From assembly GCA_904501865.1 (NCBI GenBank), contig CAJGCF010000002.1:1-48952 (forward strand): a DNA stretch of 48,952 bases. Reading direction: 5' to 3'. Source of the DNA: an uncultured Clostridia bacterium (GTDB lineage: Bacteria > Bacillota > Clostridia > Oscillospirales > CAG-272). A program made the position numbers and the translations under genes. Positions 1 through 48,952 of the stretch are shown one piece after another; positions within the stretch are counted from its first letter, which is position 1; each line of letters opens with the position of its first letter. The notes beneath the pieces were generated by a model. The model was not told the DNA's origin. It searched no databases and saw nothing but the letters and a program-made list of their open reading frames with translations.

Positions 1-327
1 AATGCCTCCGAAATATCTCGTGACCACAACAACAGCATCACAGACACCGCTTTTACGTATGGTATCCAGCATAGGAACACCCGCGGTGCCCTGCGGCTCT
101 CCGTCGTCGGAATATCTTGCGACTATACCGCCTTTGAGGAGATAAGCCCAGCAGTTATGCGTGGCATCGGAATATTCTTTTTTCTTGGCTTTTACGAACT
201 CCATAGCCTCGTCCTCTGTTGTAATATGCTTTGCGTGGCATATAAAGAGCGACCTTTTTTCCTCAAATTCATCTGTTCCCTCGCCGTACAGCGTAGTATA
301 CAGCTCGGATTTCGTTTCTTCACTCAT
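1..327 (-). CDS. yigZ: IMPACT/YigZ family protein (UPF0029), N-terminal part; C-terminus lies outside the window
   Basis: Not in the ORF track because it runs off the edge. Manual reverse translation from the ATG at 327 gives MSEETKSELYTTLYGEGTDEFEEKRSLFICHAKH...ATHNCWAYLL...YSDDGEPQGTAGVPMLD...VVVVTRYFGGI. The ATHNC, DDGEPxGTAG and VTRYFGG motifs are typical of YigZ. It lies 16 nt downstream of the hflX stop on the same strand. Confidence 0.8.
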   Translation of the reverse strand, partial: MSEETKSELYTTLYGEGTDEFEEKRSLFICHAKHITTEDEAMEFVKAKKKEYSDATHNCWAYLLKGGIVARYSDDGEPQGTAGVPMLDTIRKSGVCDAVVVVTRYFGGI

Positions 328-343
328 CTGAAAGTCTCTTTTC

Positions 344-1636
344 TTAATATTCCTCTTTTTTAGGCGGATCAATATCGTATTTACGGAGCATGCCGCGCAC
401 CTTGGAGTCTACGACCGCGGTTACGGTCACAAATTCCGCGCCGTATTCTACGTCCTCGACCGTAGCATCCTTATAAAGACGATTGAGCTCGCCCTGTTCG
501 GCGTTGGGTATCTTAAATGTGACTCTGCTCTTGCCCTCGTGCACAAGCTCCTCAAGCTTTTCTGCAAGTCTCTGGCACCCCTGACCTGTTTTCGCAGAAA
601 TGCAAACCACGTTTTGTCTGTGTCTGCTTCTGTCTATTATGGGATCGTCATACGTGCCCTTGTCGCACTTGTTAAATACGTAGAGCGTGGGCTTTTCTCC
701 CGCGCCGAGATCTTCAAGTGTCTGCTCGGTACACTCAAGCTGTGAGAGATACTCTGGGTCGCTCGCGTCTGAAAGTATCATAATTATATCCGCGCAGACC
801 GCTTCGTCAAGAGTTGAGCGGAATGCGTTTATAAGGTGGTGAGGGAGCTTTCTGATAAATCCGACTGTGTCGGTCAGAAGCACGGTCTCGCCGCCGGGCA
901 AGGTGAACTTTCGCGTTGTTGGATCGAGGGTTGCAAAAAGCTTGTCCTCTGCCAGAATTCCCGCCTGGGTCAAGCGGTTGAGCAGGGTGGATTTGCCTGC
1001 GTTCGTATATCCGACTATGGCTATTTTTTTAAGACCGCTTCTGTCCCTCGCCGCCCTCATCGTGCGTCGGGTTGCCGAGAGCTTGTCTATCTCGTCCTCA
1101 AGCGCGTCTATTCTTCTTTTTATGTGTCTGCGGTCGCTCTCAAGCTTGGACTCTCCGGGACCCCTCGTTCCTATTCCTCCTCCGAGACGAGACAGCTCTG
1201 TTCCTCTACCCATAAGTCTCGGTGCGGTATATTTGAGTTGCGCAAGCTCAACTTGAAGCTTACCCTCACCGCTTACCGCATGAAGCGCAAAAATGTCAAG
1301 AATAAGCATTGATCGGTCAATGACGTTGACGTCATTTCCTATATCCTCCTCGAGATTTCTTATCTGCGCGGGAGAAAGCTCCTCGTCAAATATAACCAGC
1401 TTTACTCCGTTATCTGAACAAAGCGCGGCTATCTCGGCGACCTTTCCTTTGCCTATTAGAGTTCTTGGGTCAGGGGTGCTCTTGTTCTGTATCACAGTGG
1501 CGAACGTCTCTCCCCCCGCAGTGTCAAGAAGCCTCTCGAGCTCCTTTATGGATATCTCTGCCTCCTCGCTCGCTCCGTCTGTTACGATGCCAACGAGAAT
1601 GGCTTTGGTTATTATTTTTTCTTCCTTGAAATTCAT
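344..1636 (-). CDS. hflX: GTPase HflX
   Basis: 430-aa ORF. It has the HflX N-terminal domain (LIGKGKVAEI, VIFDEELSPAQIRNLE, ILDIFALHA) and a G domain with G1 GYTNAGKST and G3 DTVGF. A GGAG RBS precedes the ATG. Confidence 0.9.
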   Translation of the reverse strand: MNFKEEKIITKAILVGIVTDGASEEAEISIKELERLLDTAGGETFATVIQNKSTPDPRTLIGKGKVAEIAALCSDNGVKLVIFDEELSPAQIRNLEEDIGNDVNVIDRSMLILDIFALHAVSGEGKLQVELAQLKYTAPRLMGRGTELSRLGGGIGTRGPGESKLESDRRHIKRRIDALEDEIDKLSATRRTMRAARDRSGLKKIAIVGYTNAGKSTLLNRLTQAGILAEDKLFATLDPTTRKFTLPGGETVLLTDTVGFIRKLPHHLINAFRSTLDEAVCADIIMILSDASDPEYLSQLECTEQTLEDLGAGEKPTLYVFNKCDKGTYDDPIIDRSRHRQNVVCISAKTGQGCQRLAEKLEELVHEGKSRVTFKIPNAEQGELNRLYKDATVEDVEYGAEFVTVTAVVDSKVRGMLRKYDIDPPKKEEY

Positions 1637-1701
1637 ATATCTCCGTTCTGTGTGTACGTGCTACACTAAACTCAAATTTATATCTATTGTTTGCCGAAAA
1701 C

Positions 1702-1744
1702 TAAAAAGATTGCGCAGTACGGCAGTACTCGCGCAATCTTTTTA
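1702..1744. terminator. Bidirectional-looking intrinsic terminator downstream of rpmE
   Basis: AGATTGCGC (1707-1715) pairs with GCGCAATCT (1731-1739), with additional inner pairing. An A-run flanks it on the left and a T-run on the right. Confidence 0.6.
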
Positions 1745-1784
1745 TGTGCATATAATATGCGGCAATATCGCCAAACGTACGATA

Positions 1785-1994
1785 TTACTTGTTGAAACCC
1801 TCAAGTCTCTTCTTGAACTTGTCAACACGTCCGCCTGCATCAACAAACTTCTGCTTGCCGGTGAAGAAGGGGTGGCACTTGGAGCAAACTTCGACTCTCA
1901 TCTCGCCGCCCTTTGTGGACTTGGTTACAACGGTCTCGCCGCATGCGCATTTGATCACGCACTCTTCGTACTTAGGCTGAATAGCTTCCTTCAT
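1785..1994 (-). CDS. rpmE: 50S ribosomal protein L31 (Zn-ribbon, Cys-containing form)
   Basis: The 69-aa [23 protein letters not shown]...[27 protein letters not shown] is a near-canonical L31 sequence with CxC...CxxC. Confidence 0.95.
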
Positions 1995-2054
1995 TTCTTT
2001 TTACCTCACAAAATTATTTCGCTGTTAGTTGGCAGCGATTTCACAAGTAGAGTC

Positions 2055-2083
2055 ATTATATCACTATTCTCTCCGTTTGTCAA
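2055..2083 (-). promoter_or_regulatory. Sigma-A type promoter for rpmE
   Basis: On the minus strand: TTGACA (2083-2078), a 17-nt spacer, then TATAAT (2060-2055) with a TGn extended -10. The roughly 55-nt leader contains the hairpin TCGCTG-N8-CAGCGA. Confidence 0.6.
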
Positions 2084-2208
2084 GGGCTTTTTGAAATAAA
2101 TTTTTTACATTCCCTTTTTTATTGACAAGATTCACAAAAAAATCTCCACGTCATACCTTTATAACGAGGCAAACAACGCTATAAGACAGATTTGGAGGTT
2201 CTTTTAAG

Positions 2209-2676
2209 ATGGATCAGGCTCAAAACACCCAAGGCTACGGATATATGATAGTCCGTGTGACTACAGCGAGAGGGGCGATACCGCTCGAGGACGCCGTGGT
2301 GACAATTCACAACTATGCTCCCGAGTTTGAAAACGGCAGAGGTGATATAATTGGGGTATACAGTACAGACGCCTCCGGGTTAACGGGGCGCTTTGCGCTT
2401 CCCGCTCCACCCAAAGCGCTGTCTATGTCACCGGGAAACGGGAAATCTTACCAAACCTACAACGTAAGTGTTTTCAAAGACGGATATTATCAACAGCAGT
2501 ATATCAACGCGCCCGTGTTTGAGGGGATAACCTCAATACAGAACGCGGATATGATACCCCTTTCGGATAACGGTCAGACCGACAATCAGACCACCGAAAA
2601 CAACATATTCTTTGAGACGGAAAACTCTGCGCTCGAATCAACAAACGGACAAAGAGAAAGGAGGACTGAGGAATAA
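2209..2676 (+). CDS. SleC prepro-region-like protein (carboxypeptidase-regulatory-like beta-sandwich), encoded as a separate ORF
   Basis: 155 aa with a GGAGG RBS and no signal peptide. GYMIVRVTTARGAIPLEDAVVTIHNY, GLTGRFALPAPP and YNVSVFKDGY resemble my recollection of the N-terminal pre-pro region of clostridial SleC. The stop overlaps the next ORF's start (TAATG at 2674-2678). Confidence 0.5.
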   Translation: MDQAQNTQGYGYMIVRVTTARGAIPLEDAVVTIHNYAPEFENGRGDIIGVYSTDASGLTGRFALPAPPKALSMSPGNGKSYQTYNVSVFKDGYYQQQYINAPVFEGITSIQNADMIPLSDNGQTDNQTTENNIFFETENSALESTNGQRERRTEE

Positions 2677-4073
2677 TGCCCGAAACCCCTTATATTCCCG
2701 AATTTATAACTGTGCATCTGGGTTCTCCCGATTCAGATGCGCCAAACGTGACGGTTCCGTTTGTAGACTACGTTGCAAACGTAGCCTCAAGCGAGATATA
2801 TCCCACGTGGCCCGAAAGCGCCATACGCGCCAATATGTATGCGCAGATATCTTTTGCACTTAATCGCATATACACTGAATATTATCGCACACGGGGATAT
2901 GACTTTGACATAACCAATTCTATTGCTATCGATCAGTCGTTTGTCAACGGTAGAGACCTTTTTGACAACGTTTACGAGATAGCGCGCGAGCTTTTTACGA
3001 ATTACATAAGCCGCCAGGGTTTCGTCGAGCCTCTTTACGCGCAATATTGCGACGGCATTGAGATACAGTGCAACGGACTGTCGCAGTGGGGCAGCGTTAC
3101 CCTTGCCGAGCAAGGCTATTCTCCGTACGAGATACTTACCTATTATTACGGAGACAACATAGACATAATCACTGACGCCCCGGTTAGAGGGCAGACTGCA
3201 AGTCTTCCTTCATATCCCCTGCAGCTCGGCAGCACGGGAGACGACGTCCGCACCGTGCAAATACGCCTCAACCGCATATCCGACAACTTTTCGGCTATTC
3301 CTAAAATCAATCAGCCATTCGGTGTATTCTCATACGATACCGAGGAGGCGGTGAAAGCCTTTCAGTCTGCTTTTGGTCTGACTCCCGACGGTGTTGTAGG
3401 AAGGAGCACTTGGTATAGCATACAGCAAATATACAATAGTGTAAAGAGGCTGAACGACCTGAACTCCGAGGGCTTGAGCCTTGCCGACGTTACAAAGCAA
3501 TTTCCCGGTGTTTTACAGCAGGGAGACAACAATTTGGGCGTTAGCGCTCTGCAATATTATTTGAGCTACTTGTCCGAATTTTACAATTCTATTCCCCGAG
3601 TGTCTGTAGACGGAATATTCGGCCCCACCACAACGTCCGCGGTTATAGCCGCGCAGAACACGTTTGGATTGACTCCCGATGGGGTGGTAGGAGAGGACAC
3701 ATGGCGCGCCATATACAATGCATATATCGGAATAGTTTCCACTATACCTCTGGAATACGTTGAGGGCAACACAATACCATTCCCGGGAGTTTTTCTGCGC
3801 GCGGGAGTGGAGTCCGACGACGTAAGAGTCCTGCAGGAGTACCTTGATTTTATTTCAAGATATATTCCTGAGATACCCTCTGTCAACCCGACGGGATATT
3901 TCGGAACTCGCACGCAGGACTCTGTGATAGCTTTTCAGAATTATTACGGTATTCCCGCCACGGGAGTTGTAGGCCCTGTAGCGTGGGGCGGGATAACCAG
4001 TTTGTATAGTGACCTTTACAACGGCTCGCGGCTTGGTGAGGGACAGTTCCCGGGATTTACCGTCGGAGAATAG
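2676..4073 (+). CDS. SleC-like cortex-lytic/peptidoglycan hydrolase core with three PG_binding_1 repeats
   Basis: 465 aa. The N-terminal block PEFITVHLGSPDSDAPNVTVPFVDYVANVASSEIYPTWPESAIRANMYAQISFALNRIYTEYYRTRGYDFDITNS matches the conserved core I recall from SleC-type and SpoIID-like proteins. Three repeats of the GxxGDDVxxLQ...FGLTPDGVVGxxTW type follow. No signal peptide. Confidence 0.6.
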   Translation: MPETPYIPEFITVHLGSPDSDAPNVTVPFVDYVANVASSEIYPTWPESAIRANMYAQISFALNRIYTEYYRTRGYDFDITNSIAIDQSFVNGRDLFDNVYEIARELFTNYISRQGFVEPLYAQYCDGIEIQCNGLSQWGSVTLAEQGYSPYEILTYYYGDNIDIITDAPVRGQTASLPSYPLQLGSTGDDVRTVQIRLNRISDNFSAIPKINQPFGVFSYDTEEAVKAFQSAFGLTPDGVVGRSTWYSIQQIYNSVKRLNDLNSEGLSLADVTKQFPGVLQQGDNNLGVSALQYYLSYLSEFYNSIPRVSVDGIFGPTTTSAVIAAQNTFGLTPDGVVGEDTWRAIYNAYIGIVSTIPLEYVEGNTIPFPGVFLRAGVESDDVRVLQEYLDFISRYIPEIPSVNPTGYFGTRTQDSVIAFQNYYGIPATGVVGPVAWGGITSLYSDLYNGSRLGEGQFPGFTVGE

Positions 4074-4105
4074 TAGTCACATAAACTTATAGAGAAGGTG
4101 TACTT

Positions 4106-4630
4106 ATGACTAATAATGATTTTGAAAGGGACGCAATAGAAAACATACAGAGATATTTAAGACAGCTCTCCTTTCACGAGGATAATATAAGTGCCGTTCC
4201 GATAGACGGTATATGGGACAGCGAAACCGTAGAATCGCTCAAAGCGTTTCAGCAAAGCCGTTCATTACCCGTGACGGGGACGGTTGACCGCGCCACGTGG
4301 GATATACTGAAGGCAGAGTACGACAAGTCCGTAGCGCTGAATTCTCCGCCCGCTATGATAGCCCTTTTTCCAAGAGAGCCCGACGGATACGAGGTCTCTC
4401 CCGGAGACGAAGGTGTGCTCGTAGATGTTATTCAATATATACTTTCAGAGCTTGAGCGCCTGTATTCCTTTGGAAACGTTGAGAGAAGCGGTGTATATGA
4501 CGAGGATACCGCCAACACCGTAAAATATTTTCAACACAGAAACAATATAGAAGCCACGGGACGTGTCGGGCGCGAGACTTGGGACGCGCTTGCCGTACAG
4601 CACAATCTGCTTGACAGATACAACGAATAA
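4106..4630 (+). CDS. Peptidoglycan-binding domain protein (two PG_binding_1 repeats)
   Basis: 174 aa. It has two repeats: IDGIWDSETVESLKAFQQSRSLPVTGTVDRATWDIL and SGVYDEDTANTVKYFQHRNNIEATGRVGRETWDAL. GAAGGTG RBS. No signal peptide. Confidence 0.7.
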   Translation: MTNNDFERDAIENIQRYLRQLSFHEDNISAVPIDGIWDSETVESLKAFQQSRSLPVTGTVDRATWDILKAEYDKSVALNSPPAMIALFPREPDGYEVSPGDEGVLVDVIQYILSELERLYSFGNVERSGVYDEDTANTVKYFQHRNNIEATGRVGRETWDALAVQHNLLDRYNE

Positions 4631-4663
4631 ACTCAAATCTCCCTGTACGATAATGAGATAAAT

Positions 4664-5509
4664 TCAATCCTTTACATAAAACGCTATGGCTATCGCCCCG
4701 GGTCCTGCGTGAGTGCCTACAACGCTTCCGATAGAGGTGATGTCCAGGGAATCGGTTTGCCCTTCCCATAAAGCACGGCTATCCTCTATATATTTTTGCA
4801 GCACGGCATCATCAAAGCCTGTGTATCCGAGCAACAACGGTTTGGAAAAGTTTATGCCTCCGCAGTTTTCTATCTCTTTTATAAGAAAATTGTTGGATTG
4901 ACGTGAGCCGCGAGCTTTTCCTAACACCACTATCTCACCGTCACGCAGAGTTATTACAGGCTTGAGTGCCAACACACCGCCCGCAAACGCTGCGGTAGCT
5001 GATATTCTTCCGCCACGTTTGAGAAATTCAAGCGTGTCAAACATTGCCAGCAGTCTGACGTTGTCTCTTTCGGCTGATATTCTTTCCGCGATACTTGCCG
5101 CATCAAGCCCGTCTCGCACCATATTCTGCGCAAGCTCTGCAAGGACTCCGAGGCCTATGGATACCGAATTGCTATCTATTACGAATATTCTGTCGGGTGC
5201 CATTTCTGAAGCCACGCACGCACTATGATATGTTCCGGATAATTTCGAAGATATAGTTAATACCACAAGATCGTGTCCTTCTTCAAACTCTCGACTGAAT
5301 ACCTTTTCGAAATCCGATATGCTTGCCTGACTGGTGGAGGGCATAACGTCGCTTTCGACGAGCTTTTCATAAAATGTTTTTGTGTCTATCTCAATGCGAT
5401 CTACGTACTCCTTATCTCCAAAACGTACTGTGAGCGGCACCATTCCCATTTTTGAGGAATATTCGTGAGTCAGATCGGCAGTGGAATCAATGATTATTTT
5501 TACACTCAT
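4664..5509 (-). CDS. DegV family fatty-acid-binding protein
   Basis: 281 aa. The sequence KIIIDSTADL...VPLTVRFGDKEYVD...STSQAS...GTHAGPGA is a typical DegV/FakB pattern. GGAGGAG RBS. It starts 18 nt downstream of the marR stop. Confidence 0.9.
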   Translation of the reverse strand: MSVKIIIDSTADLTHEYSSKMGMVPLTVRFGDKEYVDRIEIDTKTFYEKLVESDVMPSTSQASISDFEKVFSREFEEGHDLVVLTISSKLSGTYHSACVASEMAPDRIFVIDSNSVSIGLGVLAELAQNMVRDGLDAASIAERISAERDNVRLLAMFDTLEFLKRGGRISATAAFAGGVLALKPVITLRDGEIVVLGKARGSRQSNNFLIKEIENCGGINFSKPLLLGYTGFDDAVLQKYIEDSRALWEGQTDSLDITSIGSVVGTHAGPGAIAIAFYVKD

Positions 5510-5527
5510 AGTTTTATCTCCTCCGCC

Positions 5528-6007
5528 CTATTCGTTCGTTTCGGAAATGCCCATGCGACAAATGTCTCGAAGATTTGAATCTATCAGATCAAGACATGAA
5601 TAAAAAGTTTTTCTGTCTTCATCTGACAAGCCGTGTCCGGCCTGAGATACGGCTGCGGCAGCCTTGCTTTGAACGAAGTCGGCAAGCTCTCTGCCCTTTT
5701 CGGTCAAAGTGAGCTTTGCTCGGTAGGCGTTATCCTTATTGCTGTTTCTGATTATGAGACCGTGACTCTCCATTTCGGAAACTACTCTTGAGATTCCCGC
5801 CTTGTCTCTCTCACAGATTTCACATAAGAGCGCGGAGGTTATTCCGTCCGGAAATCTAGCCATTGCCGCAAGGTAAAGCGCATAGGAACCGCGAAACCCG
5901 TATTTTTCCATCTCATCACGCTCTATCTTCAAGATGCTTCTATAAATACTGTTGATAGAATAAGTGAACTGTTCAAATCTTTGTATTAACCGATTTTCCG
6001 TTTCCAT
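5528..6007 (-). CDS. MarR family transcriptional regulator
   Basis: Winged-helix MarR pattern (ITSALLCEICERDKAGISRVVSEMESHGLIIR). I prefer the ATG at 6007 (METENRL), which has an AGGAGA RBS 7 nt upstream, over the TTG at 6028 used by the ORF track. Confidence 0.85.
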   Translation of the reverse strand: METENRLIQRFEQFTYSINSIYRSILKIERDEMEKYGFRGSYALYLAAMARFPDGITSALLCEICERDKAGISRVVSEMESHGLIIRNSNKDNAYRAKLTLTEKGRELADFVQSKAAAAVSQAGHGLSDEDRKTFYSCLDLIDSNLRDICRMGISETNE

Positions 6008-6035
6008 AATATTTCTCCTATTACTCAAAAAACTT

Positions 6036-6088
6036 GTTGACTTATCAACGATATTGGTATTGTATCATATAAAAGTTGATTTGTCAAC
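6036..6088. promoter_or_regulatory. Two GTTGA-N4-TCAAC inverted repeats (putative MarR operators) overlapping the marR promoter
   Basis: GTTGACTTATCAAC lies at 6036-6049 and GTTGATTTGTCAAC at 6075-6088. The minus-strand promoter reads TTGACA, 17 nt, TACAAT; its -35 lies inside the second repeat, and the first repeat sits just downstream of the -10. Confidence 0.5.
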
Positions 6089-6187
6089 AAATTTTAAATA
6101 ATTTTTTTGATAAAACATAATAGAAGCGTATATCTCGCTGGTGCGAATATACGCTTTTATAGTTATTACATTAAATTCTCGGAAAGA

Positions 6188-8614
6188 TTAGGCTCTTTCG
6201 GATATGAGCATGTATCTCTCTGCTGCCTCGGAGTGTCCCGATGCCGCGGCGAGTCTGTAATAGTAGAGGGCTTCTCTCTTGTTGCGTACGCCCGTCCCTA
6301 CTCCTTCCTCACAGCAAAGGCCGTAGCTATATGCCGCGTTGATATTACCTCTGTCTGCCGATTTTTTGAGCCATTTTGCCGCTTCCACGTTATTTTCTTT
6401 TACGCCTACACCGTGTCTCAAGCACCAGCCGTAACTGTAACACGCGTCATTCTGATCAAGCTCTGCCGCTGTTTTATAACACTTTGCCGCCGCACTCTCG
6501 TTCTTTTTAACGAGTCCTTTGCCGTCGAAGAAGGCATCGCCGAGTTTGTTAAGGGAGTTGGCTAAATCTGTTTCGTCGGGAGAGTCTTGCGGTCCTCCAA
6601 AATTTGCTTTCTTGCGTGACGGGCGGTTCTCATAATAATTTTTGAGATCGCCACCGTATAAGTATATCCTTGCGACCTCATCTTGCGCGGCTCTGTGTCC
6701 CGCGGCAGCGGCGAGAGATATGTTTTCAAAGGCCTCGATATAGCTCTGAGTAGACTGATCACATTCAGGGATCAACATACCGAGTCTGTAACGAGCATCT
6801 ATTATTGATTTTGCAGACAGATCCTTGGTCTCCGCATATCTTTCTGGGAAATCAAAGGTTGATTGTTCTTGATCTATCGAGGCCGAGATAGCTTTCGCAT
6901 ACCAGCCTCTTGCATCGTTTTGGTTTTTACGCACACCCTTACCCTCGTCGGCAAACATACCCATATGTAGCATCGCCGGAGCAAAGCCTTTCCTTGCCGC
7001 CCGAAGCATATAAGGTCTTGCGGAGGAGTAATCTGGGCGTTCATTGGATATCATTACCCGTGCCGCGTGGAACATAGCCTCGACAAGCCCGAAGTCGGCG
7101 GCTCTTTTATAGAGCTCAAGCGCACAACTTGAGTCTTGAGTAACGCCGATCCCTCCTTCAAAACATTGTGCCAATGCCAATATTGCAAAAACGCAGGTAT
7201 TGTGCGAAGGTTGTTCATCTGTGAGTTTTACCGCGCAGACAAAGGCATTTGCGGCCGCATCGTTGTTGCGATCAGTTCCTATTCCGTAACGGTAGCATTC
7301 ACCCATCATATACGTTGCGTATACAGACTGCAATTCAGACCCCTTTGAAAACCATTCGAAAGCCTTGTGTTCATCCTTTTCGACACCAAGGCCCTTTAAG
7401 TGACAAAGTCCTATTCTAAATGCGGCGTCTGCTGCGTTATCTCCGTCACCCTCAAAGGTCTCGCAATAATGCAAATATGCGCCTTTCCTGTTACGAACGG
7501 TGCCTATGCCCTCAAACAAGCAGTTGGCTACCTCGTATTCAGCGGGCGCAAAGCCTTGCTCTGCCGCGCCCGAAAGCATCTTGTACGCGACAGAGGAGCT
7601 TTTTTTAGTTCCCCTACCGATCATACTCATCATTCCCGCTCTGTACATGGCGACGGCCGAATCGCCTTCTGCCGCCCGGGAGTAGTATTTAAAGGCTTTG
7701 GCAAAATTTTGGTCGGTTCCGATGCCGTTGTCATAACAATTAGCCAAACGAAACATAGCGTGTGGATTTTTAGCCTTAGCGGCAGCTTTATAGTGAAGAA
7801 ATGCTTCATCAAGATCTTGCTCACAACCGTCACCAAGCTCACAACATATGCCAAGTCTGCACTCTGCATTTGAGTTGCCGAGTTCTGCCGCCCTTCTATA
7901 AAGAGAAATGGCGCTTTGTTTGTCTTGAGACACTCCGTGACCATAAAAATAACATCCGCCCAGATTGTTTATAGCTACCGCATCGTCATTTTGCGCAGCT
8001 TTTTCATACATTATGACGGCTCTTTCATAATCCGTTTGGCAGCCAATGCCAAATTCATAGCATATACCCAACGCACAGATACATTTAGGGTCATATTGCT
8101 TTGCGCCTTGCGAAAAGCAATCAACAGCACTATCCGCATTCTTTTCGCAACCAAGACCGGTATTATAGCAAAGACCGAGATTATAATATCCTTCTGCGCA
8201 TTCCATTTCTGCGGCTCTTTTGTAGCAATCAAACGCAAGCGCAGGGTTGTATAGAGAGCTTTTTTTGTTTGAGTAAAGCTGACCAAGATACAGCCATGCC
8301 GCAGCATATCCGCTCTGTGCGCATCGCTTTAATAGCTTTATTCCGCTTTCGACGTCGATTTCCTTTGATTGCATAAGTAAGACCGTTTCCTGGTACAGAA
8401 CCTCATTTTCCGAACGGTTGTCTTTTACGCACGAGTCTTCCTTGTTTGCTATCTGGCATTCAAGATCATCGCTGTTGAGACTGCTCAAGTTAAGCTCCTC
8501 GGATGAGAGCTCAGCGTCTTTTGCGTTGTTGGTGAGTGTCAGCTCGTTGGTGTTGATGACAGGCTCCATGTCGTTATTGGATTTGTTTATGGTGCCATTT
8601 TCAATATGATCCAT
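6188..8614 (-). CDS. Large Sel1-like repeat (SLR/TPR-like) protein
   Basis: About 808 aa. After a roughly 100-aa acidic, Ser/Asn-rich N-terminus come about 19 repeats of the A-x-W/YY-x-K/RAA-x-x-G-x-x-x-A-x-x-x-LG-x-C/YY-x-x-G-x-G type. No signal peptide or TM helix. I prefer the ATG at 8614 (GGAG 8 nt upstream) over the GTG at 8623. Confidence 0.85.
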   Translation of the reverse strand: MDHIENGTINKSNNDMEPVINTNELTLTNNAKDAELSSEELNLSSLNSDDLECQIANKEDSCVKDNRSENEVLYQETVLLMQSKEIDVESGIKLLKRCAQSGYAAAWLYLGQLYSNKKSSLYNPALAFDCYKRAAEMECAEGYYNLGLCYNTGLGCEKNADSAVDCFSQGAKQYDPKCICALGICYEFGIGCQTDYERAVIMYEKAAQNDDAVAINNLGGCYFYGHGVSQDKQSAISLYRRAAELGNSNAECRLGICCELGDGCEQDLDEAFLHYKAAAKAKNPHAMFRLANCYDNGIGTDQNFAKAFKYYSRAAEGDSAVAMYRAGMMSMIGRGTKKSSSVAYKMLSGAAEQGFAPAEYEVANCLFEGIGTVRNRKGAYLHYCETFEGDGDNAADAAFRIGLCHLKGLGVEKDEHKAFEWFSKGSELQSVYATYMMGECYRYGIGTDRNNDAAANAFVCAVKLTDEQPSHNTCVFAILALAQCFEGGIGVTQDSSCALELYKRAADFGLVEAMFHAARVMISNERPDYSSARPYMLRAARKGFAPAMLHMGMFADEGKGVRKNQNDARGWYAKAISASIDQEQSTFDFPERYAETKDLSAKSIIDARYRLGMLIPECDQSTQSYIEAFENISLAAAAGHRAAQDEVARIYLYGGDLKNYYENRPSRKKANFGGPQDSPDETDLANSLNKLGDAFFDGKGLVKKNESAAAKCYKTAAELDQNDACYSYGWCLRHGVGVKENNVEAAKWLKKSADRGNINAAYSYGLCCEEGVGTGVRNKREALYYYRLAAASGHSEAAERYMLISERA

Positions 8615-8646
8615 TTCCACCACTCCGTAAATTTGATTGATTTTAT

Positions 8647-9441
8647 TTATGCATTTGACGATGCCGTAAAATATGTACCGACGTGCTTTCCGTCAAGTAA
8701 TGCATACAATATCTCGGGATCGCTACCGTTCATAATGAACATAGGTATTCCGTTATCCGTAACCATTTTTGCGGCGGTAAGCTTTGCTTCCATGCCACCC
8801 GTACCTCTGTCGGTTCCAGCGCCGCCTGCGAATCCAAGAATATCGTTTATGTTCTCTACTCTTTCGATGAATTTCGCGTTTACATCTTTTCTCGGATCAC
8901 TGTTATAAAGGCCGTCCACGTCCGACAGGTTTATCAGAATATCCGCTTCGCAGAGATTAGCTACGTGAGCGGAAAGGATATCGTTACCTCCGAATTTTGT
9001 GAGCTCATCAGTGGAGACTGCGTCATTCTCATTGACTATCGGTATGCAGCCCATATCCAACAGAGTGTTGAATGTGTTTTGTGCGGCGGTGCGACGCACG
9101 GGGTTATCTATGACGTCCCGTGTCATCAATATTTGAGCGACCTTGTGTCCGTAGTCTGAGAAAAATTTGTCGTATATCTTCATGAGCTCGCTTTGACCTA
9201 TCGAAGCCATTGCCTGCTTCTCTTCGAGAGACATAGGTCTGTGACCAAGAGCGGATTTTGCTATTCCCGCGCTTACCGCGCCCGACGAGACTAAAACTAT
9301 CTGCTTGCCGGTGTTCTTGAGATCAGAGAGAACCTTGGCAAGAGTTTCAATACGTCTGAGATTTAACTGTCCCGTTGCATGAGTAAGGGTAGATGAGCCG
9401 ACTTTTATTACTACTCTATGGCATCTTTGAAACAATCCCAT
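8647..9441 (-). CDS. proB: Glutamate 5-kinase (short form without PUA domain)
   Basis: VVIKVGSSTLTH, VLVSSGAVSAG, PIVNENDAVS and GIGTGGM-like motifs are present. I prefer the ATG at 9441 (MGLFQRCHRVVIKVGSS) over the TTG at 9471. No proA is adjacent. Confidence 0.85.
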   Translation of the reverse strand: MGLFQRCHRVVIKVGSSTLTHATGQLNLRRIETLAKVLSDLKNTGKQIVLVSSGAVSAGIAKSALGHRPMSLEEKQAMASIGQSELMKIYDKFFSDYGHKVAQILMTRDVIDNPVRRTAAQNTFNTLLDMGCIPIVNENDAVSTDELTKFGGNDILSAHVANLCEADILINLSDVDGLYNSDPRKDVNAKFIERVENINDILGFAGGAGTDRGTGGMEAKLTAAKMVTDNGIPMFIMNGSDPEILYALLDGKHVGTYFTASSNA

Positions 9442-9618
9442 AAAAAATCTCACTTTCCAAAAAAATTTCAAAAAAACCCTTTAAATATTTTTAATTTTGT
9501 ATTATAATAGTATAAGGGGGATATAAATATATCTTTCGGTTTTATTATACAATAGTTTTTCCCCTTTTTCAAGTACATTTTTAAAATAATTAAGTTAAAT
9601 ACATATCGGAGGAACAAT

Positions 9619-10167
9619 ATGAAGCAGAAATACACACTTTCTATCGCAGACGTTGAATTAAACGTTATAGTTGACGAAGCGCCCGAGACGGTAGACCGCA
9701 TAGTAGGAATCCTTGACAGAAAAATGAGGGAGATCCTGCTACGCAGTAAGCAGTGCCCCAAAACTCAGGCGGCGCTGTTGTGCGCTCTTGATTTCTGCGC
9801 GGATAAAATGCAGCTTAAGGAAGAGGTAGCAGGACTTAAGGATCAGCTCGAGGGCGTTTCAGATGACCTCAAGAAAACTCAGGATATGCTTGCGCGCGAG
9901 CAGAGAAAAAATCTTGAAATTGAAAAGGATAAGGCAAGAATTGAGATAGAAAACGCAAAGCTGAGAGCAATAATTGAGACTGCTAAGGCAAACAATCAGG
10001 CTCCCGCAGAGGATATTGAGAGTATTGCCGCGGAGGCTGCACAGGTCGTTGAGCAGGAGGCACAGAAGGCTTCGGTCGCTGAGAATGTTGTCATTGCAAA
10101 AAAGAACAAGACTTCTAAAAGCAGAGTAGGCTCTATGTTTGATATGCTCACCTTTAGTGACATCTGA
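9619..10167 (+). CDS. zapA: ZapA-like cell division protein with a coiled-coil C-terminus
   Basis: 182 aa with a GGAGG RBS. The N-terminus YTLSIADVELNVIVDEAPETVDRIVGILDRKMREI...AALLCALDFCAD fits the ZapA fold pattern. The rest is heptad-rich and Lys/Glu-rich. Confidence 0.6.
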   Translation: MKQKYTLSIADVELNVIVDEAPETVDRIVGILDRKMREILLRSKQCPKTQAALLCALDFCADKMQLKEEVAGLKDQLEGVSDDLKKTQDMLAREQRKNLEIEKDKARIEIENAKLRAIIETAKANNQAPAEDIESIAAEAAQVVEQEAQKASVAENVVIAKKNKTSKSRVGSMFDMLTFSDI

Positions 10168-10174
10168 CGTTAAA

Positions 10175-12226
10175 ATGAAAAATAAGAATTTGCCTGAACT
10201 TTTGAGCCCTGCGGGCTCTCTGGAAGCGTTTATGGCAGCAATAGACGGAGGCGCCGACGCTATATATATGGGAGGCGCCTTCTTTAATGCACGAATAAAC
10301 GCCAAAAATTTCTCGCCTGACGAGATGTTATATGCCGTCCGCATGGCTCATACATACGGAGTAAAGGTATATCAGACCGTCAACACTATGATCTATGATA
10401 AGGAGATGCGCGATCTTCTTTGTGAAGCGGAGCATTCGGCAAAAGCAGGGATCGATGCTTTTATCGTGTCGGATCTTGGAGCGGCATCACTCCTGCATGC
10501 CTATCTGCCCGAGATGCCCCTTCACGCAAGCACACAGATGAGTATTCATAACGCGGAGGGAGCCAAGCTCTTACAAAAATACGGATTTACAAGAGTTGTC
10601 CCCGCGCGCGAGCTTTCCGCGCAGGATATCAGCTACATGGTTGAAAACAATCCGCTTGAGGTGGAGATGTTTATTCACGGAGCGCTTTGCGTAAGTCATT
10701 CGGGACAGTGCTTATTCTCCTCGCTCGTCGGAGGACGGAGCGGAAATCGTGGTCTTTGTGCCCAGCCTTGCCGATTGCCATATTCCTGCGGCGGACAGAA
10801 GGCGGTTGACAAATATCCCCTTTCCTTAAAGGATCTTTCACTTGCCTCGCACGTGACTGACATTATAGATAGTGGGGTTGCCTCGCTCAAGATAGAGGGA
10901 AGAATGAAATCTCCTGAATATGTAAAAGGAGTGACGTCTATCTGGAGAAGGCTTCTTGACGAAGGCAGAAATGCCGACAAGGAAGATATGAGAGAGTTGT
11001 CTGAGTTGTTTTCACGGGGTGGATTTACAGACTCATATTATACTCGCACTATCGGGCGGGGTATGCTTGGAGTGCGCTCCGACGAGGACAAAAAAGCCTC
11101 GCGTGAAATCGAAAAATTTAAAAAAATAGAGCGCAAGGTTCCCGTGGATATGCACGCTGAATTTTTCCTTGGAAAGCCCGCAAGATTAACCGTTATCTGC
11201 AAAGACAAACAGGTTTGTGCTTTGGGCGGCGTTCCCGAGGCAGCTATTAACGCCCCCCTTGATGAACAAAGTGTTAAAAAAAGTCTTTCTAAGCTTGGCG
11301 ATACGTTTTTTGCCTTAAACAAGCTTGACTTAACACTGGACAGTGACGTAATTATGCCGATATCCGCGCTCAACGCCTTACGTCGCGACGCAATAGCAAG
11401 GCTCACGGAGCTTATGGATCAGAACCCCGAGGTGAATCCTCAGGAGATACCCGAAAGTGTTACTCAAAAGCGTCCCATAAGACGAAACGTCGGAAGATTT
11501 ATCTCTGCGAGTCAGATAACCGATAAGGCAAGAGAGTTTTTTGATGTGACAATCCTCCCCTTAGATAAATTTATATCGGAGGGAGAGGGTGTCGACGGAT
11601 TTTATATGCCTACCGTGATATTCGATTCGGAATACGACGGAATAAAGGGATTAATAGCACGCGCGGTAGAAAAGCGGCCTCAATTTGTGGTAATTTCAAA
11701 CGTGGGGCAGATAAGCGTTATAAAAGAAATGCTTCCGGATGCCAAGCTGATAGCTGATTTCAGATTTAATATCGGAAACCAAAGCTCCGCGTGCTTCTTC
11801 GAGCATTTGGGCTTTGATAGTTTTGTCCTCTCTCCTGAGCTTTCACTGCCTCAGATAAGGGATATAGGTGGAGCCAAGTCTGCAATAGTATATGGCGGGA
11901 TCCCTTTGATGACGTTGGAAAAGTGTGTCATCAAGGAGCTCTACGGAGATAGGTCGTCGTGCGATATATGCCGTGGTGGAAAGGCAGAAATGGTAGATAG
12001 GAGAGGATTTGTGTTCCCTGTCATACGTGAGTTTTCACATAGAAACGTTGTGCTCAACAGCCTGCCCACATATATGTCGGACAGACAGGACGAGCTTGAA
12101 GCGGCAGGAATATTAGACAGGCATTTTCTATTTACAATCGAGTCATCCTCCGAAGTGGACAAGGTGATCTCTGATTATCAAGAAAAAAACATTCCGACGC
12201 AAAAGGTACGCCGTATTGCAAAATAA
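10175..12226 (+). CDS. U32 family peptidase-like protein
   Basis: PELLSPAGSLEAFMAAIDGGADAIYMGG is the typical U32 N-terminus, and the conserved E-x-F-x-H-G-A-L-C-x-S-x-S-G-x-C motif (EMFIHGALCVSHSGQC) is present. I prefer the ATG at 10175 over the ATG at 10139, which overlaps zapA. Confidence 0.85.
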   Translation: MKNKNLPELLSPAGSLEAFMAAIDGGADAIYMGGAFFNARINAKNFSPDEMLYAVRMAHTYGVKVYQTVNTMIYDKEMRDLLCEAEHSAKAGIDAFIVSDLGAASLLHAYLPEMPLHASTQMSIHNAEGAKLLQKYGFTRVVPARELSAQDISYMVENNPLEVEMFIHGALCVSHSGQCLFSSLVGGRSGNRGLCAQPCRLPYSCGGQKAVDKYPLSLKDLSLASHVTDIIDSGVASLKIEGRMKSPEYVKGVTSIWRRLLDEGRNADKEDMRELSELFSRGGFTDSYYTRTIGRGMLGVRSDEDKKASREIEKFKKIERKVPVDMHAEFFLGKPARLTVICKDKQVCALGGVPEAAINAPLDEQSVKKSLSKLGDTFFALNKLDLTLDSDVIMPISALNALRRDAIARLTELMDQNPEVNPQEIPESVTQKRPIRRNVGRFISASQITDKAREFFDVTILPLDKFISEGEGVDGFYMPTVIFDSEYDGIKGLIARAVEKRPQFVVISNVGQISVIKEMLPDAKLIADFRFNIGNQSSACFFEHLGFDSFVLSPELSLPQIRDIGGAKSAIVYGGIPLMTLEKCVIKELYGDRSSCDICRGGKAEMVDRRGFVFPVIREFSHRNVVLNSLPTYMSDRQDELEAAGILDRHFLFTIESSSEVDKVISDYQEKNIPTQKVRRIAK

Positions 12227-12234
12227 AGCAAGAA

Positions 12235-12271
12235 ATCAACCCGCTCAGAACTTTGAGTGGGTTGATTTTTG
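12235..12271. terminator. Bidirectional terminator between the U32 gene and sdaA
   Basis: ATCAACCC (12235-12242) pairs with GGGTTGAT (12259-12266), with inner CTCA/TGAG pairing. A T-run follows. Confidence 0.6.
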
Positions 12272-13477
12272 TTATTCGTGCTTATAAAGCTTTGCAAGAC
12301 CGCCCTCGCTGGTTTCTCTGTAAAGGCGAGAGAGGTCAATTCCCGTCTGATACATAGTTTCAACAACAAGGTCAAAGGATATCTTTCTGCTGTCCGAAAG
12401 GAAATTTGCAAGGCTGAGCGCGTTTATTGCTCTCATTGCCGCTACCGCGTTTCTCTCAATACAGGGTATCTGGACCAATCCACACACCGGGTCACAAGTA
12501 AGTCCCAAGTGATGCTCAAGAGCTATCTCCGCAGCATATTCTATCTGATCGATGCCCATTCCGTAAAGCTCCGCAAGTGCCGCGGCCGCCATAGAGCACG
12601 CTGTACCGACCTCTGCCTGACAGCCACATTCAGCTCCACTTATCGAGGCGTTAGTAGCAACTATATTTCCAACAAGACCCGCAACTGCGAGCGCTCTGAT
12701 GATGTCGTTCTCTGAAAATGAGTTTTTCTCCTCCATATATTTGAGGACCGCGGGCAAAACTCCGCAGGATCCGCAGGTTGGAGCGGTCACGATAAGACCG
12801 CAATCGGCATTCTGCTCGCTAACGGCAAAGGCGTAGGCGCAGACTATTCTGTTTTCTCTGGTCTGGGGACTCTCGTCAATGTGCCTTTGATTGTAAAGCT
12901 TTTGAGCCTTTCTGTCAAGCTTGAGACCACCCGGAAGAACTCCTGTGTGGATAAGCCCCTCCCTGATAGACAGTGACATAGTATGCCATACGTCTCCAAG
13001 AAAGTGCTTAAAGCCCTCGCCCTCATGTTCAAAAACGTAGTCCGAAAGTCTGATATTCCTGCTCTTACAAAGCTCGGCTATTTCGGTAAAGGACTTCTCG
13101 GCATATATTTCCTCAGCCTCGTCTACGCCCTCTCCGTCAATTCGGATTTCTCCGCCGCCTATGGAGAAAAAACGCATTTTTGCGTATTCTTCACCGCGCA
13201 AATATCCGATTATATCCATAGTGTTTGGGTGATCAAGGTGAAGAGAATCGTCACTGTTGAATATTATCTCGGTGGGATAACCTGACAGAACCTCGTTGAT
13301 AGCGCGATCGGTTCCGTGTCCTGCCCCCGTTTTTGAAAGAGAGCCGTATAGGACGACCTTTATTTTATCTGCGTCAGGATATCGGTCAATAAATTTTTGT
13401 GCGGCAAACGCGGGTCCCATAGTGTGTGAGCTTGACGGGCCGATACCAACCTTGAAAATGCTTTTTACAGATCTCAT
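12272..13477 (-). CDS. sdaA: L-serine ammonia-lyase (iron-sulfur dependent, single-chain type)
   Basis: 401 aa. The N-terminus SIFKVGIGPSSSHTMGP and the Cys cluster region CGSCGV...AECGCQAEVG are typical of Fe-S serine dehydratases. AAGGAG RBS. Confidence 0.85.
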   Translation of the reverse strand: MRSVKSIFKVGIGPSSSHTMGPAFAAQKFIDRYPDADKIKVVLYGSLSKTGAGHGTDRAINEVLSGYPTEIIFNSDDSLHLDHPNTMDIIGYLRGEEYAKMRFFSIGGGEIRIDGEGVDEAEEIYAEKSFTEIAELCKSRNIRLSDYVFEHEGEGFKHFLGDVWHTMSLSIREGLIHTGVLPGGLKLDRKAQKLYNQRHIDESPQTRENRIVCAYAFAVSEQNADCGLIVTAPTCGSCGVLPAVLKYMEEKNSFSENDIIRALAVAGLVGNIVATNASISGAECGCQAEVGTACSMAAAALAELYGMGIDQIEYAAEIALEHHLGLTCDPVCGLVQIPCIERNAVAAMRAINALSLANFLSDSRKISFDLVVETMYQTGIDLSRLYRETSEGGLAKLYKHE

Positions 13478-13598
13478 AATTTCTCCTTGCGTTTGAGATT
13501 AATAAGATTATGCCATACAAAATAATTATATAGCAATATTTAAGGAAAGTCAAGCGGCAGGCGATAGATTTTTGCATTAAGTGATTTATACACATAAT

Positions 13599-13624
13599 AA
13601 AAAAGGTCGACCGTGAGATCGACC
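13599..13624 (-). terminator. Intrinsic terminator downstream of jag
   Basis: On the minus strand, GGTCGA-N8-TCGACC (13624-13605) is followed by TTTTTT. Confidence 0.6.
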
Positions 13625-13633
13625 CGTTTTGTG

Positions 13634-14284
13634 TTACTTTTCCTCAAGGAAAATAACTATTTTTCTGTTGTTTTCCGAGCCGATAGAGTTGGTGGAAACA
13701 CCTGCTATATTCTGTATCTCGGAGTGGATTATTCTTCTCTCGTAAGGATTCATAGGCTCAAGCATAACGCTCTTTTTCTGCTTGAGGACCTTGTCTGCCA
13801 TTCTTCTTGCCAGAGCTCTGAGAGTTTGTTCTCTCTTTGCGCGATAGTTCTCTGCATCGACAGTGATCTTTACGTAAGCAGGCTTGGAGCCGTCTATCTT
13901 TTTGTTTGCAGCGAGATTTGCAAGATACTGAATACTGTCAAGAGTGTCTCCGTGATGACCGATGAGAACGCCTGCGCCCTCTCCTGTAATGTCTATGAGC
14001 TTGGAGTTCCTATCGGAGTCCTCAACGTCCTTGATCTCAACAGTCACGTCAAGCCCCATATCTGCTACGAGCTGCTTTACAAAGTTTAATGCCATAGAGG
14101 CTCCCTTGTTTGCTACTGTTGCTTTTATTTTTGCCGGGGTAGCACCAATTCCGAAAAGTCCCTTTTTAGGCTCGTCGATGACTGTGTATTCTACGTCGTC
14201 CTTGGAAGACAAGCCGAGCTCATAGGCTGCCGCAAGAACTGCCTCGTCTATGGTCTTACCCGTTGTTATGATTTCTCTATTCAC
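13634..14284 (-). CDS. jag: Jag/KhpB RNA-binding protein (Jag_N, KH, R3H)
   Basis: 216 aa with a GTG start and an AGGAG RBS. The C-terminal R3H motif is LEPMNPYERRIIHSEIQ. It sits immediately downstream of yidC, as in the canonical cluster. Confidence 0.85.
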   Translation of the reverse strand: MNREIITTGKTIDEAVLAAAYELGLSSKDDVEYTVIDEPKKGLFGIGATPAKIKATVANKGASMALNFVKQLVADMGLDVTVEIKDVEDSDRNSKLIDITGEGAGVLIGHHGDTLDSIQYLANLAANKKIDGSKPAYVKITVDAENYRAKREQTLRALARRMADKVLKQKKSVMLEPMNPYERRIIHSEIQNIAGVSTNSIGSENNRKIVIFLEEK

Positions 14285-14322
14285 GATATATCTCCTATTG
14301 TTGATTGAATTATTTGTTAGCC

Positions 14323-15714
14323 TTAGTCTTTCTTGCCTTTTTTTCTAAAAATGCCGGGCTTCGAGCTTCCCTTGTCCGCCTCATCCTTGAGAGCTGCTCC
14401 CTCGGTCATAGAGTTCTCCTGAAGCTTTTCATGTGTTTCCTCAGTGTTGTCCTCGGATTCTTCTACATTCTTAGGGCAATAGTTACCCTTTTCGTCGTAG
14501 TCCTCGTCGTCGATATGATGCAAGGAGCGAACCTTTCCTGCGTTTGCGGATTTTTGTATCTTTTTGGGTTGCTTTCCGAGCAGTTCCTTCTCAGCTGTCT
14601 TGTAATCCTCCTCTGTGAATTTAGGCAGAGGCATAACGCGACTCATAATAAACTGCTTGACCGTTCCGAGAATGCTCTTGAATACCCAATATATACCTAC
14701 CGCGCCGGGAACGATAAAGGTCATCCATACGCTCATGAGGGGCATTGTAAAGTCCATCATGCTGTTGGAGCAGGCTGCTTGCCTGTCCTCAGTGTTCTGG
14801 GTGGGCTGATAAGAGAACCTTCTGCTTATTTTCATGCTAAAGAAGTATACGAAGAAAGTTATTACCGGTATCGCAAGGAGCCAATACTGCACGTTGTTTA
14901 TGGGGGTGAACGAGGGTGTAAGTCCGAGATTAAGCGGGCCTACGTTGAAATTCGCCTGAAGTGCGTCGATCTCCTGGATCTTGGCAAAAACAGCGTCTCC
15001 GTTTGCACAGAAGCCCTTTATGCCCTCGAATGCCTCGGGACCGAGATCCTTGATTCTGCTGAGTATCTCAATAGAACCGTTGGTGGATGCGAGTGACTGT
15101 CCGAGACCGCCTATCTCGGGAGACGCGGTGATATAAGAGTAAATGACGCTCGTCAGATCCCTCGACATATGGCATACGTACTGGATAGGATCTACCACTA
15201 TCCAATAAAGCACAATGAGTATCGGGAGCTGAATGAGCAAGGGGAGACAACCGCCCATGGGGTTGAAATTTTCTTTTTGATAAAGCTCTTGGATCTCCTG
15301 TGTGACCTTTTGTTGAGTCGCTTGGTCATTTCTTCCCGCGTATTTTTTACGTATAGCCATTTCCTTAGGTCTGAGCTTTGCCTGTTTTATGGAGTTCTTC
15401 TGCTGCTTTACAGAGAAAGGAAGCATAACGATCTCAAGAATAATGGCAAACACAAACAAAGTCAGAATATAGCTGTTTGCGGGCATTACCTTGGTTATCC
15501 AACCGAGGAACGTACCTATCCAAGAGAGGAGCTTGTCGAGAAAGCCTGTAGACTGTTCAAGATTTACAGGCGTATCCTTCCACGCTGTGGGGTCTTCCTT
15601 GACCGTTATTACGGTATTGCTTCCGCAGCTTGACATGGCAACGGTTAGCAGTGTCAGGAGTGCGAGAAGAATCGCTATCTTCGGCAAAATTCTTTTTAAA
15701 GTTTTTTTGTTCAT
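14323..15714 (-). CDS. yidC: Membrane protein insertase YidC/Oxa1 (lipoprotein type) with a long charged C-terminal tail
   Basis: I prefer the ATG at 15714: MNKKTLKRILPKIAILLALLTLLTVAMSSCGS is a lipoprotein signal with a lipobox. The YidC core is present (QQKNSIKQAKLRPKEMAIRKKY, NPMGGCLPLLIQLPILI). The 60-aa extension in the ORF track would overlap yidD. Confidence 0.9.
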   Translation of the reverse strand: MNKKTLKRILPKIAILLALLTLLTVAMSSCGSNTVITVKEDPTAWKDTPVNLEQSTGFLDKLLSWIGTFLGWITKVMPANSYILTLFVFAIILEIVMLPFSVKQQKNSIKQAKLRPKEMAIRKKYAGRNDQATQQKVTQEIQELYQKENFNPMGGCLPLLIQLPILIVLYWIVVDPIQYVCHMSRDLTSVIYSYITASPEIGGLGQSLASTNGSIEILSRIKDLGPEAFEGIKGFCANGDAVFAKIQEIDALQANFNVGPLNLGLTPSFTPINNVQYWLLAIPVITFFVYFFSMKISRRFSYQPTQNTEDRQAACSNSMMDFTMPLMSVWMTFIVPGAVGIYWVFKSILGTVKQFIMSRVMPLPKFTEEDYKTAEKELLGKQPKKIQKSANAGKVRSLHHIDDEDYDEKGNYCPKNVEESEDNTEETHEKLQENSMTEGAALKDEADKGSSKPGIFRKKGKKD

Positions 15715-15730
15715 TACGAAATTAGTCCTC

Positions 15731-16084
15731 TCATTCGTTGTTATTTTTTGTGGACCTCTCAGTGCAGTCGTCGAGCTTGAGATCATAATTGAATACGAAT
15801 CTGTCCTCATCGTTACTGCAGTCATATAAGTTATTCTTGTCCTTCTCACCCTTTTGATGTCGTAATCCTGTGAGCGGTACGGGGTCGTATCCACCTGCGC
15901 AAAACGGATTGCACCTGAAGATACGCGTGACCGTCAGTATGATTCCGACGAAAAAGCCACGTTTCTGAAATGCCTCGAGGGCATAGGCTGAGCATGTAGG
16001 AGTAAATCTACAGCAGGGTTTCGATTTAAGAGGGGATAAGAACTTCCTGTAAAAGCGGATAAGAGCGATACAAATGTGTTTCAT
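15731..16084 (-). CDS. yidD: Membrane protein insertion efficiency factor YidD (with about 45 aa of extra C-terminus)
   Basis: [36 protein letters not shown] is the YidD signature. Its ATG overlaps the rnpA stop (ATGA at 16084-16081). Confidence 0.85.
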
Positions 16085-16494
16085 TTCGATTCCTTGTCGA
16101 ATGACGCGCGAGTGCTTTGCGCCTTGTCGGCAAGCATATCAAGCTTAGAGAAGGCATATCTCATCTCGGACGCGATGTCCGTACTTTTCTTTCCGTATAT
16201 CTCAGGCTTTGCGCTGATGACGACAAGATATCCCTTGATAAGCTTGTCCTCAAGAGTGGCATACGCCGCCCTGATAATGCGCTTTGCTCGGTTTCTTCTG
16301 ACCGCTCCTCCGACCTTTTTGGAAACAGAAAGCCCCAATCTGTTGACTAGCTTTCTTTCGGGGTGCTGCGCTCTTAATCTTTTGGCGTGAATATCCTTCA
16401 ATACGTAAACGCAGATATATCTGCCGAAAAAATGCTTTCCCGTGCGATAAGCCTTGTTATAAAGATGATGCTCTTTGATAGCAGGAAATTTCAT
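16081..16494 (-). CDS. rnpA: Ribonuclease P protein component
   Basis: 137 aa and basic. [24 protein letters not shown] is the RnpA RNR motif. It sits downstream of rpmH. Confidence 0.85.
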
Positions 16495-16741
16495 TTTCGT
16501 TCTCTCCGTAAACCTTGTGTGTCGCTTCCGTTGTGTTTGCCTATATATTTTAGGCTTGTCCGAATACTTTTTATATAGTCTTCGCGAAATAAATAAAATT
16601 ACTGATATTTACAAATCTGTCAGCAGATGTAAATTTCCCCAAAACGCTAAAAACCCCGATGACGTTCATACAAGGATACCTTAAGATACTGTCATCGGCG
16701 GTTTTTATGTTATTACCAAAAATGTTGGAACAACTTTTTGA

Positions 16742-16876
16742 TTAGTGGGTCAATCTCTTTCTGCCCTTTGCACGGCGTCTCTTGAGAACAGCTCTGCCGT
16801 CTGATGTTTTCATTCTCTTTCTGAAACCATGCTCTTTTTTTCTCTGACGCTTTTTGGGTTGGTAAGTTCTGAGCAT
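16742..16876 (-). CDS. rpmH: 50S ribosomal protein L34
   Basis: [44 protein letters not shown] (44 aa) starts at the ATG at 16876, with an AAGGAGG RBS. The longer ORF in the track is an upstream read-through artefact. Confidence 0.95.
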
Positions 16877-16987
16877 TTTTTGCACCTCCTTGAGTAATAG
16901 ATCGGAAGCGTTAGTCAACGATCCCGTACTGCACGGGTCGAAACAGCACAAAGGCTATTTTTACGCTTTTACACAATGACATCCTAT

Positions 16988-17017
16988 ATTATACACGATT
17001 GCATAAGGGTTTGTCAA
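16988..17017 (-). promoter_or_regulatory. Sigma-A type promoter for rpmH
   Basis: On the minus strand: TTGACA (17017-17012), an 18-nt spacer, then TATAAT (16993-16988). The roughly 105-nt leader contains a small CCCGT/ACGGG hairpin. Confidence 0.5.
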
Positions 17018-17103
17018 GAAGTTTTTTTAAATTTTTTCCAACTTTTCAAAAAATGTTGGCTTTTAAACAAAAAAACATAAAATTCAAGATGGGATTTGAT
17101 CAA

Positions 17104-18552
17104 TTAGTTGGGTATTTTCGAGATTATGCGCTTATATACGATTATAAAGAACGTTACGCTGATCGCGGCAGATGCTATTTCTGCCATGGGGAAGGACCAC
17201 CAGACCAAGTCGATGTTCCCCGACAATGATAAGAGGAAGGCCACGGGAATAAGCACTACGAGTTGACGCGCGATAGATACAAACATTGAGAAAATGCTCT
17301 TTCCAAGTGCCTGGAAAACCGATCCTATCACTATACATGCTCCTGCGAAAACAAAGGACAGTGAAACGGTCCTCATACATGGAATAGCTACCGCAACGGA
17401 TTCGGGGTTGGTCAAAAATATTCCCACCAACATATCGGGGATGGCTTGGAACAGGGCAAGACCTATAAGCATATATCCCACGGCATACGCGGCGCCAAGC
17501 TTTGCCGTGCCGAGCAGTCTTTTGCGCTTTTGAGCTCCATAGTTGTATGCTACGATAGGAACTATGCCGTTGTTAAGACCGAATACGGGCATAAAGATAA
17601 AACTCTGGAGCTTGAAGTAAGCACCGAATGCGTTTTGAGCATATTTTCCGATAGGATCTCCAAAGGAATTGAGTATTCCGTTGAACAGCACGTTCATAAC
17701 AGAGCCTATGGACGCCATAATGATAGACGGTACGCCTATAGCGTATATTCTTCCTATCAGCTTGCCTGAAGGTCTGAAGCCCTTAAATGATAGGTGTATC
17801 TCCTTGTTGAACTTGGAGTTGAGGAACAACGCCACAACGAACGCGAGTATCTGACCTATAACGGTAGCTATTGCTGCGCCCGCAAGTCCGAGCCCAAATC
17901 CGAAATCCAGCCCCCAGCTGTCGGGAAGCAGAGACCCTATTCCGTCGGGGAATATGAATATCGGGTCTAAGATTATATTGGCAATAGCACCTATTCCCTG
18001 CGTTATCATGGCAAGATGAGTTTTGCCGGTGGATATCATTAATCTCTCCATAACTATCTCGCCGAATATTCCGAAGGAAAAGATATAACAGATAGACAAA
18101 TATTGCTTTCCAAAAGCGATGACCTCAGTATCGTTTGTCATCCAGCCCATATACGTGTCCATACACGTAAATCCAAGCACGAGGAATACGATGTAGCTAC
18201 AAAGCGCAAGGAACACTCCGTTTGCCGCCACGGTGTTTGCGAGCTTGTGGTTTTTCTCGCCCAGGCTCTTTGAAAGCAGAGCGTTGATGCCTACTCCCGT
18301 GCCTGTTGCTACGGAAATGAGGAAGCTCTGTGCCGCGAACGCCAAGGATATGGCGGTAAATTCATTTTGCGTTTCCGAAATGCTTGCTACGTAGAGGCTA
18401 TCTACTATGTTATATAATGCCTGTATGACCATTGATATTACCATAGGTATCGCCATTGAAAGCAGCAGTTTATTTATCGGCATTGTGCCCATTTTGTTTT
18501 CTTTTATATCCGCGGGTGCGCCTGCCGTTGCAAGTTGTTTTTCTTGTGACAT
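17104..18552 (-). CDS. MATE family efflux transporter
   Basis: 482 aa with about 12 predicted TM helices. The N-terminus MPINKLLLSMAIPMVISMVIQALYNIVDSLYV is typical of MATE/NorM-like proteins. Confidence 0.85.
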   Translation of the reverse strand: MSQEKQLATAGAPADIKENKMGTMPINKLLLSMAIPMVISMVIQALYNIVDSLYVASISETQNEFTAISLAFAAQSFLISVATGTGVGINALLSKSLGEKNHKLANTVAANGVFLALCSYIVFLVLGFTCMDTYMGWMTNDTEVIAFGKQYLSICYIFSFGIFGEIVMERLMISTGKTHLAMITQGIGAIANIILDPIFIFPDGIGSLLPDSWGLDFGFGLGLAGAAIATVIGQILAFVVALFLNSKFNKEIHLSFKGFRPSGKLIGRIYAIGVPSIIMASIGSVMNVLFNGILNSFGDPIGKYAQNAFGAYFKLQSFIFMPVFGLNNGIVPIVAYNYGAQKRKRLLGTAKLGAAYAVGYMLIGLALFQAIPDMLVGIFLTNPESVAVAIPCMRTVSLSFVFAGACIVIGSVFQALGKSIFSMFVSIARQLVVLIPVAFLLSLSGNIDLVWWSFPMAEIASAAISVTFFIIVYKRIISKIPN

Positions 18553-18684
18553 TTTTTCTCCTATCTTGTGAATTTATCGAAATTCGTCAAATTTCGTGCA
18601 ACAGGATATATAATAACATATTATTTCAAATATGTCAACTGCATTTTTATGAGAAATAATGCGGGCAAAGATTTAAGAACGCAC

Positions 18685-18713
18685 TTGACTTGTTCCTCGC
18701 CAAATGATATAAT
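18685..18713 (+). promoter_or_regulatory. Sigma-A type promoter for holA
   Basis: TTGACT (18685-18690), a 17-nt spacer, then TATAAT (18708-18713), preceded by a TGn extended -10. Confidence 0.55.
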
Positions 18714-18739
18714 TATTGTGTAACGAAAGGGGGGATATT

Positions 18740-19765
18740 ATGGAGATAATGAAGGAATCCGAATTCCGTCGACAGATCAAGTCAGGACTTGGGAAATGCT
18801 ATCTTTTTTTCGGTGATGAGGACTATATGAAGAGCTTTGCCGTAAACGCGGCCATAGATGCAGTTTCACCCGATCCCACGCTCTCCTTTTTCAACGTTAT
18901 CAAGCTTGATTCATTCTCATATTCTCCCGATGCTTTACTCTCGGCTATTATGCCCGCGCCTATGATGGCGGATAAAAAGATAATAATTCTATCGGGGCTT
19001 GATTTTACGTCGATGAAGCAATCCGAGGCTGACGCGCTATGTCAGACCGTCGCTGCTCTTGATCAATATGATTATAACACGCTCATAATAAACACCGCTG
19101 CGGACTGCTTTGACGCGGGATTTTTGCCAAAGCGGCCCTCAAGTATGCTCCAAAAGCTCTCTGAGCATATGACTCCCGTTGCTTTTGAAAAAAACAGTCC
19201 TGCAAGGCTTTCCTCTTGGGTGTCAAAGCACTTTGAGCACAACGGCGTTCAGGCATCCCCTGAGGTGTGTGCTCTTGTGGTTGATCGTTGCGGCAGAGAT
19301 ATGTTTAATCTGTCCTCGGAGACGGATAAGATTTCCTTTTACGTCAAAGGAAACGGAAAGACCGAGGTCTTGTCTGCGGATGTTGAAGCGGTATCCGTGT
19401 CCGCCGATGAATACGATGCTTTCGCCTTTACGAACGCCATAGGCGCAAGAAGGAAGGACGCCGCGCTCAACGTTTTAATAGATATGAAGCTGAGACGTGT
19501 AGACCCCATAATCATTATGAGCGAGGTTACAAAGACCGTGTGCGATACTGTGGCGGTCAGGAAGCTTGCGTCCGAGGGGCTGACCTCGCGCGAGATTTCC
19601 GATATCCTTAAGCTTCACGAGTATAAAATATCAATTATTCTCAAAAATGACGTTGATCTTGAGATGTGCGAGAGATTGCTCGAGCGTTGCCGTGACGCCG
19701 ACCTTGAAATAAAGCTCTCAAGGGACGGATATGCGGTGCTTGAGAAGTTTATATGTACTATTTGA
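18740..19765 (+). CDS. holA: DNA polymerase III subunit delta
   Basis: About 341 aa from the ATG at 18740, with an AAAGGGGGG RBS. The N-terminus KCYLFFGDEDYMKSFAVNAAI fits the HolA pattern (YLLYGEEXYL), and length and helical C-terminus are consistent. Confidence 0.75.
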   Translation: MEIMKESEFRRQIKSGLGKCYLFFGDEDYMKSFAVNAAIDAVSPDPTLSFFNVIKLDSFSYSPDALLSAIMPAPMMADKKIIILSGLDFTSMKQSEADALCQTVAALDQYDYNTLIINTAADCFDAGFLPKRPSSMLQKLSEHMTPVAFEKNSPARLSSWVSKHFEHNGVQASPEVCALVVDRCGRDMFNLSSETDKISFYVKGNGKTEVLSADVEAVSVSADEYDAFAFTNAIGARRKDAALNVLIDMKLRRVDPIIIMSEVTKTVCDTVAVRKLASEGLTSREISDILKLHEYKISIILKNDVDLEMCERLLERCRDADLEIKLSRDGYAVLEKFICTI

Positions 19766-19926
19766 TTCTTGCGGTTTTCCACATTTTCAACAGATATTTC
19801 CACAGCATTTCCTTTTTAGTACAAGGGTTTTTGTCGTTTGCGAGCGTCGTCGCACGGCCTTTGCCGTAAGACGTCACAATATGGATGCGGTGCAGGATTT
19901 CTGTTTGTTATGAGTAAAAATAACTA

Positions 19927-19955
19927 TTGACAATTTCCATATAATGTTATATAAT
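19927..19955 (+). promoter_or_regulatory. Consensus sigma-A promoter for the HPr-like gene
   Basis: TTGACA (19927-19932), a 17-nt spacer, then TATAAT (19950-19955). Confidence 0.6.
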
Positions 19956-20007
19956 GTGGTTGTAAGTGATCTAGTGATCCAAAATAATCAGAGAAAGGAT
20001 AGAAAAA

Positions 20008-20238
20008 ATGACAGTTAACATTCAACTTAAAGAAATTAATGATGTTTATAAGCTTGTAAACATTCTCATAGGATTTCAAGGCGACGTGGACCTCGAGTCC
20101 GGAAAATACAAGGTTGACGGAAAGTCTATACTTGGAATCTTCAGCCTTGATCTCCGTCAGCCTATAAAGCTCACATATGAAGCTGAGGAGGGCGCCGAAA
20201 AGCTTTTAAGTCAGCTTGAGCCTTTCATAGCCGAATAA
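20008..20238 (+). CDS. HPr-like small protein lacking the His15 phosphorylation site
   Basis: 76 aa. DVDLESGKYKVDGKSILGIFSLDLRQPIKLTYEA aligns by eye with the HPr region [34 protein letters not shown], so the Ser46-type KSI(L/M)G motif is retained. There is no His in the N-terminal 20 residues. Confidence 0.7.
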   Translation: MTVNIQLKEINDVYKLVNILIGFQGDVDLESGKYKVDGKSILGIFSLDLRQPIKLTYEAEEGAEKLLSQLEPFIAE

Positions 20239-20240
20239 GG

Positions 20241-20265
20241 AAAAGGGCGGATATACCGCCCTTTT
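20241..20265 (+). terminator. Hairpin terminator after the HPr-like gene
   Basis: AAAAGGGCGG-ATATA-CCGCCCTTTT forms a 10-bp stem. The T-run is short (TTTT, then GAAATTT). Confidence 0.55.
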
Positions 20266-20291
20266 GAAATTTAATTTTTGTGGAGTCTAAG

Positions 20292-21683
20292 ATGAATCTT
20301 CTTGATACTATAACTGCGATAAGCACTCCGTTTGGCAAGGGCGGCATCGCTGTTCTGAGAATATCGGGCTCGGACGCGGGGGAGATAGCGGACAAGGTTT
20401 TCTGCCCTGCAAGCAAGAAAAAACTTGCGGATATTGAGAGCGGTCGTGCTGTGTACGGACAGATATATTCGAATAACAACGGACAAAAAGTTCAGATAGA
20501 CGACGGCATCGCCGTCTTTTTCCGTGCGCCCGCCTCGTTTACAGGCGAAGATACAGTAGAAATATCCTGCCACGGTGGCGTGCTTGTTACACAGAGAGTT
20601 CTTGAGGCTATTATGTGCGCGGGAGCGCGACTTGCTTTGCCCGGAGAATTTACAAAAAGAGCTTTTGTAAACGGAAAGCTCTCGCTTACCGAGGCCGAGG
20701 CGCTCGGAGATCTTTTAGAGGCTGCCACGGACGAGCAGATGGCTCTTGCTCGCTCGGGAATGAACGGCAAGCTCTCTACAGAGATAGGAAGCATATATGA
20801 TTCAATATGTAACGTCCTTGCGGCAATATACGCAAGGATAGACTATCCCGACGAGGATCTTGCCGACATAGGCCGCGAGGAGATGCTTGAGGTGACAAGA
20901 AAAAATCTTTCTAGCCTTGCGTCGTTGTGCGACACCTATTCCACGGGACACGCGGTCACTGAGGGAGTATCAACGGTCATAGTCGGAAGAACAAACGCAG
21001 GTAAAAGTACGCTGTATAACAGGATCGTCGGCAGAGACGCCGCGATAGTTACCGATATCGCGGGAACTACGAGAGACGTGCTTACGGAAAAGGCAAGGCT
21101 TGGCAGAGTTACACTTCGTTTGTCGGATACGGCAGGCTTGCGTGAATCCTGCGACGTTGTGGAGCAGATAGGTATAGACAGAGCCAAAAGCGAGGCAGAA
21201 CAAGCAGAGTTGATTCTCGCCGTGTTTGACGGAAGCAGAGCTCCCGACGGTGATGACGTTGAGTTTGTAAAATATCTTAAAACGCTAAAGGGTACTCGGA
21301 TCGCTATAATAAATAAGAGCGACCTTGGGATCCTTTCCTCTGTAACGGAGCTGGCACAAGATTTTGAATACGTGATCCCCTTCTCCGCAAACAGCGGTGA
21401 AGGCTCAGATCTGCTTCGAGAGACGGTTGAGCGCATATATATAGACAAAGATCTGAGGGTCGGTGAGGACGCTATAATTTCAAATGCGCGTCAGAATTCC
21501 GCGGCAACCCGCGCAAGGCAGACTCTTGAAGCTGCTATAAGCGCCATTGAGGGAGAGCTTCCTCTTGAGGTGTGTTGTGTCGAGGTGGAGAACTCTATTG
21601 CTATGCTTGGAGAGCTTGACGGAAGAGTCATATCAGAGGACATAGTCTCAAGGATATTTGCCAATTTTTGCGTTGGAAAGTAA
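20292..21683 (+). CDS. mnmE: tRNA modification GTPase MnmE
   Basis: MNLLDTITAISTPFGKGGIAVLRISG is the MnmE N-terminus. The G domain has GRTNAGKST and DTAGLR, and the protein ends in the C-terminal FCVGK motif. A GGAG RBS lies 7 nt upstream of the ATG at 20292. Confidence 0.92.
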   Translation: MNLLDTITAISTPFGKGGIAVLRISGSDAGEIADKVFCPASKKKLADIESGRAVYGQIYSNNNGQKVQIDDGIAVFFRAPASFTGEDTVEISCHGGVLVTQRVLEAIMCAGARLALPGEFTKRAFVNGKLSLTEAEALGDLLEAATDEQMALARSGMNGKLSTEIGSIYDSICNVLAAIYARIDYPDEDLADIGREEMLEVTRKNLSSLASLCDTYSTGHAVTEGVSTVIVGRTNAGKSTLYNRIVGRDAAIVTDIAGTTRDVLTEKARLGRVTLRLSDTAGLRESCDVVEQIGIDRAKSEAEQAELILAVFDGSRAPDGDDVEFVKYLKTLKGTRIAIINKSDLGILSSVTELAQDFEYVIPFSANSGEGSDLLRETVERIYIDKDLRVGEDAIISNARQNSAATRARQTLEAAISAIEGELPLEVCCVEVENSIAMLGELDGRVISEDIVSRIFANFCVGK

Positions 21684-21708
21684 TCATAGGATTTGAAAGG
21701 GACAAGAG

Positions 21709-22476
21709 ATGAAAATTCTTGCTATCGGAGATATAGTTGGCACGCGAGCCATCGCACATCTCAAGCAAAGACTTTGGAATATAAGGGACAGATATAAAAT
21801 AGATTTCGTTATTGCCAACGGTGAGAATGCCAGTGAGATACACGGGCTTTCCTCGTCTGATGCCAGAGCTGTTCTTGACACGGGCGTGGATTTTATCACT
21901 ATGGGCAATCACACGTGGAACAAACGAGATATATACGCTTTTCTGGACGCTAATCCCGAGACGATAATTCGTCCTGCAAATTATCCCGGCAGTGCCCCCG
22001 GGTATGGGTACTACATAGTTGACATTCAGGGGTACAAGATGCTGATTATGAACGTGCTTGGACAGGTGTTTATGGACGCTGTCGGAGACCCATTTGACGC
22101 AGTTGAGCTCATACTTGCCAGAGAAGAAGGAAACTACGATATTTCCATTCTGGATATTCACGCCGAGGCGACAAGTGAAAAGTACGCTATTGCAAGAGCC
22201 TTTGATGGCAAGGTGGATATTATGTTTGGTACGCATACCCACGTGCCTACCGCCGATGCGCACATACTGCCGAGCGGATCCGCATATGTGACTGATCTCG
22301 GAATGACGGGACCGCGCAACGGAGTTCTCGGTGTTGACGCCGAGCGGACCCTTACCAAAATGAGAATGCATATGCCCGCGCAATTTGTAGTGGCAGACGG
22401 AGAGATAAAAGCCGACGCCGTTATATTTGACCTTGACGGAGACCGAGTGGTGGGAGTTCAGCGTATAGAATTTTAA
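21709..22476 (+). CDS. ymdB: YmdB-family metallophosphoesterase (2',3'-cyclic-nucleotide phosphodiesterase-like)
   Basis: 255 aa. MKILAIGDIVG...VIANGENAS...GNHTWN...DIHAEATSEK...GTHTHVPTAD are the characteristic YmdB metal-binding blocks. Confidence 0.85.
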   Translation: MKILAIGDIVGTRAIAHLKQRLWNIRDRYKIDFVIANGENASEIHGLSSSDARAVLDTGVDFITMGNHTWNKRDIYAFLDANPETIIRPANYPGSAPGYGYYIVDIQGYKMLIMNVLGQVFMDAVGDPFDAVELILAREEGNYDISILDIHAEATSEKYAIARAFDGKVDIMFGTHTHVPTADAHILPSGSAYVTDLGMTGPRNGVLGVDAERTLTKMRMHMPAQFVVADGEIKADAVIFDLDGDRVVGVQRIEF

Positions 22477-22498
22477 ATTTAAACTGTGTGGAGAAAAA

Positions 22499-23011
22499 AT
22501 GATAATAAGAAGATCGGCGCCCGAGGATGTTGAATTTCTGCTTGCAATATTTGACGAGGCGAGACGAACCATAGCGACACTTGGGATAGATCAATGGCAA
22601 AAGGGATATCCGTCTGAAGATATTGTGACGTCGGATATCAATGCCGAGAGATCCTACTGTGTCATATCAGGCGGCGAGATATGTGGGACGTTCGCAATAA
22701 TACGGGATGGGGAGCCCACGTATGACTCAATATATGGCGGAGAATGGTTGACGGGCAACGGAAAAGACCACTATCTTGCCATACACAGAGTCGCGATATC
22801 TGTTAAGAGCCGCGGAAGTGGTATGTCCACCGAGATAATAAATTATGCCATAAATCTTGCAAAAAAGAGTGGCAAAAAGTCCTTACGCATAGATACTCAC
22901 AAGGGCAACAAGGTAATGAGACGTATGCTTGAAAAGCACGGTTTTGTGCACTGCGGAACTATATATCTTGAGGACGGAGACGAGCGCGTGGCGTACGAGA
23001 AATTATTGTAA
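22499..23011 (+). CDS. GNAT family N-acetyltransferase
   Basis: 170 aa. The acetyl-CoA binding block is IHRVAISVKSRGSGMSTEIINYAINLAK (Q/RxxGxG/A type). GGAG RBS. Confidence 0.8.
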   Translation: MIIRRSAPEDVEFLLAIFDEARRTIATLGIDQWQKGYPSEDIVTSDINAERSYCVISGGEICGTFAIIRDGEPTYDSIYGGEWLTGNGKDHYLAIHRVAISVKSRGSGMSTEIINYAINLAKKSGKKSLRIDTHKGNKVMRRMLEKHGFVHCGTIYLEDGDERVAYEKLL

Positions 23012-23019
23012 TATGAAAC

Positions 23020-23052
23020 AAAAAGGCTGTCTGCGAAAGCAGACAGCTTTTT
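23020..23052. terminator. Bidirectional terminator between the GNAT gene and transketolase
   Basis: GCTGTCTGC-GAAA-GCAGACAGC (23026-23047) is flanked by an A-run and a T-run. Confidence 0.7.
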
Positions 23053-23058
23053 GCTTTA

Positions 23059-23997
23059 TTACTTCATTTTAAGTGCGGCACGAGCCTTGTTTGCGATGTT
23101 CTCGGCAGTAAGTCCGTATTCCTCAAGCAGAGGAGGGACCTTGCCGGATTTTCCGAATCTGTCCTCAACGCCTACTCTCAACATAGGAACGGGGCAGCTC
23201 TCGCACAATACCTCCGCAACCGCAGAGCCGAGGCCGCCAATGATGTTGTGCTCCTCTGCGGAGACTATCGCGCCTGTTTCCTTTGCAGCCTTAATAATGA
23301 TATCTTTATCAACAGGCTTTATGGTATGTATGTTTATAACTCTTGCATCTATTCCCTCTTTTGCGAGCGCTTCCGCCGCCTCAAGCGCCATAGATACCAT
23401 GATTCCCGTGGCTACGATGGTAACGTCTGCTCCGTCACGGAGAAGCACGCCCTTGCCTATCTCAAATCTGTAATCGGGGGAATCATTGATGACCTCGACT
23501 GCGGCTCTTCCAAATCTCATATAAAAGGGGCCGTAGGTCTGTATAGCCGCTTCGACTGCCGCGCGCGCCTCGACTGCGTCAGAGGGATTTATCACGGTCA
23601 TTCCGGGTATAGTCCTCATAAGCGCTATGTCCTCAAGGCATTGGTGGGTAGCTCCGTCCTCGCCGACGGTGATTCCTGCGTGAGTAGCGCCTATCTTTAC
23701 GTTAAGGTGAGGATAGCCCACGTTGTTTCTTACCTGCTCAAACGCACGTCCCGCTGCGAACATGGCAAACGACGACGCGAATGCCGTCTTGCCCGCCGCC
23801 GCAAGACCTGCGGCTGTAGATATCATGTTGCCCTCTGCGATTCCGCAATCGAAAAATCTTTCGGGGTGCGCTTTTGCAAAGTATATTGTCTTAGTAGCCT
23901 CAGCAAGGTCGGCGTCCAGAACTACGTAGTCGTATTTGTCGGCAAATTCAACCAATGCTTTACCGTATGCTTCTCTTGTCGCGATCTTTTCTGCCAT
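23059..23997 (-). CDS. Transketolase, C-terminal (pyrimidine-binding) subunit
   Basis: 312 aa. TREAYGKALVEF...FDCGIAEGNMISTAAGLA...GATHQCLEDIALMR is the split-transketolase B subunit pattern. AAGGAG RBS. Confidence 0.9.
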   Translation of the reverse strand: MAEKIATREAYGKALVEFADKYDYVVLDADLAEATKTIYFAKAHPERFFDCGIAEGNMISTAAGLAAAGKTAFASSFAMFAAGRAFEQVRNNVGYPHLNVKIGATHAGITVGEDGATHQCLEDIALMRTIPGMTVINPSDAVEARAAVEAAIQTYGPFYMRFGRAAVEVINDSPDYRFEIGKGVLLRDGADVTIVATGIMVSMALEAAEALAKEGIDARVINIHTIKPVDKDIIIKAAKETGAIVSAEEHNIIGGLGSAVAEVLCESCPVPMLRVGVEDRFGKSGKVPPLLEEYGLTAENIANKARAALKMK

Positions 23998-24009
23998 TTT
24001 TACGTCTCC

Positions 24010-24837
24010 TTACATTGATGCTTTTATCTCTGTGACAGCCGCGAGATAATCGGGATCCTTGGGCGCGCTGCCGTGCCAATTTACCTTGTTTTCCATGAAG
24101 GAAACGCCCTTGCCCTTCACGGTATTGGCGACGATAGCCGTAGGCTTGCCCTTACATGCTTTAGCCGCCTTGAATGCGGATTCTATCTCATCAAAATTAT
24201 GTCCGTCTATTGTGATAACATTGTATCCAAATGCCTCCAGCTTGCTCTCGAAGGGAGCGGGGCCTATGACGTCGGCAACAGGACCGTCTATTTGGAGCTT
24301 GTTGTAATCTATTATTACACAGAGGTTGTCCAGCTTGTAGTGATTAGCGAACATAGACGCCTCCCACACCTGACCTTCCTCGCTCTCTCCGTCTCCGAGG
24401 ATGGTATAAACTCTGTAATCCTTTTTGTCAAGCTTAGCCGCGAGAGCCATTCCGCAAGCAGCCGAAATGCCAAGGCCCAAAGAGCCTGTGGTCATATCTA
24501 CTCCGGGTATTCCCTTCATATCGGGGTGTCCCTGTAGTCTGCTGTCAATCTGACGCAAGGTGGAAAGCTCTTCAAATGTGAAGAACCCCTTTATTGCAAG
24601 CGCGGAATACAGACCGGGGGCTGTGTGTCCCTTTGAAAGCACGAATCTGTCTCTGTCGGGATTTTTGGGATCCTCGGGATACACGGTCATCTCTTCAAAA
24701 TAAAGATATGCCAGAATATCCGCTATTGATAGCGAGCCGCCGGGGTGTCCCGACTGAGCTGCGTGGGTGGATTCAATAATACCAAGTCGTATTTTCGCCG
24801 CGATCTGCGACAGCTCTTGTAGCTTTGATCGTTCCAT
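24010..24837 (-). CDS. Transketolase, N-terminal (TPP-binding) subunit
   Basis: SGHPGGSLS, DRFVLSKGH and GDGESEEGQVWEA motifs are present. I prefer the ATG at 24837 (AAAGGA RBS). The ATG at 24867 lies only about 4 nt downstream of the predicted transcription start. Confidence 0.9.
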   Translation of the reverse strand: MERSKLQELSQIAAKIRLGIIESTHAAQSGHPGGSLSIADILAYLYFEEMTVYPEDPKNPDRDRFVLSKGHTAPGLYSALAIKGFFTFEELSTLRQIDSRLQGHPDMKGIPGVDMTTGSLGLGISAACGMALAAKLDKKDYRVYTILGDGESEEGQVWEASMFANHYKLDNLCVIIDYNKLQIDGPVADVIGPAPFESKLEAFGYNVITIDGHNFDEIESAFKAAKACKGKPTAIVANTVKGKGVSFMENKVNWHGSAPKDPDYLAAVTEIKASM

Positions 24838-24877
24838 TGTCCTGTCCTTTCGGGGAGTTATAAACATTTACATAGAC

Positions 24878-24906
24878 ATTATACTATAAAATACCTTGAA
24901 TGTCAA
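24878..24906 (-). promoter_or_regulatory. Consensus sigma-A promoter for the transketolase operon
   Basis: On the minus strand: TTGACA (24906-24901), a 17-nt spacer, then TATAAT (24883-24878). Confidence 0.6.
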
Positions 24907-24940
24907 CGAGAAAAACAACTTTTTCTCACACAAAAAAGAA

Positions 24941-25483
24941 TTATTCAAAAGAAAAATCACTCAAAGTCAGAACTATCTGCCTGCCGCTCGTGTTCCCTTG
25001 TATTTTATAGGGAGCTTGTGAATTATCCTTAAAATAATACGAGAGATCTTGGTGCTCGTTCTTTATTTGAACGACTTTTTCGCCATTATCCGTTTTTTTA
25101 ATTGACGAGTATTCCACGTTGCCCAAAAGGGTGTAAAATGGCACGAGGAGCTCCCTGTACTCTGATCCCTCGGCACACAATGATCCTATTCTTGCTGACG
25201 TAGATCCGTCTGAGAAAAGAGTTACGGTAAGCCTCTCGAGCTCTTGCGGTGACATAAATATGACGGTCATAACAGACGTCCTTTGGCTTTTTGTGCTCTC
25301 CGGAGTATAATATACAGTTGCATTTATCTGCGAGTTGTCGATGTTGCCCTCTGCCTTGACGGTAAAAGGAGGAGAAGCATAAGCAAAGCAATCAGTGCCC
25401 GATGCGACGCCGCAGGAGTTCAAAAAAACAATAGCGAACGCCAAAAACAACAAAAATCCTATAGCAGAAGCAGTGGATCTCAA
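24941..25483 (-). CDS. Hypothetical lipoprotein
   Basis: 180 aa with a TTG start and a GGAGG RBS 7 nt upstream. The signal peptide with lipobox is GFLLFLAFAIVFLNSCG. I recognise no family. The hairpin GAGAAAAA-CAAC-TTTTTCTC at 24908-24927 follows the stop. Confidence 0.6.
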   Translation of the reverse strand: MRSTASAIGFLLFLAFAIVFLNSCGVASGTDCFAYASPPFTVKAEGNIDNSQINATVYYTPESTKSQRTSVMTVIFMSPQELERLTVTLFSDGSTSARIGSLCAEGSEYRELLVPFYTLLGNVEYSSIKKTDNGEKVVQIKNEHQDLSYYFKDNSQAPYKIQGNTSGRQIVLTLSDFSFE

Positions 25484-25574
25484 ATCAAAACCTCCAAGCC
25501 TTGTTATATGTGTAATATTATATGCGGAGGGGACTCTATAAATTACTCAAAATAATAAAAATTCAAAACAACTA

Positions 25575-25603
25575 TTGCAATATTTGTCTGAACATGATAT
25601 AAT
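25575..25603 (+). promoter_or_regulatory. Sigma-A type promoter for the DUF5722-like/AraC gene pair
   Basis: TTGCAA (25575-25580), a 17-nt spacer, then TATAAT (25598-25603) with a TGn extension. The leader contains the 13-bp palindrome GACAAT-A-ATTGTC at 25626-25638. Confidence 0.6.
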
Positions 25604-25698
25604 AAATGTGGAATTTTAGCCACGTGACAATAATTGTCCAGTAATTTATGCCCGAAATATGTGGTTTAAAAAATATTAGAGCAAAGGGAAAATTGCAA

Positions 25699-27912
25699 AT
25701 GAAAACCAAAAGTATATTTCGCGCAATATTGCTATTCATTCTGATTATGACTTCGGCATTATTTATATGCTCATGCTCGCAGGATCCCGAGCAGACGGAG
25801 ATATATGAGGTAACCATAAAAAACAACAAGCAGACCGTTAGTCTGAAAGCTTTTCTTGACGATCAGTACATTGAGGAGCATAAGGGCGAGTCGGTGTATC
25901 TGCTGGCCTTGACTACTCCCTACACCGTGGAGCTTGACGATTCTGTCATAGTTTTGGCAGATGCAAAGGTCAAGGAAAAGTTGACTTTTGAATTCAAGCT
26001 GAATGACGAGAGTCAAGGCACGCATCTGTCGCGTGCGTTTGTGTTGGCACGCAAGTCATCAGATGCCGACGAAACGGATTCCGAATATATAGCTATTACC
26101 GATGCCGCATACATAAGCAATCCTGATGTTCTCGCGACGAACAAGGTCAAGCCTGTGGATCCGTCGGGAATAAAGGGCGTGTCATCGGACGATGTTTACG
26201 AGGCGGCATATCTGGGCGCGGAGCATATTTTGCTCGAGGCTTATATTAACGATATCCTTTTATACGAATATCAGCCGCAGGCTATTCATTATGTTTTTGA
26301 CGGCGTTTCATACTATTTTGACGAAGAGACCGTCAACCGTATGGATAAAGCGATAAAAGAGGCAAACGCTCTTGGATTGCGCGTTTATCTGCGAACAGCT
26401 CTTAAATATCCTGCCACCGACAAATACGGGGAATATGAAAAATCTCCTGTTCTATCTCTATATTGCCCCAAGATCAAAAAAGGATGCTCAGGTTATGCCG
26501 TGAATATGAATGACAGTGAAGCTTTCAGATATATTCAAGCATTTTATTCATTTCTCGCCGCAAGATATTCGGGGGATAACGGTAATGTGACCGATTACAT
26601 TATCGGAGACCGCGTGAATGAATATTCTTCATATTGCAATACATCTTATTCCAAGGAGGAGTTTGAAGGCATTTATCACGCTTGGGTGAGAGCGGCAAGC
26701 AATACCTTAAGATCCATAAACCCGTCTGCAGAGATATACATTTCGATAAGTAATGTGTGGAGAGAAGAAGGATCATCCTCCAATATAGGAGCGCAGGCCT
26801 TTCTGGAAAGATTTGCTACCCGTTCAAAATCCGGAGGAGATTTTGCATGGAGCGTGGCATTGAATTTGGGAGATGGGGAGGATCTTTCGTCCTTGTTATC
26901 GGGAGAGGGCTGGGAATATTCCACTCTCGGTATAAACAACATCAAGAGCTTTGTGGATCTTATGCACAGTGACGCTCTGCGGCACTTGGAAAAGGAAAGA
27001 AGGTACATTATAGACGGGCTTGCTCTATCGGAAAAGACCAGTGAAAAAAACAGAGCGGCATATTACGCATATTCCTATTATCGAGCTGCGGAGCTTGGAT
27101 TTGATGCTTTCATCTATTCGGCAAGAGAGGATGAGTCTTCGCTTTACAGCGCGGGAGGAAACAGATCTGAATTGTATTATGCGTTTCTTATGTGCGGCAG
27201 TAATATGACTACACAGCTTGAGGGATACGTATCAAAGGTAAAGGATGCGGAAATGCCGAATTTTGCAGAATATACCTCAAGAAAGTTAAAATATGAGCAG
27301 ACTGCCAAGCTTGAGCTTAGCTCGTCTGTTGTGAAAAACAGATCCGAGATACCCTTTGAGTTATATGAGCTTGAAGCGGCGGGCAGTGCATACAATGTCC
27401 GCATTAAGCTGAACAAGGACGCGGAAAGCGGGGATTATTACAAAACATTATTGCTTGAGTCCGACTCGTCAAAGTATATAGGAGCCGCGACCGTGGTCGG
27501 GGTGCCTGCTAAGGAGGTAATATCGTCGGGATATATCGGTGTTACGGTCTCAGCGGCGGACTGTGGCAAAATAGCTATTATCGTATCAAATCAACAGAAC
27601 TCAGCGGCTTACGTGGGCGAAACGGAGGTTATAGATGGCGAGATGACATATTATTTTAACATTACAGATCTTACGTCAGAAGTTAAATCATCAGATGCGC
27701 TCAACGTTTCCGTTTGCATCCTGCCTGATGCAGAAGAAGACGTTTCATGCGTAGAAATAAAGGACATTGCGCTATACGGATCGTCGCATAAAGGTGCTCG
27801 CACCGTAATAACCGTAGTCATCGTGGCGGTGTCTGCGCTTGCCTTGTGTGCCATTATGTTCTTGCTTGCAAGAAGTCGCAAAAGAAAGTTACGTAGTACT
27901 CACGACCAATAA
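25699..27912 (+). CDS. Surface-exposed DUF5722-like (glycoside-hydrolase-like TIM barrel) protein with an N-terminal lipoprotein signal and a C-terminal TM anchor
   Basis: I prefer the ATG at 25699: MKTKSIFRAILLFILIMTSALFICSCS has a lipobox. The central region (GIKGVSSDD, LGLRVYLRTAL, YIIGDRVNEY, IIDGLALSEK...AAYYAYSYYRAAELGFDAFIYSARED) resembles my recollection of the DUF5722 family. The C-terminus is TVITVVIVAVSALALCAIMFLLARSRKRK. Confidence 0.55.
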   Translation: MKTKSIFRAILLFILIMTSALFICSCSQDPEQTEIYEVTIKNNKQTVSLKAFLDDQYIEEHKGESVYLLALTTPYTVELDDSVIVLADAKVKEKLTFEFKLNDESQGTHLSRAFVLARKSSDADETDSEYIAITDAAYISNPDVLATNKVKPVDPSGIKGVSSDDVYEAAYLGAEHILLEAYINDILLYEYQPQAIHYVFDGVSYYFDEETVNRMDKAIKEANALGLRVYLRTALKYPATDKYGEYEKSPVLSLYCPKIKKGCSGYAVNMNDSEAFRYIQAFYSFLAARYSGDNGNVTDYIIGDRVNEYSSYCNTSYSKEEFEGIYHAWVRAASNTLRSINPSAEIYISISNVWREEGSSSNIGAQAFLERFATRSKSGGDFAWSVALNLGDGEDLSSLLSGEGWEYSTLGINNIKSFVDLMHSDALRHLEKERRYIIDGLALSEKTSEKNRAAYYAYSYYRAAELGFDAFIYSAREDESSLYSAGGNRSELYYAFLMCGSNMTTQLEGYVSKVKDAEMPNFAEYTSRKLKYEQTAKLELSSSVVKNRSEIPFELYELEAAGSAYNVRIKLNKDAESGDYYKTLLLESDSSKYIGAATVVGVPAKEVISSGYIGVTVSAADCGKIAIIVSNQQNSAAYVGETEVIDGEMTYYFNITDLTSEVKSSDALNVSVCILPDAEEDVSCVEIKDIALYGSSHKGARTVITVVIVAVSALALCAIMFLLARSRKRKLRSTHDQ

Positions 27913-27931
27913 CGCAAAGGTGGATTGTATT

Positions 27932-28954
27932 ATGAAAGCAACGCAGGAAAAAAGAAAAGTTGATTTTTTCTATCGTGATGACAGAGGAGGCACAGTGGTG
28001 CTCGGTTGCAGACCGCACCGTCACTATCACGTAGAGATAGTATATATGATAGAGGGTGCAATGTGTGCCCACATAGATTCCGATGAGTACAATGTGAGGT
28101 CCGGAGACATGCTCATCGTGTTTCCAAATAAGATACACAGATTCGTAGATCTTCAAAAAGGAAACAAATATAAGATCTTTATCATAAACCCCAATCTTGT
28201 GCCTGAGTTTGAGGCACAGATGTCGTCAAGCTCACCGATTAATCCTCTTATCAAAAACGCAAGGGATAATGCCCGACTTGATTCTGTGATAAACATAGTG
28301 GCAGATGCAAAGAATTTTCCCGAAAATCAAAGAGATTCTTTGATGAAGGGATATCTGCTCTCGTTTTTTGCGGAATTTTTGTCAATGATCGAGCTTGATT
28401 ACAACAGATCAGACGAAAGTCAGGCTATGAAAACGGTGGTTTTGTACTGCTCGCAGAATTTCACAAAAGAACTGTCCCTGTCCATGCTTGAGGACGAGCT
28501 CCACTTGAGCAGATATTATATATCCCATCTTTTTGGCGACAAGTTAGGCGTAAGATTCAATGATTACATCAACTCGCTTAGGATATCCGAGGCATGCCGA
28601 ATGCTCAGGGCCACGGATAAGACCATAACAGAGGTCTGCTATTCTTCGGGCTTCGGGACGCTCAGAACCTTCAACAGAGTTTTTATTAAACAGATAGGTG
28701 CGTCCCCATCCGATTACAGAAAAAACCACAATGGAAAATACTTTGACGCATCAATTTTCCCTGTTAGTGTTCCAGAGGTGGAATACGATACTCACGTCAA
28801 AAAAACTGTTGAGTTGCCTCAATATAATAGTCAGATGGCTGTCGATTGCACCGCAAGTTATGACGATTGCTGTGATGTCTGTAGTGATTGCGGAGACATC
28901 TGTGAAATCGAGGATGCTTGCATTCACGTCGACGGTTGCGACTGTACTTGGTAG
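27932..28954 (+). CDS. AraC family transcriptional regulator (cupin sensor, AraC HTH, and an unusual Cys/Asp-rich C-terminal tail)
   Basis: ATG at 27932 with an AAAGGTGG RBS. The cupin-like N-terminus is HRHYHVEIVYMIEG...GDMLIVFPNKIH. The HTH_AraC region is LSMLEDELHLSRYYISHLF...ITEVCYSSGFGTLRTFNRVFIKQIGASPSDYRK. About 75 further residues follow and end in DCTASYDDCCDVCSDCGDICEIEDACIHVDGCDCTW. Confidence 0.85.
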   Translation: MKATQEKRKVDFFYRDDRGGTVVLGCRPHRHYHVEIVYMIEGAMCAHIDSDEYNVRSGDMLIVFPNKIHRFVDLQKGNKYKIFIINPNLVPEFEAQMSSSSPINPLIKNARDNARLDSVINIVADAKNFPENQRDSLMKGYLLSFFAEFLSMIELDYNRSDESQAMKTVVLYCSQNFTKELSLSMLEDELHLSRYYISHLFGDKLGVRFNDYINSLRISEACRMLRATDKTITEVCYSSGFGTLRTFNRVFIKQIGASPSDYRKNHNGKYFDASIFPVSVPEVEYDTHVKKTVELPQYNSQMAVDCTASYDDCCDVCSDCGDICEIEDACIHVDGCDCTW

Positions 28955-29016
28955 TCTTTCGTTATAAAACCGCCCATAAAAAATGCCCTTGGGCAATAAA
29001 TATAATCTTGTCCATA

Positions 29017-29045
29017 TTGACAACACAAGGCAAATGTGATAAAAT
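29017..29045 (+). promoter_or_regulatory. Sigma-A type promoter for lysK
   Basis: TTGACA (29017-29022), a 17-nt spacer, then TAAAAT (29040-29045) with a TGn extension. The leader is only about 45 nt, so there is no room for a T-box. Confidence 0.6.
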
Positions 29046-29095
29046 ATAATGAATATTGCAAAACAACAGATAGATAAAGGAAGGATTAGAAAATT

Positions 29096-31147
29096 ATGCA
29101 TTGGTCAGAGGAAATAGCTGAACGATTGATACAAAAGAATCCCGACAAGGAAGAATACGTCTGCGCCGCAGGTGTAAGCCCGTCGGGCTCTGTCCATATA
29201 GGAAACTTCAGAGATATCGCTACCCCTCTCTTTGTTGTAAAGGCTCTTGAAAAGAAGGGTAAAAAGGCAAAGCTTATAATATCTTGGGACGAGTTTGACC
29301 GTTGTCGCAAAATCCCCGCGAACGTCCAGGCGGTAGTAGGTGACGCATATGACAAGTATATCGGTTGTCCCTACGTTGATATTCCCGATCCGTTTGGATG
29401 TCACGAAAATTATGCGCGTCACTTTGAGGAGGAATTCCTTAATGCTATAAAGCCCTTTGGCATAAAATTTGAGTGTCGCTATCAGGCGGAGATGTACCGT
29501 TCGGGCAAATATACCGAGGATCTCATTGAGGCTTTGCGCAAGAGAGATGAAATTTTTGAAATTCTTGACTCCTTCAAGACCAAGGATATGACAAAGACCG
29601 AGGAGGAAAGACGCGCGGTGCATGATGCGGAAAAGTCGGAATATTATCCCGTAAGCATCTTCTGTCCCGAGTGTCACACCGACTTCACCAAGATTACTTC
29701 TCTTTCGGATGATTGCACAGAGGCAGAGTTTACATGCCGTTGCGGACATCACGGAAAATTCAATTTCCTTGAGAATTTCAACTGCAAGCTCGGCTGGAAG
29801 ATAGACTGGGCTATGCGTTGGAAATACGAGCAGGTGGATTTTGAGCCGGGCGGAAAAGATCATTCCGCGCCTACGGGCTCGTACAACAATTCAAAGGTCA
29901 TCGCAAAGAAGATATACGGACACGAGGCTCCTATTTATCAGGGATATGAGTTTATCGGTATTAAGGGCGTTGCGGGAAAGATGTCTTCATCATCGGGACT
30001 CAATATGACTCCCGAGCTCCTTCTCAAGCTCTATCAACCCGAAATAATTTTGTGGCTCTATTCTAAGACCGAGCCCACAAAGGCGTTCGACTTCTGCTTT
30101 GACGACGGAATACTTCGTCAGTACTTTGAATTTGATAAGATGTACAACGAGTATATATCGGGAACGGCAAGCGAATTTACTGCGACGGTTATGCACAACT
30201 GCGTGATTGATGGCAGAAAGCTTGAGACTGTCCCTATGTCTCTCTTGGTACAGCTTGGATCTATAGTTGATTTCAACGTTCCTATGCTGGAAACAGTGTT
30301 TGAAAAGATAGGAACTCCTTACAAGTACGAGCAATTCGCCGACAGACTTGACAGAGCTAAGTTCTGGCTTGAGCAGTGCGCACCCGATCAGGTCAATAAG
30401 CTGCGCGCGACACGTAACTTTGATGTCTGGGGCGAGCTTGACGAGAAGGAAAAGCGGGCCATCGCGGCTCTGTATGAGTATCTCTCCAAAGAGACCTATA
30501 CGCTTGACGAGCTCAACACTGAGCTTTATGCCATTCCTAAGAAAATATATCCCGATGTTACCGACCAGAAGGAGCTTAAGGGTATTCAGGGCAAGTTCTT
30601 CAAGACCGTCTACAAGCTTCTTATCAATAAGGAGCAGGGTCCGAGACTTTATCTCTTCCTTTACGCTATTGAAAAGGATAGATTTGTTCATCTTCTTGAC
30701 TTCTCAACATCTCAGACTGATGAGGAGAAAGCCATCGAGGCAAAGGCGGCGGCAGATGCTGCACCAGTGGCAGAGGAAAAGGTCTACGGCGAGCCTGATC
30801 CCGTTGAGCCCATTAAGGCAGAGTATGTTTCTATTGATGATTTCTCAAAGCTCGATCTCAGAGTCTGCAAGATCGTCAAGTGCCAGGAGATAAGAAAATC
30901 TCATTCCTGCTATAAGCTCACTCTCAATGACGGAATTGACGAGAGAGTTATAGTTTCAAGTATCAAGCACGACTACACACCCGAGGAGCTGGTTGGAAAG
31001 AAGATAATAGTTATCGCAAACCTCCAGCCGACAAGAATAACGGGAGTCAACAGCAACGGTATGCTTTTGGCGGCTACCAATAACGCTTGCGGTTGCAAGG
31101 TAATATTCGTTGACGATATGGTTCCAGAGGGCACACAGATACACTGA
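29096..31147 (+). CDS. lysK: Class I lysine--tRNA ligase fused to a C-terminal Trbp111/EMAPII-type tRNA-binding domain
   Basis: 683 aa. MHWSEEIAERL...GVSPSGSVHIGNFRDI carries the HIGH-type motif HIGN, and GKMSSSSG is the KMSKS-type motif; the overall N-terminus is like Borrelia/archaeal LysK. After an Ala/Glu-rich linker, residues about 575-683 (IDDFSKLDLRVCKIVKCQEIRKSHSCYKLTLNDG...IIVIANLQPTRITGVNSNGMLLAA) look like the OB-fold tRNA-binding domain found on MetRS C-termini and in CsaA. Confidence 0.85.
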   Translation: MHWSEEIAERLIQKNPDKEEYVCAAGVSPSGSVHIGNFRDIATPLFVVKALEKKGKKAKLIISWDEFDRCRKIPANVQAVVGDAYDKYIGCPYVDIPDPFGCHENYARHFEEEFLNAIKPFGIKFECRYQAEMYRSGKYTEDLIEALRKRDEIFEILDSFKTKDMTKTEEERRAVHDAEKSEYYPVSIFCPECHTDFTKITSLSDDCTEAEFTCRCGHHGKFNFLENFNCKLGWKIDWAMRWKYEQVDFEPGGKDHSAPTGSYNNSKVIAKKIYGHEAPIYQGYEFIGIKGVAGKMSSSSGLNMTPELLLKLYQPEIILWLYSKTEPTKAFDFCFDDGILRQYFEFDKMYNEYISGTASEFTATVMHNCVIDGRKLETVPMSLLVQLGSIVDFNVPMLETVFEKIGTPYKYEQFADRLDRAKFWLEQCAPDQVNKLRATRNFDVWGELDEKEKRAIAALYEYLSKETYTLDELNTELYAIPKKIYPDVTDQKELKGIQGKFFKTVYKLLINKEQGPRLYLFLYAIEKDRFVHLLDFSTSQTDEEKAIEAKAAADAAPVAEEKVYGEPDPVEPIKAEYVSIDDFSKLDLRVCKIVKCQEIRKSHSCYKLTLNDGIDERVIVSSIKHDYTPEELVGKKIIVIANLQPTRITGVNSNGMLLAATNNACGCKVIFVDDMVPEGTQIH

Positions 31148-31154
31148 TGCCTAT

Positions 31155-31191
31155 AAAAACAGACACCGCGTACACGCGGTGTCTGTTTTTG
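31155..31191. terminator. Bidirectional terminator between lysK and the amidotransferase gene
   Basis: CAGACACCGCG-TACA-CGCGGTGTCTG (31160-31185) forms an 11-bp stem, flanked by an A-run and a T-run. Confidence 0.75.
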
Positions 31192-31848
31192 TTATATACA
31201 AGCAGCTATAAATGCTTTGAATATTTTTGAGGAGGATTCAGCCTTTTTGTAAAAGCACTCGGGGTGCCATTGTACCGCAAGGCAGAATTTGTGCCGGGAG
31301 TGATGATATGCCTCGATGTATCCGTCTGTACTCATAGCATCGCACATAAGACCGTCTGCAAGACTATCAACGCATTGATGATGAAAGGTATTAGTGTATA
31401 TATCTTTCTCCCCGATTATCCTATAAAGCAAGGAATTCTCCAAGACTTTTATTCGGTGCTCGGTTGTTTCTCTGGGCGTTTCTTGACGGTGCCCCTCTAT
31501 GTGTTGGTGGAGCGTTCCTCCGAGGGCAATGTTGATCAGCTGCTCTCCGCGGCATATACCCAAAATGGGCTTTTCTGTACTGAAAGCAATGGAAAAGAGA
31601 GCTAATTCAAAGTCGTCTCGCTCTGGACAAGTGGGCTTGGTCTCCGGATGCCTGCGTTGCCCGTAGCGGATCGGGTCTATATCCTCGCCGCCGCAAAACA
31701 TAAATCCGTCGAAAAAGCTACAAAATTCCTCAAGCTCCGCCGTGTCTGTCGTATACGGAAGCACGGCGGGATTTCCGCCCGATGCCCAAATAGCGTTGAG
31801 ATAGGCTTGGTTTACACATACCTGCCCATCGCTATTGCGTGATGCCAT
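31192..31848 (-). CDS. Gamma-glutamyl-GABA hydrolase-like class I glutamine amidotransferase (peptidase C26/PuuD family)
   Basis: LGICRGEQLIN supplies the nucleophile Cys and VQWHPE the His-Glu region. The N-terminus appears short; homology seems to continue upstream of the ATG at 31848 (see findings). Confidence 0.75.
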   Translation of the reverse strand: MASRNSDGQVCVNQAYLNAIWASGGNPAVLPYTTDTAELEEFCSFFDGFMFCGGEDIDPIRYGQRRHPETKPTCPERDDFELALFSIAFSTEKPILGICRGEQLINIALGGTLHQHIEGHRQETPRETTEHRIKVLENSLLYRIIGEKDIYTNTFHHQCVDSLADGLMCDAMSTDGYIEAYHHSRHKFCLAVQWHPECFYKKAESSSKIFKAFIAACI

Positions 31849-31917
31849 AAGTGCTATATTGGGTTTTCTAATACATATCCCTTCTTTCGTTGGTGTTGAG
31901 AGGGTATATCAAGTTGA

Positions 31918-32577
31918 TTATTTCATTACGGAAATAAAATTATCCACAAGCTTAATCATATCGGGAAGGATGTAGCATATAAACATACAAAGGACTACCG
32001 ATATGATTGTTACAGCTACAAACGAGCGCCAATCTGCACCCTTTGCGTCGAATTTAACGTCAGCGGCATATTTTTTGTCCTCGGGGATATAAAAATGCAT
32101 AGTGTTACAATCTCTCTCAAAGACAGGTTCTTTGAATTTAGGGGACTTGGAATGGTTCTTGTGTTCTTCCTCAAATGCTTGACGGGCCGCTTCTGTTGCG
32201 GCTATAAAGTCGTCTTCTTCAACACAGCGAATCCAACGCGAAAGAGTTCCGCCGCTTTTGAGCATCCCTCTGATCGCGGGGTGCTTGAGATATCCCAGCT
32301 CGTAGAGAGTTTTTGCCGACGAGGCATCAAAACATTCTTCGGATATCACTTTTCTTACGAAATCTCCCACGTACCTCTTGTTGTATATAGAGCAAGCGGA
32401 GGCGACGACTATTCCTATTACAATACCGATTATGATCCATCGAAGTGATACCAAAGAGCCTGATCCCAACTTAAAATTCTCGAGATAAGGGACCTCCACC
32501 GAAAAATATTTATCTATAAAATATTCCCACAGTTCAGAGAGCAAGCTTTGCTGCTTTGAAAGGGCAAAATTGAGCAT
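31918..32577 (-). CDS. Hypothetical membrane protein (two TM helices)
   Basis: 219 aa with a GAGGG RBS. The TM segments are WIIIGIVIGIVVASACSIY and FVAVTIISVVLCMFICYIL. I recognise no family. Confidence 0.5.
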   Translation of the reverse strand: MLNFALSKQQSLLSELWEYFIDKYFSVEVPYLENFKLGSGSLVSLRWIIIGIVIGIVVASACSIYNKRYVGDFVRKVISEECFDASSAKTLYELGYLKHPAIRGMLKSGGTLSRWIRCVEEDDFIAATEAARQAFEEEHKNHSKSPKFKEPVFERDCNTMHFYIPEDKKYAADVKFDAKGADWRSFVAVTIISVVLCMFICYILPDMIKLVDNFISVMK

Positions 32578-32600
32578 AGTGTTCCCTCTTTGGTATTATA

Positions 32601-33881
32601 TTATTTTTTGATGATATCTATGCCGAGATATTTGCGCAAGACCTCGGGGACTGTAACGCTTCCGTCAGCGTTCTGGTTCTGCTCAACAAGGGCGGGAAGG
32701 ATTCTGGAGGTGGCAAGACCTGAACCGTTGAGCGTGTGAAGATACTCGATCTTTCCGTTCTCTCTCTTAACTCTCATCATACCTCTGCGCGCCTGATAAT
32801 CGCGTGCGTTGGACACGGAGCTAACCTCCTTGTATCCGTTCATTGAGGGAATGTTTATCTCAATGTCGTAGGTTCTTGCCATGGATGCAGAGCAGTCCTC
32901 TGCCGCAAGCTTAACGGTTCTGAAATGGAATCCGAGTCCCTTTACGAGATTTTCTGCTTTGATTACCAGCTCCTCAAATGCCTCGTCGCTCTTTTCAGGC
33001 AACGTGTACTGGAACATCTCTACCTTGTTGAACTGATGTCCGCGCACCATTCCTCTCTCGTCAGAGCGATAAGAGCCTGCTTCTCTACGGAAACAAGGAG
33101 TGTAGCTGACGAGCTTTTTGGGGAGATCTGCCTCGGTGAGTATCTCGTTTCTGTAAAGAGACGCGAGAGCGGCCTCTGCGGTGGGAAGCATGTATCTCGA
33201 ACGGTTGTCCGTGGGATTTTCTATCTTATATACTTCGTCCGCGAATTTGGGGAACTGCCCTGCGGTTACTCCACACTCGTATTCAAGCATATGAGGAGGC
33301 AAAATAAGCTCGTAACCGTCTGCCAGGTGCGTGTCTATGAAATAGTTAAGGAGAGCCCATTCCAGTCTTGCGCCCATTCCGCGATATATCCAGAAGCCCG
33401 ACCCCGAAAGCTTTGTTCCGCGATCGTAATCAATAAGACCGAGACTTGTGCAAAGATCCACATGATTTTTGGGCTGGAAATCAAACTTGTGAGGCTCGCC
33501 GAAATATCTTATAGCTTCGTTGTTTTCCTTTCCACCGGGCTTGAGATCGCGGTCGGGAAGATTGGGAAGCCCGAGCATATAGCCCGTAAGCTCCGTCTCA
33601 ACAGCCTTTATAAGTTCATCGTTTGCTTTAGCCTTTGCTCCGAGTTCTTTTGACTGCGCAAAAATGGGAGAAGGATCCTTTCCCTCCTTTTTATATTGAG
33701 GTATCATCTTTGTGAGCTTGTTCTGCTCAGCCTTGAATCCCTCTGTTTCTGTTATGAGAGCTCGCCTTTTTGCGTCAAGCTCAAGTATTTTTGCTATTTC
33801 CTCTGCGGCGTCCTTTCCTTTGATGGCAAGACGCTCTATTACTTCGGAGGGGTTTTCTTTGATATAATTTATATCAAGCAT
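32601..33881 (-). CDS. serS: Serine--tRNA ligase
   Basis: 426 aa. MLDINYIKENPSEV begins the coiled-coil tRNA-binding arm. The class II motifs are FRREAGS, GHQFNKVE and TLNGSGLATSR. Confidence 0.95.
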   Translation of the reverse strand: MLDINYIKENPSEVIERLAIKGKDAAEEIAKILELDAKRRALITETEGFKAEQNKLTKMIPQYKKEGKDPSPIFAQSKELGAKAKANDELIKAVETELTGYMLGLPNLPDRDLKPGGKENNEAIRYFGEPHKFDFQPKNHVDLCTSLGLIDYDRGTKLSGSGFWIYRGMGARLEWALLNYFIDTHLADGYELILPPHMLEYECGVTAGQFPKFADEVYKIENPTDNRSRYMLPTAEAALASLYRNEILTEADLPKKLVSYTPCFRREAGSYRSDERGMVRGHQFNKVEMFQYTLPEKSDEAFEELVIKAENLVKGLGFHFRTVKLAAEDCSASMARTYDIEINIPSMNGYKEVSSVSNARDYQARRGMMRVKRENGKIEYLHTLNGSGLATSRILPALVEQNQNADGSVTVPEVLRKYLGIDIIKK

Positions 33882-33968
33882 AATTAGTGTCCTTTCTTTG
33901 GTTGCTGATTTGATTTACATTATTATAGAACAAATGTTTTATTTTGGGCGTTTTGGGATTTTTCGATA

Positions 33969-34856
33969 CTATACCTTGAAGAATTCATCGCCACAGATGA
34001 GGGATAAAAGCTCCTCAAGGTCCGAGTCGCTGTCGAATGTAAGCTCAACGGTGCTCTTTTTGGACGTTTGATTGATCTTGACTCGTCTGCCAAGCTTATC
34101 CATAGCCCTTCTTTCGAGATCTCTCATATATACCCTCTTTTGTACTGACTGATCGTTGGTTTCCTTAAGTATCTCTACGTCTTTATTGGCGAGAATGGTT
34201 CTGACGGTCTTTTCGACCTCTCTTACCGACAGGTCTCTTTCGTGAACCTTGTTAGCGAGCGCTATCATCTGCTCCTCGTCATCAAGACCGAGAATGGCAC
34301 GCGCATGACCGTTGGTGATTTTGCCGTCCTTGAGAAGTTCGAGGACCTCGTCGGGAAGATCTATGAGCCTCAACATGTTAGCTATGGCTGAACGCGATCT
34401 GCCTACCTCCTTTGAGAGCTGCTCCTGCGTAAGACCGAATCTCTCTATAAGTGCCTGGTAAGCAAATGCCTCTTCGACGGGGTTCAGGTTTTCTCGCTGA
34501 ACATTCTCCACGAGCGCTATCTGCGCAATCTTGAGATCGTCACCGTCTACTATAACTACGGGCATTTCCGAAAGACCTGCCATTTTTGCGGCTCTCCAAC
34601 GTCTTTCTCCCGCAATTATTTCATAAGAACCGATAAAATCGGGGTTTTCGCGCACTATAATTGGTTGTAATACGCCGTGTACTGCTATTGAATCTGCCAG
34701 GAGCTGTATGCTTTCTTCGTCAAACGACTTTCTGGGCTGATCCTTCCTGGGCTCTATATCACCAATTTTTATTGTTGTTATAGAATCCTTTTTGTCCTCG
34801 ATCATATTGTCGTCGAGAATAGAATAAAAATCTCTGCCGAGACCACCTCTAGCCAT
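33969..34856 (-). CDS. parB: ParB/Spo0J chromosome partitioning protein
   Basis: GVLQPIIVR and the GERRWRAA (CTP-binding) box are present, with HTH LTQEQLSKEVGRSRSAIANMLRL. I prefer the ATG at 34856 (AAGGAG 8 nt upstream) over the TTG at 34862. Confidence 0.9.
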   Translation of the reverse strand: MARGGLGRDFYSILDDNMIEDKKDSITTIKIGDIEPRKDQPRKSFDEESIQLLADSIAVHGVLQPIIVRENPDFIGSYEIIAGERRWRAAKMAGLSEMPVVIVDGDDLKIAQIALVENVQRENLNPVEEAFAYQALIERFGLTQEQLSKEVGRSRSAIANMLRLIDLPDEVLELLKDGKITNGHARAILGLDDEEQMIALANKVHERDLSVREVEKTVRTILANKDVEILKETNDQSVQKRVYMRDLERRAMDKLGRRVKINQTSKKSTVELTFDSDSDLEELLSLICGDEFFKV

Positions 34857-34874
34857 TGTCAAATCTCCTTTTTA

Positions 34875-35636
34875 TTATATTCTTGATGCGAGTTCTTTTG
34901 CTATCGCCAGATATTCGTTTGCTCCCTTGCTTCTCTTATCGTGATAATAAACGGGGCAACCAAATCCGGGGGCCTCTGAAACCCTTACACCTCTTGAAAC
35001 TTGAGTGTTGAAAAGCTTGTCCGAATAATGCTTTTTGAGCTCGTTAATTACTTGAAGAGAAAGAAGGAGTCTGGAATTATACATAGTTATAAGTATGCCT
35101 GTGATGTTCAGCGAGCTGTTGAAGTTGGCCTTTATTCTATTGATAGTAACCGTCAGCTGAGAAAGACCTTCAAGTGCATAAAATTCGCATTGCATAGGAA
35201 TAATGATTCCGTCGCTGGCTACCATTGCGTTGACCGTAAGCATACTCAATGAAGGCGGGCAATCTATTATAATGTAGTCATAATTGTCCTTTATGGGCTC
35301 GAGGGCAGTTTTCATAACCCTTTCCGCACCGTTTCCTTGATAAAGGTTGTATTCTGCTCCTGCGAGAGCAATATTAGCAGGGATTATGCTAAGATTTTCA
35401 AAATCTGTTTCTATAATTGCATCTTTAGCGGAAGCTTCTCCTATTAAAACGTCATTTATGGAGCTTTTAAGCTGTTTCTTTGATATGCCGACACCGCTGG
35501 TGGCGTTTCCCTGAGGATCAAGGTCGATGAGCAACACCTTGTGACCTAAGATTCCAAGAGAAGCAGCAACGTTAACCGCAGATGTGGTTTTACCGACGCC
35601 GCCTTTTTGGTTAGAAAACGATATTATTTTTCCCAA
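34875..35636 (-). CDS. parA: ParA/Soj chromosome partitioning ATPase
   Basis: 253 aa with a TTG start and a GGGAG RBS. The deviant Walker A is NQKGGVGKTT. IIIDCPPSL is also present. Confidence 0.9.
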   Translation of the reverse strand: MGKIISFSNQKGGVGKTTSAVNVAASLGILGHKVLLIDLDPQGNATSGVGISKKQLKSSINDVLIGEASAKDAIIETDFENLSIIPANIALAGAEYNLYQGNGAERVMKTALEPIKDNYDYIIIDCPPSLSMLTVNAMVASDGIIIPMQCEFYALEGLSQLTVTINRIKANFNSSLNITGILITMYNSRLLLSLQVINELKKHYSDKLFNTQVSRGVRVSEAPGFGCPVYYHDKRSKGANEYLAIAKELASRI

Positions 35637-35675
35637 TTTGTTGTACTCCCATTCAATTTATTTGTATACAGACAT

Positions 35676-35704
35676 ATTATACTACACTTTTTTGTTATTT
35701 GCAA
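35676..35704 (-). promoter_or_regulatory. Sigma-A type promoter for parAB
   Basis: On the minus strand: TTGCAA (35704-35699), a 17-nt spacer, then TATAAT (35681-35676). Confidence 0.55.
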
Positions 35705-35735
35705 TAGGGTTTTATAAAAAATAATTATTTTTGAC

Positions 35736-35751
35736 TGTTTCACGTGAAACA
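35736..35751. promoter_or_regulatory. parS site 1 (perfect)
   Basis: TGTTTCACGTGAAACA is a perfect 16-bp palindrome matching the Firmicutes parS consensus TGTTNCACGTGAAACA. It lies 32 nt upstream of the parAB -35. Confidence 0.85.
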
Positions 35752-35808
35752 ATGAGGCTCGGGCCTGGGATGGTTCTGCTTGATACGCGGGGCGCACGTT
35801 CTAAAATG

Positions 35809-35824
35809 TGTTTTACGTGAAACA
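35809..35824. promoter_or_regulatory. parS site 2 (one mismatch)
   Basis: TGTTTTACGTGAAACA differs from the consensus palindrome at a single position (C to T at position 6). Confidence 0.7.
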
Positions 35825-35851
35825 CTCTCCTTTTTTTGAATACATCTTGAT

Positions 35852-35867
35852 TGTTTCACGCGAAACG
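35852..35867. promoter_or_regulatory. parS-like site 3 (two mismatches)
   Basis: TGTTTCACGCGAAACG has a perfect left half and two changes in the right half. Confidence 0.5.
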
Positions 35868-35890
35868 AATTTGGCGTGAAATTGAGGCGA

Positions 35891-35906
35891 TGTTTCACGT
35901 GAAACA
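35891..35906. promoter_or_regulatory. parS site 4 (perfect)
   Basis: TGTTTCACGTGAAACA is identical to site 1. It abuts the rsmG terminator. Confidence 0.85.
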
Positions 35907-35938
35907 AAAAGCCCGTGCGACAATTGCACGGGCTTTTT
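35906..35938 (-). terminator. Intrinsic terminator downstream of rsmG
   Basis: GCCCGTGC-N7-GCACGGGC (35911-35933) is flanked by AAAAA and TTTTT. It lies 6 nt after the rsmG stop. Confidence 0.8.
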
Positions 35939-35943
35939 GTTTG

Positions 35944-36669
35944 TTATAATGGCTTTTTTAGTATTTGTGAGTATTTCCTTGGAAACCCTTTGGGCGTTGC
36001 ATGGATTTTGCGATAAACAAAAGTTTCTCTCGATATAGACACTTCGCCGTCTGACAGGGAGGCAAGGTGCCTTTCTGATAGTTCGCCCCCCAGCTTTTGT
36101 ATCCCAAGATATGCCTCGGCGTGTTCTTCTTTGCCCGTTGATGACTTCATGGCTATAAACAAGCCTCCTTGCTTTACAAGCGGGATGCACAATTCTGATA
36201 AAATGTTGAGTCTTGCGACGGCCCTGCTGATACAGACGTCAAAACTTTCGCGATTTTTTATTGCAAATTCTTCTGCTCTTGAGCATACTGCGGATACGTT
36301 CTGCAGCTTCAGCAATGAAACGGTGTCTCTGATAAAGCTTATTTTCTTTGCAGTGCTATCAAGACTTGTAACTTTAACGTCATCCCGAAGTATCGCAATA
36401 GGAAAAGAAGGGAATCCTGCGCCGCAACCGACGTCTATGAGGTTTGCGTCGTTAGGAATATGCTTGACAACTGATGCGCAATCTGTAAAATGCTTTAAAA
36501 TGATGTCTTTTTCTTGTGTTATGGCGGTCAAATTAAATGACTTATTGCTTTCCACCAGTATGTCGGAGAATTCATAAAAAAGCCGTATCTTATCCTCGTT
36601 CAACAGTTCTCCGAGCCCGTTTGACTCAAAAATGTTTGAAAATAATTGCTTATATGCTTGATATTCCAT
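35944..36669 (-). CDS. rsmG: 16S rRNA (guanine527-N7)-methyltransferase RsmG (GidB)
   Basis: 241 aa. FNLTAIT...ILKHFTDC...LIDVGCGAGFPSFPIAI (SAM-binding motif)...LVKQGGLFIAMK. It is downstream of mnmG, as in the canonical arrangement. Confidence 0.9.
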   Translation of the reverse strand: MEYQAYKQLFSNIFESNGLGELLNEDKIRLFYEFSDILVESNKSFNLTAITQEKDIILKHFTDCASVVKHIPNDANLIDVGCGAGFPSFPIAILRDDVKVTSLDSTAKKISFIRDTVSLLKLQNVSAVCSRAEEFAIKNRESFDVCISRAVARLNILSELCIPLVKQGGLFIAMKSSTGKEEHAEAYLGIQKLGGELSERHLASLSDGEVSISRETFVYRKIHATPKGFPRKYSQILKKPL

Positions 36670-36679
36670 AAAACCTCTT

Positions 36680-38563
36680 TTATTTTATGCCTAAATATAC
36701 TAATAAAACCGATATGTCTGCGGGGCTTACTCCGCTTATTCTTGATGCTTGTCCAAGGGTGAGGGGCTTGATCTTATCCAGCTTTTGTGCCGCCTCTATT
36801 CTCAATCCTTTGATCGAAAGGTAATCAAGCTCGGGAGAAAGAGGCTTGGTCTCCAATCTTTCTTGCTTTTTTACCTCTGCTAATTGTCTTTTGACGTATC
36901 CCGCGTATTTAATGTTGGTGGTTGCGATGCTCCAAATGAGCTTTGGAAGATTTGGACGAGAGGTGTCTATTTCAGCGATACTTTCATAGTCGAAATCGGG
37001 GCGTCTTAGAAAATCTGCGAGAGAAACTCCTGATTTTGCGGAATCTTTTTGATGTTTTTGAAGAAAAACGGTTGCTGTATCCTTGGAAATGTAAGTCCTT
37101 TCAAGTCTTGCTATTTCCTCGTTAACTGATTCTTGCTTTGACAAAAAATAATTATATTGCTCGTCTTTTACAAGTCCCACCTTGCGGCCGAGCGGTGTCA
37201 AACGGGCATCCGCGTTGTCTTGACGAAGCAAAAGTCTGTATTCCGAGCGAGAGGTCATCATTCTATAAGGCTCATTCGTGCCTTTGGTTGTAAGGTCATC
37301 TATCAACGTGCCTATATAGCTGCTGGACCGTTCAAGTATCAACGGTTCATCACATTTAAGCTTTAGCGCGGCGTTTATTCCCGCTATAAGTCCTTGAGCC
37401 GCAGCCTCCTCATATCCCGATGTTCCATTGAACTGACCTGCCCCGTAAAGACCTGAAATCGCTTTAAATTCAAGGGTTGGATAGAGCTGTGTGGGATCTA
37501 TGCAGTCATATTCTATGGCGTAGGCGTATCTCATTATCTCCGCATGCTCAAATCCGTCAAGTGATTTGAGCATCTGATACTGTACGTCTGTGGGGAGCGA
37601 CGTAGAGAAGCCTTGAATATACATTTCCTCGGTGCTTTCTCCTAACGGCTCGACAAATAGCTGATGTCTTTCCTTGTCCGCAAATCTTACGAGCTTGTCT
37701 TCAATTGATGGACAATAACGCGGTCCTATTCCGTGTATTTGTCCTGAATAAAGAGCAGAACGATGTATATTTTCCCTTATTATTCTGTGAGTTTCGGCGT
37801 TTGTGTAAACTATATGACAAGGGATCTGCTCGCAATTTTCAAAGTCGTCTGGGTTGCTTCTCCAAGAAAAAGGCATGAAGTCGCGTTCGCCCTCTTGTGT
37901 CTCCAATTTTGAGAAATCAATAGAGTTTCTTTTAACTCTTGCGGGAGTTCCCGTCTTAAATCTCATAAGAGATATCCCATTATTTATCAAGGAATTTGAG
38001 AGCCCGTTTGCTTCGATGAGACCGTCGGGCCCTGCCGCGTAATTTACATTTCCTACAAATATTCTGCCATGAAGAAATGTTCCACTACAAATTATAGCGG
38101 CCGAGCAATTCCACACCTCACCAAGCTTGGTTTTGACGCCAATTATCCTTTTATCATAAGGACTTTCCGCGCAATCCTCTGTTATTATATCAGTTATTTC
38201 AACCTGAATTAGACGCAGATTGTCGGCACTTTCTATGACAGATTTCATCACCTGCTGATATTTTTTTCGATCAGCCTGAACTCTCTTGGAGTGGACCGCC
38301 GCGCCCTTGCCGAGATTGAGTGTTCTCGACTGCAAAGTAACAAGGTCAGCAGAGCGACCCATCTCGCCGCCGAGTGCGTCTATTTCGTATACTAGATGGC
38401 CCTTCGCTGTGCCGCCTATCGAGGGATTACACGGCATATTGGCAATGCTGTCAAGAGACATGGTGAAAAGCACGGTGTCTATGCCCATTCTCGCGCACGC
38501 TAGCGCGGCTTCCACTCCGGCGTGCCCTGCGCCTATAACGGCAACTTGTGTTTTAAGCTCCAT
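36680..38563 (-). CDS. mnmG: tRNA uridine 5-carboxymethylaminomethyl modification enzyme MnmG (GidA)
   Basis: 627 aa. [14 protein letters not shown] is the FAD-binding motif. [24 protein letters not shown] and [11 protein letters not shown] are also present. Confidence 0.95.
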
Positions 38564-39804
38564 TAATCCACCTTTGAAAGATATTCTTTCTGTTCTTCTG
38601 TAAGACGATCTATATTTACGTTCATGGTTTTGAGCTTGAGCTCTGCTACCGCATTGTCGATTTCTTCTGGAACTGCATAAAGCTTCTTTTCAAGCTTCCC
38701 CTTATTTTTAGCAAGGAATTCAAGGGATTTTGCCTGAATGGCAAAGCTCATATCCATTATCTCGGCAGGGTGTCCGTTGCCTGCGGCGAGGTTTACAAGA
38801 CGTCCCTCTGCGAGAAGATTGATTATTCTGCCGTCTGCCATTTTATATCCCTTAATATTGGGTTTTCTATAGAACATTTGTGCTGAAAGAGTCTCCAGAT
38901 CCTGCTTGTTTATCTCCACATCAAAGTGTCCGCTGTTGGCGAGAAGTACTCCGTCCTTCATCTTCTCGATATGCTTTGCGGTTATGACGTCAGAACAACC
39001 TGTAAGAGTTACGAAAAGATCGCCCAGGGGAGCTGCCTCGTCCATAGTCATAACGGAGAACCCGTCCATTACTGCCTCGATAGCCTTTATGGGATCTATT
39101 TCAGTGACGATAACTATAGCGCCCATGCCCTTTGCTCGCATGGCAAGGCCCTTACCGCACCAACCGTATCCCGCAACGACCACAGTCTTTCCCGCTATTA
39201 TAAGATTGGTGGAATTCATTATTCCATCCAGAGTGGATTGTCCTGTGCCATATCTATTATCGAACAAATGTTTGCAATTTGCGTCATTTACGTCTATCAT
39301 AGTATAGTCAAGCTTACCGGCTGCCTGACGAGAGATGAGTCTGTGAACTCCGGTGGTCGTCTCCTCGCAACCGCCGATAAGGTTTTTGCCGTATTCTCGG
39401 TATTCTCCGTGGAGAAGCGCCATCAGATCTCCTCCATCGTCGATAAGGATATCGGGACAAAATGAGATTGTGTTTACGAGGTCGTTTTTATATCCCTCAT
39501 CGTCTGTACCGTGTACCGCATTGACCTCAAAGCCTTCGTGCACAAGGGCTGCAGCAACGTCGTCCTGAGTTGATAAGGGATTGCAACCCGTAACTCTGAC
39601 CTCTGCTCCTCCTGCTCTTAACACCTTGGCGAGATTTGCTGTTTTTGCCTCGAGATGTATGGACATTGATATTTTCATTCCCGCGAAGGGCTGATTTTTA
39701 GTGAACTCCTGCTCTATCGCGGAGAGTAGTGGCATATAAGAGCGCACCCATTCTATTTTGTCTCTTCCCGATTGCCACAGGGAAGCATCCTTGATGTTGC
39801 TCAT
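38563..39804 (-). CDS. ahcY: Adenosylhomocysteinase
   Basis: I prefer the ATG at 39804 ([27 protein letters not shown]), which has a [38 protein letters not shown] and [12 protein letters not shown] (NAD-binding) motifs are present. Its stop overlaps the mnmG start (TAATG). Confidence 0.9.
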
Positions 39805-39825
39805 ATTCAAATATTCCTTTCCTTC

Positions 39826-39843
39826 TCCGACTGTACAGTCGGA
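39826..39843. promoter_or_regulatory. Perfect 18-bp palindrome in the ahcY 5' leader (operator or RNA hairpin)
   Basis: TCCGACTGTACAGTCGGA lies between the predicted -10 and the RBS of ahcY. Confidence 0.4.
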
Positions 39844-39864
39844 AAGCATATTTCTACAAATACT

Positions 39865-39893
39865 ATTTTAGCAGAGAATGCTAATTTCGTCAA
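39865..39893 (-). promoter_or_regulatory. Sigma-A type promoter for ahcY-mnmG-rsmG
   Basis: On the minus strand: TTGACG (39893-39888), a 17-nt spacer, then TAAAAT (39870-39865). Confidence 0.55.
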
Positions 39894-40001
39894 GAGCTTT
39901 ACACGAATTGCGAAAAAACACAAAAAAATCACTAAAAAATCAAATGCTTTAGGTGTCGAGAAGACACACGTTCATAGAACGTTTACAAATATGTGTTAAA
40001 C

Positions 40002-40007
40002 TATAAT
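40002..40007 (+). promoter_or_regulatory. Candidate -10 element for the ABC/GldG/DUF4340 operon
   Basis: TATAAT at 40002-40007. Only a poor -35 is available at 16-18 nt spacing; TTTACA lies 14 nt upstream, which is too close. The leader would be about 100 nt. Confidence 0.35.
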
Positions 40008-40113
40008 GTATTAACTTATACAATGGACGGAATAGGCAGGGATTTGTCTGTTCCTTTGGAGTATCTTATCTCTTAATTTGTTGTGCTGAGGCATAGGGAA
40101 TGTGAGGAATAAA

Positions 40114-41202
40114 ATGATCAAGATAGAGCATCTTACCAAAAATTACGGCTCAAATTGTGCCGTGGACGATATCAGCTTTGAGATCGGTGCGGGCGAAACG
40201 GTGGGACTTCTCGGTCCTAACGGTGCGGGCAAGAGCACGACTATGAATATTCTTACGGGATATCTGTCGGCTTCGGCAGGAAGAGTGTCAGTCGACGGAA
40301 TAGATATAATGAATGATCCTATAGGTGCGAAAAGGCTTATAGGATATCTTCCCGAGCAGCCTCCCGTGTATCAGGATATGACGGTAGATGAATATCTGAA
40401 CTTCAATTATGACCTCAAGGGCTGTACCTTTGACAGAAAACAGCATCTTGCCGAAATATGCGAGGTGGTGAGAATAACTGACGTGCGCAAAAGACTTATC
40501 CGCAATCTCTCGAAGGGATATAAGCAGAGAGTGGGAGTTGCGCAGGCTCTTATAGGAAATCCACCTGTTATAATATTCGACGAGCCCACGGTCGGTCTTG
40601 ATCCTAAGCAGATCATAGAGATTAGAAATCTTATAAGAACGCTTGGAAAAAATCATACGGTGGTGCTATCCACTCACATACTGCAAGAGGTGCAGGCTGT
40701 CTGTGACAGAATAATCATTATAAACAAGGGAAAGATCGTTGCGGACGAGAAGACCGAAAATATTACCAGGGCAGTGGAGAGCAATCATCGCTTCAATGTT
40801 AAGATATGCGGAGCGTCAAGGGACGTTTTAAACGTTATCAAGAATATTCCCGGTGTTGTATTCGCGGAGCTCCTTCCTCAAAAGGACGGAGACGCAAATT
40901 GCTACGTTATTGAGACTGAAAACGGACTGGACATAAGAAAAAAGCTGTTCTTTACTCTTGCCGAAAGAGGATATGCTATGGTGGGGCTTGAGGCTTTGGG
41001 AATGAGCCTTGAGGACATATTTATAAGTGTGGTGGATAAGACCGAGCAGGCAAAATCTGCTCAAGGATCCAAATACGAAAGAGGCGCGGCGAAAAAACAT
41101 GTTGCGCGTACACGTACCACCCTTGAGTCCGACGTTGCCGATACGCTTGTAAAGGATGCCGAAAAGCGCAGAGAGGATGCGCCCGATGAGCCCGAAGATT
41201 GA
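40114..41202 (+). CDS. ABC transporter ATP-binding protein (ABC-2/GldA-like, with a charged C-terminal tail)
   Basis: ATG at 40114 with a GAGGAA RBS. Walker A is GPNGAGKST, the signature is LSKGYKQR and Walker B is IIFDEPTVGLD. A DUF4162-like C-domain follows, and then a roughly 55-aa Lys/Glu/Asp/Ala-rich tail. Confidence 0.9.
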   Translation: MIKIEHLTKNYGSNCAVDDISFEIGAGETVGLLGPNGAGKSTTMNILTGYLSASAGRVSVDGIDIMNDPIGAKRLIGYLPEQPPVYQDMTVDEYLNFNYDLKGCTFDRKQHLAEICEVVRITDVRKRLIRNLSKGYKQRVGVAQALIGNPPVIIFDEPTVGLDPKQIIEIRNLIRTLGKNHTVVLSTHILQEVQAVCDRIIIINKGKIVADEKTENITRAVESNHRFNVKICGASRDVLNVIKNIPGVVFAELLPQKDGDANCYVIETENGLDIRKKLFFTLAERGYAMVGLEALGMSLEDIFISVVDKTEQAKSAQGSKYERGAAKKHVARTRTTLESDVADTLVKDAEKRREDAPDEPED

Positions 41203-41239
41203 CGGCTCGCAAAAATGTTTTTGAAAGGACATAGACAAG

Positions 41240-41986
41240 ATGTTCGCTATTTATAAAAAAGAAATGCGCTCGTATTTCACAAATCCCATAGGCTACGTTT
41301 TTTGTGGGATATTTCTTGCCTTTTCGGCAATTCTTTGCTGCTATACGACGATATTGTCAAAAAGTTATGATACGTCGGCGTATTTTACGCTTATGATATT
41401 TGCCCTCGTAATACTTATACCGCTCCTTACCATGAGGCTTTTCTCAGAAGAGAAAAAAATGCGTACCGAGCAGCTATTACTTACGGCTCCCGTTACTCTT
41501 ACCGGAATGGTTATGGGTAAGTTTTGCGCGGCGTTCAGCCTTTTCTTTAGTTGCGTGGCAGTTTCTTGCATAAATCTCATACCGCTTTACGTTATCGCGG
41601 CGGCAGAAAGAGGCAATATGGCGTATGATACCACCTACGTAGGCCCCGCCACCGCGGAAATAATCGGCTGTATGATTGGTATGGTATTTATAGGCGCGGC
41701 ATTTATAGCCATTGGAACCTTTATTTCTTCGTTTGCCGAAAATCAGCTTGCCGCAGCTATAACTACTATGGCAGTTATGGTTGCGCTTACGGGAATCGGT
41801 ATTATCAGCAACTTTATAAACGTTTATTGGATAAGAGTGGTGATAAGCTGGATATCCGTGGTTGACAGATTTGAAAACTTCAGTCAGGGTATCTTTGATA
41901 TCTCCGCGATAGTGTATTTTGTATCACTTGCGTTTCTGTTCATTTTCCTTACGGTGCGAGTTTACGAAAAGCGCCGTTGGAGTTGA
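41240..41986 (+). CDS. ABC-2 type permease (GldF-like)
   Basis: 248 aa. The N-terminus MFAIYKKEMRSYFTNPIGYVFCGIFLAF is typical of ABC-2/GldF-like permeases. There are about 6 hydrophobic helices. Confidence 0.8.
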   Translation: MFAIYKKEMRSYFTNPIGYVFCGIFLAFSAILCCYTTILSKSYDTSAYFTLMIFALVILIPLLTMRLFSEEKKMRTEQLLLTAPVTLTGMVMGKFCAAFSLFFSCVAVSCINLIPLYVIAAAERGNMAYDTTYVGPATAEIIGCMIGMVFIGAAFIAIGTFISSFAENQLAAAITTMAVMVALTGIGIISNFINVYWIRVVISWISVVDRFENFSQGIFDISAIVYFVSLAFLFIFLTVRVYEKRRWS

Positions 41987-42116
41987 TTCCTTTATTTAGG
42001 TAGCGTGGAAAAGTCTTTCATAGTATGTAAATGAATCTTTTCACGCGCGAATTTTGTCGAGGGGCAGGATTCGTCAACAACATCTGTGTCGCCATGGGCG
42101 GCGGAATGGAGATAGA

Positions 42117-43676
42117 ATGAACAAAAAAGTAAGAAAACGAAGACTTAAATACGGCGGCGTATCGGTTTTGCTGTCAGTTCTGGTCATATCCGCGGTCGTT
42201 ATATTAAACGTGATAGTGGGCGCGCTTGCTATGAGATATGAGTGGATGTACAGAGATATGTCTGTGTCCGCCGTGTACTCAATAAGTGATAATTGCCGCG
42301 AATATCTTGAGGATTTTGTTATTTCAAGGGTGAATGACGTCAACTTGACTCGCCCCGAGAGCGAGAGACAAAAAATAAAGCTCATATTTTGCGATGAGCA
42401 GAAGAATATAGAGCAAAACAACTCCTGGAAGCACGTTTACGATTCTATATATGAGGTCGTGGAAATGTTTCCCAATCACATTGAAACAGAGTATCTTAAT
42501 ATATGGGAGAATCCTTCTGTCGCGAGGACTTACGGAGTCTCCTCGGTTTACGACGTGGTCTGCATATTTGGCGACAGACACGAGACTATGAACGTTGCGG
42601 ATTTTTACGTTTACGGCGGTGACGATGCGTCAACCCCTACGGCGTATAACGGTGAAAAGATAATTGCGTCCTGCCTTATGAGAATAACGCAGGATAGAAC
42701 ACCTATGTGTTATTTTACAGCGAATCACGGCGAGGATTTCAGCGATTATGAGTTGATAAGAGCCGTGGTGGAGTCGGGATATACTGTTGGATTTCTGGAT
42801 CTTGCGACAGAGGATATTCCCTCGGATTGTGAGCTTTTGATAACGTTTGATCCAAAGCAGGATTTCCAAATATCTGATTCTAATTCCAGTGTATCGGAGA
42901 TAACAAAGCTTGAGAAATATATGAGCTCGGGCGGAAGATATATGGTGTTCGTGTCCGCCGACACGTTTGCCTCGGGTCCTCGCGAGAATTTTGAGAGCTT
43001 TCTTGCCGATTGGGGTGTGAGCTATATGCATTCGGCGGCCGACGATGGCGTAGAGAACTGCTACACCGTAAGAGATCTTGCGAATTCCTTGACGGTAGAC
43101 GGATATACTGTTTTGTCTCAAAAAGCCGATAAGGGAACAGGGGCGGAGACGGTGAGCGATGTTACTCGTCCGTGTGCTTTTGGAAATTCTACGTGTATAG
43201 CCTTTTCTGAATCATTTGAGGACGACGGCAACGGCACCCTTTTGTGTGAGGTGAACGGACAGAAAAGGACGGTGTCCGCTGTGTTCACTTCTCATATAGG
43301 AGCGGTGGCGTGGTCGGGCGGTCGAGCGGTAGCGAGAGCTGACAGTGAGCCATTTGTTTTGATGTCCCTGTCCGAGCAAGAGTGTGAGAATGGCGATACG
43401 GCGTATCTTTTTGCTTCAGCATCAACAGAAATGGTCAAGGGAGACCTTATGCGCTCTGCCGCGCTTGGAAATAATAGCGCGATATCCGAAGCTATAAGAG
43501 CTATGGGCAAGAAAAATACACCGTCGGGACTTGCTATGAAGCAGTTTGAGGGCGATAGGATAGAGAGCCTTACCACGTCGCTGGCAAACAGTATCACCGT
43601 GGCACTGGTCGTAGCCCCGATAGTTATAGTGAGCGTAATTGGAATAGTAGTGCTCGTCAGAAGAAAAAATTCATAA
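42117..43676 (+). CDS. GldG-like ABC-transporter auxiliary protein, paralog 1
   Basis: ATG at 42117 with GGAG 7 nt upstream. After the basic start KKVRKRRLKY comes TM helix GGVSVLLSVLVISAVVILNVIVGALA. A roughly 450-aa exoplasmic domain follows, beginning ...VYSISDNCREYLEDF like the GldG motif DLT..YTLS..T. The C-terminal TM is ITVALVVAPIVIVSVIGIVVLVRRK. Confidence 0.7.
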   Translation: MNKKVRKRRLKYGGVSVLLSVLVISAVVILNVIVGALAMRYEWMYRDMSVSAVYSISDNCREYLEDFVISRVNDVNLTRPESERQKIKLIFCDEQKNIEQNNSWKHVYDSIYEVVEMFPNHIETEYLNIWENPSVARTYGVSSVYDVVCIFGDRHETMNVADFYVYGGDDASTPTAYNGEKIIASCLMRITQDRTPMCYFTANHGEDFSDYELIRAVVESGYTVGFLDLATEDIPSDCELLITFDPKQDFQISDSNSSVSEITKLEKYMSSGGRYMVFVSADTFASGPRENFESFLADWGVSYMHSAADDGVENCYTVRDLANSLTVDGYTVLSQKADKGTGAETVSDVTRPCAFGNSTCIAFSESFEDDGNGTLLCEVNGQKRTVSAVFTSHIGAVAWSGGRAVARADSEPFVLMSLSEQECENGDTAYLFASASTEMVKGDLMRSAALGNNSAISEAIRAMGKKNTPSGLAMKQFEGDRIESLTTSLANSITVALVVAPIVIVSVIGIVVLVRRKNS

Positions 43677-43712
43677 TTATGATTGATACGTATAAGAAAG
43701 GAGGTAAATGAG

Positions 43713-45446
43713 GTGAAAGATAATGAAAAAAAATATACATCAAACGGCATTCCGCACGCCGAGAGCACTTTTAAAAGAAGCTCGAAGGCAATAACTGTTA
43801 TTACTTTGGCGGTAGTTGTTGCGGTGATTGTTCTCAACCTTATTATCTCCGCTATCGGAGACGTCAACTTGTGGTACGTAGATATGAGCAGCCCTAAATA
43901 CAAGGACGAGGTGTCTTCACTATATACCGTTTCCGATGTATTAAAGTCGCTCCTTGACTCGCAGGTGATTCCAAAGATAAATGAGATCAATGGGGATCGA
44001 GAAAAGACGGGTGAGGATCCTATCAAGCTTGAGATCGTATTCTGTGCGGATCGCGATGATATCGAGAGCGATGGACTAATGCGATATATAAGCTATACGG
44101 CGCGTGGGATAAAGAAGCTGTATCCGGATCTTGTGGAAGTAAAATACGTAAATATAACAAGAGACCCGTCCGCAGTCCAGAAATACAAGACTACGTCCGC
44201 CGCAAGCATTTATAGCTCCGACGTTATATTGGAATTTGGCACGGAGTATATTATCAGGAACGTTTCCTCGTTTTTTTATACGGATTCCACAGCGGACGAG
44301 CCCTGGGCATATAACGGAGAGCAAAGACTTGCGTCTATGATGCTTTCCGTAACTCGCGCGGAATCTCCCATATGTGCTATTACCAACAATCACGGTGAGA
44401 GCTTATTTGATTCTCACGGCAAGGTCAAGCAGGAATATTCTGAATTTATAAAGCTCATAGATGCCGCGGGCTACGATATTGAGTTTTTGGATCTTGAAAA
44501 GCAGGACATACCCGAGAATTGCCGAATGATGATCACCTTTGATCCCTCTGAGGATTTCAAGGCTTACGGCGACCTTGGTGAAAATAACGTTTCCGAAATA
44601 GAAAAGCTCGACAAGTACATTGATGCTTCAAACGCGTTTTTCTATATCTGCGGCAGAAATACCCCTGTGCTAAAAAATCTTGAGGAGTATTTGACAGAGT
44701 GGGGAATTACGGTCGCGAGAGCAAGTGATGAGGACGATGAATATGAAAATTATGCTTTGAGAGACCTCGTTAATTGCACGGATTCGGGTGACGTTATAGT
44801 TGGCAATTACGCAGTTGAGGGAATTGGAGCTACTCTTACCAAGGATATGAGAAATCAGGCATATCCCGCAAAGGTCATATTCGAAGACTCAACGGCGATA
44901 GTTCCCGCGCAGAATTACGTCAAAATATACGTTGACGAGAGCGCTGAAAGCGGAAATTCGGCTTATGCCTACTACAGCTACTACAGAAACGGAATTATGA
45001 GGAGTATGCTCGACGTGTTCACGTCTTATCCTACCGCCTTTGCCGAGATAGACGGACATACGTACGAGGTGGCGACCCAACAAAGCAGCTTCAAATTAAT
45101 GACGATAACACAGGAGAGCCGAGAGGTTCAGGAGAGCAATTACAACGTTGTAAGTCAGTCATCCTACGTGTTGGCATTGGCGTCCACGGATTTCCTTAAA
45201 AACGACGTTTTGAGTGCTTCTGCTTACGGCAACGCTGACGTTCTACTGTCCGCACTCAGAAACGTAAGCGGAGAGGCAGTCCCCGCCAACGTAAGTCTCA
45301 AAACTCTTTACGAGTATGAGATAGAGAATACCGCTGCGCATGAAACGGTTGACGTGAAGGCTTGGTCATCCTGGTTGACAATAGCGCCATTGGCGATATC
45401 CCTTGCGGTGGGAGTAGTAGTAACGGTGCGCAGAAAATACAGATAA
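43713..45446 (+). CDS. GldG-like ABC-transporter auxiliary protein, paralog 2
   Basis: Same architecture as paralog 1: N-terminal TM ITVITLAVVVAVIVLNLIISAIG, then LYTVSDVLKSLL, then C-terminal TM WLTIAPLAISLAVGVVVTVRRK. Shared blocks include AYNGE(K/Q), C(Y/A)(F/I)T.NHGE, GY...FLDL and DIP..C..(L/M)ITFDP. I prefer the GTG at 43713 (AAAGGAGG 8 nt upstream); the ORF track starts at the TTG at 43683. Confidence 0.7.
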   Translation: MKDNEKKYTSNGIPHAESTFKRSSKAITVITLAVVVAVIVLNLIISAIGDVNLWYVDMSSPKYKDEVSSLYTVSDVLKSLLDSQVIPKINEINGDREKTGEDPIKLEIVFCADRDDIESDGLMRYISYTARGIKKLYPDLVEVKYVNITRDPSAVQKYKTTSAASIYSSDVILEFGTEYIIRNVSSFFYTDSTADEPWAYNGEQRLASMMLSVTRAESPICAITNNHGESLFDSHGKVKQEYSEFIKLIDAAGYDIEFLDLEKQDIPENCRMMITFDPSEDFKAYGDLGENNVSEIEKLDKYIDASNAFFYICGRNTPVLKNLEEYLTEWGITVARASDEDDEYENYALRDLVNCTDSGDVIVGNYAVEGIGATLTKDMRNQAYPAKVIFEDSTAIVPAQNYVKIYVDESAESGNSAYAYYSYYRNGIMRSMLDVFTSYPTAFAEIDGHTYEVATQQSSFKLMTITQESREVQESNYNVVSQSSYVLALASTDFLKNDVLSASAYGNADVLLSALRNVSGEAVPANVSLKTLYEYEIENTAAHETVDVKAWSSWLTIAPLAISLAVGVVVTVRRKYR

Positions 45447-45494
45447 TTATAAACTGACCTTAAAAGGTCGTGATAAAAACAAAGGACACACTAT

Positions 45495-48476
45495 ATGTCA
45501 GAGATAAACAAGAACACGATCACGGGAGAATCCGCTGTCAAACGTGTAAAGCAGAAAAATCTGCTAAACAGGCAACGAACAGCTGTTATACTGATGGCTG
45601 TTGCTATAGCATTGTTGATAGTGGCTCTTCTTGTAGTTAATTATATAGTGCAGATATACGCCTTTGACGATGTTGACGGCACCCGTTATTACATCAAAAA
45701 GGTGGACGGTAGCTATGCCTTGTGCTATAAAAGCGGAGAGGTCTGCGACAAAAACGCGGAGGGATATTATCAAACCGCACTCGGAACACTTGTAAAAATA
45801 GATTCAAAGAGCGGAGAGAGCTCGGTCTATGCCGTAGTTCATACCTCGGATACCGAGGAGATAGGGTATGCTCAGTACGTGCTGATGTTCAAGCAGCTGA
45901 CGTATGATGAAAACTCCACTAAGGACAGCTCCAAAATAATAAAATCCATCGAGGTGCATAACGAGCACGGCACGTATACGTTTGAGCGTGATGAAAATAT
46001 GGATTTTGTTATAGGCAATCACGAAAGCACACCATACGACAGAACGGTATTTGCACAGCTTGCCGTGGCTTGCGGATATACCTTATCTATGAAAAGGCTT
46101 GATACGCCCGTTACACTTGCCGACGGCAGTATTGATTATAGCGAATACGGGCTCGCCTCTGAGATCAGAACCAAGGTGCATATAGATGAAAACGGCAATC
46201 AAGTGGAAACAGAATATGAATATGAGCCCGCCTGGTATATTATCACGACCATGTCGGGAGAGAGCCATAAGGTGATTATCGGAGATATGACTGTCACAGA
46301 GACAGGATATTACGCCCGGTATGAGGGCAGGGATACCATCTACGTTCTTGGCACGTCGGGAATTACTGATCTCGTGCTTGGAAAAGTAGAAGCCTTTGTG
46401 ACACCAACTCTGGTATATCCTATGGGAGAGACCAATTATTTCAACGTGTCGAATTTCATAATATATGACGACATAGATTACGAGACCATTATGGCAGAGC
46501 TTGAAAAGCTCTACGGTGACGGTCAGGTCGCAGACGAGGATGAAATATATGCCGCTTATGAAAAATATCTTGAGGAATACAGCCGCAAAATATGTGATTT
46601 TTCATATAAGAGCCTTGAGGAGCGCGAAGGTACACTCAATGCTCACATTCCCTACGTGTCGGAGCTTGAATATGCCGATGGGTATTATGTCAATAGCTCA
46701 AGCATAGATAAGGTTTTGTATGGATTTTACAAGACCTCATTTGCCGAGGTGGTAAAGCTTTCGCCAAACGAGGAAGACCTTGTACAATGCGGTTTGGAAT
46801 ACGCTCCTCATATCGTGTATTTCGTCTATCACACCACTGATGATAACGGAGATAAGGCTTACGTCCAGAATTACGTGGAAATAAGCGAAATGAATGAGGA
46901 CGGAATATATTACGCATATTCGCCAAACTATGATATGATAGTTTCCGTGGATAGCAGCAGCTTTGATTTTCTCGAATGGGACGAGCTTATGTGGTATGAT
47001 CCAAGCTATATACAACTTGATATATCTCACGTTAAGGACATCATAATAGAATCCCCGAATTTCAGTACGCATTTTGAAATAGAGGATTCTGCGTCAAAAT
47101 ACGCTACCTATACCGCAAAAAGCGGAAAGAGCTTCAAATACGGAGACATTGAGTATAAAATCGTTAAGGATGAGTTAACTGGAAGATATATTCTCACGTG
47201 TAATGGAGCCGCGGTGGATCCCACCTACGAGGGAGATTATCTTATAACGCCCGCAGTCTATACTCCCGGGGTGCCTCAAGGAGAGAATTATATTTTGGCG
47301 GAAACCTCAGAGGTGGATACCAATAAGGACGGCACCAATGACGCATATCTTTACTATTTCTACGTGATAGGATACAATGGGCAAGAATATACTCTTGCGG
47401 CACAGGTGGTCCTGACGGATATGAATGGAAACAGAGTAGCCGAGGATCAGCTGGTCTGGGGGCAGTCGGTGCTTGAGACGGATTATTTCGTCACCAATAG
47501 CGGATACGTGTATTTTACAGGTAAGTTTTCTTATATAGGAAGATATCTTGAGGAAACCTACGGAGAAAAACGAGGCTGGTGGGCGAGCGGAAACGTGTTC
47601 GCTACTTCCGATGGACAGTATGTGCTCGTAGATGCCGATACGGGTGATTGGAGCGTAATAGGCGATACCTCCTGCGGAATATATTTCGCAGATAGGACGG
47701 ATAGCAGATTGGCGCAGCGAGCCGTGGATCTGCCTGCTCTTTATAACGATCAGGGCAAGCTGACAAGATACCCCGAGACTTATTATCCCACCACGGACAA
47801 AAAGATACAGTACAATGAAGAATCGGGCAAGATAATGGCCTATAATAAGACAAGCAAGGTATGGGAGAATATCACGCACAGTGATTGTACCATAGGCGTG
47901 TGGAACGAGGGTGCATATTACGTTCTGGACAATTCAAATATTGTAGTGGTGAATAAAGAAAGCGGAGACTGGGGTATAGTTACCGTATCTCATGATGTGC
48001 TTTATATTGCGGATATAATTGCTGATGGAAGGTTACTCGATTATACCGTTGCCGCGACCAATGAGTACAGTAAATCAGACACGGCAAGCGCTATGGAAAA
48101 TTTCCAGCAGTTCTATAAGGCACTGCTTTACGGCTCTCTTGAGGGAATGACTGAGCTTGACAAGGACGAAAAAGCCGCTCTTGGCGCGCTTGATGATTTT
48201 TCTAATAGTGATGTAAATAATCCATGCCAGCTCAAAATAACAATTGTTGCGAGCGATATAAAGGGAAATAAGCGAAATACTGTTTACAGATTCTATCAAT
48301 ATTCCGAAAGAAAATCTTATATAACTATAGAGACATTGGGCTCAAATGCTTCTGAATCTAATCCGGAAAGAGCGTACGGTAATTTCTACGTGTTACGTTC
48401 CTTTGTGGATAAAATAATTTCAGATGCTGAGAAAGTGGTGGACGGAGAAGCGGTCACAGCGACGTCCAAATATTGA
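45495..48476 (+). CDS. Very large DUF4340-like membrane-anchored protein
   Basis: 993 aa. A single N-terminal TM (RTAVILMAVAIALLIVALLVVNYIV) is followed by a beta-rich exoplasmic region. IKSIEVHNEHGTYTFERDENMDFVIGNHESTPYDRTVFAQLAVACGYT fits the DUF4340 pattern as I recall it. It is last in the operon, which is the usual position of DUF4340 next to GldG-like genes. Confidence 0.6.
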   Translation: MSEINKNTITGESAVKRVKQKNLLNRQRTAVILMAVAIALLIVALLVVNYIVQIYAFDDVDGTRYYIKKVDGSYALCYKSGEVCDKNAEGYYQTALGTLVKIDSKSGESSVYAVVHTSDTEEIGYAQYVLMFKQLTYDENSTKDSSKIIKSIEVHNEHGTYTFERDENMDFVIGNHESTPYDRTVFAQLAVACGYTLSMKRLDTPVTLADGSIDYSEYGLASEIRTKVHIDENGNQVETEYEYEPAWYIITTMSGESHKVIIGDMTVTETGYYARYEGRDTIYVLGTSGITDLVLGKVEAFVTPTLVYPMGETNYFNVSNFIIYDDIDYETIMAELEKLYGDGQVADEDEIYAAYEKYLEEYSRKICDFSYKSLEEREGTLNAHIPYVSELEYADGYYVNSSSIDKVLYGFYKTSFAEVVKLSPNEEDLVQCGLEYAPHIVYFVYHTTDDNGDKAYVQNYVEISEMNEDGIYYAYSPNYDMIVSVDSSSFDFLEWDELMWYDPSYIQLDISHVKDIIIESPNFSTHFEIEDSASKYATYTAKSGKSFKYGDIEYKIVKDELTGRYILTCNGAAVDPTYEGDYLITPAVYTPGVPQGENYILAETSEVDTNKDGTNDAYLYYFYVIGYNGQEYTLAAQVVLTDMNGNRVAEDQLVWGQSVLETDYFVTNSGYVYFTGKFSYIGRYLEETYGEKRGWWASGNVFATSDGQYVLVDADTGDWSVIGDTSCGIYFADRTDSRLAQRAVDLPALYNDQGKLTRYPETYYPTTDKKIQYNEESGKIMAYNKTSKVWENITHSDCTIGVWNEGAYYVLDNSNIVVVNKESGDWGIVTVSHDVLYIADIIADGRLLDYTVAATNEYSKSDTASAMENFQQFYKALLYGSLEGMTELDKDEKAALGALDDFSNSDVNNPCQLKITIVASDIKGNKRNTVYRFYQYSERKSYITIETLGSNASESNPERAYGNFYVLRSFVDKIISDAEKVVDGEAVTATSKY

Positions 48477-48486
48477 TAAAAATATG

Positions 48487-48535
48487 CGTTTCTCTCTTGA
48501 AAACAGAATTTTTGAGAGAGAAACGTGGATTTTTA
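48487..48535 (+). terminator. Hairpin terminator after the ABC/GldG/DUF4340 operon
   Basis: CGTTTCTCTC (48487-48496) pairs with GAGAGAAACG (48516-48525). TGGATTTTT follows. Confidence 0.6.
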
Positions 48536-48584
48536 GCGATTTTTTGTGTATATAAAATTTTTTTGCAAAATTTCAAAATAAGTA

Positions 48585-48613
48585 TTGACAAGGCAGTTTA
48601 TTTGTGATATAAT
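48585..48613 (+). promoter_or_regulatory. Perfect consensus sigma-A promoter for the tRNA operon
   Basis: TTGACA (48585-48590), a 17-nt spacer, then TATAAT (48608-48613) with a TGn extension. The leader hairpin TCGGTG-N13-CACCGA sits just before the first tRNA. Confidence 0.7.
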
Positions 48614-48656
48614 GTTCAAGCGTTCGGTGTGAGCAAGAGCCTTCACCGATAAATAT

Positions 48657-48733
48657 GGCGGGATAGCTCAGTTGGCTAGAGCAACCGGTTCATACCCGGT
48701 AGGTCATGGGTTCAAGTCCAATTCCCGCTACCA
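48657..48733 (+). tRNA. tRNA-Met (anticodon CAU), elongator-like
   Basis: Hand-folded cloverleaf of 77 nt. The acceptor is GGCGGGA/TCCCGCT (G1-U72), the D arm GCTC/GAGC, and the anticodon arm ACCGG-TTCATAC-CCGGT. The T arm ATGGG-TTCAAGT-CCAAT has one G-A mismatch. CCA is encoded. I cannot formally exclude tRNA-Ile2(CAU). Confidence 0.88.
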
Positions 48734-48735
48734 TA

Positions 48736-48755
48736 TTCCGTGCTACCGCACGGAA
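48736..48755 (+). other. Perfect 8-bp hairpin filling the inter-tRNA spacer
   Basis: TTCCGTGC-TACC-GCACGGAA occupies 20 of the 24 nt between tRNA-Met and tRNA-Glu. It may be a processing determinant. Confidence 0.5.
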
Positions 48756-48757
48756 AA

Positions 48758-48832
48758 GGCCCGTTGGTCAAGCGGTTAAGACACGGCCCTTTCACGGCTG
48801 TAACATGGGTTCGATTCCCGTACGGGTCACCA
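48758..48832 (+). tRNA. tRNA-Glu (anticodon UUC)
   Basis: 75 nt. GGCCCGTTGGTCAAGCGGTTAAGACACGGCCCTTTCACGGCTGTAACATGGGTTCGATTCCCGTACGGGTCACCA is nearly identical in pattern to Firmicutes tRNA-Glu. The anticodon loop is CTTTCAC. CCA is encoded. Confidence 0.92.
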
Positions 48833-48881
48833 AAAAAGAAAGAGTAGCACGACGTGCTGCTCTTTCTTTTTTGGTGACCCG
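48823..48881 (+). terminator. 59-nt perfect hairpin (28 bp, GAC triloop) that includes the last 10 nt of tRNA-Glu; probable operon terminator
   Basis: CGGGTCACCAAAAAAGAAAGAGTAGCAC-GAC-GTGCTGCTCTTTCTTTTTTGGTGACCCG. Every position pairs, with one G-U. The descending arm carries the T-run. Confidence 0.6.
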
Positions 48882-48925
48882 CATGGGCTTATGAGAACAC
48901 TTCGACTCGGCAAAGCCGAGTTAGA

Positions 48926-48952
48926 GGTTCGATTCCCGTAGCACGACGTGCT
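48926..48952 (+). repeat. Partial copy of the tRNA-Glu T-arm fused to a copy of the hairpin apex (truncated by the window end)
   Basis: GGTTCGATTCCCGTA (48926-48940) equals 48808-48822. GTAGCACGACGTGCT (48938-48952) equals 48844-48858. The two blocks share the GTA junction. Confidence 0.45.

Follow-up and report, generated by a model that had tools for sequence, protein, structure and literature searches.

The window, a 48,952-nucleotide stretch of a contig from an uncultured Clostridia bacterium (CAJGCF010000002.1), contains one operon of five genes for an ABC ATPase, an ABC-2 permease, a pair of GldG paralogs and a protein of 993 aa. On the basis of Pfam, NCBIfam and fold matches these genes are assigned to a GldA/GldF/GldG-class ABC module accompanied by a DUF4340 protein, as a first-pass annotation made from the sequence alone had suggested. 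The module class is widespread and already annotated. The operon described here represents an enlarged form that is specific to a clade of uncultured gut Clostridia and in which GldG duplication and DUF4340 expansion are linked, a relation newly found in this study.

Operon structure and genomic setting

The following features were assigned, all on the + strand:

40002..40007, +, TATAAT hexamer, candidate -10 box (direct sequence reading)
40114..41202, +, ABC ATPase, GldA class, 362 aa (profile matches, motifs)
41240..41986, +, ABC-2 permease, GldF class, 248 aa, about 6 TM segments (profile match, hydropathy)
41987..42116, +, intergenic spacer with a structured insertion of about 110 nt (comparison with relatives, folding)
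42117..43676, +, GldG1, 519 aa, divergent extra paralog (PF09822, AF2 model, tree)
43713..45446, +, GldG2, 577 aa (paralogy to GldG1, start in the twin contig, tree)
45495..48476, +, 993-aa acidic, Tyr-rich exoplasmic protein (PF14238, hydropathy, AF2 model)
48485..48527, +, intrinsic terminator, operon end (19-bp stem, 5-nt loop, T-run)

All five co-oriented reading frames described in the first-pass annotation were present (5/5, sequence reading). The proposed -10 region near 40002 is a TATAAT hexamer, separated from the ATPase start by about 107 nt. A canonical -35 element was absent at a spacing of 16-18 nt, and the site was not among the calls of the promoter scan. An Rfam search of the operon leader matched no family. 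The hairpin given earlier as 48487-48535 was located at 48485-48527 as the top terminator-like call of the scan and the single strong terminator at the operon. Behind it lie an independent promoter (12/12 consensus) and the genes for tRNA-Met and tRNA-Glu. The locus is situated in an oriC-type housekeeping region (yidC, jag, mnmE, mnmG, rsmG, parAB, serS), its upstream neighbours ahcY–mnmG are divergent to the operon, and its GC content is in line with that of the remaining window.

The 130-nt gap between the permease and GldG1 genes is real. Its insertion of about 110 nt is species-specific: apart from the window, only a twin contig with 98% identity has it, whereas the same junction measures 9-18 nt or is an overlap in relatives. 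The spacer folds at -42 kcal/mol (z = -2.96). It has no U-tract, no Rfam match and no second copy within the window, and a scan for an internal terminator or a convincing promoter found neither. The structured spacer could carry a regulatory element or an internal start. The short or overlapping junctions of the relatives, the single strong terminator and a spacer free of terminator and convincing promoter together support the reading as one operon.

Protein families and predicted structures

The ATPase contains the three motifs reported earlier, Walker A GPNGAGKST, signature LSKGYKQR and Walker B IIFDEPTVGLD, with an intact catalytic Glu, and matches PF00005 with 106.6 bits. Its best NCBIfam match was TIGR03522 (GldA) with 314.4 bits over residues 2-305, below the cut-off of 402.6; DrrA (205 bits) and a lantibiotic protection ATPase (171 bits) ranked second and third, both well below their cut-offs. 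The C-domain had been termed DUF4162-like. PF13732 matched it only weakly (15.8 bits vs a cut-off of 27.4), but the GldA model does span the protein up to residue 305. Beyond this point extends a charged tail, previously estimated at about 55 aa and measured here as 57 aa (residues 306-362, 41029-41199; 12 K/R and 14 D/E), which is kept in the orthologues of relatives and may serve as a docking site, as the first-pass annotation proposed. The nearest solved nucleotide-binding domains (NBDs) were those of ABCA1/3/4/7 (E ~1e-57), then those of LptB and NosF (NosF E 1e-36). The permease has the size and class given in the first-pass annotation, with about six hydrophobic segments. Its best profile match was TIGR03518 (GldF), with 125.9 bits over the full length and below the cut-off of 288.5, and its Pfam matches to ABC2_membrane_2/3/4/5 were all under gathering scores. 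In a profile comparison with solved chains, neither NosY nor any other chain was matched.

GldG1 and GldG2 are full-length paralogs (29% identity, E 3e-69) with a TM helix at each end, in agreement with the earlier description; in GldG1 the helices comprise residues 17-35 and 495-513. PF09822 matched GldG1 at residues 202-317 (42.3 bits vs GA 34.7). The AF2 model of GldG1 (pLDDT 85, pTM 0.80) found its best PDB match in the N-terminal domain of IFT52 (5fms, E 4e-9, TM(target) 0.72-0.74) at 13-14% sequence identity, and a thioredoxin profile matched with E 2.8e-5. GldG1 comprises a thioredoxin-like subdomain, which has an invariant single Cys, a domain of GIFT (GATase1-like) type and a C-domain rich in beta structure. 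The reading frame of GldG2 opens at TTG 43683, and the better start is GTG 43713, located 8 nt after AAAGGAGG; the resulting 577-aa protein is as called in the twin contig. GldG2 of the window had no Pfam match of its own, and PF09822 was matched by 8 of the 10 aligned members of its family. Residues invariant in the family are common to both paralogs (F91-C92, H204-x-E206 and W299-G300 in GldG1 numbering). Since each paralog retains them, both look functional, and the heteromeric GldG pair proposed earlier is a reasonable suggestion. In the GldG tree, the G1 and G2 clades each received 100% bootstrap support and G2 joined the single-copy GldGs at 89%, which argues for a single ancient duplication. 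GldG2 is the ancestral form, orthologous to the single GldG in four-gene modules, and GldG1 the divergent extra copy.

The 993-aa protein has the single N-terminal TM helix that had been noted (residues 30-48), a net charge of -77 and 94 Tyr. The label DUF4340-like applies only to residues 208-293 (46116-46373), where PF14238 matched with 36.8 bits vs GA 25; the rest of the protein matched no family. The AF2 model (pLDDT 86.1, pTM 0.72) is mostly beta, and a fold search against PDB and BFVD returned no meaningful match; with no informative fold match, nothing in the model points to a binding site, tunnel or groove. Shorter homologues can be aligned with residues 27-534 and 865-993. Most of the size gain is a beta-rich insertion of about 330 aa that is specific to the clade (residues 535-865, 47097-48089), and there is also an extra N-terminal beta domain relative to the homologues of four-gene modules. 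All three large proteins face outward according to hydropathy and topology.

The Pfam matches anticipated in the first-pass annotation were recovered for ABC_tran, PF09822 on GldG1 and DUF4340, but not above cut-off for GldG2, ABC2_membrane and PF13732. None of the proteins reached the thresholds of the three Bacteroidota Gld equivalog models in NCBIfam, and TIGR03521 (GldG) gave no match at all. Sequence and profile searches for a characterised homologue of high identity, a finding that would have spoken against the earlier interpretation, found none.

Conservation of five-gene and four-gene forms

The suggested neighbourhood survey showed the genes to be co-conserved as a block: seven related Oscillospiraceae/Eubacteriales contigs carried the five genes in the same order with ahcY–mnmG upstream, and the large protein was 45-60% identical across them. 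Identity to orthologues amounted to 72-78% for ATPase and permease (75-78% and 72-77%, respectively) and 51-60% for the ectodomain proteins; the ectodomains evolve faster than the cytoplasmic and membrane parts. With orthologues of 51-78% identity for every protein in the same order in related genomes, the locus is not a product of chance. More distant Clostridia (loci L007-L010, L012 and L013) possess a module of four genes in which a single GldG accompanies a DUF4340 protein of 515–835 aa; their ATPases are 63-68% and their permeases 49-63% identical to those of the window. Every one of the eight loci whose DUF4340 protein reached at least 985 aa (~1000 aa) had two GldGs, and each of the six with a 515-835-aa protein had a single one, a tally of 14 phylogenetically non-independent loci. 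Hints at the cell wall from neighbouring genes were weak and confined to other lineages.

Further statements of the first-pass annotation required correction. The order ATPase, permease, GldG, DUF4340 is not the architecture of Flavobacterium gliding, as gldA of F. johnsoniae (Fjoh_1516) is unlinked from gldF/gldG (Fjoh_2722/2721) and DUF4340 is no Gld protein; in F. psychrophilum, dnaN follows gldG. Nor is the module a novelty in monoderms: it and PF09822 proteins are already recorded there. A PF09822 protein was detected in the exoproteome of Caldicellulosiruptor bescii, and NCBI labels these proteins of metagenome-assembled genomes 'Gldg family' and 'DUF4340 domain-containing'. A preprint has already proposed DUF4340 as a transporter subunit and models the canonical module as four homodimers, DUF4340 included.

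Proposed function

We consider it probable that the operon encodes a single complex of the GldAFG class that acts on the outer face of the membrane and has DUF4340 and a heteromeric pair of GldGs among its subunits. As an ABC-2 (type V) system with a housekeeping role, it would reside in the cytoplasmic membrane of its monoderm Clostridia host, where an ATPase dimer, predicted to be catalytically competent, would drive the dimeric 6-TM permease. The ancestral four-gene form would have carried a single GldG species, probably as a homodimer, alongside one DUF4340 protein, both exoplasmic. A single duplication of GldG would have followed in this clade, GldG1 and GldG2 most likely replacing the homodimer to form an asymmetric platform, and the DUF4340 partner would have grown in parallel to about 1000 residues, which puts some 1,900 residues on the exoplasmic side, in proteins that are acidic and rich in beta structure. 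ATP-driven permease movements might hand an amphipathic envelope component embedded in the membrane, for example a lipid-linked glycan or a lipid, to the GldG/DUF4340 scaffold, or these movements might be passed to this exoplasmic scaffold mechanically; within the proposed complex we lean slightly towards the hand-off. The scaffold would then act within or across the cell wall. The ABCA exporters, as nearest NBDs and likewise equipped with large extracellular domains, were counted in favour of the proposed complex. Gene content, family relationships, topology, the GIFT fold, co-conservation and the link of duplication with expansion are supported directly by the data above; stoichiometry, heterodimer formation, substrate and wall-directed role, like the exporter or scaffold function suggested in the first-pass annotation, are what we infer here.

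A pure mechanotransducer like NosDFY or FtsEX, with nothing crossing the membrane, deserves consideration even if we regard it as rather unlikely. ATP cycles in the GldG/DUF4340 assembly would then mature, fold, position or activate a wall enzyme or another protein at the surface. In favour of this reading, GldF stands in the same ABC-2 group as the permease, NosF is among the closest solved NBDs, and F. johnsoniae requires GldA activity to keep the lipoproteins GldJ and GldK stable and not for any known export; IFT52 uses its GIFT domain as a scaffold between proteins, and the thioredoxin-like subdomain of GldG1 with its invariant single Cys would fit as well. Against this stand the absence of a client protein encoded in the operon or conserved beside it, the failure of the permease profile to detect NosY or another solved chain, and ABCA NBDs that score far above NosF.

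The ranks of DrrA and lantibiotic protection among the ATPase matches, together with a weak match to the DrrA C-domain, count in favour of an efflux or immunity pump for drugs, bacteriocins or lantibiotics (DrrAB or lantibiotic-protection type) with unusually large accessories. These scores, however, also lie below the GldA score, the locus adjoins no sensor kinase, regulator or biosynthetic genes, it holds a fixed, oriC-proximal position among housekeeping genes across deep divergence, and exoplasmic parts of this size are atypical for such pumps, which makes this explanation improbable. Hardly credible is a gliding or surface-motility apparatus as functional homologue of Flavobacterium GldAFG, despite GldA and GldF as best profile matches and the family name GldG: all three equivalog thresholds were missed, and the module is common in non-gliding lineages, e.g. 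SAR11 and Verrucomicrobium. Gliding in Bacteroidota moreover depends on the T9SS and outer-membrane lipoproteins, both of which, to our knowledge, a monoderm Clostridium lacks.

Comparison with known systems

The F. johnsoniae proteins resemble those of the window in a nearly identical GldA signature (LSKGYRQR vs LSKGYKQR), a permease of about 240 aa and a GldG of about 560 aa that has a TM helix at either end and is otherwise largely non-cytoplasmic. The Flavobacterium system differs in its unlinked gldA, its one GldG, the lack of DUF4340 among the gld genes and its diderm, T9SS-bearing host; the window proteins remain below the Gld cut-offs, with the GldG model unmatched. NosDFY, a model for mechanotransmission without transport, shares an ABC-2-type ATPase, a small 6-TM permease and a large extracytoplasmic partner, NosD. 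However, NosY is not detected, the window offers no copper-enzyme context, and the predicted GldG fold is GIFT/thioredoxin-like and not a beta-helix.

The eukaryotic lipid exporters ABCA1/3/4/7 have the NBD sequences closest to the window ATPase. ABCA proteins are type V exporters whose very large extracellular domains take lipid from the membrane, but they are single-chain full transporters with extracellular domains unrelated in sequence to the window proteins. IFT52, on whose N-terminal GIFT domain the GldG1 model superposes, is cytoplasmic. In Wbp1/OST48, a subunit of OST, the GIFT domain is exoplasmic (luminal) and located beside a membrane enzyme whose substrate is a lipid-linked oligosaccharide; Wbp1 was absent from the top PDB fold matches of the GldG1 model, and sugar binding is a putative function put forward for the GIFT domain. 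The four-gene modules of other Clostridia and other phyla (SAR11 clade HIMB59; a DUF4340 gene in Verrucomicrobium) are alike in families and gene order, and their DUF4340 proteins share an N-terminal, middle and C-terminal core with the 993-aa protein. Where they combine one GldG with a smaller DUF4340 protein, the window pairs two anciently diverged GldGs with a 993-aa partner.

Operon layout and transcription signals

Five co-oriented open reading frames were read on the + strand, exactly as the first-pass annotation had described them:

40114-41202, + strand: ABC ATPase carrying GPNGAGKST, LSKGYKQR and IIFDEPTVGLD
41240-41986, + strand: ABC-2 permease, 248 aa with about six hydrophobic segments
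42117-43676, + strand: GldG1
43713-45446, + strand: GldG2, from its most likely start
45495-48476, + strand: 993-aa DUF4340 protein

The terminator proposed behind these genes was recovered at 48485-48527, where a stem of 19 bp carries a T-run. Of the proposed promoter, the TATAAT hexamer is present at 40002-40007, but a canonical -35 element is not, so that an operon promoter at this position is plausible and not established. In related loci the gene junctions measure 9-46 nt or overlap, which fits a single operon. The gap of 130 nt between the permease and GldG1 genes (41987-42116) represents an insertion of about 110 nt that occurs only in the species of the window and in its 98% identical twin, the NCBI MAG contig JAZOYD010000002.1. 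The inserted sequence is predicted to fold stably (-42 kcal/mol, z = -2.96); it contains no U-tract, and a search of the window gave no second copy. The only promoter-like match in the spacer reached 9/12 and overlapped the start codon, and the spacer sequence speaks neither for nor against an internal transcript from this gap. The insertion may have a regulatory role or be a remnant. Across the whole window, and with the leader and the 130-nt spacer scanned by themselves, only the two tRNAs matched Rfam.

Behind the terminator and separate from the operon, the stretch 48585-48832 holds a sigma-70 promoter that agrees with the consensus at 12/12 positions and has an extended TG; it directly precedes tRNA-Met (CAT) and tRNA-Glu (TTC). 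A short inverted repeat, AGCACGACGTGCT, is located at 48846-48858 and occurs a second time at the window end (48940-48952).

ABC ATPase and permease

The translated ATPase contains the canonical NBD motifs with the catalytic Glu. The domains expected for it were found in part: PF00005 matched with 106.6 bits, but the DUF4162-type C-domain gave only a weak match to PF13732 (15.8 vs 27.4 bits). The NCBIfam models of GldA and DrrA both extend over this C-domain. The best NCBIfam match was GldA (TIGR03522) with 314.4 bits over residues 2-305, under the equivalog cut-off of 402.6 bits. The protein ends in a tail of 57 residues, 46% of them charged, which is kept as a motif in relatives, e.g. as LETELAENMVKDAAAKREED in the related locus L004. 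For the permease, the best NCBIfam match was GldF (TIGR03518), which covered the full length with 125.9 bits and likewise stayed under its equivalog cut-off (288.5 bits). Four Pfam ABC2_membrane families matched the permease, each under its gathering score, and neither a single-sequence nor a profile search of the PDB returned a solved relative.

GldG1 and GldG2

GldG1 comprises 519 aa and GldG2 577-587 aa, each with one transmembrane helix at either end according to hydropathy. The start of GldG2 is most likely the GTG at 43713, placed 8 nt after AAAGGAGG, over the TTG at 43683; this choice agrees with the gene call in the twin contig. The two proteins align end to end (29% identity, E 3e-69) and have the features of GldG, namely terminal transmembrane helices around a large exoplasmic domain and genes beside an ABC-2 permease and an ATPase. 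Of two expected matches to PF09822 (ABC_transp_aux), the one in GldG1 was obtained (42.3 vs a gathering score of 34.7 bits), but GldG2 had no Pfam match; among ten aligned GldG1, GldG2 and single-copy relatives, eight matched the family. The NCBIfam GldG equivalog TIGR03521 matched neither protein at E <= 0.1.

Residues that are invariant in the family and kept in both paralogs include F91-C92, E180, T201-x-x-H204-x-E206, D249, E261, W299-G300 and D320 (GldG1 numbering). In an alignment that also covered distant single-copy GldGs, N31 inside the N-terminal transmembrane helix and H204-x-E206 were invariant throughout, as was the single Cys of F91-C92, which occupies a thioredoxin-like active-site position. 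The invariance of N31, F91-C92 and H204-x-E206 suggests that a contact within the membrane and a site on the exoplasmic side are conserved.

The AlphaFold2 model of GldG1 (pLDDT 85, pTM 0.80) was compared with solved structures by Foldseek, a fold test that covers this paralog. Its best match was the N-terminal GIFT domain (GATase1-like) of mouse IFT52 (5fms; E 4e-9, probability 1.0, TM(target) 0.72-0.74). The GIFT domain is common to IFT52 and the luminal OST subunit Wbp1, and its binding of sugars has only been proposed. A thioredoxin-like subdomain precedes it in GldG1 (profile match to 1fo5, E 2.8e-5); apart from this subdomain, PDB sequence searches with GldG1 and the GldG-family profile gave nothing informative. 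A GATase-type catalytic triad was considered and rejected as improbable, since the invariant H-x-E follows the first strand of the domain, away from the GATase position, and the thioredoxin-like subdomain holds the invariant Cys.

The 993-aa DUF4340 protein

The large protein has a single transmembrane helix at residues 30-48 (hydropathy). With this N-terminal anchor it is encoded directly 3' of a GldG gene, the place it also takes in the 14 loci compared. It passed the DUF4340 model (PF14238) with 36.8 bits against a gathering score of 25 bits, over residues 208-293 only, and a Pfam scan of six segments at E <= 10 revealed this one stretch and nothing else. The structure, predicted with confidence (pLDDT 86, pTM 0.72), is mostly beta. 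Foldseek searches of the PDB and BFVD with this model returned only beta-propeller and tail-fibre noise of low TM and low probability, and a PDB sequence search provided no informative solved relative.

Residues 27-534 and 865-993 align to the short forms of the family. Residues 535-865 are an insertion; at this place the 515-aa form has about 25 aa and the forms of 761-835 aa have about 110. Comparison of segments of the protein with each other (hhalign) revealed no repeated DUF4340 units; it did reveal a short repeated beta-hairpin motif (YVLVDADTGDW / YYVLDNSNIVVVNKESGDW) within the insertion, at residues of about 688-735 and 793-840.

When 1.84 billion representatives were searched exhaustively with a profile of the 993-aa family, no more than 655 clusters matched at E <= 1e-3. 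Their lengths are graded: a few are full-length with about 1000-1100 aa, many have 650-900 aa, and others of about 500 aa match the core only. All cluster members with names are proteins of Clostridia MAGs. A scan of metagenome contigs with the single protein found nothing. A subset of members of about 1065-1095 aa carries an additional N-terminal Flg_new segment (PF09479, Listeria-Bacteroides repeat) before the body shared with the 993-aa protein (L011 8001-11282; proteins P0066, P0069-P0072, P0111, P0115-P0118 and P0120).

Conservation and genomic setting

The host belongs to an uncultured Oscillospiraceae/Eubacteriales lineage. Conservation of the gene neighbourhood, which the first-pass annotation had proposed to survey, was found in the twin contig and in the related loci L001, L002, L004, L005, L011 and L014, all with the five genes in the same order; L003, the fifth reference match, is on a 5.4-kb contig and was kept outside the synteny comparison. 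The identity of the large protein is 53-56% in the reference-genome loci L001, L002, L004 and L005 and about 45-50% in the more distant L011 and L014. Across relatives, the ATPase (75-78%) and the permease (72-77%) are identical to a higher degree than the three exoplasmic proteins (51-60%). The gene ahcY lies divergently upstream in 7/7 loci, followed by mnmG where the contig reaches and by rsmG after mnmG in the four reference loci. Because the window around the operon is a typical origin-proximal housekeeping region of Firmicutes (yidC, jag, mnmE, mnmG, rsmG, parA, parB, serS) and has a uniform GC content, the operon looks native and constitutive, not mobile.

Other genes of the window were recorded as well. 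The class I lysyl-tRNA synthetase (PF01921) encoded at 29096-31147 (+) has a tRNA_bind domain (PF01588) fused to its C-terminus, and the same fusion recurs near the operon in a related genome (L011 15634-17679). At 25648-28954 (+), the gene of a 754-aa DUF5722 protein is followed, with slight overlap, by that of an AraC-family regulator with a cupin sensor domain; the two may form a substrate-responsive pair for glycan utilisation. An 811-aa Sel1-repeat protein (316.8 bits to PF08238) is located amid housekeeping genes at 6188-8623 (-).

GldG duplication and growth of the DUF4340 partner

Two GldGs were present in 8/8 loci with a DUF4340 partner of at least 985 aa, and a single GldG in a four-gene module in 6/6 loci with shorter forms (515, 535, 690, 713, 761 and 835 aa). 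The association of GldG duplication with the doubled partner holds without exception across these 14/14 loci, which are not phylogenetically independent. A neighbour-joining tree with 20 GldGs placed the orthologues of GldG1 and of GldG2 in two clades with 100% bootstrap each that mirror each other, and joined the GldG2 clade to the single-copy GldGs of the nearest lineages with 89% bootstrap. Because of this grouping and the mirrored clades, GldG2 is, as judged from the tree, the ancestral orthologue and GldG1 a diverged additional copy that stems from a single old duplication. The composition of the module and the history of the GldG duplication are demonstrated. The strict association argues for physical contact between GldG and DUF4340 proteins and for a GldG position that can turn asymmetric within the complex. 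It also places a testable constraint on the fit between the two proteins.

In single-GldG relatives, cell-wall-related genes repeatedly adjoin the module, a weak hint at a wall-related role. They comprise a PF02578 (YfiH/PgeF-like) gene directly upstream in two loci (L008 3752-4552, L012 3724-4551), glmM with a hexapeptide transferase in two (L007 7500-9590, L013 443-2495) and SLH-domain surface proteins in two (L008 9651-11996, L009 11981-13318). The gene directly 3' of the four-gene module in L012 (10231-11778) encodes a protein of 515 aa, which has one transmembrane helix and, at its N-terminus, a zinc-ribbon-like CxxC...CxxC motif. It was rejected as a relative of the operon proteins, being unrelated to every one of them.

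Relation to known systems and possible function

ABC modules of the GldG/DUF4340 type occur in many bacterial phyla, and gliding of Flavobacterium requires GldAFG. We know of no substrate or mechanism for such modules in any organism. The first-pass annotation was confirmed in what it observed; its interpretation held for composition and co-conservation, but not where it equated the gene order with the architecture of Flavobacterium. That equation is inaccurate, because gldF/gldG (Fjoh_2722/2721) of F. johnsoniae have no linkage to gldA (Fjoh_1516), gldG is followed by dnaN in F. psychrophilum, and no DUF4340 protein is found among the Gld proteins. In F. johnsoniae the lipoproteins GldJ and GldK need GldA activity for their stability. 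Membership in the Bacteroidota equivalogs GldA/GldF/GldG was not borne out either, as the tests against TIGR03522, TIGR03518 and TIGR03521 all failed.

The ATPase-permease-GldG-DUF4340 module is a recognised, widespread unit that is conserved in the SAR11 clade, for which a preprint assembled four homodimers into an octamer with AlphaFold-Multimer and put DUF4340 forward as a new transporter subunit. Verrucomicrobium spinosum has an essential DUF4340 gene. Proteomics of the exoproteome of Caldicellulosiruptor bescii, a monoderm, detected a PF09822 protein, and apart from this detection the literature search on function in Firmicutes gave nothing. The MAG proteins already carry the NCBI names 'Gldg family protein' and 'DUF4340 domain-containing protein'. 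The locus is a clade-specific variant, with duplicated GldG and doubled DUF4340 partner, of a known and annotated ABC system of unassigned function. The module itself will not surprise a specialist. The new part is the duplication-expansion association, a useful natural experiment that does not solve the function of the module. Practical use is limited, as the gut and rumen Clostridia that act as hosts are uncultured.

The stoichiometry, contacts and substrate that we infer are those of a single ABC-2 complex that would act on the outer side of the membrane, in which an ATPase dimer and a permease dimer would combine with the 993-aa protein and with a GldG1-GldG2 heterodimer in place of the ancestral homodimer. 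This complex may pass an amphipathic component of the envelope, embedded in the membrane, on to the exoplasmic scaffold. The solved NBDs nearest to the ATPase are those of ABCA1/3/4/7, next LptB and NosF. A hand-off is preferred by a small margin over pure mechanotransmission in the manner of NosDFY, since the ABCA proteins provide the closest NBDs, Wbp1 offers an analogy, and neighbouring cell-wall genes of other lineages (YfiH/PgeF-like, glmM, SLH proteins) give a weak hint; mechanotransmission comes a close second.

Drug or bacteriocin efflux is unlikely, and gliding is unlikely as well.

Beyond the preferred hand-off, the duplication and the DUF4340 protein of about 1000 aa might together have produced an exoplasmic conduit that is asymmetric, spans the wall and sits on an ABC-2 engine, and through which a lipid-linked wall polymer or a lipid would pass from the membrane across the peptidoglycan to the surface. 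We regard this as a long shot. If true, the conduit would correspond, in a monoderm, to the Lpt bridge or to the extracellular tunnel of ABCA transporters.
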